A stretch of DNA of 19,494 nt from a virus. Taxonomy: Duplodnaviria > Heunggongvirae > Uroviricota > Caudoviricetes. The notes below the pieces were generated by a model, which saw only the letters and a program-made list of their open reading frames with translations, had not been told where the DNA came from and did not search any database. Location: the IMG/VR virus record IMGVR_UViG_2534681658_000009; one strand, written 5' to 3'. Of this stretch, positions 1-19,494 are shown piece by piece (position 1 is the first letter of the stretch; the number at the start of each line of letters is the position of its first letter). Both the position numbers and the translations under genes were made by a program.

Positions 1-2409
<2,409 letters not shown>

Positions 2410-2429
<20 letters not shown>

Positions 2430-3309
2430 TCTCCCGCATATTGCCAGCATGGCCTTTAATGAGCCGCTGATGCTTGAACCCGCCTATGCGCGGGTTTTCT
2501 TTTGTGCGCTTGCAGGCCAGCTTGGGATCAGCCGCCTGACGGATGCGGTGTCCGGTGACAGCCTGACTGCCCAGGAGGCACTCGCGACGCTGGCGTTATC
2601 CGGTGATGATGACGGACCACGACAGGCCCGCAGTTATCAGGTCATGAACGGCATCGCCGTGCTGCCGGTGTCCGGCACGCTGGTCAGCCGGACGCGGGCG
2701 CTGCAGCCGTACTCGGGGATGACCGGTTACAACGGCATTATCGCCCGTCTGCAACAGGCTGCCAGCGACCCGATGGTGGACGGCATTCTGCTCGATATGG
2801 ACACGCCAGGCGGAATGGTGGCGGGGGCATTTGACTGCGCTGACATCATCGCCCGTGTGCGTGACATAAAACCGGTATGGGCGCTGGCCAACGACATGAA
2901 CTGCAGTGCAGGTCAGCTGCTTGCCAGTGCCGCCTCCCGGCGTCTGGTCACGCAGACCGCCCGGACAGGCTCCATCGGCGTCATGATGGCTCACAGTAAT
3001 TACGGTGCTGCCCTGGAGAAACAGGGTGTGGAAATCACGCTGATTTACAGCGGCAGCCATAAGGTGGATGGCAATCCCTACAGCCATCTTCCGGATGACG
3101 TCCGGGAGACACTGCAGTCCCGGATGGACGCAACCCGCCAGATGTTTGCGCAGAAGGTGTCGGCATATACCGGCCTGTCTGTGCAGGCTGTGCTGGATAC
3201 CGAGGCTGCAGTGTACAGCGGTCAGGAGGCCATTGATGCCGGACTGGCTGATGAACTTGTTAACAGCACCGATGCGATCACCGTCATGCGTGATGCACTG
3301 GATGCCTAA
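2410..3309 (+). CDS. C: Capsid assembly protease gpC (S49/ClpP-like), 299 aa; C-terminally truncated relative to the 439-aa lambda gpC because the Nu3-homologous region is in a different frame
   Basis: GTG at 2410 gives TAELRNLPHIASMAFNEPLMLEPAYARVFF..., the lambda gpC N-terminus, 20 nt inside the end of B. Frame ends DALDA then TAA at 3307..3309. In lambda the same frame continues through the Nu3 sequence. Confidence 0.85.
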
Positions 3310-3331
3310 ATCCCGTCTCTCAGGAGGGCGA

Positions 3332-3727
3332 ATGACCAAAGAGACTCAATCAACAACTGTTTCAGCCACTGCTTCGCAGACTGACGTTACTGACGTGGTG
3401 CCAGCGACGGAGGGCGAAAACGCCAGCGCGGCGCAGCCGGACGTGAACGCGCAGATCACCGCTGCGGTTGCGGCAGAAAACAGCCGCATTATGGGGATCC
3501 TCAACTGTGAGGAGGCTCACGGACGCGAAGAACAGGCGCGCGTGCTGGCAGAAACCCCCGGTATGACCGTGGAAACGGCCCGCCGCATTCTGGCCGCAGC
3601 ACCACAGAGTGCACAGGCGCGCAGTGACACTGCGCTGGATCGTCTGATGCAGGGGGCACCGGCACCGCTGGCTACAGGTAACCCGGCATCTGATGCCGTT
3701 AACGATTTGCTGAACACACCAGTGTAA
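3332..3727 (+). CDS. nu3: Capsid scaffolding protein Nu3
   Basis: ATG at 3332 preceded by caggaggg (RBS); MTKETQSTTVSATASQTDVTDVVPATEGENASAAQPDVNAQITAAVAAENSRIMGILNCEEAHGREEQARVLAETPGMTVETARRILAAAPQSAQARSDTALDRLMQGAPAPLATGNPASDAVNDLLNTPV matches lambda Nu3. It is in frame 2 while the C N-terminal part is in frame 1. Confidence 0.9.
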   Translation: MTKETQSTTVSATASQTDVTDVVPATEGENASAAQPDVNAQITAAVAAENSRIMGILNCEEAHGREEQARVLAETPGMTVETARRILAAAPQSAQARSDTALDRLMQGAPAPLATGNPASDAVNDLLNTPV

Positions 3728-3736
3728 GGGATGTTT

Positions 3737-4069
3737 ATGACGAGCAAAGAAACCTTTACCCATTACCAGCCGCTGGGCAACAGTGACCCGGCTCATACCG
3801 CAACCGCGCCAGGCGGATTGAGTGCGAAAGCGCCTGCAATGACCCCGCTGATGCTGGACACCTCCACCCGTAAGCTGGTTGCGTGGGATGGCACCACCGA
3901 CGGTGCTGCCGTTGGCATTCTTGCTGTTGCTGCTGACCAGACCAGCACCACGCTGACGTTCTACAAGTCCGGCACGTTCCGTTATGAGGATGTGCTCTGG
4001 CCGGAGGCTGCCAGCGACGAGACGAAAAAACGGACCGCGTTTGCCGGAACGGCAATCAGCATCGTTTAA
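3737..4069 (+). CDS. D: Capsid decoration protein gpD
   Basis: 110-aa product [43 protein letters not shown]... matches lambda gpD; same length as lambda D (333 nt). The track ORF starts two codons upstream at 3731. Confidence 0.95.
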
Positions 4070-4088
4070 CCTTACCCTTCATCACTAA

Positions 4089-4112
4089 AGGCCGCCTGTG
4101 CGGCTTTTTTTA
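4089..4112 (+). terminator. GC-rich hairpin plus T-run between D and E (terminator-like or mRNA-stabilising stem-loop)
   Basis: gccgc-ctgtg-cggc followed by an 8-T run directly after the D stop; E starts 13 nt later. Confidence 0.4.
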
Positions 4113-4124
4113 CGGGATTTTTTT

Positions 4125-5150
4125 ATGTCGATGTACACAACCGCCCAGCTGCTGGCGGCAAATGAGAAGAAATTTAAGTTTGATCCGCTGTTTCTGCGTC
4201 TCTTTTTCCGTGAGAGCTATCCCTTCACCACGGAGAAAGTCTATCTCTCACAAATTCCGGGACTGGTAAACATGGCGCTGTACGTTTCGCCGATTGTTTC
4301 CGGTGAGGTTATCCGCTCCCGTGGCGGCTCCACCTCTGAATTTACACCGGGATATGTCAAGCCGAAGCATGAGGTGAATCCGCAGATGACCCTGCGTCGC
4401 CTGCCGGATGAAGATCCGCAGAATCTGGCGGACCCGGCTTACCGCCGCCGTCGCATCATCATGCAGAACATGCGAGACGAAGAGCTGGCCATTGCTCAGG
4501 TCGAAGAGATGCAGGCAGTTTCTGCCGTGCTTAAGGGCAAATACACCATGACCGGTGAAGCTTTCGATCCGGTTGAGGTGGATATGGGCCGCAGTGCGGC
4601 GAACAACATCACACAGTCCGGCGGCACGGAGTGGAGCAAGCGTGACAAGTCCACGTATGACCCGACCGACGATATCGAAGCCTATGCGCTGAACGCCAGC
4701 GGCGTGGTGAATATCATCGTGTTTGATCCGAAAGGCTGGGCGCTGTTCCGTTCCTTCAAAGCCGTCAAGGAGAAGCTGGATACCCGTCGCGGCTCTAATT
4801 CCGAGCTGGAGACAGCGGTAAAAGACCTGGGCGAAGCGGTGTCCTATAAGGGGATGTATGGCGATACGGCGATCGTCGTGTATTCCGGACAGTACGTGGA
4901 AAACGACGTCAAAAAGAACTTCCTTCCGGACAACACGATGGTGCTGGGGAACACTCAGGCACGCGGTCTGCGCACCTATGGCTGCATTCAGGATGCGGAC
5001 GCACAGCGCGAAGGTATTAACGCCTCTGCCCGCTACCCGAAAAACTGGGTGACCACCGGCGATCCGGCGCGTGAGTTCACCATGATTCAGTCAGCACCGC
5101 TGATGCTGCTGGCTGACCCTGATGCGTTCGTGTCCGTACAACTGGCGTAA
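4125..5150 (+). CDS. E: Major capsid protein gpE
   Basis: MSMYTTAQLLAANEKKFKFDPLFLRLFFRESYPFTTEKVYLSQIPGLVNMALYVSPIVSGEV... matches lambda gpE; 341 aa as in lambda. The track ORF begins at an upstream ATG (4098); homology supports 4125. Confidence 0.95.
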   Translation: MSMYTTAQLLAANEKKFKFDPLFLRLFFRESYPFTTEKVYLSQIPGLVNMALYVSPIVSGEVIRSRGGSTSEFTPGYVKPKHEVNPQMTLRRLPDEDPQNLADPAYRRRRIIMQNMRDEELAIAQVEEMQAVSAVLKGKYTMTGEAFDPVEVDMGRSAANNITQSGGTEWSKRDKSTYDPTDDIEAYALNASGVVNIIVFDPKGWALFRSFKAVKEKLDTRRGSNSELETAVKDLGEAVSYKGMYGDTAIVVYSGQYVENDVKKNFLPDNTMVLGNTQARGLRTYGCIQDADAQREGINASARYPKNWVTTGDPAREFTMIQSAPLMLLADPDAFVSVQLA

Positions 5151-5152
5151 TC

Positions 5153-5174
5153 ATGGCCCTTCGGGGCCATTTTC
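5153..5174 (+). terminator. Short hairpin after E (atggccc-ttcg-gggccat, then T-rich); probable retroregulatory or partial terminator
   Basis: Perfect 7-bp inverted repeat with a 4-nt loop immediately after the E stop codon. Confidence 0.35.
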
Positions 5175-5191
5175 TCTCTGTGGAGGAGTTC

Positions 5192-5587
5192 ATGACGAAA
5201 GATGAACTGATTGCCCGTCTTCAGGTGCTGGGTGAGCAACTGAACCGTGATGTCAGCCTGACGGGGACGAAAGAAGAACTGGTGCTCCGTGTGGCAGAGC
5301 TGGAAGAGGAGCTTGATGACACGGATGACGCTGCCGGTCAGGACACATCTGTCAGCCCGGAAAATGCGCTGACCGGACATGAAAATGAGGTGGTATCAGC
5401 GCAGCCGGATACCGTGATTGATACGGCTGCTCTGGTCACGGTCGTGGCACTGGTGACGCTGCATACTGATGCACTTCACGCCACGCGGGATGAGCCTGTG
5501 GCATTTGTGCTGCCGGGAACGGCGTTTCGTGTCTCTGCCGGTGTGGCAGCCGAAATGACAGAACATGGCCTGGCCAGAATGCAATAA
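5192..5587 (+). CDS. FI: DNA packaging / head assembly protein FI
   Basis: MTKDELIARLQVLGEQLNRDVSLTGTKEEL... matches lambda gpFI; ggagg RBS before ATG 5192; one codon shorter than lambda FI (131 vs 132 aa). Confidence 0.9.
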   Translation: MTKDELIARLQVLGEQLNRDVSLTGTKEELVLRVAELEEELDDTDDAAGQDTSVSPENALTGHENEVVSAQPDTVIDTAALVTVVALVTLHTDALHATRDEPVAFVLPGTAFRVSAGVAAEMTEHGLARMQ

Positions 5588-5598
5588 CGGGAGGCGCT

Positions 5599-5952
5599 GT
5601 GGCTGATTCCGATAACCTGTTCGATGCTGCCATTGCCCGCGCCGATGAAACGATACGCGGGTACATGGGAACGTCAGCCACCATGACATCCGGTGAGCAG
5701 TCAGGTGCGGTGATACGTGGTGTTTTTGATGACCCTGAAAATATCAGCTATGCCGGACAGGGCGTGCGCGTTGAAGGCTCCAGCCCGTCCCTGTTTGTCC
5801 GGACTGATGATGTGCGGCAGCTGCGGCGCGGCGACACGCTGACCATCGGTGAGGAAAACTTCTGGATAGACCGGATTTCGCCGGATGATGGCGGAAGCTG
5901 TCATCTCTGGCTTGGGCGGGGCGTACCGCCTGCCGTTAACCGTCGCCGCTGA
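5599..5952 (+). CDS. FII: Head completion / head-tail connector protein FII
   Basis: 117-aa ORF (GTG start) MADSDNLFDAAIARADETIRGYMGTSATMTSGEQSGAVIRGVFDDPENISYAGQGVRVEG... matches lambda gpFII. Confidence 0.92.
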   Translation: MADSDNLFDAAIARADETIRGYMGTSATMTSGEQSGAVIRGVFDDPENISYAGQGVRVEGSSPSLFVRTDDVRQLRRGDTLTIGEENFWIDRISPDDGGSCHLWLGRGVPPAVNRRR

Positions 5953-5963
5953 AAGGGGGATGT

Positions 5964-6542
5964 ATGGCCATAAAAGGTCTTGAGCAGGCCGTTGAAAACC
6001 TCAGCCGTATCAGCAGAACGGCGGTGCCCGGTGCCGCCGCAATGGCCATTAACCGCGTTGCTTCATCCGCGATATCGCAGTCGGTGGCACAGGTTGCCCG
6101 TGAGACAAAGGTACGCCGGAAACTGGTAAAGGAAAGGGCCAGGCTGAAAAGGGCCACGGTCAAAAATCCGCAGGCCAGAATCAGGGTTAACCGGGGGGAT
6201 TTGCCCGTAATCAAGCTGGGTAACGCGCGGGTTGTCCTTTCCCGCCGCAGACGTCGTAAAAAGGGGCAGCGTTCATCCCTGAAAGGTGGCGGCAGCGTGC
6301 TTGTGGTGGGAAACCGTCGTATTCCCGGCGCGTTTATTCAGCAACTGAAAAATGGCCGGTGGCATGTCATGCAGCGTGTGGCCGGGAAAAACCGTTACCC
6401 CATTGATGTGGTGAAAATCCCGATGGCGGTGCCGCTTACCACGGCGTTTAAACAGAATATTGAACGGATACGGCGTGAACGTCTTCCGAAAGAGCTGGGC
6501 TATGCGCTGCAGCATCAACTGAGGATAGTAATAAAGCGATGA
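5964..6542 (+). CDS. Z: Tail completion protein Z
   Basis: 192-aa ORF, same length as lambda gpZ and matching in sequence; stop overlaps U start. Confidence 0.92.
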   Translation: MAIKGLEQAVENLSRISRTAVPGAAAMAINRVASSAISQSVAQVARETKVRRKLVKERARLKRATVKNPQARIRVNRGDLPVIKLGNARVVLSRRRRRKKGQRSSLKGGGSVLVVGNRRIPGAFIQQLKNGRWHVMQRVAGKNRYPIDVVKIPMAVPLTTAFKQNIERIRRERLPKELGYALQHQLRIVIKR

Positions 6543-6934
6543 AACATACTGAACTCCGTGCAGCCGTACTGGATGCACTGGAGAAGCATGACACCGGGGC
6601 GACGCTTTTTGATGGTCGCCCCGCTGTTTTTGATGAGGCGGATTTTCCGGCAATTGCCGTTTATCTCACCGGCGCTGAATACACGGGCGAAGAGCTGGAC
6701 AGCGATACATGGCAGGCGGAGCTGCATATCGAAGTTTTCCTGCCTGCTCAGGTGCCGGATTCAGAGCTGGATTCGTGGATGGAGTCCCGGATTTATCCGG
6801 TGATGAGCGATGTCCCGGCACTGTCAGATTTGATCACCAGTATGGTGGCCAGTGGCTATGACTACCGGCGCGACGATGATGCGGGCCTGTGGAGTTCAGC
6901 CGATCTGACTTATGTCATTACCTATGAAATGTGA
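6539..6934 (+). CDS. U: Tail terminator protein U
   Basis: 131-aa [57 protein letters not shown]... matches lambda gpU. Confidence 0.93.
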
Positions 6935-6941
6935 GGACGAT

Positions 6942-7682
6942 ATGCCTGTACCAAATCCAGTAATGCCGGTGAAAGGGGCCGGGACCACACTGTGGGTTTA
7001 TAAGGGGAGCGGTGACCCTTATGCGAACCCGCTTTCAGACGTTGACTGGTCGCGTCTGGCAAAAGTTAAAGACCTGACGCCCGGCGAACTGACCGCTGAG
7101 TCCTATGACGACAGCTATCTCGATGATGAAGATGCAGACTGGACTGCGACCGGGCAGGGGCAGAAATCTGCCGGAGATACCAGCTTCACGCTGGCGTGGA
7201 TGCCCGGAGAGCAGGGGCAGCAGGCGCTGCTGGCGTGGTTTAATGAAGGGGATACCCGTGCCTATAAAATCCGCTTCCCGAACGGCACGGTCGATGTGTT
7301 CCGTGGCTGGGTCAGCAGTATCGGTAAGGCGGTGACGGCGAAGGAAGTGATCACCCGTACGGTGAAGGTCACCAATGTGGGCCGTCCGTCAATGGCAGAA
7401 GATCGCAGTACGGTGACGGCGGCAACCGGTATGACTGTGACGCCTGCCAGCTCCTCGGTGGTGAAAGGGCAGAGCACCACGCTGACCGTGGCATTCCAGC
7501 CGGAGGGTGCAACTGACAAGAGCTTCCGTGCGGTGTCAGCGGATAAAACAAAAGCCACCGTGTCGGTCAGTGGTATGACCATCACCGTGAATGGCGTTGC
7601 TGCAGGTAAGGTCAACATTCCGGTCGTATCCGGTAATGGTGAGTTTGCTGCGGTTGCAGAAATCACCGTCACCGCCAGTTAA
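6942..7682 (+). CDS. V: Major tail tube protein V, with C-terminal Ig-like (Big_2) domain
   Basis: [50 protein letters not shown]... matches lambda gpV (246 aa from ATG 6942; track ORF starts upstream at 6912). C-terminal ...[30 protein letters not shown]... is the Ig-like domain. Confidence 0.94.
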
Positions 7683-7697
7683 TCCGGAGAGTCAGCG

Positions 7698-8120
7698 ATG
7701 TTCCTGAAAACCGAATCATTTGAACATAACGGTGTGACCGTCACGCTTTCTGAACTGTCAGCCCTGCAGCGAATTGAGCATCTCGCCCTGCTGAAACGAC
7801 AGGCAGAACAGGCGGGATCCAGTCTCAATCGACAGGTGAGCGTGGAAGATCTCGTCAGAACCGGTGCTTTTCTGGTGGCGATGTCCCTGTGGCATAGCCA
7901 TCCGCAGAAGACAAAGATGCCGTCCATGAATGAAGCCGTTAAACAAATTGAGCAGGAAGTGCTTACCACCTGGCCCACAGAGGCAATTGCTCAGGCTGAA
8001 AATGTGGTAATGCGTCTGTCCGGTATGTCTGAGTTTGTTGTGAATGATGCACCTGAACAGGCAGATGACGCCGGGCCAGCAGAGCCTGTTTCTGCGGGAA
8101 AGTGTTCGACGGTGAGCTGA
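7698..8120 (+). CDS. G: Tail assembly chaperone G
   Basis: 140-aa ORF MFLKTESFEHNGVTVTLSELSALQRIEHLALLKRQAEQ... matches lambda gpG; ends shortly after the slippery heptamer. Confidence 0.94.
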   Translation: MFLKTESFEHNGVTVTLSELSALQRIEHLALLKRQAEQAGSSLNRQVSVEDLVRTGAFLVAMSLWHSHPQKTKMPSMNEAVKQIEQEVLTTWPTEAIAQAENVVMRLSGMSEFVVNDAPEQADDAGPAEPVSAGKCSTVS

Positions 8121-8536
8121 GTTTTGCCCTGAAACTGGCGCGTGAGATGGGGCGACCCGACTGGCGCGCCATGCTTGCCGGGATGTCATCCACGGAGTAT
8201 GCCGACTGGCACCGCTTTTACAGTACCCATTATTTTCATGATGTTCTGCTGGATATGCACTTTTCCGGGCTGACGTACACCGTGCTCAGCCTGTTTTTCA
8301 GCGATCCGGATATGCATCCGCTGGATTTCAGTCTGCTGAACCGGCGCGAGGCTGACGAAGAGCCTGAAGATGATGTGCTGATGCAGAAAGCGGCAGGGCT
8401 TGCCGGAGGTGTCCGCTTTGGCCCGGACGGGAATGAAGTTATCCCTACTTCCCCGGATGTGGCGGACATGACGGAGGATGACGTAATGCTGATGACAGTA
8501 TCAGAAGGGATCGCAGGAGGAGTCCGGTATGGCTGA
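7698..8536 (+). CDS. T: Tail assembly chaperone G-T fusion, made by programmed -1 ribosomal frameshift at 8096..8102 (T-frame portion 8102..8536)
   Basis: The -1 frame after GGGAAAG reads VFDGELSFALKLAREMGRPDWRAMLAGMSSTEYADWHRFY..., matching lambda gpT; the T frame has no independent start with an RBS. Confidence 0.88.
8096..8102 (+). other. Programmed -1 frameshift slippery heptamer G_GGA_AAG (G/T recoding site)
   Basis: Heptamer GGGAAAG is phased as X XXY YYZ in the G frame, 6 codons before the G stop. Confidence 0.85.
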
Positions 8537-11108
8537 ACCGGTAGGCGATCTGGTCGTTGATTTGAGTCTGGATGCGGCCAGATTTGACGAGCAGATGGCC
8601 AGAGTCAGGCGTCATTTTTCCGGTACGGAAAGTGATGCGAAAAAAACAGCGGCAGTCGTTGAACAGTCAATGAACCGGCAGGCGCTGGCTGCACAGAAAG
8701 CGGGGATTTCCGTCGGACAGTATAAAGCCGCCATGCGTATGCTGCCTGCACAGTTCACCGACGTGGCCACGCAGCTTGCAGGCGGGCAAAGTCCGTGGCT
8801 GATCCTGCTGCAACAGGGGGGTCAGGTGAAGGACTCCTTCGGCGGGATGATCCCCATGTTCCGGGGGCTTGCCGGTGCGATCACCCTGCCGATGGTGGGG
8901 GCCACCTCGCTGGCGGTGGCGACCGGTGCGCTGGCGTATGCCTGGTATCAGGGCAACTCAACCCTGTCCGATTTCAACAAAACGCTGGTCCTTTCCGGCA
9001 ATCAGGCGGGACTGACGGCAGATCGTATGCTGGTCCTGTCCAGAGCCGGGCAGGCGGCAGGGCTGACGTTTAACCAGACCAGCGAGTCACTGACGGCGCT
9101 GGTGAATGCCGGTGTGCGTGGTGGTGAGCAGTTTGAGGCGATCAGCCAGAGTGTGGCGCGTTTCTCCTCTGCATCCGGCGTGGAGGTGGACAAGGTCGCT
9201 GAAGCCTTCGGGAAGCTGACCACAGACCCGACGTCGGGACTGACAGCGATGGCACGTCAGTTCCATAACGTGACGGCGGAGCAGATTGCGTATGTTGCTC
9301 AGTTGCAGCGTTCCGGCGATGAAGCCGGGGCATTGCAGGCGGCGAACGAGGCCGCAACGAAAGGGTTTGATGACCAGACCCGCCGCCTGAAAGAGAACAT
9401 GGGCACGCTGGAGACCTGGGCAGACAGGACAGCACGGGCATTCAAATCCATGTGGGATTCGGTGCTGGATATTGGTCGCCCGGACACTGCCCAGGGAATG
9501 CTGGAGAAAGCAGAAAAGGCTTTTGATGAGGCGGACAAAAAATGGCAGTGGTATCAGAGCCGGAGCCACCGGCGCGGTAAAACCTCAGCATTTCGTGCCA
9601 ATCTCCGGGGAGCATGGGAGGACAGAGCGAATGCGCAACTTGGACTTTCAGCCGCCACGTTGCAGGCCGATCTTGAAAAGGCCAGAGAGATGGCAGCAAA
9701 GGACTGGGCCGAGTCTGAGGCATCACGGCTGAAATATACCGAAGAGGCGCAGAAGGCTTACGAACGGCTGCAGACGCCGCTGGAGAAATATACCGCCCGT
9801 CAGGAAGAACTGAACAAGGCACTGAAAGACGGGAAAATCCTGCAGGCGGATTACAACACGCTGATGGCGGCGGCGAAAAAGGATTATGAAGCGACGCTGA
9901 AAAAGCCGAAACAGTCCGGCGTGAAAGTGTCTGCGGGCGATCGTCAGGAAGACAGTGCTCATGCTGCCCTGCTGACGCTTCAGGCAGAACTCCGGACGCT
10001 GGAGAAGCATGCCGGAGCAAATGAGAAAATCAGCCAGCAGCGCCGGGATTTGTGGAAGGCGGAGAGTCAGTTCGCGGTACTGGAGGAGGCGGCGCAACGT
10101 CGCCAGCTATCCGCACAGGAGAAATCCCTGCTGGCGCATAAAGATGAGACGCTGGAGTACAAACGCCAGCTGGCTGCACTTGGCGACAAGGTTACGTATC
10201 AGGAGCGCCTGAACGCGCTGGCGCAGCAGGCGGATAAATTCGCACAGCAGCAACGGGCAAAACGGGCCGCCATTGATGCGAAAAGCCGGGGGCTGACTGA
10301 CCGGCAGGCAGCGCGGGAAGCCACAGAACAGCGCCTGAAGGAACAGTATGGCGATAATCCTCTGGCGCTGAATAACGTCATGTCAGAGCAGAAAAAGACC
10401 TGGGCGGCTGAAGACCAGCTTCGCGGGAACTGGATGGCAGGCCTGAAGTCCGGCTGGAGTGAGTGGGAAGAGAGCGCCACGGACAGTATGTCGCAGGTAA
10501 AAAGTGCAGCCGCGCAGACCTTTGATGGTATTGCACAGAATATGGCGGCGATGCTGACCGGCAGTGAGCAGAACTGGCGCAGCTTCACCCGTTCCGTGCT
10601 GTCCATGATGACAGAAATTCTGCTTAAGCAGGCAATGGTGGGGATTGTCGGGAGTATCGGCAGCGCCATTGGCGGAGCTGTTGGTGGCGGCGCATCCGCG
10701 TCAGGCGGTACAGCCATTCAGGCCGCTGCGGCGAAATTCCATTTTGCAACCGGAGGATTTACGGGAACCGGCGGCAAATATGAGCCAGCGGGGATTGTTC
10801 ACCGTGGTGAGTTTGTCTTCACGAAGGAGGCAACCAGCCGGATTGGCGTGGGGAATCTTTACCGGCTGATGCGCGGCTATGCCACCGGCGGTTATGTCGG
10901 TACACCGGGCAGCATGGCAGACAGCCGGTCGCAGGCGTCCGGGACGTTTGAGCAGAATAACCATGTGGTGATTAACAACGACGGCACGAACGGGCAGATA
11001 GGTCCGGCTGCTCTGAAGGCGGTGTATGACATGGCCCGCAAGGGTGCCCGTGATGAAATTCAGACACAGATGCGTGATGGTGGCCTGTTCTCCGGAGGTG
11101 GACGATGA
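8529..11108 (+). CDS. H: Tail tape measure protein H (859 aa)
   Basis: Intact 859-aa ORF; N-terminus MAEPVGDLVVDLSLDAARFDEQMARVRRHF and C-terminus ...QTQMRDGGLFSGGGR match lambda gpH; coiled-coil-rich middle and Gly-rich C-terminal segment; overlaps T stop and M start. Confidence 0.93.
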   Translation: MAEPVGDLVVDLSLDAARFDEQMARVRRHFSGTESDAKKTAAVVEQSMNRQALAAQKAGISVGQYKAAMRMLPAQFTDVATQLAGGQSPWLILLQQGGQVKDSFGGMIPMFRGLAGAITLPMVGATSLAVATGALAYAWYQGNSTLSDFNKTLVLSGNQAGLTADRMLVLSRAGQAAGLTFNQTSESLTALVNAGVRGGEQFEAISQSVARFSSASGVEVDKVAEAFGKLTTDPTSGLTAMARQFHNVTAEQIAYVAQLQRSGDEAGALQAANEAATKGFDDQTRRLKENMGTLETWADRTARAFKSMWDSVLDIGRPDTAQGMLEKAEKAFDEADKKWQWYQSRSHRRGKTSAFRANLRGAWEDRANAQLGLSAATLQADLEKAREMAAKDWAESEASRLKYTEEAQKAYERLQTPLEKYTARQEELNKALKDGKILQADYNTLMAAAKKDYEATLKKPKQSGVKVSAGDRQEDSAHAALLTLQAELRTLEKHAGANEKISQQRRDLWKAESQFAVLEEAAQRRQLSAQEKSLLAHKDETLEYKRQLAALGDKVTYQERLNALAQQADKFAQQQRAKRAAIDAKSRGLTDRQAAREATEQRLKEQYGDNPLALNNVMSEQKKTWAAEDQLRGNWMAGLKSGWSEWEESATDSMSQVKSAAAQTFDGIAQNMAAMLTGSEQNWRSFTRSVLSMMTEILLKQAMVGIVGSIGSAIGGAVGGGASASGGTAIQAAAAKFHFATGGFTGTGGKYEPAGIVHRGEFVFTKEATSRIGVGNLYRLMRGYATGGYVGTPGSMADSRSQASGTFEQNNHVVINNDGTNGQIGPAALKAVYDMARKGARDEIQTQMRDGGLFSGGGR

Positions 11109-11434
11109 AGACCTTCCGCTGGAAAGTGAAACCCGGTATGGATGTGGCTTCGGTCCCTTCTGTAAGAAAGGTGCGCTTTGGTGATGGCTATTCTCAGCGA
11201 GCGCCTGCCGGGCTGAATGCCAACCTGAAAACGTACAGCGTGACGCTTTCTGTCCCCCGTGAGGAGGCCACGGTACTGGAGTCGTTTCTGGAAGAGCACG
11301 GGGGCTGGAAATCCTTTCTGTGGACGCCGCCTTATGAGTGGCGGCAGATAAAGGTGACCTGCGCAAAATGGTCGTCGCGGGTCAGTATGCTGCGTGTTGA
11401 GTTCAGCGCAGAGTTTGAACAGGTGGTGAACTGA
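11105..11434 (+). CDS. M: Tail tip protein M
   Basis: 109-aa ORF MKTFRWKVKPGMDVASVPSVRKVRFGDGYSQRAPAGLNANLKTYSVTLSV... matches lambda gpM; ATGA overlaps with H and L. Confidence 0.94.
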   Translation: MKTFRWKVKPGMDVASVPSVRKVRFGDGYSQRAPAGLNANLKTYSVTLSVPREEATVLESFLEEHGGWKSFLWTPPYEWRQIKVTCAKWSSRVSMLRVEFSAEFEQVVN

Positions 11435-12107
11435 TGCAGGATATCCGGCAGGAAACACTGAATGAATGCACCCGTGCGGAGCAGTCGGCCAGCGTGGTGC
11501 TCTGGGAAATCGACCTGACAGAGGTCGGTGGAGAACGTTATTTTTTCTGTAATGAGCAGAACGAAAAAGGTGAGCCGGTCACCTGGCAGGGGCGCAGTAT
11601 CAGGTATCCCATTCAGGGGACGGTTTGAACTGAAGGCAAGGCATCCGCCACCTGACGGTTTCTAACCTGTACGGATGGTCACCGGGATGGCGGAAGATCT
11701 GCAGAGTCTGGTCGGCGGAACGGTGGTCCGGCGTAAGGTTTACGCCCGTTTTCTGGATGCGGTGAACTTCGTCAACGGAAACAGGAGCCGATCCGGAGCA
11801 GGAGGTGATCAGCCGCTGGCGCATGAGCAGTGCAGCGAACTGAGGCGGTAGTGCCTCTTTGTACTGTCCACGCCGACGGAAACGGAGGCGCTGTTTTTCC
11901 GGGACGTATCATGCTGGCCAACACCTGCACCTGGACCTATCGCGGTGATGAGTGCGGTTATCACGGTCCGGCGTCGCGGATGAATATGACCAGCCGACGT
12001 CCGATATCACGAAGGATAAATGCAGCAAATGCCTGAGCGGCTGTAAGTTTCGCAATAACGTCGGCAACTTTGGCGGCTTCCTTTCCATTAACAAACTTTC
12101 GCAGTAA
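11434..12107 (+). pseudogene. L: Tail tip protein L, disrupted by multiple frameshifts (or sequence errors)
   Basis: The first 64 codons match the lambda gpL N-terminus, then a stop at 11626..11628. Later gpL segments lie in other frames: MVTGMAEDLQSLVGGTVVRRKVYARFLDAVNFVNGN from 11675 (frame 2), GAVFPGRIMLANTCTWTYRGDECGY around 11890 (frame 1), DITKDKCSKCLSGCKFRNNVGNFGGFLSINKLSQ up to the stop at 12105..12107 (frame 0). The locus is 674 nt, not a multiple of 3. Confidence 0.8.
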
Positions 12108-12111
12108 TCCC

Positions 12112-12852
12112 ATGACACAGACAGAATCAGCGATTCTGGCGCACGCCCGGCGATGTGCGCCAGCGGAGTCGTGCGGCTTCGTGGTGAGAACGCCGGAGGG
12201 GGAAAGATATTTTCCCTGCGTGAATATCTCCGGTGAGCCGGAGGCGTATTTCCGGATGGCTCCGGAGGACTGGCTGCAGGCAGAGATGCAGGGTGAGATT
12301 GTGGCACTGGTCCACAGTCATCCCGGTGGTCTGCCCTGGCTGAGTGAGGCTGACCGGCGGCTGCAGGTGCAGAGTGATTTGCCGTGGTGGCTGGTCTGCC
12401 GGGGGGCGATTCACAAGTTCCGCTGTGTGCCGCATCTCACCGGGCGGCGCTTTGAGCACGGGGTGACGGACTGTTACACGCTGTTCCGGGATGCTTATCA
12501 TCTGGCGGGGATTGAGATGCCGGATTTTCATCGCGGGGATGACTGGTGGCGTCACGGTCAGAATCTCTATCTGGATAATCTGGAGGCCACAGGGCTGTAT
12601 CAGGTGCCGTTGTCACAGCGCAGCCGGGCGATGTGCTGCTGTGCTGTTTTGGTTCATCGGTGCCGAATCATGCCGCCATTTACTGCGGCGACGGTGAGCT
12701 GCTGCACCATATTCCTGAACAACTGAGTAAACGAGAGAGGTATACCGACAAATGGCAGCGACGCACACACTCCCTCTGGCGTCACCGGGCATGGCACGCA
12801 TCTGCCTTTACGGGGATTTCAACGATTTGGCCGCCGCATCGACCTTCGGTGA
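12112..12852 (+). pseudogene. K: Tail tip assembly protein K (JAMM/MPN plus NlpC/P60 domains), frameshifted in the C-terminal half
   Basis: MTQTESAILAHARRCAPAESCGFVV... with JAMM motif HSHPGGLPWLSEAD (12313..12354) and DCYTLF segment in frame 1. Homology moves to frame 0 after about 12620 (LLCCFGSSVPNHAAIYCGDGELLHHIPEQLSKRERYTDKWQRRTHSLWRHRAW) and shifts again near 12820. Confidence 0.8.
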
Positions 12853-13392
12853 AAACGGGGCGAAGCCATCCGGGCGCTGGCCATGCAGATCCCGGCGTTT
12901 CGTCAGAAACTGAGCGACGGCTGGTACAGGTACGCATTGCCGGGCGTGATGCAGGTGAAACCGAATTGTCTGCCCGTCTTAATGAGCCGCTGGCAAATGG
13001 TGCCGTGATCCAATCGTGCCGCGTCTGGCGGGAGCTAAAAGTGGCGGTGTGTTTCAGGTGGTGCTGGGGGCGGCGTTATTGCGGTGGCATGGTGGAACCC
13101 TGTGGGCTGGCTGGGTGCCGCGGCTGTATCGGGCATGTATGCGGCAGGGGCCAGTATGATCCTGGGCGGAGTGGCGCAGATGCTGGCACCGAAAGCCAGG
13201 ACGCCCACGGCAGCAAGTACAGATAACGGCAAACAGAACACCTATTTCTCCTCACTGGATAACATGGTTGCCCAGGGCAATGTTCTGCCTGTTCTGTACG
13301 GTGAAATGCGCGTGGGGTCACGCGTGGTTTCTCAGGAGATCAGCACGGCAGACGAAGGGGATGGTGGTCAGGTTGTGGTGATTGGTCGCTGA
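12752..13392 (+). pseudogene. I: Tail tip assembly protein I, disrupted by multiple frameshifts
   Basis: ATG 12752 gives MAATHTLPLASPGMARICLYGD (lambda gpI N-terminus, frame 2), stop after about 50 codons. VQVRIAGRD... continues in frame 0, and the C-terminal ...ILGGVAQMLAPKARTP...DNGKQNTYFSSLDNMVAQGNVLPVLYGEMRVGSRVVSQEISTADEGDGGQVVVIGR is in frame 1, ending at 13392. Confidence 0.8.
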
Positions 13393-13410
13393 TGCAAAAT
13401 GTTTTATGTG

Positions 13411-13436
13411 AAACCGCCTCCGGGCGGTTTTATCGT
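13411..13436 (+). terminator. Intergenic hairpin between I and J (aaaccgcc-tccg-ggcggttt, then T-rich)
   Basis: 8-bp inverted repeat with 4-nt loop followed by ttatcgtttat; may be a weak terminator or an RNA-stability element. Confidence 0.3.
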
Positions 13437-13452
13437 TTATGGAGCATGACGA

Positions 13453-16400
13453 ATGGGTAAAGGCAGCAGTAAGGGGCATACCCCGCGCGAAGCAAAGGAC
13501 AACCTGAAGTCCACGCAGTTGCTGAGTGTGATCGATGCCATCAGCGAAGGGCCGGTTGAAGGTCCGGTGGATGGATTAAAAAGCGTGCTGCTGAACAGTA
13601 CACCGGTGCTGGACAGTGAGGGGAATACTAACATCTCTGGTGTCACGGTGGTGTTCCGGGCAGGTGAGCAGGAACAGACACCGCCGGAGGGATTTGAATC
13701 CTCCGGCTCCGAGACGGTGCTGGGTACGGAAGTGAAATATGACACGCCGATCACCCGGACCATCACGTCTGCAAATATCGACCGTCTGCGCTTTACCTTC
13801 GGTGTGCAGGCACTGGTGGAAACCACCTCAAAGGGGGACAGGAATCCGTCGGAAGTCCGCCTGCTGGTTCAGATACAACGTAACGGTGGCTGGGTGACAG
13901 AAAAAGACATCACCATTAAGGGCAAAACCACTTCACAGTATCTGGCCTCGGTGGTGGTGGATAACCTGCCGCCGCGCCCGTTTAATATCCGGATGCGCAG
14001 AATGACGCCGGACAGCACCACAGACCAGCTGCAGAACAAAACGCTCTGGTCGTCATACACCGAAATTATCGATGTGAAACAGTGCTACCCGAACACGGCA
14101 CTGGTCGGCGTGCAGGTGGACTCGGAGCAGTTCGGCAGCCAGCAGGTGAGCCGTAATTATCATCTGCGCGGGCGCATTCTGCAGGTGCCGTCGAACTATA
14201 ACCCGCAGACGCGGCAATACAGCGGTATCTGGGACGGAACGTTTAAGCCAGCATACAGCAACAACATGGCCTGGTGTCTGTGGGATATGCTGACCCATCC
14301 GCGCTACGGCATGGGGAAACGTCTTGGTGCGGCAGATGTGGATAAATGGGCGCTGTATGTCATCGGCCAGTACTGCGACCAGTCGGTGCCGGACGGTTTT
14401 GGCGGCACGGAGCCGCGCATCACCTGTAATGCCTACCTGACCACGCAGCGTAAGGCGTGGGATGTGCTCAGTGATTTCTGCTCGGCGATGCGCTGTATGC
14501 CGGTATGGAACGGGCAGACGCTGACGTTCGTGCAGGACCGACCATCAGATAAGGTGTGGACCTATAACCGCAGTAATGTGGTGATGCCGGATGATGGCGC
14601 GCCGTTCCGCTACAGCTTCAGCGCCCTGAAGGACCGCCATAATGCCGTTGAGGTGAACTGGATTGACCCGAATAACGGCTGGGAGACGGCGACAGAGCTT
14701 GTTGAAGATACGCAGGCCATTGCCCGTTACGGTCGTAACGTCACGAAGATGATGCCTTTGGCTGTACCAGCCGGGGGCAGGCGCACCGCGCCGGGCTGTG
14801 GCTGATTAAAACGGAACTGCTGGAAACGCAGACCGTGGACTTCAGCGTGGGTGCGGAAGGGCTTCGCCATGTACCGGGGGATGTCATTGAAATCTGCGAT
14901 GATGACTATGCGGGTATCAGCACCGGTGGGCGCGTGCTGGCGGTGAACAGCCAGACCCGGACGCTGACGCTCGACCGTGAAATCACGCTGCCATCCTCCG
15001 GTACCACGCTGATAAGCCTGGTTGACGGAAGTGGAATCCGGTCAGCGTGGAGGTCAGTCCGTCACCGACGGCGTGAAGGTAAAGTGAGCCGTGTTCCTGA
15101 CGGCGTTGCGATACAGCGTGTGGGGGCTGAAGCTGCCGACGCTGCGCCAGCGCCTGTTCCGCTGCGTGAGTATCCGTGAGAACGATGACGGCACGTATGC
15201 CATCACCGCCGTGCAGCATGTACCGGAAAAAGAGGCCATCGTGGATAACGGGGCGCACTTTGACGGCGACCAGAGCGGCACGGTGAATGGTGTCACGCCG
15301 CCAGCAGTGCAGCATCTGACCGCCGAAGTCACCGCAGACAGCGGGGAGTATCAGGTACTGGCCCGCTGGGATACGCCGAAGGTGGTGAAGGGCGTGAGTT
15401 TCATGCTTCGCCTGACCGTGGCAGCGGATGACGGCAGTGAGCGGCTGGTCAGCACAGCCCGGACGGCGGAAACCACATACCGCTTCACACAACTGGCGCT
15501 GGGGAACTACAGGCTGACAGTCCGGGCAGTAAATGCGTGGGGGCAGCAGGGCGATCCGGCGTCGGTATCGTTCCGGATTGCCGCACCGGCAGCACCGTCG
15601 CGGATTGAGCTGACGCCGGGCTATTTTCAGATAACCGCAACGCCGCATCTTGCGGTTTATGACCCGACGGTACAGTTTGAGTTCTGGTTCTCGGAAAAAC
15701 GGATTGCGGATATCAGGCAGGTTGAAACCAGCGCGCGTTATCTTGGTACGGCACTGTACTGGATAGCCGCCAGTATCAATATCAAACCGGGCCATGATTA
15801 TTATTTTTACGTTCGCAGTGTGAACACCGTTGGCAAATCGGCATTCGTGGAGGCTGTCGGTCAGCCGAGTGATGATGCATCAGGCTATCTGGATTTTTTC
15901 AAAGGCGAGATAGGGAAAACCCATCTGGCTCAGGAGCTGTGGACGCAGATTGATAACGGTCAGCTTGCGCCTGACCTGACTGAAATCAGGACGTCCATAA
16001 CGGATGTCAGCAATGAAATAACACAGACCGTCAATAAGAAACTGGAAGACCAGAGTGCAGCGATCCAGCAGATACAGAAGGTTCAGGTTGATACAAATAA
16101 TAACCTGAACAGCATGTGGGCAGTGAAGCTGCAGCAGATGCAGGACGGACGCCTTTATATTGCGGGTATCGGTGCCGGTATTGAGAACACCCCTGACGGC
16201 ATGCAGAGTCAGGTGCTGCTGGCGGCGGACAGGATTGCGATGATTAATCCTGCAAATGGCAACACAAAACCGATGTTTGTTGGTCAGGGTGATCAGATAT
16301 TCATGAATGACGTGTTCCTGAAACGCCTGACGGCTCCCACCATTACCAGCGGTGGAAATCCGCCGGCATTTTCCCTGACACCGGACGGAAAGCTGACCGC

Positions 16401-16944
16401 TAAAAATGCGGATATCAGTGGCAGTGTGAATGCGAACGCCGGGACGCTCAACAATGTCACGGTAAATGAAAACTGTACGATTAAGGGCATGCTGGAGGCG
16501 ACTCAGGTCAGAGGTGACTTCGTTAAAGCTGTATCCAAATCATTCCCGAAACAGGCTGGTACGTGGGGTAATACGGAAACACCAAACGGGACGGTTACAG
16601 TCACCATCAGCGATGATCATAACTTTGACCGTCAAATCATTATTCCGCCCATTATCTTTAACGGAATAGCGTATAGCGATCCGGGAAGTGGTAATAACCC
16701 GGGAGGTACAAGATACACGGGTTATGGTTTTGAAGTTCGCAAAAACGGCGTATTAATCGCATCCAGAGAAACTAAAGGGGCCATTCCCGGTAGTTACAGT
16801 GCAGTTATTGATATGCCGAGTGGCAGGGGAAGCGTCACTCTGGAGTTTAAGATTTTCCAGAAAGGCAATCAGGGGGCAGGCAATATCACCGACTGTACGG
16901 TGATTGTGACCAAAAAAGCCGCTTCCGGCATCAGTATTCGTTGA
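13453..16944 (+). pseudogene. J: Tail tip attachment protein / central tail fibre J, interrupted by frameshifts near 14750 and 15040..15120; the 3' 617 codons are intact
   Basis: Three consecutive ORFs in frames 1, 0, 1 (13453..14805, 14835..15179, 15091..16944) each carry successive gpJ-like sequence: MGKGSSKGHTPREAKDNLKSTQLLSVIDAISEGPVEGPVDG..., then ...AFGCTSRGQAHRAGLWLIKTELLETQTVDFSVGAEGLRHVPGDVIEICDDDYAGISTGG..., then [42 protein letters not shown]... to the stop. Confidence 0.85.
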
Positions 16945-16966
16945 AATATTTATAACCCCAATAAAG

Positions 16967-16992
16967 GGCGTCAGGAATGACGCCTTTTTTAT
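16967..16992 (+). terminator. Rho-independent terminator downstream of J
   Basis: ggcgtca-ggaa-tgacgcc stem-loop followed by tttttt att, 22 nt after the J stop. Confidence 0.7.
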
Positions 16993-17014
16993 TGCAGAAA
17001 AGCGAGAGGTAATT

Positions 17015-17614
17015 ATGCGTAAAGTTTGTGCAGCAATTTTGTCCGCAGCCATTTGTCTGGCCGTATCCGGTGCGCCTGCATGGGCGTCTGAACATCAGTC
17101 CACGCTGAGCGCGGGGTATCTTCATGCCTCGACGAACGTCCCCGGCAGTGATGATCTGAACGGGATTAACGTGAAATACCGTTATGAGTTTACGGACACA
17201 CTGGGGCTGGTGACGTCATTCAGCTATGCAGGAGACAAGAATCGCCAGCTGACCCGTTACAGCGATACCCGCTGGCATGAAGATTCCGTTCGTAACCGCT
17301 GGTTCAGCGTAATGGCGGGGCCGTCTGTGCGCGTGAATGAATGGTTCAGCGCGTATGCGATGGCGGGTGTGGCTTACAGCCGTGTGTCGACTTTCTCCGG
17401 GGATTATCTCCGCGTAACTGACAACAAGGGGAAAACGCACGACGTGCTGACCGGAAGTGATGACGGTCGCCACAGCAACACGTCTCTGGCGTGGGGGGCT
17501 GGCGTGCAGTTTAACCCGACCGAATCCGTGGCCGTTGATGTCGCTTATGAAGGCTCCGGCAGTGGCAACTGGCGCACTGACGGTTTCATCGTGGGTGTTG
17601 GTTATAAGTTCTGA
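17015..17614 (+). CDS. lom: Outer-membrane beta-barrel protein Lom (Ail/Lom/OmpX family), a lysogenic-conversion moron
   Basis: 199-aa ORF with signal peptide MRKVCAAILSAAICLAVSGAPAWA and C-terminal ...GFIVGVGYKF (terminal Phe typical of outer-membrane beta-barrels); matches lambda Lom; gagagg RBS; own terminators on both sides. Confidence 0.93.
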   Translation: MRKVCAAILSAAICLAVSGAPAWASEHQSTLSAGYLHASTNVPGSDDLNGINVKYRYEFTDTLGLVTSFSYAGDKNRQLTRYSDTRWHEDSVRNRWFSVMAGPSVRVNEWFSAYAMAGVAYSRVSTFSGDYLRVTDNKGKTHDVLTGSDDGRHSNTSLAWGAGVQFNPTESVAVDVAYEGSGSGNWRTDGFIVGVGYKF

Positions 17615-17641
17615 TTAGCCAGGTAACACAGTGTTATGACA

Positions 17642-17668
17642 GCCCGCCGGTTCAGGCGGGCTTTTTTG
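17642..17668 (+). terminator. Rho-independent terminator downstream of lom
   Basis: gcccgcc-ggttcag-gcgggc stem-loop followed by tttttt. Confidence 0.7.
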
Positions 17669-17678
17669 TGGGGTGAAT

Positions 17679-19494
17679 ATGGCAGTAAAGATTTCAGGTG
17701 TACTGAAAGACGGTGCAGGTAAACCGGTACAGAACTGTACAATCCAGCTGAAAGCAAAACGTAACAGCACCACGGTGGTGGCGAACACGGTGGCCTCAGA
17801 AAATCCGGATGAAGCCGGGCGTTACAGCATGGACGTTGAGTACGGTCAGTACAGCGTTATTCTGTTGGTGGAAGGCTTCCCGCCATCGCATGCCGGGACC
17901 ATCACCGTGTATGAAGACTCACAACCGGGTACGCTGAATGATTTTCTCGGTGCCATGACGGAGGATGATGTCCGTCCGGAGGCACTGCGCCGCTTTGAAC
18001 TGATGGTGGAAGAGGTGGCGCGTAACGCGTCCGCGGTGGCACAGAACACGGCAGCCGCGAAGAAGTCAGCCAGCGATGCCGGCACATCAGCCCGTGAGGC
18101 GGCAACCCATGCGACTGATGCTACAGGCTCAGCACGGCAGCCAGCACTCAGCCGGCAGGCCGCGCGTCGGCTCAGTCAGCTCTTCCAGCGCAGGAACGGC
18201 ATCAACAAAGGCCATGAAGCATCAAAAGTGCTGCGCTGCAGAGTCCTCAAAAAGCGCGGCAGCTACCAGTGCCGTGCGGCGAAAACGTCAGAAACGAATG
18301 CGGCAGCGTCACAAAATCGCAGCCACTTCTGCATCCGCCGCGACCACGAAGCGTCAGAAGCGCCACCTCAGCCCGGGATGCGGCGGCCTCAAAAGAGGCA
18401 GCGAAATCATCAGAAACGAACGCATCATCAAGCGCCAGTAGTGCCGCTTCCTCGGCAACGGCGGCAGGCAATTCCGCGAAGGCGGCAAAAACGTCGAGAC
18501 AACGCCAGGTCTTCTGAAACGGCAGCGGGACAGAGCGCCTCAGCTGCGGCAGGCTCAAAAACAGCGGCTGCGTCGTCTGCCAGTGCCGCATCAACAAGTG
18601 CCGGGCAGGCCTCAGCCAGTGCCACCGCTGCCGGAAAGTCGGCAGAAAGTGCCGCATCGTCTGCTTCAACAGCCACAACGAAGGCTGGCGAAGCCACTGA
18701 ACAGGCCAGCGCAGCAGCGAGGTCAGCTTCCGCAGCGAAGACATCCGAAACGAACGCGAAAGCGTCGGAAACCCGTGCAGAATCCTCAAAAACGGCTGCC
18801 GCATCGTCAGCCAGTTCGGCGGCGTCATCGGCATCATCGGCGTCTGCTTCAAAAGATGAGGCGACCATACAGGCGTCAGCAGCGAAGGGCAGCGCCACGA
18901 CGGCATCCACGAAGGCGACAGAGGCTGCTGGTAGTGCGACGGCAGCAGCTCAGAGCAAAAGTACGGCGGAATCTGCAGCAACGCGCGCTGAGACAGCGGC
19001 AAAACGGGCAGAGGATATTGCATCCGCCGTGGCGCTTGAGGATGCGAGCACGACGAAAAAGGGGATAGTACAGCTCAGTAGTGCGACTAACAGCACGTCT
19101 GAAACGCTGGCGGCAACGCCAAAGGCAGTAAAATCAGCCTATGACAATGCAGAGAAACGTCTGCAGAAAGACCAGAACGGCGCTGATATACCCGATAAGG
19201 GACGCTTCCTGAACAACATTAACGCGGTCAGTAAAACAGACTTTGCTGATAAGCGTGGTATGCGTTATGTGCGGGTTAACGCTCCTGCAGGTGCAACATC
19301 TGGAAAATATTACCCTGTTGTTGTTATGCGTTCTGCTGGCTCAGTAAGCGAACTGGCATCAAGGGTCATTATCACCACGGCAACGCGAACCGCAGGCGAT
19401 CCGATGAATAACTGCGAGTTTAACGGATTTGTTATGCCTGGTGGCTGGACTGACAGGGGGCGTTATGCTTATGGAATGTTCTGGCAATATCAAA
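17679..19494 (+). CDS. stf: Side tail fibre protein Stf, N-terminal 605 codons (3' end outside the window); an internal stretch of about 18110..18520 is frame-scrambled
   Basis: ATG 17679 gives MAVKISGVLKDGAGKPVQNCTIQLKAKRNSTTVVANTVASENPDEAGRYSMDVEYGQYSVILLVEGFPPSHAGTITVYEDSQPGTLNDFL..., matching the lambda Stf N-terminus. Frame 0 stays open to the window end, which is why the ORF is missing from the stop-delimited track. Downstream Ala/Ser/Thr-rich repeats and the KGIVQLSSATNSTSETLAATPKAVK motif are in frame. Confidence 0.8.
   Translation, partial: MAVKISGVLKDGAGKPVQNCTIQLKAKRNSTTVVANTVASENPDEAGRYSMDVEYGQYSVILLVEGFPPSHAGTITVYEDSQPGTLNDFLGAMTEDDVRPEALRRFELMVEEVARNASAVAQNTAAAKKSASDAGTSAREAATHATDATGSARQPALSRQAARRLSQLFQRRNGINKGHEASKVLRCRVLKKRGSYQCRAAKTSETNAAASQNRSHFCIRRDHEASEAPPQPGMRRPQKRQRNHQKRTHHQAPVVPLPRQRRQAIPRRRQKRRDNARSSETAAGQSASAAAGSKTAAASSASAASTSAGQASASATAAGKSAESAASSASTATTKAGEATEQASAAARSASAAKTSETNAKASETRAESSKTAAASSASSAASSASSASASKDEATIQASAAKGSATTASTKATEAAGSATAAAQSKSTAESAATRAETAAKRAEDIASAVALEDASTTKKGIVQLSSATNSTSETLAATPKAVKSAYDNAEKRLQKDQNGADIPDKGRFLNNINAVSKTDFADKRGMRYVRVNAPAGATSGKYYPVVVMRSAGSVSELASRVIITTATRTAGDPMNNCEFNGFVMPGGWTDRGRYAYGMFWQYQ
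18050..18960 (+). repeat. Low-complexity Ala/Ser/Thr-rich coding repeats of the Stf shaft
   Basis: Reiterated GCN/TCN/ACN codon runs encoding variants of SAAASSA / AAKTSETNA; they give stop-free ORFs in all frames on both strands. Confidence 0.7.

What the first reader, a model, noticed from the sequence alone, without database searches (positions are those of the whole stretch)
11434..13392. Tail tip genes L, K and I are each fragmented across all three frames
Over about 2 kb, three consecutive genes each have lambda-like peptide segments spread over two or three frames with premature stops. The flanking H (859 codons) and M are clean. The locus lengths are 25 nt shorter than in lambda for L, and the breaks are frequent, which looks like many 1-nt deletions. 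If real, the phage cannot build a tail tip and is defective. If artefactual, it marks a locally bad stretch of the assembly.
Basis: partly seen in the sequence, partly recalled or inferred. Interest (0 to 1): 0.65.

Follow-up and report, generated by a model that had tools for sequence, protein, structure and literature searches.

The report
Assembly artefact, not broken tail genes
The frameshifts in tail-tip genes L, K and I are really in this public contig, but they mark places where a draft assembly merged two slightly different prophage copies and dropped every base on which they disagreed, so this is very probably a data error and not a defective phage.

Summary
L (11434-12107) lacks 25 nt and is read in 14 pieces over three frames. 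K lacks 3 nt and I lacks 7 nt. H and M are clean. The same lesions also hit C/Nu3 (2 nt), J (6 nt) and stf (15 nt).

The window is the whole contig AQDL01000023.1 of ETEC strain 2860050. That draft was built from Illumina 100-bp reads with Celera Assembler.

Against 12 related prophages the contig has 56 private deleted bases and no private insertion. Of 40 deletion events, 37 sit exactly on columns that differ between natural alleles, against 14% of columns in those patches (p about 1e-28). In the densest cluster (11595-11675) the contig closely follows the positions on which two natural L alleles agree; one 17-column block matches exactly. Restoring the 56 bases gives intact L (232 aa), K (247), I (215), J (1165), C and stf, with no other lesion. 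No other public assembly shares the deletions.

Best explanation: two near-identical prophage copies, or a mixed sample, were co-assembled and the discordant alignment columns were called as gaps. Reads (SRR446790) were not examined, so this is strongly inferred, not proven. Interest is low.

The parts
11105..11434 (+). gene M (109 aa), intact
   Evidence: 100% identical to five references in alignment A1
11434..12107 (+). gene L, 674 nt instead of 699; 25 nt dropped; 14 segments over three frames
   Evidence: the repaired product is 232 aa and matches PF05100 over 1-206/206
11595..11675 (+). dense cluster in L: 17 nt lost in about 80 nt; close to the column-wise intersection of two natural L alleles
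   Evidence: the block CCAGTACGCGCCCCACG (allele A) against GTGCTGCCCGTCCGACA (allele B) agrees at TCCGCCAC, which is what the window carries; edit distance 5 to the A-B intersection, against 17-18 to the A, B and L007 alleles and 25 to L013.
12112..12852 (+). gene K; 3 nt dropped (12615/6, 12819/20, 12848/9); called product truncated to 204 aa
   Evidence: the repaired product is 247 aa with full Prok-JAB and NlpC/P60 domains
12752..13392 (+). gene I, overlapping the end of K; 7 nt dropped (12819/20, 12848/9, 12860-1, 12926/7, 13012/3, about 13074-8)
   Evidence: the repaired product is 215 aa and matches PF06805
12105..12106 (+). one A lost at the L stop codon / L-K spacer (TAAAT to TAAT), at an A/G polymorphic site; the stop codon is kept
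2410..3727 (+). gene C with nested Nu3; 2 nt dropped at about 3304-3307. References read C[A/G]C[A/G]; the window reads CC, so both polymorphic columns are missing.
13453..16944 (+). gene J, split into 450-, 114- and 592-aa calls by 6 dropped nt between 14750 and 15111
   Evidence: repaired product 1165 aa
17679..19494 (+). 5' part of side tail fibre gene stf, running off the contig end; 15 nt dropped between 18136 and 18501
   Evidence: the repaired frame is open to the contig end
8529..11108 (+). gene H, tape measure (859 aa), intact

Best explanation
The frameshifts are a consensus artefact of the draft assembly. The Illumina reads of ETEC strain 2860050 contained two slightly different versions of this lambda-like late region. 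Most likely these are two co-resident lambdoid prophages; a mixed sample is less likely. Celera Assembler merged the two versions into one 19.5-kb contig.

Where the versions agree, the consensus is correct. Where they differ, the alignment column was called as a gap and the base vanished. Each dropped base is a 1-nt 'deletion' and so a frameshift.

A likely route is that each mismatch was laid out as two staggered half-gap columns, neither of which reached a majority. That step is inferred.

Shown here: the lesions sit on inter-allele polymorphic sites, the dense cluster closely follows the intersection of two alleles, restoring the bases repairs every gene, the lesions are unique to this contig, and the sequencing platform and assembler are known. 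Inferred: that the two alleles are co-resident prophages, and the exact consensus mechanism. The true L, K, I, J, C and stf genes of the strain are probably intact.
For: (1) Source. The window is identical to NCBI contig AQDL01000023.1 of GCA_000354995.2, E. coli 2860050. Sahl et al. 2017 Table S1 lists this strain with AQDL00000000 and SRR446790. Their methods state Illumina HiSeq 2000 100-bp reads and Celera Assembler.

(2) Direction of the lesions. There are 56 private deleted nt and 0 private insertions against 12 related prophages. They cluster in four patches covering about 2.2 kb of the 19.5 kb.

(3) Position of the lesions. 37 of 40 deletion events lie exactly on columns that are polymorphic among the 12 references, against 13.9% of columns in the patches (binomial p = 1.2e-28). 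With +/-2 nt slack the p value is still 3e-12. By eye, the 18316 event also reduces to two polymorphic columns. The 11844 site is C/T in 100 IMG/VR contigs. The 14750 site has one variant contig.

(4) Intersection signature in 11595-11675. Keeping only the columns where allele A (L001 type) and allele B (L017/L018 type) agree reproduces the window. The best example is the 17-column block that reduces to TCCGCCAC. Edit distance to the intersection is 5, against 17-18 to A, B and L007 and 25 to L013. The smaller events at 3304, 11784 and 15109 are also reproduced exactly by dropping the polymorphic columns.

(5) Repair. Restoring the 56 columns gives L 232 aa, K 247, I 215, J 1165, C, and an open stf, with no nonsense codon or other frameshift. 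The repaired L, K and I have full-length Pfam matches.

(6) Codon position. 35 of 56 restored bases are at codon position 3 (p = 7.5e-6). That is expected if they mark mostly synonymous allele differences.

(7) Uniqueness. No complete E. coli genome among 5,426 shares the dense cluster; the best identity is 90.9%. A 41-mer across the cluster is absent from three collections. The fragment proteins each occur on a single contig among about 15 billion proteins. Ten contigs encoding the identical V protein all have L of 232 aa and uninterrupted K and I calls; J is whole in nine and split in one, L019.

(8) Plausibility. Two prophages in one genome (L017 and L018) show no differing columns between window positions 4000 and 13000 and differ only in patches. 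Collapse of near-identical repeats with correlated differences between reads is a documented mis-assembly class (Phillippy et al. 2008).
Against: Reads and depth were not examined, so the presence of two alleles in the data is inferred from the consensus alone.

No pair of alleles in my panel reproduces the full deletion set. The best pair for stf gives 12 of 15 deletions with 16 extra differences. The second allele must therefore be one I did not sample, or only some discordant columns were dropped.

The intersection match in the dense cluster is 5 edits short of perfect.

I found no documentation that Celera Assembler drops discordant columns; that step is my inference.

A mosaic-switch analysis showed no excess chimerism in the retained bases.
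Confidence: 0.9

Rival explanations
1. The pseudogenes are real. The prophage is decaying, and L, K, I, J, C and stf have accumulated genuine 1-nt deletions, so no tail tip can be built.
For: The deletions are in the deposited sequence and were annotated as fragments. Bacterial pseudogenes do show a deletion bias (general knowledge). Related ETEC prophages carry IS66-family insertions, so defective relatives exist.
Against: Neutral decay does not aim at sites that are polymorphic between alleles, yet 37 of 40 events are at such sites (p about 1e-28). L carries 25 deleted nt but essentially no private substitution outside the alignment-ambiguous cluster. There are no insertions, nonsense codons, large deletions or IS elements, and all ORFs are restored by refilling the columns. 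The intersection-of-two-alleles signature has no mutational explanation. The lesions are not shared by any other assembly.
Confidence: 0.03
2. This is a locally poor stretch of sequence: random base-calling or low-coverage indel errors, as in long-read, 454 or end-of-read Sanger data.
For: The errors are deletions only and are clustered, which resembles some platform error profiles.
Against: The data are Illumina 100-bp reads, which have very low indel error. Only 16 of 50 events touch a homopolymer run, so there is no obvious slippage-type bias; no chance expectation was computed. Random errors would hit polymorphic columns about 14% of the time, not 92%. Random errors would not reproduce the intersection of two alleles.
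Confidence: 0.03
3. The consensus artefact is the same, but the two alleles come from a mixed or contaminated culture, or a heterogeneous phage population, and not from two prophages in one chromosome.
For: Correlated differences between reads can also arise from heterogeneous samples (Phillippy et al. 2008). Nothing in the consensus separates the two sources.
Against: Complete E. coli genomes carry a median of 3 copies of this L-K-I region. One genome has two copies of this very prophage type that are identical over about 9 kb. The contig stops inside gene A and inside stf, which is what is expected where two chromosomal copies diverge; this last point is inference.
Confidence: 0.12

Closest known systems
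[quoted passage not shown]
   Same: Two diverged copies are placed in one contig. The differences between copies occur in runs. An overlap-layout-consensus assembler (Celera) was used. The contig is bounded by places where the copies would diverge.
   Different: Here the collapse is read only from the consensus, not from the reads. The discordant columns were removed, giving frameshifts, and not called by majority. I found no published description of that specific outcome.
Phage lambda tail-tip module M-L-K-I-J
   Same: The gene order is W-B-C/Nu3-D-E-FI-FII-Z-U-V-G-T-H-M-L-K-I-J-lom-stf. DNA identity to HK630, DE3 and other lambda-type phages is 95-97%. The repaired L, K and I match PF05100, PF14464 plus PF00877, and PF06805.
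   Different: Nothing biologically, once the dropped bases are restored. I is the 215-aa allele, not lambda's 223-aa allele.
Genuinely defective (cryptic) lambdoid prophages of E. coli
   Same: Frameshifted structural genes in a lambda-like late operon.
   Different: Such prophages typically carry IS insertions, large deletions and mixed mutation types that are shared by related strains (general knowledge; IS66-family examples). This contig has only 1-2 nt dropouts, at allele-polymorphic columns, and they are unique to one draft contig.

Membership tests
Mixed-allele (collapsed-repeat) consensus artefact | Lesions coincide with sites that differ between natural copies or alleles | tested here: met
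   37 of 40 events fall on polymorphic columns against a 13.9% background, p = 1.2e-28. Two further sites are polymorphic in IMG/VR contigs.
Mixed-allele (collapsed-repeat) consensus artefact | The consensus can be derived from two real alleles | tested here: met
   The dense cluster is close to the intersection of the L001-type and L017-type alleles: edit distance 5 against 17 or more to any single allele, with an exact 8-of-17 column match. No single panel pair explains all patches.
Mixed-allele (collapsed-repeat) consensus artefact | Removing the artefact restores normal genes with no other damage | tested here: met
   L 232, K 247, I 215 and J 1165 aa, with C and stf open. Pfam matches are full length.
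Mixed-allele (collapsed-repeat) consensus artefact | Raised read depth and two phased haplotypes in the reads | not testable with these tools
   Run SRR446790 was identified, but reads cannot be fetched or mapped here.
Mixed-allele (collapsed-repeat) consensus artefact | The assembly method builds its consensus from a read multi-alignment | tested here: met
   Celera Assembler on Illumina 100-bp reads, according to the source paper.
Lambda tail-tip genes L, K and I | Family domains and M-L-K-I-J synteny | tested here: met
   Pfam hits on the fragments and on the repaired proteins. Synteny matches annotated prophages and phages.
Decaying prophage pseudogenes | Mixed mutation spectrum: substitutions far outnumber indels, with insertions, nonsense codons, IS elements or large deletions | tested here: not met
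   56 deleted nt, 0 insertions, no nonsense codon after repair. At most about 4 genuine private substitutions in the L-K-I patch.
Decaying prophage pseudogenes | Lesions inherited by related genomes | tested here: not met
   Not present in 5,426 complete E. coli genomes. The fragment proteins occur on one contig only.
Platform indel error (454, Ion, long-read) | Homopolymer association, or an indel-prone platform | tested here: not met
   16 of 50 events lie in runs of 2 or more. The platform is Illumina HiSeq.

The most novel reading that the evidence does not exclude
The deletions are real and were made biologically at the mismatched positions of heteroduplex DNA formed by recombination between two co-resident, slightly diverged prophages. 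That would be a mismatch-targeted single-base excision without resynthesis. It would explain why the deletions sit on inter-allele polymorphic sites.
Probability: 0.01. Interest if true: 0.8.

Novelty: not a real feature. Interest (0 to 1): 0.07.

Why it matters
This has little biological importance. Its value is in data quality. A public draft genome (AQDL01, ETEC 2860050), and the protein fragments derived from it in nr (for example EMV95989.1, EMV96009.1 and EMV95997.1), misreport an apparently normal lambda-like tail module as a run of pseudogenes. Anyone scoring prophage intactness, pseudogene load or tail-protein diversity from this assembly would be misled. The same may hold for other Celera/Illumina drafts from the same project, though that was not tested here.

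The signature is easy to screen for: deletion-only frameshifts that fall on allele-polymorphic, mostly third-codon sites, in repeat-bounded contigs.

Tried and rejected
- An exact 41-mer across the dense cluster was searched in genome contigs, viral contigs and metagenome contigs. There were no matches, so no independent copy of the lesion exists in those collections.
- I looked for a clonal relative through exact proteins. H and portal B are unique to this contig. The K 5' segment has no 100% match in complete genomes; the best is 99.0%. The actual second allele therefore could not be recovered.
- I tried to reproduce every patch from one pair of panel alleles. This failed, with a best result of 12 of 15 for stf plus 16 extra differences. 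The second allele is unsampled, or the dropout is partial.
- I tested whether the retained bases are an unusually fine chimera of alleles. The contig needs 101 switches, against 65-126 for natural references. This is uninformative, so the uniqueness of H and B cannot be used as evidence.
- Literature searches for the accession and the strain number in main texts found nothing. The strain was found in a supplementary table.
- I considered and rejected long-read or Sanger low-quality error (the platform is Illumina), homopolymer slippage (16 of 50 events), and gap placement by the aligner. On the last point, the pairwise BLAST gives the same positions, and the enrichment survives +/-2 nt slack.

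Full report
**What the window is.** The 19,494-base window is identical to a whole public contig, AQDL01000023.1 of assembly GCA_000354995.2. The proteins called on it are named '[Escherichia coli 2860050]'. Supplementary Table S1 of Sahl et al. 2017 (PMC5469772) lists strain 2860050 as an ETEC isolate from Bangladesh, ST443, CS5+CS6, accession AQDL00000000, run SRR446790. The paper's methods state that the genomes of that study were sequenced as 100-bp Illumina HiSeq 2000 reads and assembled with Celera Assembler. The contig holds the late region of a lambda-like prophage. It begins in the 3' part of terminase gene A, then runs W, B, C/Nu3, D, E, FI, FII, Z, U, V, G, T, H, M, L, K, I, J, lom, and ends in the 5' part of stf. 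It is 95-98% identical to many E. coli prophages and lambda-type phages.

**Checking the observation.**
- M (11105-11434) and H (8529-11108, 859 aa) are intact.
- L (11434-12107) is 674 nt against 699 in relatives, so 25 nt short, and its reading frame is cut into 14 segments spread over all three frames.
- K (12112-12852) has lost 3 nt and I (12752-13392) has lost 7 nt. Both run through all three frames.
- One more A is lost at the L stop codon / L-K spacer.
- All lesions are 1-2 nt deletions in the pairwise alignment.

The scope needs correcting. The same lesions occur in C/Nu3 (2 nt near 3304-3307), J (6 nt between 14750 and 15111, splitting it into 450-, 114- and 592-aa calls) and stf (15 nt between 18136 and 18501). 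In total the contig has 56 private deleted bases and no private insertion against 12 related prophages. The 11 references other than L011 carry no scattered private 1-nt indels; L011 has four, all in its FI gene.

**What the deletions are.** The decisive feature is where they fall. In a five-reference alignment of the region, deletion after deletion sat on a column where the references disagree with each other. I formalised this on the 13-sequence alignment. Of 40 deletion events, 37 lie exactly on columns polymorphic among the references, against 13.9% of columns in the affected patches (binomial p = 1.2e-28). The positions are the same in a pairwise BLAST that knows nothing about polymorphism.

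Of the three remaining events:
- The event at 18316 resolves by eye into two polymorphic columns.
- The 11844 site is C/T in 100 IMG/VR contigs.
- The 14750 site has a single variant contig.

Small multi-base events are reproduced exactly by deleting the polymorphic columns:
- C[A/G]C[A/G] becomes CC at 3304.
- [C/T]GA[A/C] becomes GA at 11784.
- [C/T]G[G/A] becomes G at 15109.

**The dense cluster.** At 11595-11675, 17 nt are lost in about 80 nt. Most references are invariant there, but L017 and L018 carry a divergent natural allele. Keeping only the columns where the common allele and that allele agree reproduces the contig. For the block CCAGTACGCGCCCCACG against GTGCTGCCCGTCCGACA the agreeing columns spell TCCGCCAC, which is exactly what the window has. 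The edit distance from the window to this intersection is 5. It is 17-18 to the L001-, L007- and L017-type alleles and 25 to L013.

**Repairing the contig.** Refilling the 56 columns gives L 232 aa, K 247, I 215, J 1165, a full C and an open stf, with no nonsense codon or residual frameshift. The repaired L, K and I match Phage_tail_L, Prok-JAB plus NlpC/P60, and Lambda_tail_I over their full profiles. Of the 56 restored bases, 35 are at third codon positions (p = 7.5e-6), as expected for mostly synonymous differences between alleles.

**Explanation.** The simplest account is that the reads contained two slightly different versions of this late region. The assembler merged them, and the consensus step called the discordant columns as gaps.
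- Shown: the coincidence with polymorphic sites, the intersection signature, full reparability, and the platform and assembler.
- Inferred: the source of the second allele. Co-resident prophages are the likely source. Complete E. coli genomes carry a median of three copies of this L-K-I region. One genome, GCA_964047105.1, has two prophages of this very type with no differing columns between window positions 4000 and 13000 and differences only in patches. A mixed culture cannot be excluded.
- Also inferred: how gaps won the vote. A plausible route is that mismatches were laid out as two staggered half-gap columns, each with no more than half base support, after bubble merging. I found no documentation of this.

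Collapse of near-identical repeats, with correlated differences between co-assembled reads, is a documented class of mis-assembly (Phillippy et al. 2008).

**Rivals.**
- Real decay of the prophage fails on the spectrum. There are no insertions, no nonsense codons, no IS elements and almost no private substitutions in L beside 25 deleted bases. It also fails on targeting and on inheritance. No complete genome among 5,426 shares the cluster. The fragment proteins occur on one contig among about 15 billion proteins. Ten contigs with the identical V protein all have L of 232 aa and uninterrupted K and I calls, and nine have a whole J; L019 has J split.
- Random base-calling or low-coverage error fails because the reads are Illumina, only 16 of 50 events touch a homopolymer, and random errors would not pick polymorphic columns.
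- A biological process that deletes mismatched bases in recombination heteroduplex would fit the targeting. It has no precedent that I know of, and I give it about 1%.

**Limits.** I could not look at reads or depth. No pair of alleles in my panel reproduces all patches, so the second allele is unsampled or the dropout was partial. The intersection match is five edits short of perfect. H and the portal protein are unique to this contig, but a mosaic-switch analysis showed the contig is no more chimeric than natural relatives, so that uniqueness says nothing either way.

**Verdict.** The defective-phage reading is not supported. The feature is an assembly artefact with a specific, recognisable signature. 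Novelty: not a real feature. Interest is low. The only practical value is as a warning about this draft assembly, and possibly about sibling drafts. Mapping SRR446790 to the repaired contig would settle it.

Noticed in passing
window 8096-8102 (overlap of G, 7698-8120, and T, 8102-8536): The heptamer GGGAAAG sits in the G/T overlap. From my own knowledge, this is where lambda has its slippery site for the programmed -1 frameshift that makes gpGT. It appears conserved here.
   Followed up: partly
L011 (UGCI01000003.1, GCA_900449205.1), FI gene at locus 8264-8618; window-equivalent 5343-5607: Another public assembly has FI split into 59- and 76-aa calls. It carries four private 1-nt deletions that none of the 12 other aligned sequences has. 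This may be an unrelated assembly error or a real lesion.
   Followed up: no
L012 398-2983, L015 4001-6616, L016 20005 onward: Related ETEC prophages carry IS66-family insertions at different places: inside terminase gene A, inside C, and downstream of J. Genuinely disrupted relatives of this prophage therefore exist.
   Followed up: no
L017 and L018 (both from CAXJWX010000001.1, GCA_964047105.1): Two prophages of this type sit in one chromosome. They show no differing columns between window positions 4000 and 13000 and differ only in patches (C region, I, J, lom). Such a pair would be easy to collapse in a short-read assembly.
   Followed up: partly
window 828-2429 (portal B) and 8529-11108 (H): Both intact proteins are found on no other contig in the 153-billion-gene index. 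Yet apart from position 3306, itself an alignment artefact of the dropped C columns, every nucleotide of window 1-11,640 is seen in at least one of 12 references. The combination of variants is what is unique. A mosaic-switch test showed no excess chimerism over natural relatives.
   Followed up: yes
window 16488-16926 and 9503-9717: The 3' end of J did not align by BLAST to the best overall reference L001 and shows blocks of indels against it. G+C is 0.458 at 16501-17000, the lowest 500-nt bin in the window. A stretch of H shows 10-18 nt block indels between references. Both look like ordinary module or allele swaps.
   Followed up: no

Follow-up and report, generated by a model that had tools for sequence, protein, structure and literature searches.

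Near-identical repeats of phage origin are a documented source of error in E. coli genome sequences: the first genome of E. coli O157:H7 EDL933 had over 6,000 ambiguous calls, together with phage-associated repeats longer than 7 kb (PMC4132626), and collapsed repeats as well as false frameshifts induced by indels count as standard assembly errors (PMC13577107). The locus described here resembles EDL933 in that near-identical phage-associated repeats appear to have defeated assembly and left an unreliable consensus, and differs from it in that the affected columns seem to have been dropped silently instead of being marked by IUPAC codes or N, which would leave 1-nt deletions and false pseudogenes. 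The gene at issue corresponds to that for lambda gpJ, the central tail fibre protein of the TipJ family, and like it lies between gpI and lom and encodes the full series of Pfam domains once repaired; unlike lambda gpJ, its deposited reading frame has five breaks, with six bases lost. Truly frameshifted pseudogenes of cryptic lambdoid prophages also show small deletions in tail genes, and one gpL lesion of the present locus is indeed shared with a closed genome, but the lesions reported here otherwise follow the SNP columns between prophage copies, occur in a single draft only, and have no substitutions alongside them. Judged from the sequence, the frameshifts in J are best read, with a probability of about 0.9, as a consensus artefact of collapsed paralogous prophages in a 2013-era draft assembly and not as biology.

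The window, i.e. the whole stretch of DNA that was analysed, is the entire stand-alone 19,494-bp contig AQDL01000023.1 of draft assembly GCA_000354995.2 (E. coli 2860050). Synteny with annotated closed genomes and the genes called on the contig gave the order terminase (its end only), portal, capsid, tail shaft, tape measure, gpM/L/K/I, J, lom and stf (its start only), and the gene content was restricted to the late genes of a lambdoid prophage. A short contig of prophage late genes alone is the typical output of an assembler for a repeat that it cannot place. The same syntenic genomes and called genes placed J downstream of gpL-gpK-gpI and upstream of lom and stf, where it is expected in the late operon. 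It aligned over its full length with annotated Escherichia phage J genes (3498 nt) at 96% DNA identity, the window copy measuring 3492 nt. The gene and its ORF fragments were as follows:

13453..16944, + strand: lambda-type tail tip / host specificity gene J, from the ORF list and alignment to intact J
13453..14805, + strand: J ORF fragment 1, 450 aa, terminating in the out-of-frame tail ...NVTKMMPLAVPAGGRRTAPGCG
14835..15179, + strand: J ORF fragment 2, 114 aa
15091..16944, + strand: J ORF fragment 3, 617 aa

A single uninterrupted J ORF of about 1130-1165 codons was absent from the deposited sequence, which offered ORFs of 450, 114 and 617 aa instead. The initial annotation of this DNA had described a frame that is intact for 432 codons and breaks near 14750, at least three frame flips between about 15040 and 15120, and 617 uninterrupted codons up to the stop. 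Alignment with intact J genes bore this description out: one G is lost after 14750, at codon 433/434, five single-base losses fall at 15034-15110, and the ORF 15091..16944 encodes 617 aa. The deposited protein EMV95997.1, 'phage tail family protein [Escherichia coli 2860050]', is the truncated J with the post-14750 deletion; as it carries the out-of-frame tail, this deletion was already in the deposited record and was not made by cutting the window.

In total, J lacked six single bases relative to intact J genes, namely after 14750, 15034, 15054, 15080, 15109 and 15110, with five of the six packed into 77 nt, and was otherwise unremarkable in these alignments. Frame 1 holds up to 14750 and gives way to frame 3 (14751-15034), frame 2 (15035-15054), frame 1 (15055-15080), frame 3 (15081-15109), frame 2 (base 15110 alone) and, for the rest of the gene, frame 1 again (15111-16944). 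As 6 nt are lost in total, the final segment is back in the frame of the first one, 13453 and 15091 both being position 1 mod 3. This shared frame was not part of the initial annotation, and neither were the similar lesions in several other genes of the contig that are described below. The apparent 2-nt loss at 15109/15110 turned out to be two separate losses, as the reference GC[C/T]G[G/A]ATAC became GCGATAC in the window.

The lost positions were compared with natural variation in two ways. First, two prophages of the closed genome ETEC-2265 were compared with the window and are referred to as copy A (L007) and copy B (L006). Second, a variable-gap pattern built from the window retrieved from IMG/VR 120 loci whose local backbone is the same, 106 of which cover the region; L067 (B-type) and L090 are natural alleles. 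The J lesions, with the minor allele frequencies of their columns in this panel, were:

14750..14751, + strand: isolated loss of G at codon 433/434, within the Phage-tail_3 domain (AAGAT[G]GATGCC, GG to G)
15034..15035, + strand: single-base loss at a SNP column; the nearest allele has C, ETEC-2265 copy A has G, and L090 has T
15054..15055, + strand: single-base loss at a C/T SNP column, minor allele frequency 0.40
15080..15081, + strand: single-base loss at an A/G SNP column, minor allele frequency 0.38
15109..15111, + strand: two single-base losses at SNP columns C/T (0.49) and G/A (0.34), with the G at 15110 retained between them

Restoring the six bases in silico produced one ORF of 1165 codons from 13453 to 16944, which is what the initial annotation had named as its refutation (a corrected consensus with one ORF of about 1130 to 1165 codons over the same interval); all of its peptide landmarks (NVTKM, AFGCTSRGQAHRAGLWLIKTELLET, GSG and two more) were found in the repaired translation. 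The repaired 1165-aa protein matched FNIII-A_GpJ, Phage-tail_3, Ig_J, Ig_J_second, Phage_Tail_Tip and Ig_GpJ_C, all above gathering cut-offs, and precomputed annotation lists the same six domain families for the unrepaired fragments. The first break falls inside Phage-tail_3 (residues 330-498), and the cluster of losses corresponds to residues ~528-554, ahead of the first Ig_J domain. In the strain itself, J is most probably an intact gene of 1165 codons.

Evidence on the origin of the deletions came from the columns at which they occur. Five of the six J losses were on SNP columns. For the five columns of the cluster, minor allele frequencies across the 106 IMG/VR loci were 0.09, 0.40, 0.38, 0.49 and 0.34, while only 8.8% of columns in the same loci reach 0.05. 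In a three-way alignment of the window with copies A and B, 4/4 J-cluster events and 11/14 stf events sat on columns where A and B differ, and in a panel of four references 32 of 53 lost columns were polymorphic compared with 920 of 8,354 retained ones (11%; odds ratio 12, p = 1e-17). The natural alleles L067 and L090 differ at exactly five columns in 14946..15119, and dropping these five reproduces the window exactly over 174 nt, with a chance of ~7e-8 after correction for the 106 alleles tried. Consensus building from a mixed pile of reads removes precisely those bases that vary between copies. Both the p-value of 1e-17 and the exact reproduction from two alleles speak against genuine pseudogenisation, i.e. 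a decaying cryptic prophage with real 1-nt deletions in J and its neighbours, as random events would not pick copy-variable columns. The same coincidence with inter-copy SNPs would not be expected of noise from a sequencing platform.

Deletions of this kind extended well beyond J. Indels were counted by global alignment of the window to the closed genomes TUM11353 (L003) and MS15047 (L004), resulting in about 44 indel events, and 44/44 were deletions relative to L003; relative to L004 there were also two small insertions, at places where L004 itself diverges. The chance of 44/44 events pointing in one direction is 6e-14. The events fell into patches at 3304 (S49 peptidase gene), 11595-12106 (gpL), 12616-13136 (gpK and gpI), 14751 and 15035-15111 (J), and 18137-18501 (stf), and regions outside J with lesions of the same kind included:

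11595..13136, + strand: J-like lesions in gpL, gpK and gpI, with ~24 deletion events, one of which removes 10 nt at 11652
18137..18501, + strand: J-like lesions in stf (side tail fibre), with 14 deletion events; 11 of these are on columns that distinguish copy A from copy B of ETEC-2265, and the events lie where B-like sequence gives way to A-like sequence

Altogether, gpL, gpK, gpI, stf and the S49 peptidase gene held ~38 further small deletions, most of them on copy-variable columns. Since all lesions are deletions and mostly lie on such columns, these genes are false pseudogenes as well.

The prevalence of small deletions is also what some sequencing platforms produce, and two of the J events may equally be described as a shortened run (GG to G and AAAA to AAA). 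A generic low-quality stretch or platform indels unrelated to repeats, such as homopolymer miscalls of the 454, Ion Torrent or nanopore type, would account for these features. Nevertheless, 26 of 33 single-base losses occurred in runs of length 1 and only 3 in runs of at least 3, which argues against homopolymer errors, and the first 11.4 kb of the contig hold a single event; this explanation is very improbable. The initial annotation had favoured an artefact over natural decay, and this part of its interpretation stood. Its proposed cause, a low-quality read segment, did not, given that the losses lie mostly outside homopolymers, on copy-variable columns, and in the repeated part of the contig.

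That repeated part could be delimited by means of ETEC-2265. Homology between copy B and the window starts at 11431 and covers only the remaining 8.06 kb (gpL to stf), the head module of B being of another type. No fewer than 43 of the 44 events fell within 11431..19494, which makes up 41% of the contig, and one within 1..11430 (p = 9e-16). Such confinement to a repeated 8 kb is not expected of decay. The best match to the J patch reached 99.3%, with six gaps and one substitution making up the remainder, and was found in a group of closed ETEC genomes in which the J-patch match and the best match to the rest of the window are different prophages. These related closed genomes, which are relatives and not the source strain, contain 4-7 copies of the J stretch each, which suggests that strain 2860050 may likewise carry several prophage copies.

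Relative to copies A and B, the stretch 11431-19494 alternates between A-like and B-like blocks, with switches near 11590, 12930, 15430-15630, 17400-17430 and 18130; from 18590 on, the window is unlike both copies. Within J, the sequence is B-like to about 15430 and A-like from about 15630, i.e. in the C-terminal receptor-binding third. The blocks could be naturally mosaic, or the assembly could have taken a chimeric path through a repeat that had collapsed. It is at such switches that lost SNP columns occur in runs, e.g. at the B-to-A switch in stf (18136-18361). The two ETEC-2265 prophages also carry insertion elements: a copy of ISCro1 (IS66 family) interrupts the gpZ-like tail gene of prophage A (L007 6705-9389), and another adjoins the truncated terminase gene of prophage B (L006 1-1782). 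The window is free of ISCro1 insertions such as these.

The J deletions proved to be private. Across 5,426 complete E. coli genomes, the 1.1-kb J stretch was found at 15,246 places, and no copy carried the deletions; the best matches all span six extra bases. For the 201-nt stretch around 14751, a gap-free match was seen at 0 of 8,800 places in complete E. coli genomes, and IMG/VR contigs held no exact match to either deleted string. The truncated 450-aa J product is on record for one contig only, AQDL01000023.1. This absence from the complete genomes and IMG/VR contigs checked is a further point against decay.

Two other drafts told a related story. L061 (IMGVR_UViG_2529292853_000007, 4971 nt) and L076 (IMGVR_UViG_2534681657_000006, 4506 nt) are short stand-alone draft contigs that both lack the base at 15034/15035, and their other losses, most at columns that vary in the panel, are at 15110 (G/A), 15234 (G/A), 15225, 15272 and 15291. 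As independent drafts lose bases at the same variable columns, the pattern in L061 and L076 is probably a systematic artefact of some pipeline; a shared mutation is unlikely because the combinations of losses differ between the window, L061 and L076.

Substitutions provided another way of separating these readings. Lost bases aside, the window differs from the nearest natural allele by one substitution across 14834..15428, while a decaying gene would be expected to accumulate substitutions alongside its deletions. Prophage tail genes do decay, and copy A of ETEC-2265 is itself annotated as frameshifted in gpL and in the gpI-like tail assembly gene (L007 14643-15340) and has a 1-nt gap in gpL in common with the window, at ~11856. 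This shared gap means that at least one lesion of the contig may be genuine, or it may be a homopolymer error in ETEC-2265. Pseudogenisation as the general cause of the J frameshifts is nevertheless highly unlikely.

The same near-lack of substitutions disposes of the hypermutated patch that the initial annotation had considered. Targeted diversification classically acts on tail fibre genes, and the lesions form a tight cluster, as might be the case if a diversity-generating retroelement or some other targeted mutagenesis had acted on the gene. The patch shows no excess of substitutions, its frame-destroying deletions are at C, C/T, A/G, C/T and G/A columns and not at adenines, and J-like lesions also affect gpL, gpK, gpI and stf. 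No reverse transcriptase was present among the called genes of 3453..19494 or among those annotated across the full span in relatives, all of which are lambda late genes. The likelihood of hypermutation is next to negligible.

A last alternative takes the deletions as real and would explain their position: tail genes of different prophages could have recombined, with heteroduplex mismatches resolved by losing the mismatched base, and this would have inactivated J, L, K, I and stf. If true, loss of bases at inter-copy SNP sites would be a mutational signature of inter-prophage recombination that has not been described before. No mutational process is known to take out exactly those bases at which paralogues vary. 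This scenario is extremely unlikely.

The collapse of paralogous prophages into one consensus would have proceeded as follows. Strain 2860050 would carry at least two lambdoid prophages whose tail genes from gpL to stf are 90-99% identical, and reads from the different copies would have piled into one contig. Wherever the reads in the pile were divided between two bases, neither may have been called and the column dropped from the consensus, a likely route being that a mismatch came to occupy two staggered gap columns or that ambiguous calls were thrown out; the exact algorithmic step is conjectural. Each dropped column would then appear as a 1-nt deletion exactly where the copies differ. The lesions are on copy-variable columns, in the repeated part, all deletions, private to drafts, and repairable.

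An even (50:50) merging of the two ETEC-2265 copies was considered as well and did not account for everything, since many A/B differences in J go to B. Only part of the sites at which A and B differ are lost, and across most of J the window follows B. It follows that the source strain's partner copy is a mosaic other than A, unless the read mixture was balanced only locally.

About one third of the lost columns were monomorphic in the panels, including the isolated column after 14750, which is G in 106/106 IMG/VR panel loci and in copies A and B. Loss at a monomorphic column is what random mutation would produce, and to this extent the site is compatible with decay. No allele among the panel loci or copies A and B explained the 14751 loss as a dropped SNP column: the nearest SNP lies 5 nt downstream (14756), and dropping it fails to reproduce the window. 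The isolated loss is probably of the same error class as the cluster, with less certainty, and a genuine mutation at this site is conceivable.

Stripping of ambiguity codes while the window was prepared was likewise rejected for 14751, as EMV95997.1 has the out-of-frame tail and the window equals the whole deposited contig. Stripping by the submitter's own pipeline is possible and would belong to the same class of explanation as the collapsed consensus.

There is no biological discovery in these frameshifts, and their value lies in a warning and in a diagnostic for false pseudogenes that works without reads. Its signature consists of lesions that are all deletions, lie on paralogue-variable columns, and are limited to the repeated part of a contig that consists of repeat alone. 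This contig has given rise to at least five false pseudogenes (gpL, gpK, gpI, J and stf), which are already public as truncated proteins, e.g. EMV95997.1, and counts of intact prophages, pseudogenes or J receptor-binding variants from drafts of similar vintage would mislead.

A frameshift of a different nature may be encoded elsewhere in the window. The heptamer GGGAAAG occurs at 8096-8102 (+ strand), at the end of the gpG ORF (7698..8120) and where the gpT ORF (8102..8536) starts. Heptamers of this type number four in the window, which is not above chance. The one at 8096-8102 presumably corresponds to the slippery site at which lambda makes its programmed -1 G/GT frameshift, in which case it is an expected and known feature.

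What the first reader, a model, noticed from the sequence alone, without database searches (positions are those of the whole stretch)
18100..18520. stf contains a frame-scrambled segment hidden inside an uninterrupted ORF
Frame 0 is open from the stf ATG (17679) to the window edge, but between about 18110 and 18520 it encodes an Arg/Gln/His-rich string (...RRLSQLFQRRNGINKGHEASKVLRCRVLKKRGSYQ...RRPQKRQRNHQKRTHHQ...) that is unlike a fibre shaft. The expected Ala/Ser/Thr-rich Stf repeats (AAESSKSAAATSA, SATSARDAAASKEAAKSSETNASSSASSAASSATAAGNSAKAAKTS) appear in the other two frames (track ORFs 18076..18441 and 18269..18517). Several compensating indels therefore sit inside the repeat tract, and the gene looks intact only because the GC-rich repeat codons rarely make stops in any frame. 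An ORF caller would wrongly report an intact fibre.
Basis: partly seen in the sequence, partly recalled or inferred. Interest (0 to 1): 0.5.

Follow-up and report, generated by a model that had tools for sequence, protein, structure and literature searches.

The report
Assembly-made frame scramble in tail-fibre gene
The odd Arg-rich stretch in this phage tail-fibre gene is real in the deposited sequence, but it comes from 15 bases that a short-read assembler almost certainly dropped where several near-identical prophage copies differ, so it is a data artefact rather than biology.

Summary
Frame 0 is open from the stf ATG (17679) to the contig end. Between 18137 and 18500 it encodes an Arg/Lys/His/Gln-rich string, while the true Ala/Ser/Thr shaft sequence hops between the other two frames.

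The cause is 15 missing single bases, with no insertions, all between 18136 and 18500. None of 4,022 complete E. coli records or 248 phage records with this segment shares them.

The missing bases are not randomly placed. 13-14 of the 15 fall on columns that vary among 78 natural stf homologues. 11 of the 15 fall on the 44 columns where two stf paralogues of one closed ETEC genome (ETEC-2265) differ, against 4 on 996 identical columns (Fisher p = 2.5e-13). Two more can be re-placed onto such columns.

The same signature occurs in deletion clusters in genes L, K, I and J of this window. It also occurs in two IMG/VR contigs that share most of these deletions.

The window is the whole contig AQDL01000023.1 of the draft genome of ETEC isolate 2860050 (Illumina 100-bp reads, Celera Assembler).

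Best explanation (about 0.9): reads from paralogous prophage fibre genes were pooled and the consensus lost the discordant columns. The frame stays open by luck (21% of random 15-deletion sets). This is not a real biological feature, and interest is low.

The parts
17679..19494 (+). 5' part (605 codons) of the side tail fibre gene stf; it runs off the end of the contig
   Evidence: The ORF is open in frame 0. Pfam PF08400 phage_tail_N matches aa 1-134 (E=3.8e-72) and PF03406 Phage_fiber_2 matches aa 457-497. It is 96-98% identical at DNA level to annotated stf/stfR genes and lies downstream of J and lom as in lambda.
17679..18130 (+). Undamaged N-terminal part of stf
   Evidence: There are no indels here. 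The window carries the allele of the ETEC-2265 paralogue at 1.29 Mb (L248) at all 25 sites where the two ETEC-2265 paralogues differ.
18137..18500 (+). Frame-scrambled segment. 15 single bases are missing, after 18136, 18147, 18155, 18164, 18180, 18214, 18223, 18234, 18273, ~18313, ~18317, 18350, 18361, 18495 and 18500. The true Stf reading hops between frames +2, +1 and 0.
   Evidence: Alignments; frame map. 13-14 of the 15 deleted columns are polymorphic in 78 homologues. 11 of 44 paralogue-different columns are deleted against 4 of 996 identical columns, p=2.5e-13.
18501..19494 (+). In-frame Ala/Ser/Thr-rich shaft and the start of the distal part of Stf. It belongs to a third haplotype.
   Evidence: Ala+Ser+Thr is 0.72-0.80 in 40-aa windows and there are no indels. 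The window has 25 differences here where L248 and L249 are identical to each other, and it is almost identical to Ec-U11 stfR.
11594..12105 (+). Deletion cluster of the same kind in tail gene L; the gene is broken
   Evidence: 15 deletion events including a 10-nt one. Every single-base deletion falls on a column with minor-allele frequency 0.15-0.47 in 80 homologues, and the 10-nt gap spans 5 such columns. No intact L ORF is present.
12615..13135 (+). Deletion cluster of the same kind in tail genes K and I
   Evidence: single-base deletions fall on columns with minor-allele frequency 0.10-0.47. The 19-nt and smaller gaps lie in a highly divergent stretch of I.
14750..15109 (+). Deletion cluster in J (6 bases). 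J is split into ORFs 13453-14805 and 15091-16944.
   Evidence: The events at 15034, 15054, 15080 and 15109 sit on columns where the ETEC-2265 paralogues differ. The one at 14750 sits on an invariant column.
3304..3305 (+). 2-nt deletion in gene C/Nu3; it splits the ORF into 2263-3309 and 3068-3727
   Evidence: One of the two lost bases is an A/G variable site.

Best explanation
The scrambled segment is an assembly artefact in a draft genome. The window is the complete contig AQDL01000023.1 of ETEC isolate 2860050, built from 100-bp Illumina reads with the Celera Assembler. ETEC genomes carry several lambdoid prophages whose stf genes are nearly identical over stretches of the shaft region. Where that similarity was high enough, reads from two or more paralogues were piled into one multiple alignment. 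At each column where the paralogues disagree no base won, and the consensus emitted nothing, so each paralogue difference became a one-base deletion. Shown: the deletions, their coincidence with paralogue differences, their absence from finished genomes, and the provenance of the contig. Inferred: the exact step in the consensus caller (for example, a mismatch represented as two gap-containing columns, both then called as gap). By chance 15 bases were lost, a multiple of 3, and the shifted frames contain no stop, so the ORF stays open. The real gene in strain 2860050 is expected to be an ordinary intact stf.
For: (1) All 15 events are single-base deletions packed into 365 nt, flanked by indel-free sequence. 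Across the whole contig, deletions outnumber insertions 44 to 1 and come in clusters. (2) 13 of 15 deleted columns have minor-allele frequency >=0.05 in 78 natural homologues, 14 with equivalent placement, while only 15-20% of columns are that variable. None of 20,000 random draws reaches this, and Mann-Whitney p=1.5e-7. (3) Two natural haplotypes (L042, L045) differ at 12 of the 15 deleted columns outright, and the two bases of the 18313/18317 event can be re-placed onto two further differing columns, giving 14. (4) In the closed genome of Bangladeshi ETEC-2265, the two stf paralogues differ at 11 of the 15 deleted columns directly and at 13 after re-placing the 18313/18317 event. Deleted columns are 11/44 of the differing ones against 4/996 of the identical ones, Fisher p=2.5e-13. 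(5) The clusters in L, K/I and J show the same coincidence. (6) The scramble lies between a 5' block that is purely the L248 haplotype and a 3' block of a third haplotype, which is where different copies would be joined. (7) None of 4,022 complete E. coli records or 248 phage records containing this segment has the deletions; every full-length match listed spans 436 nt against the window's 421, and no record reaches 99% identity. (8) Only two short IMG/VR contigs share them. These carry further deletions of their own, again on paralogue-different columns (22/44 vs 19/996 and 20/44 vs 12/996), and differ from each other by 27 gap openings in 4.2 kb. (9) Provenance: GCA_000354995.2, E. coli 2860050, Illumina HiSeq 100-bp reads, Celera Assembler. 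Another assembly with a neighbouring accession prefix (AQEP01000006.1) ends in a jumble of lom and stf fragments with many gaps. (10) The record length equals the window length and the window holds no non-ACGT letters, so nothing was stripped after deposition.
Against: No reads could be inspected, so the artefact is inferred from pattern rather than seen. The paralogues of strain 2860050 itself were not available; ETEC-2265 and IMG/VR homologues stand in for them. Two deleted bases (18495, 18500) are not variable between the two ETEC-2265 paralogues examined, though they are variable among other homologues (minor-allele frequency 0.31 and 0.19). One deletion elsewhere (14750) is on an invariant column. 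Some paralogue-different columns inside the zone were kept (5 with the L249 allele), so dropping was not universal. Sharing of the deletions by three assemblies would also be expected if they were inherited. I found no paper describing this exact Celera consensus behaviour.
Confidence: 0.9

Rival explanations
1. The deletions are real: this stf copy is a decaying prophage pseudogene that accumulated 15 single-base deletions, inherited by related ETEC isolates.
For: Two other contigs (L005, L006) share most of the deletions. Other tail genes on the contig are also broken. The corresponding prophage of closed ETEC-2265 has L and I annotated as frameshifted and an IS66 element in Z, so the prophage lineage does decay.
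Against: Natural decay does not give 15 deletions, no insertions and almost no private substitutions in 365 nt beside perfectly clean flanks. It would not place deletions on the sites where paralogues differ (p=2.5e-13). None of 5,426 complete E. coli genomes has them. L005 and L006 carry different extra deletions with the same site bias.
Confidence: 0.05
2. The artefact arose by a different route. The assembler or a submission script wrote ambiguity codes or low-quality bases at paralogue-discordant columns, and these characters were removed before deposition.
For: This gives the same site pattern as the main explanation: one lost character per discordant column. Runs such as the 10-nt gap at 11651 cover several discordant columns.
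Against: It cannot be distinguished from consensus gap-calling with these tools. Stripping after deposition is excluded: the record length of 19494 equals the window length and the window has no non-ACGT letters. The 10-nt gap also removes invariant bases between variable ones, which simple stripping of characters would not do.
Confidence: 0.04
3. The Arg-rich segment is a genuine, functional variant of the fibre shaft, or is bypassed by programmed recoding.
For: The ORF is uninterrupted.
Against: The segment has no full-length homologue among 5.8 billion proteins. At DNA level it is 96% identical to ordinary shaft sequence, differing essentially only by the missing bases. Recoding would need 15 separate events. 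An open frame is expected by chance in 21% of such deletion sets.
Confidence: 0.01

Closest known systems
Lambda side tail fibre Stf / E. coli prophage StfR ('prophage tail fiber N-terminal domain-containing protein')
   Same: It has the PF08400 N-terminal domain, an Ala/Ser/Thr-rich shaft and a PF03406 fibre repeat. It lies after J and lom in a lambda-type late operon and is 96-98% identical at DNA level to annotated stf genes.
   Different: In the deposited sequence 15 bases of the shaft are missing, so about 120 codons are read out of frame. The C-terminal receptor-binding part and tfa lie beyond the contig end.
The stf frameshift of laboratory lambda PaPa relative to Ur-lambda (Hendrix and Duda 1992, recalled from memory; echoed in the HK630 annotation 'missing C (relative to sequence of Ur-lambda)')
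   Same: It is a loss of a single base inside stf that alters the reading of the fibre gene.
   Different: That is one real mutation which splits stf into two ORFs and abolishes side fibres. Here there are 15 losses, the ORF stays open, and the pattern points to an assembly artefact rather than a mutation.
Collapsed-repeat (paralogue) consensus errors in short-read draft assemblies
   Same: Multi-copy prophage genes, errors confined to stretches shared by the copies, errors sitting on copy-discriminating sites, chimeric haplotype blocks, and absence from finished genomes.
   Different: The usual outcome is a wrong or mixed base, or a contig break. Here the discordant column is dropped, which gives clean one-base deletions. 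I could not document this behaviour from the literature.

Membership tests
Lambda-type side tail fibre Stf/StfR | N-terminal 'prophage tail fibre N-terminal' domain (PF08400) | tested here: met
   aa 1-134, E=3.8e-72, 241 bits against a cutoff of 26.6
Lambda-type side tail fibre Stf/StfR | Position downstream of J and lom in the late (tail) operon | tested here: met
   The window is collinear with phages PhiR34_1 and Kati from terminase A to stf. lom is at 17015-17614 and stf starts at 17679.
Lambda-type side tail fibre Stf/StfR | Continuous Ala/Ser/Thr-rich shaft read in one frame | tested here: not met
   In the sequence as deposited, the shaft between 18137 and 18500 is spread over three frames. 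It would be met after restoring the 15 bases.
Lambda-type side tail fibre Stf/StfR | C-terminal receptor-binding region followed by the tail fibre assembly gene tfa | not testable with these tools
   The contig ends at 19494 inside stf. Intact relatives have both.
Collapsed-paralogue consensus artefact | Errors coincide with sites that differ between co-resident copies | tested here: met
   11/44 differing columns against 4/996 identical columns, p=2.5e-13, using the two ETEC-2265 paralogues. 13-14 of the 15 deleted columns are variable in 78 homologues.
Collapsed-paralogue consensus artefact | Several near-identical copies in the same genome | tested here: inconclusive
   Complete ETEC genomes have 5-8 matching places per chromosome, 6 in ETEC-2265. 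The copies of strain 2860050 itself were not available.
Collapsed-paralogue consensus artefact | Draft short-read assembly; the error is absent from finished genomes | tested here: met
   Illumina 100-bp reads and Celera Assembler. No complete E. coli record or phage record shares the deletions.
Collapsed-paralogue consensus artefact | The read pile-up shows mixed alleles and no read supports the deleted junction | not testable with these tools
   The reads (SRR446790) cannot be accessed here.
Programmed ribosomal frameshift / recoding site | A conserved shift site with both frames conserved in homologues | tested here: not met
   The 15 shifts are absent from all homologues, and the out-of-frame peptide is not conserved.

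The most novel reading that the evidence does not exclude
The deletions exist in the cell's DNA and were produced by an undescribed process that removes, rather than corrects, mismatched bases in heteroduplexes formed when diverged prophage fibre genes recombine. That would explain why they sit exactly on paralogue-different sites and are shared by related isolates.
Probability: 0.03. Interest if true: 0.65.

Novelty: not a real feature. Interest (0 to 1): 0.08.

Why it matters
The value is practical rather than biological. Draft assemblies of strains with many lambdoid prophages can contain clusters of one-base deletions exactly at paralogue-discriminating sites. These produce false pseudogenes (L, K, I and J here) or, as in stf, an ORF that looks intact but encodes a nonsense segment. 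The fragments have entered protein databases: the truncated J fragments EMV95997.1 and EMV95993.1 come from this contig. The site-coincidence test used here, deleted columns against columns that vary between paralogues, is a quick way to recognise such artefacts without reads. If the deletions proved real, they would point to an unknown mutational process at heteroduplex mismatches.

Tried and rejected
A scan of genome contigs for a 61-nt string spanning five of the deletions found nothing. A viral-contig scan for a window-specific 81-nt string also found nothing, so the window itself is not in IMG/VR.

tblastn of intact Stf against the window simply ran through the scrambled part in frame 1 at 83% identity and did not separate the frames. 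I replaced it with an explicit frame map.

Paper searches for the WGS and assembly accessions and for the strain number in main texts found nothing useful. The strain was then found in a supplementary table. A search for papers on Celera consensus errors at collapsed repeats gave nothing relevant.

Looking up the weak hits to the scrambled peptide gave almost no names, and P0001 is not on record.

A homopolymer or sequencing-chemistry cause was considered and rejected because the lost bases are mostly not in homopolymer runs. Stripping of ambiguity codes after deposition was rejected because the record and the window have the same length.

Full report
**What is in the sequence.** Frame 0 from the ATG at 17679 is open to the end of the window. 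The product begins with a full PF08400 'prophage tail fibre N-terminal' domain (aa 1-134, E=3.8e-72) and has a PF03406 fibre repeat at aa 457-497. The gene follows J and lom in a lambda-type late operon that is collinear with phages PhiR34_1 and Kati. It is therefore the 5' part of a side tail fibre gene, stf.

The Ala/Ser/Thr-rich pieces lie in frames +1 and +2. In 40-aa windows Ala+Ser+Thr drops to 0.12-0.17 and Arg+Lys+His+Gln rises to 0.40-0.55, and Ala+Ser+Thr then jumps to 0.75-0.80.

**The direct cause.** I aligned the window with intact stf genes from E. coli Ec-U11 and phage PhiR34_1. The window lacks 15 single bases, after 18136, 18147, 18155, 18164, 18180, 18214, 18223, 18234, 18273, ~18313, ~18317, 18350, 18361, 18495 and 18500. 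It has no insertions and no other indel in the 1,816 nt.

The true reading hops between frames after each loss, and only 69 of the 364 nt in the zone are read correctly. Fifteen is a multiple of three, so the frame is restored at 18501.

In the intact gene, frame +1 has a single stop in the shaft and frame +2 has several. In simulation, 21% of random sets of 15 deletions leave the ORF open, and sets of 13, 14 or 16 never do. The open frame is therefore mild luck and needs no selection.

The scrambled peptide has no full-length relative among 5.8 billion proteins.

**Is it shared?** Among 5,426 complete E. coli genomes, 4,022 records contain this segment. Every full-length match listed spans 436 nt against the window's 421, and none reaches 99% identity. 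The 248 phage records behave the same way.

Only two short IMG/VR contigs (L005, L006, from consecutive IMG genome ids) contain a 61-nt string spanning five of the deletions. They share most of the window's stf deletions. They also have many further deletions of their own where the window is intact, and they differ from each other by 27 gap openings in 4.2 kb.

**The rest of the window.** Against PhiR34_1 and Kati the whole window shows 44 deletion events and 1 insertion. The events are clustered at 3304 (gene C/Nu3), 11594-12105 (L), 12615-13135 (K and I), 14750-15109 (J) and 18136-18500 (stf), with clean sequence between the clusters. The clusters break C/Nu3, L, K, I and J.

**The key pattern.** The lost bases sit on sites that vary between natural copies of these genes.
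- In 78 stf homologues, 13 of the 15 deleted columns have minor-allele frequency >=0.05, or 14 with equivalent placement. Only 15-20% of columns are that variable. None of 20,000 random draws matches this, and Mann-Whitney p=1.5e-7.
- Two natural haplotypes (L042, L045) differ at 12 of the 15 deleted columns outright, and at 14 once the two bases of the 18313/18317 event are re-placed onto the two adjacent differing columns.
- In L, K and I every single-base deletion falls on a column with minor-allele frequency 0.10-0.47, and the 10-nt gap at 11651 spans five such columns.
- In J, four of six lost bases do the same. The one at 14750 does not.

**Provenance.** An exact look-up of the truncated J product places the window as the entire 19,494-nt contig AQDL01000023.1 of GCA_000354995.2, Escherichia coli 2860050. 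The supplementary table of Sahl et al. 2017 (PMC5469772) lists isolate 2860050 (ETEC, ST443, CS5/CS6, Bangladesh, AQDL00000000, reads SRR446790). The methods state Illumina HiSeq 2000 100-bp reads assembled with Celera Assembler.

The record length equals the window length and there are no non-ACGT letters, so nothing was removed after deposition.

**A direct stand-in for the strain's paralogues.** The closed chromosome of Bangladeshi ETEC-2265 has six places matching this stf segment. I fetched two of them, L249 (stf at 863,582) and L248 (stf at 1,291,654).
- From 17679 to 18130 the window carries the L248 allele at all 25 sites where the two copies differ.
- From 18131 to 18370, 11 of the differing sites are simply absent from the window, and two more once the 18313/18317 event is re-placed. 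Five carry the L249 allele.
- From 18521 onward L248 and L249 are identical to each other, but the window has 25 differences of its own, so this part is a third haplotype.

Over the first 1,040 columns of stf the window lacks 11 of 44 paralogue-different columns against 4 of 996 identical ones (Fisher p=2.5e-13). L005 lacks 22/44 against 19/996, and L006 lacks 20/44 against 12/996. The scramble is thus the junction zone between haplotype blocks, where reads of several copies overlap.

**Explanation.** Reads from paralogous stf genes of co-resident lambdoid prophages were pooled where the copies are similar enough, and the consensus lost each discordant column. The pattern and the provenance are shown. 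The exact consensus step is inferred. Another assembly with a neighbouring accession prefix (AQEP01000006.1) ends in a jumble of lom and stf fragments with many gaps, which fits a pipeline-level problem.

A real decaying pseudogene is the main rival. It does not explain the all-deletion spectrum, the clean flanks, the site coincidence, or the differing extra deletions in L005 and L006. A functional Arg-rich variant or recoding is excluded by the lack of any conservation.

**Comparison with the known.** The gene is an ordinary member of the lambda Stf/StfR family, apart from the continuity of its shaft in the deposited sequence. The well-known real stf frameshift of lambda PaPa is a single event that splits the gene (recalled from memory; compare the HK630 annotation). 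This case differs in number, in outcome and, most likely, in reality.

**Verdict.** Confidence in the artefact reading is about 0.9. Novelty: not a real feature. Interest is low. The decisive test is to map SRR446790 onto the contig.

Noticed in passing
window 11594-12105, 12615-13135, 14750-15109, 3304: There are four more clusters of one-base (and a few longer) deletions, in genes L, K/I, J and C/Nu3. They break these genes and show the same bias to paralogue-variable sites. The resulting J fragments are in GenBank as EMV95997.1 and EMV95993.1.
   Followed up: yes
window 14750: One lost G (GATGGATG to GATGATG) lies on a column that is invariant in 81 J homologues, unlike nearly all the other deletions. 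It could be a real mutation or a different kind of error.
   Followed up: partly
window 11000-19494: The contig alternates between blocks matching one or the other ETEC-2265 prophage: L249-like at 11000-11500 and 15500-17250, and L248-like at 12750-15500 and 17500-18130. A third haplotype follows after 18520. This is either natural mosaicism or a chimeric assembly. The deletion clusters lie inside or at the edges of these blocks.
   Followed up: partly
window 18247-18471(-), 18428-18910(-), 19029-19494(+): The gene calls on record for this contig do not include the long stf ORF. They give two antisense ORFs inside the Ala/Ser/Thr tract and a 155-aa 3' fragment. The GC-rich shaft is open in several frames on both strands, for example 18247..19023(-) at 258 aa.
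   Followed up: partly
L249 13279-13976 and 14721-15290 (NZ_CP023346.1 857278-857975 and 858720-859289); L249 5102-8387: In the closed ETEC-2265 genome the corresponding prophage has genes L and I annotated as frameshifted and an IS66-family element inserted in tail gene Z. At window 11856 the window and L249 share a missing base. Part of the damage in L and I may therefore be genuine in this prophage lineage.
   Followed up: no
L250 (AQEP01000006.1 562918-568235): The end of a 568-kb contig from an assembly with a neighbouring WGS accession prefix holds a jumble: stf fragments, lom, a 145-aa truncated stf N-terminus, lom again, then stf again. One stretch has 14 gap openings per kb. It looks like a misassembled pile of prophage copies.
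   Followed up: partly
window 17641-17668: A GC-rich hairpin (AGCCCGCC ... GGCGGGCT) followed by TTTTTT lies between lom and stf. It looks like an intrinsic terminator just upstream of the stf start.
   Followed up: no
window 7698-8120 and 8102-8536: The overlapping ORFs for the tail assembly chaperones G and T are intact, in the arrangement known for the lambda G/GT programmed -1 frameshift. I did not examine them further.
   Followed up: no

What the first reader, a model, noticed from the sequence alone, without database searches (positions are those of the whole stretch)
19110..19494. Mosaic junction in stf after the conserved ...LAATPKAVK motif
After KGIVQLSSATNSTSETLAATPKAVK the sequence reads SAYDNAEKRLQKDQNGADIPDKGRFLNNINAVSKTDFADKRGMRYVRVNAPAGATSGKYYPVVVMRSAGSVSELASRVIITTATRTAGDPMNNCEFNGFVMPGGWTDRGRYAYGMFWQYQ. 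This does not resemble the lambda Stf continuation as I remember it and looks like the distal receptor-binding portion of a different tail fibre family. Tail fibres are known to recombine just downstream of this conserved motif, so the host-surface target of this fibre probably differs from that of lambda Stf. Nucleotide composition also becomes more AT-rich from about 19200.
Basis: partly seen in the sequence, partly recalled or inferred. Interest (0 to 1): 0.45.

Follow-up and report, generated by a model that had tools for sequence, protein, structure and literature searches.

The report
Known StfR-type tail fibre junction
The break in similarity to phage lambda's side tail fibre is real, but what follows is the long-known Rac-prophage (StfR) version of the gene, and the stretch in the window is the start of a middle shaft section, not the receptor-binding tip.

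Summary
The stf reading frame starts at 17679. The motif KGIVQLSSATNSTSETLAATPKAVK ends at 19133, and the quoted 120 residues follow it exactly. Nucleotide identity to lambda stf is 83% up to 19132 and 35% after it. BLASTP finds no colinearity with lambda Stf. GC3 falls from about 0.6 to 0.44.

The continuation is not new. It matches E. coli K-12 Rac prophage StfR (b1372) at 119 of 120 residues. It is at least 99% identical in 1,364 complete E. coli records and 100% identical in phage PhiR34_1.

Full-length relatives (1,120-1,134 aa) show what the segment is. It opens a roughly 418-aa central cassette: a Mu S-like linker, an unannotated beta-sandwich domain, a gp34-trimer-like domain and an S'-like domain. 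This cassette replaces about 144 aa of lambda Stf. After it, the protein returns to a lambda/T4-gp37-type tip (71% identical to lambda), and its Tfa chaperone is 95% identical to lambda's. Specificity most likely lies in a hypervariable head of about 70 aa, some 400 residues past the window end. The same central cassette occurs with different heads.

The window is a whole draft contig that ends inside stf, so this genome's tip cannot be read. Verdict: already known, low interest.

The parts
17679..19494 (+). 5' part (605 codons) of a lambda-type side tail fibre gene stf, StfR (Rac prophage) allele, cut by the end of the contig
   Evidence: ORF and translation. It lies downstream of J and lom. 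96-98% nt identity over its whole length to stf of phage PhiR34_1 and to E. coli 'stfR' genes. The window is the whole contig AQDL01000023.1, 19,494 bp.
17679..18080 (+). N-terminal virion-attachment domain (Prophage tail fibre N-terminal, PF08400)
   Evidence: Pfam PF08400, E 8e-74, aa 1-134. The relative's residues 3-96 match lambda Stf N-terminal structures 9e7m/9mgh, E 2e-51.
18081..19046 (+). Ala/Ser-rich repetitive shaft region, colinear with lambda Stf; GC-rich because of GCN codons (GC2 0.81)
   Evidence: BLASTP of the relative against lambda Stf gives 76% identity over this part.
18136..18500 (+). Patch of 14 small deletions (15 nt in all) relative to every relative. Residues about 153-275 are read out of frame, but the ORF stays open. 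Probably a sequence-quality artefact of the draft assembly.
   Evidence: Pairwise alignments. All full-length E. coli hits span 1,910 nt against 1,895 in the window. A 51-mer across two of the deletions is absent from the viral, genome and metagenome collections.
19047..19169 (+). Phage_fiber_2 repeat (PF03406) containing KGIVQLSSATNSTSETLAATPKAVK (nt 19059-19133). This is the conserved patch shared by lambda, Mu S and the other alleles.
   Evidence: Pfam, E 5e-22. Aligned to Mu S residues 97-172. Duplicated in PhiR68_2 and P0067.
19131..19133 (+). Junction with lambda stf: last codon (K485) of shared sequence
   Evidence: Alignment A2. Identity is 82.8% before and 34.7% after.
19134..19226 (+). 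Linker SAYDNAEKRLQKDQNGADIPDKGRFLNNINA, homologous to the end of the constant part of phage Mu tail fibre S (...KIAMDNANARLAKDRNGADIPNKPLFIQNLGL). Nt 19206-19226 (FLNNINA) occupy the position of the Mu gix crossover site (FIQNLGL), but the site sequence is not conserved.
   Evidence: PDB 5yvq/8ju3 alignments. The Mu G-segment boundary falls in S codon 170. The gix core AAACCTCGGTTT lies at that place in Mu. There is no such core in the window at up to 2 mismatches within 19100-19494. Other alleles branch at 19193 and 19222.
19248..19494 (+). First ~82 residues of a conserved all-beta domain of about 165 aa (consensus APAGAxAGKYYPV...DPMNNCxFNGxVRxGGWSDRG...ERAIHSI...YVExRAFP), cut by the contig end. 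It is an internal tail-fibre domain with no Pfam or NCBIfam model.

Best explanation
The window carries the 5' 605 codons of a lambda-type side tail fibre gene of the StfR (Rac prophage) allele class. Such genes are at least three-part mosaics. Part 1 is a lambda-like N-terminal attachment domain plus an Ala/Ser-rich shaft, ending in the conserved Phage_fiber_2 repeat ...LAATPKAVK. Part 2 is a central cassette of about 418 aa that replaces about 144 aa of lambda Stf. It holds a 31-residue linker like the end of Mu S-constant, an unannotated beta-sandwich domain of about 165 aa, a gp34-trimer/Mu-S-like domain and an S'-like domain. Part 3 is a lambda/T4-gp37-type collar and needle tip that is folded by a lambda-like Tfa. 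The finding marks the left boundary of the central cassette. The window ends 120 residues into it because the draft contig stops there. The junction most likely arose, and keeps being reshuffled, by homologous recombination between prophages and phages within the conserved patches on either side of the cassette (the PF03406 repeat on the left, the YPVGAPIPWPSD collar on the right). The cassette itself is inferred to change the length and architecture of the shaft. Receptor choice is inferred to lie in the hypervariable head of the tip, about 400-470 residues beyond the window. Shown here: the junction, the allele identity, the domain order in relatives, and the independent variation of the head. 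Inferred: the recombination mechanism and the division of labour between shaft and tip.
For: The junction lies at 19131-19133. The post-junction 120 aa match K-12 StfR aa 491-610 at 119/120, and 265/269 residues are identical across the junction. The segment is 100% identical to PhiR34_1 over 19095-19494, against 3.8% divergence upstream; the chance of no mismatch in 400 nt at that rate is about 1e-7. The segment is at least 99% identical in 1,364 E. coli records and occurs in 1,585 of 5,426 genomes, while the upstream part matches in 5,008 genomes. Domain map of the full-length relative: PF08400 3-136, Mu S-like 443-523, PF21446 Gp34_trimer 665-764, S'-like 815-909, and gp37 tip 2xgf 903-1134 at E 5e-85. 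Against lambda Stf the N part is colinear, the tip is 71% identical and 486-903 shows no similarity. Tfa is 95% identical to lambda Tfa. K-12 StfR and PhiR34_1 Stf are 98-100% identical everywhere except aa about 1005-1075, where identity is 44%. Other alleles (PhiR29_1, PhiR68_2, P0124, P0136, P0164) combine different central pieces with the same tip family. GC3 is 0.41-0.44 in the cassette and tip against 0.61-0.68 in the rest of the virion module. De Paepe et al. 2014 (PMC3945230) obtained lambda x Rac recombinants across stf-tfa; 12 sequenced recombinants were all different hybrids, with no hotspot.
Against: The 3' part of this particular gene is not on the contig, so the presence of a gp37-type tip in this genome is extrapolated from relatives. 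No receptor or adsorption data exist for StfR-type fibres in what I could search. The beta-sandwich domain has no known function and could in principle bind a surface glycan itself. The stf copy in the window has 15 nt of deletions upstream (18136-18500). If these are real rather than sequencing errors, the fibre would have a garbled shaft.
Confidence: 0.85

Rival explanations
1. One reading: the post-motif segment is the distal, receptor-binding part of a different fibre family, so this fibre targets a different host-surface molecule from lambda Stf (OmpC).
Against: The segment sits at aa 486-610 of about 1,130 and is followed by about 300 more residues of cassette and then a 230-aa gp37/lambda-type tip. 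The Tfa chaperone is lambda-like. The same cassette occurs with different heads, and different cassettes occur with the same tip family. The fold matches are weak, and Foldseek finds no PDB match at E <= 0.001.
Confidence: 0.1
2. The cassette boundary was created by Gin/Cin/Pin-type site-specific inversion or exchange, as in Mu, P1 and e14, and the locus is (or recently was) an invertible fibre switch.
For: The linker after the motif is homologous to the end of Mu S-constant. The allele-specific sequence begins (19193-19222) where Mu has its gix site, in S codon 170. A PinQ/PinR-type serine recombinase lies just downstream of stf-tfa in Rac, PhiR34_1 and PhiR68_2. De Paepe et al. 2014 cite Sandmeier 1994 for invertase-driven exchange of fibre genes.
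Against: The crossover core AAACCNNGGTTT is found only at the two Mu G boundaries. It is found in none of the StfR-type loci, and not in the window at up to 2 mismatches near the junction. Those loci carry no inverted alternative stf-C/tfa pair. The only inverted repeat touching the linker (21 nt, 76% complementary, second arm inside tfa) is at chance level. The break with lambda lies 29 codons upstream of the gix-equivalent position.
Confidence: 0.08
3. The junction is an artefact: a chimeric join or misassembly near the end of a low-quality draft contig.
For: The window is a draft contig that ends inside a multi-copy gene. It carries four patches of small deletions that look like read errors.
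Against: The identical join, with 100% identical downstream sequence, is present in isolated phages and in more than 1,300 complete genomes. None of the deletions lies within 19095-19494.
Confidence: 0.01

Closest known systems
E. coli K-12 Rac prophage side tail fibre StfR (b1372, NP_415890.2; 1,120 aa), with TfaR and PinR
   Same: 265/269 residues are identical across the junction, and 119/120 after it. Rac has the gene order lom-stf-tfa-pin-ynaE, and so does the closest phage, PhiR34_1. PGAP labels the matching genes 'stfR'.
   Different: The upstream part differs by 4.7% at the nt level. The window copy is truncated by the contig end and has 15 nt of deletions in the Ala-rich region. The tip head of this genome's copy is unknown; K-12 and PhiR34_1 heads differ.
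Phage lambda (Ur-lambda) side tail fibre Stf (774 aa) and Tfa
   Same: The N-terminal PF08400 domain, the Ala-rich shaft and the PF03406 motif (about 83-86% nt identity up to 19132). In relatives, the gp37-like tip (71% aa) and Tfa (95% aa).
   Different: Lambda residues about 386-529 are replaced by an unrelated cassette of about 418 aa. The Ala-rich part is about 100 aa longer. The tip head differs.
Phage Mu tail fibre S/S' (PDB 5yvq, 9ki1, 8ju3) and the G-segment inversion system
   Same: The motif and the following linker align to Mu S 97-172. StfR-type 710-778 aligns to Mu S 268-336 and 812-903 to S' 321-411. The allele-specific part starts at the gix-equivalent position.
   Different: The attachment domain is lambda-type rather than Mu baseplate-type. 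There is no crossover site and no inverted alternative module. The tip is gp37-type, not the Mu S C-terminal domain.
T4 long tail fibre proteins gp34 (PF21446 Gp34_trimer; 4uxe, 5nxf, 9x3r) and gp37 tip (2xgf)
   Same: Relatives carry a Gp34_trimer-like domain (E 3e-27) and a gp37 needle tip (E 5e-85).
   Different: Neither domain lies inside the window. The in-window beta-sandwich domain has no match in gp34 or gp37 structures.

Membership tests
Lambda-type side tail fibre (Stf) | N-terminal 'Prophage tail fibre N-terminal' domain (PF08400) | tested here: met
   Window aa 1-134, E 8e-74.
Lambda-type side tail fibre (Stf) | Gene position directly downstream of J and lom in a lambda-like virion module | tested here: met
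   ORF map and called genes with Pfam labels. The whole window is 97% identical to lambdoid phage PhiR34_1.
Lambda-type side tail fibre (Stf) | Colinearity with lambda Stf beyond the ...ATPKAVK motif (lambda residues about 386-529) | tested here: not met
   34.7% nt identity after 19133. BLASTP best E 0.63 and not colinear. No HSP for 486-903 of the relative.
Lambda-type side tail fibre (Stf) | gp37-like C-terminal tip and a cognate Tfa chaperone gene downstream | not testable with these tools
   The contig ends at 19494. The feature is met in all close full-length relatives examined.
StfR (Rac prophage) allele of Stf | Near-identity to K-12 StfR across and after the motif | tested here: met
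   265/269 overall and 119/120 after the junction. 3 nt mismatches in 361.
StfR (Rac prophage) allele of Stf | Full central cassette (Gp34_trimer-like and S'-like domains) following the in-window segment | not testable with these tools
   Beyond the contig end. Present in PhiR34_1, Ec-U11, K-12 and many database proteins.
Invertible Gin/Cin/Pin-controlled tail fibre (Mu S, P1 S, e14) | Crossover sites (core AAACCNNGGTTT) at the constant/variable boundary | tested here: not met
   None in the window near the junction at up to 2 mismatches. None in any StfR-type locus, while both Mu sites are found.
Invertible Gin/Cin/Pin-controlled tail fibre (Mu S, P1 S, e14) | Alternative variable fibre part plus chaperone on the opposite strand, and an adjacent invertase | tested here: not met
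   Relatives have the invertase (pinR type) but no inverted second stf-C/tfa set. The one inverted repeat found is at chance level. Not testable in the window itself.
T4 gp37-type receptor-binding tip | Sequence match to the collar/needle/head domains (2xgf; PF07484, PF03335) | tested here: not met
   For the in-window segment there is no such hit. The 2xgf match lies at 903-1134 of relatives only.

The most novel reading that the evidence does not exclude
The conserved beta-sandwich domain of about 165 aa that begins in the window (aa ~528 onward) has no Pfam or NCBIfam model and no solved relative. It could be a lateral ligand-binding (for example glycan-binding) module on the fibre shaft. 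StfR-type fibres would then have a second binding specificity that is independent of the gp37-like tip.
Probability: 0.1. Interest if true: 0.4.

Novelty: already known. Interest (0 to 1): 0.12.

Why it matters
It matters little for discovery. The allele is that of a K-12 gene annotated for decades and is present in about 29% of complete E. coli genomes. Mosaicism of tail fibre genes around this motif has been described since 1992; De Paepe et al. 2014 cite Haggard-Ljungquist 1992 and Sandmeier 1992/1994. The practical value is for annotation and engineering. The ...ATPKAVK motif is a natural splice point. What follows it in StfR-type genes is shaft, not receptor-binding tip, so host-range predictions should use the tip head and Tfa. 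A side benefit is the delineation of a widespread tail-fibre domain that has no family model.

Tried and rejected
1. I tried to recover the rest of the gene from the source. Exact 51-mer searches in the viral, genome and metagenome collections found nothing. The look-up of encoding contigs showed that the window is the entire 19,494-bp contig, so the 3' part cannot be reached.

2. The search for homologous proteins with only the 120 in-window residues returned short fragments only. A query with the whole cassette was needed.

3. My first lambda alignment used wrong coordinates and was meaningless; it was redone. The full-length lambda imm21 stf translation is frameshifted in that record, so I used its annotated 682-aa CDS.

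4. A strict 26-nt invertase-site pattern was mis-specified and missed even Mu. I replaced it with the 12-nt core, which finds both Mu sites and nothing else.

5. An inverted repeat joining the NGADIPDK-coding stretch to the 3' end of tfa (21 nt, 76%) was considered as a relic inversion site. I rejected it as a chance match: a 10-nt seed is expected about 15 times in 5.7 kb, and the second arm is ordinary tfa coding sequence that is conserved in lambda.

7. NCBIfam has no model for the protein.

8. The original Haggard-Ljungquist 1992 paper is not held.

9. I tested the idea that the GC drop merely reflects leaving the Ala-rich region. This is only partly so: GC2 explains the peak, but GC3 also drops.
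Full report
**What is in the sequence.** The window is a lambda-like virion module: terminase end, portal, capsid, tail, J, lom. The last gene starts at 17679 (MAVKISGVLKDG...) and stays open to the last base, giving 605 codons. Its first 134 residues are a PF08400 'prophage tail fibre N-terminal' domain (E 8e-74). An Ala/Ser-rich stretch follows, then a PF03406 Phage_fiber_2 repeat that holds KGIVQLSSATNSTSETLAATPKAVK (nt 19059-19133).

**Is the junction real?** Yes.
- Against lambda stf, nucleotide identity is 193/233 (82.8%) over 18900-19132 and 50/144 (34.7%) over 19133-19260. The break falls in the codon after ...GCAACGCCAAAGGCAGTAAA.
- Megablast hits to lambda-type records stop at window 19126-19132.
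- BLASTP of the 120 residues against lambda Stf gives nothing colinear (best E 0.63). The result that would have refuted the finding is therefore not obtained.
- The composition change is also real. GC falls from about 0.6 to about 0.5. Part of the preceding high GC comes from alanine codons (GC2 0.81), but GC3 also falls: 0.61 in the N-domain, 0.54 in the Ala-rich part, 0.44 after the junction and 0.41 over the whole cassette in relatives. Portal, E, H and lom have 0.62-0.68.

**What the continuation is.** It is not unfamiliar sequence.
- It matches E. coli K-12 Rac prophage StfR (b1372) at 119/120 residues, and at 265/269 across the junction.
- The 358 nt after the junction occur in 1,585 of 5,426 complete E. 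coli genomes, and 1,364 records are at least 99% identical. PGAP names many of these genes stfR.
- They occur with 100% identity in isolated lambdoid phages such as PhiR34_1, Kati, Chlobot and mEp332.
- The upstream part of stf matches in 5,008 genomes, so many genomes share the 5' part with a different continuation.
- Divergence from PhiR34_1 is 3.8% up to 19094 and zero over the last 400 nt. The chance of that at a uniform rate is about 1e-7. This is the signature of a separately exchanged, recently spread module.

**Where the segment sits in the protein.** Full-length relatives are PhiR34_1 (1,132 aa from MAVK), Ec-U11 (1,132 aa) and K-12 StfR (1,120 aa). They show this order:

| Residues | Feature | Evidence |
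|---|---|---|
| 3-136 | PF08400 N-terminal domain | matches lambda Stf structures 9e7m/9mgh |
| about 140-455 | Ala-rich shaft | colinear with lambda Stf |
| 443-523 | motif plus linker | aligns to Mu tail fibre S 97-172 |
| 665-764 | Gp34_trimer domain (PF21446) | also aligns to Mu S 268-336 |
| about 812-909 | S'-like domain | aligns to 8ju3 321-411 |
| 903-1134 | T4 gp37 collar/needle tip | 2xgf, E 5e-85 |

Against lambda Stf the N part is colinear, residues 486-903 have no counterpart, and 904-1132 are 71% identical to lambda 530-774. The downstream Tfa is 95% identical to lambda Tfa. The finding therefore marks the left edge of an internal cassette of about 418 aa that replaces about 144 aa of lambda Stf. 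The fibre then returns to a lambda-type tip. The window holds only the first 120 residues of the cassette.

**Fine structure after the motif.** The first 31 residues (SAYDNAEKRLQKDQNGADIPDKGRFLNNINA, nt 19134-19226) are homologous to the end of the constant part of Mu S (KIAMDNANARLAKDRNGADIPNKPLFIQNLGL).
- In Mu the G-segment boundary lies in S codon 170. The gix core AAACCTCGGTTT encodes part of IQNLGL.
- The equivalent window residues are FLNNINA (19206-19226).
- Other lambdoid stf alleles leave the window sequence at 19145, 19193 (after NGADIP) and 19222. The allele-specific part thus begins at the gix-equivalent place.
- A pinR-type invertase follows stf-tfa in Rac, PhiR34_1 and PhiR68_2.
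- However, the crossover core is absent from the window (at up to 2 mismatches near the junction) and from every StfR-type locus fetched, while both Mu sites are recovered. There is no inverted alternative fibre/chaperone set. The single inverted repeat touching the linker is at chance level.

I read this as an old relationship to the Mu/P1-type invertible fibres, not a working switch.

**The domain that starts in the window.** From about aa 524 (nt 19248) a conserved domain of about 165 aa begins (MRYVRVNAPAGATSGKYYPVVV...).
- A full scan of 1.84 billion representative proteins finds it in 147 clusters, mostly large proteins of 450-2,700 aa at 35-47% identity. The seven I scanned against Pfam carry tail-fibre hallmarks elsewhere (Peptidase_S74, gp37_trimer, Gp34_trimer, Phage_tail_fib) or no hit, and none has a family over this domain.
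- Pfam and NCBIfam have no model for it in the StfR-type protein either. PHROGs hits are 'tail fiber protein' or unknown.
- An AlphaFold model from a 13-sequence alignment is confident (pLDDT 82, pTM 0.84) and all-beta.
- In BFVD it matches internal parts of tail fibre proteins of phages JenK1, Vibrio phi 3, Aeromonas pAh6-C and phiAS4 'gp37'.
- Its function is unknown. By position I take it to be a shaft or knob domain.

**Where specificity most likely lies.**
- K-12 StfR and PhiR34_1 Stf are 98-100% identical in every 50-residue block except about 1005-1075, the head of the gp37-like needle, where identity drops to 44%.
- PhiR29_1, P0124, P0136, P0133 and P0164 combine other central pieces, or diverged copies (64-79%) of the same cassette, with the same tip family and further head variants.

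Cassette and head assort independently. That fits the established view that the gp37-type tip head, folded by Tfa, makes the receptor contact; Ur-lambda Stf binding OmpC is summarised in 10.1101/2022.09.30.509847. A different receptor for this fibre is possible, but it cannot be deduced from the flagged segment.

**Mechanism of the mosaic.** Conserved patches flank the cassette: the PF03406 repeat, sometimes duplicated, on the left, and YPVGAPIPWPSD... on the right. De Paepe et al. 2014 (PMC3945230) showed experimentally that lambda recombines with Rac across stf-tfa by relaxed homologous recombination. Their 12 sequenced recombinants were 12 different hybrids. I therefore favour homologous exchange between co-resident prophages and infecting phages, with the invertase ancestry as background.

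**Quality of the window.** The window is the complete draft contig AQDL01000023.1 of GCA_000354995.2 and ends inside stf. This is expected for a gene present in up to five copies per genome. Relative to PhiR34_1 it has 45 indel events, 44 of them deletions, clustered in patches at 11594-12105, 12615-13135, 14750-15109 and 18136-18500, plus one at 3304. These break L, K, I and J into fragments.
- In stf, 15 nt are lost in 14 events. Residues about 153-275 are out of frame, but because the sequence is T-poor and the losses sum to a multiple of three, the ORF remains open.
- No complete E. coli genome shares these deletions.
- The patchy pattern points to poor read stretches rather than gene decay.
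- None of the deletions lies in 19095-19494, so the finding itself is unaffected.

**Verdict.** The junction and the composition shift are real, and the zone is a genuine recombination boundary. The continuation, however, is the well-known StfR allele. It is the beginning of a middle cassette, not the receptor-binding end. Novelty: already known. Interest: low (0.12). The only mildly new item is the delineation of a widespread, unmodelled beta-sandwich tail-fibre domain.

Noticed in passing
window 11594-12105, 12615-13135, 14750-15109, 18136-18500 and 3304: There are 45 indel events relative to the 97%-identical phage PhiR34_1, 44 of them deletions, mostly 1-3 nt and clustered in patches. They fragment tail genes L, K, I and J and scramble stf residues ~153-275 while leaving that ORF open. 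No complete E. coli genome shares them. They look like low-quality stretches of a draft assembly rather than prophage decay.
   Followed up: partly
window 1-19494: The window is an entire contig (AQDL01000023.1, GCA_000354995.2), which ends inside stf. The contig probably breaks there because the StfR cassette is present in up to five copies per genome.
   Followed up: yes
window 19248-19494 and L003:23228-23730 (approx.): A conserved all-beta tail-fibre domain of about 165 aa (APAGAxAGKYYPV...DPMNNCxFNG...GGWSDRG...ERAIHSI...YVExRAFP) has no Pfam or NCBIfam model and no solved homologue. It occurs in 147 clusters (50% identity) of large phage fibre proteins, including Vibrio and Aeromonas phages.
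   Followed up: partly
L003:25715-26305, L005:8085-8675, L007:7324-7914: A PinQ/PinR-type serine invertase sits directly downstream of stf-tfa in Rac and in free-living lambdoid phages. No crossover-site core and no invertible alternative fibre segment were found in these loci, so it appears to be an orphan invertase.
   Followed up: partly
protein P0154 (492 aa, ENA): This predicted protein joins a J-like N-terminal part directly to ...KGRFLNNINAVSK of the StfR cassette, at the module boundary, and ends out of frame. It is a deletion or an assembly chimera whose junction coincides with the allele-specific boundary.
   Followed up: no
L007:3574-6651 (PhiR68_2) and protein P0067: Some alleles carry two tandem copies of the KGI[VI]QLSSATNSTSE[ST]LAATPKAVK repeat separated by AAYDLA[SN]GKYTAQDATTAQ. 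This gives extra homology patches for unequal exchange.
   Followed up: no
proteins P0124, P0133, P0136, P0164: Many database 'tail fiber protein' entries of 620-680 aa begin MALEDASTTKKG... or, in P0136, MVQLSSATNS..., that is at internal start codons inside stf just before or within the motif. This suggests frequent split or truncated stf annotations in E. coli prophages.
   Followed up: no
L009:3580-6973 (PhiR30_1): The stf of this isolated phage is annotated as three separate CDS pieces, so its side tail fibre gene appears interrupted, as in lambda PaPa.
   Followed up: no
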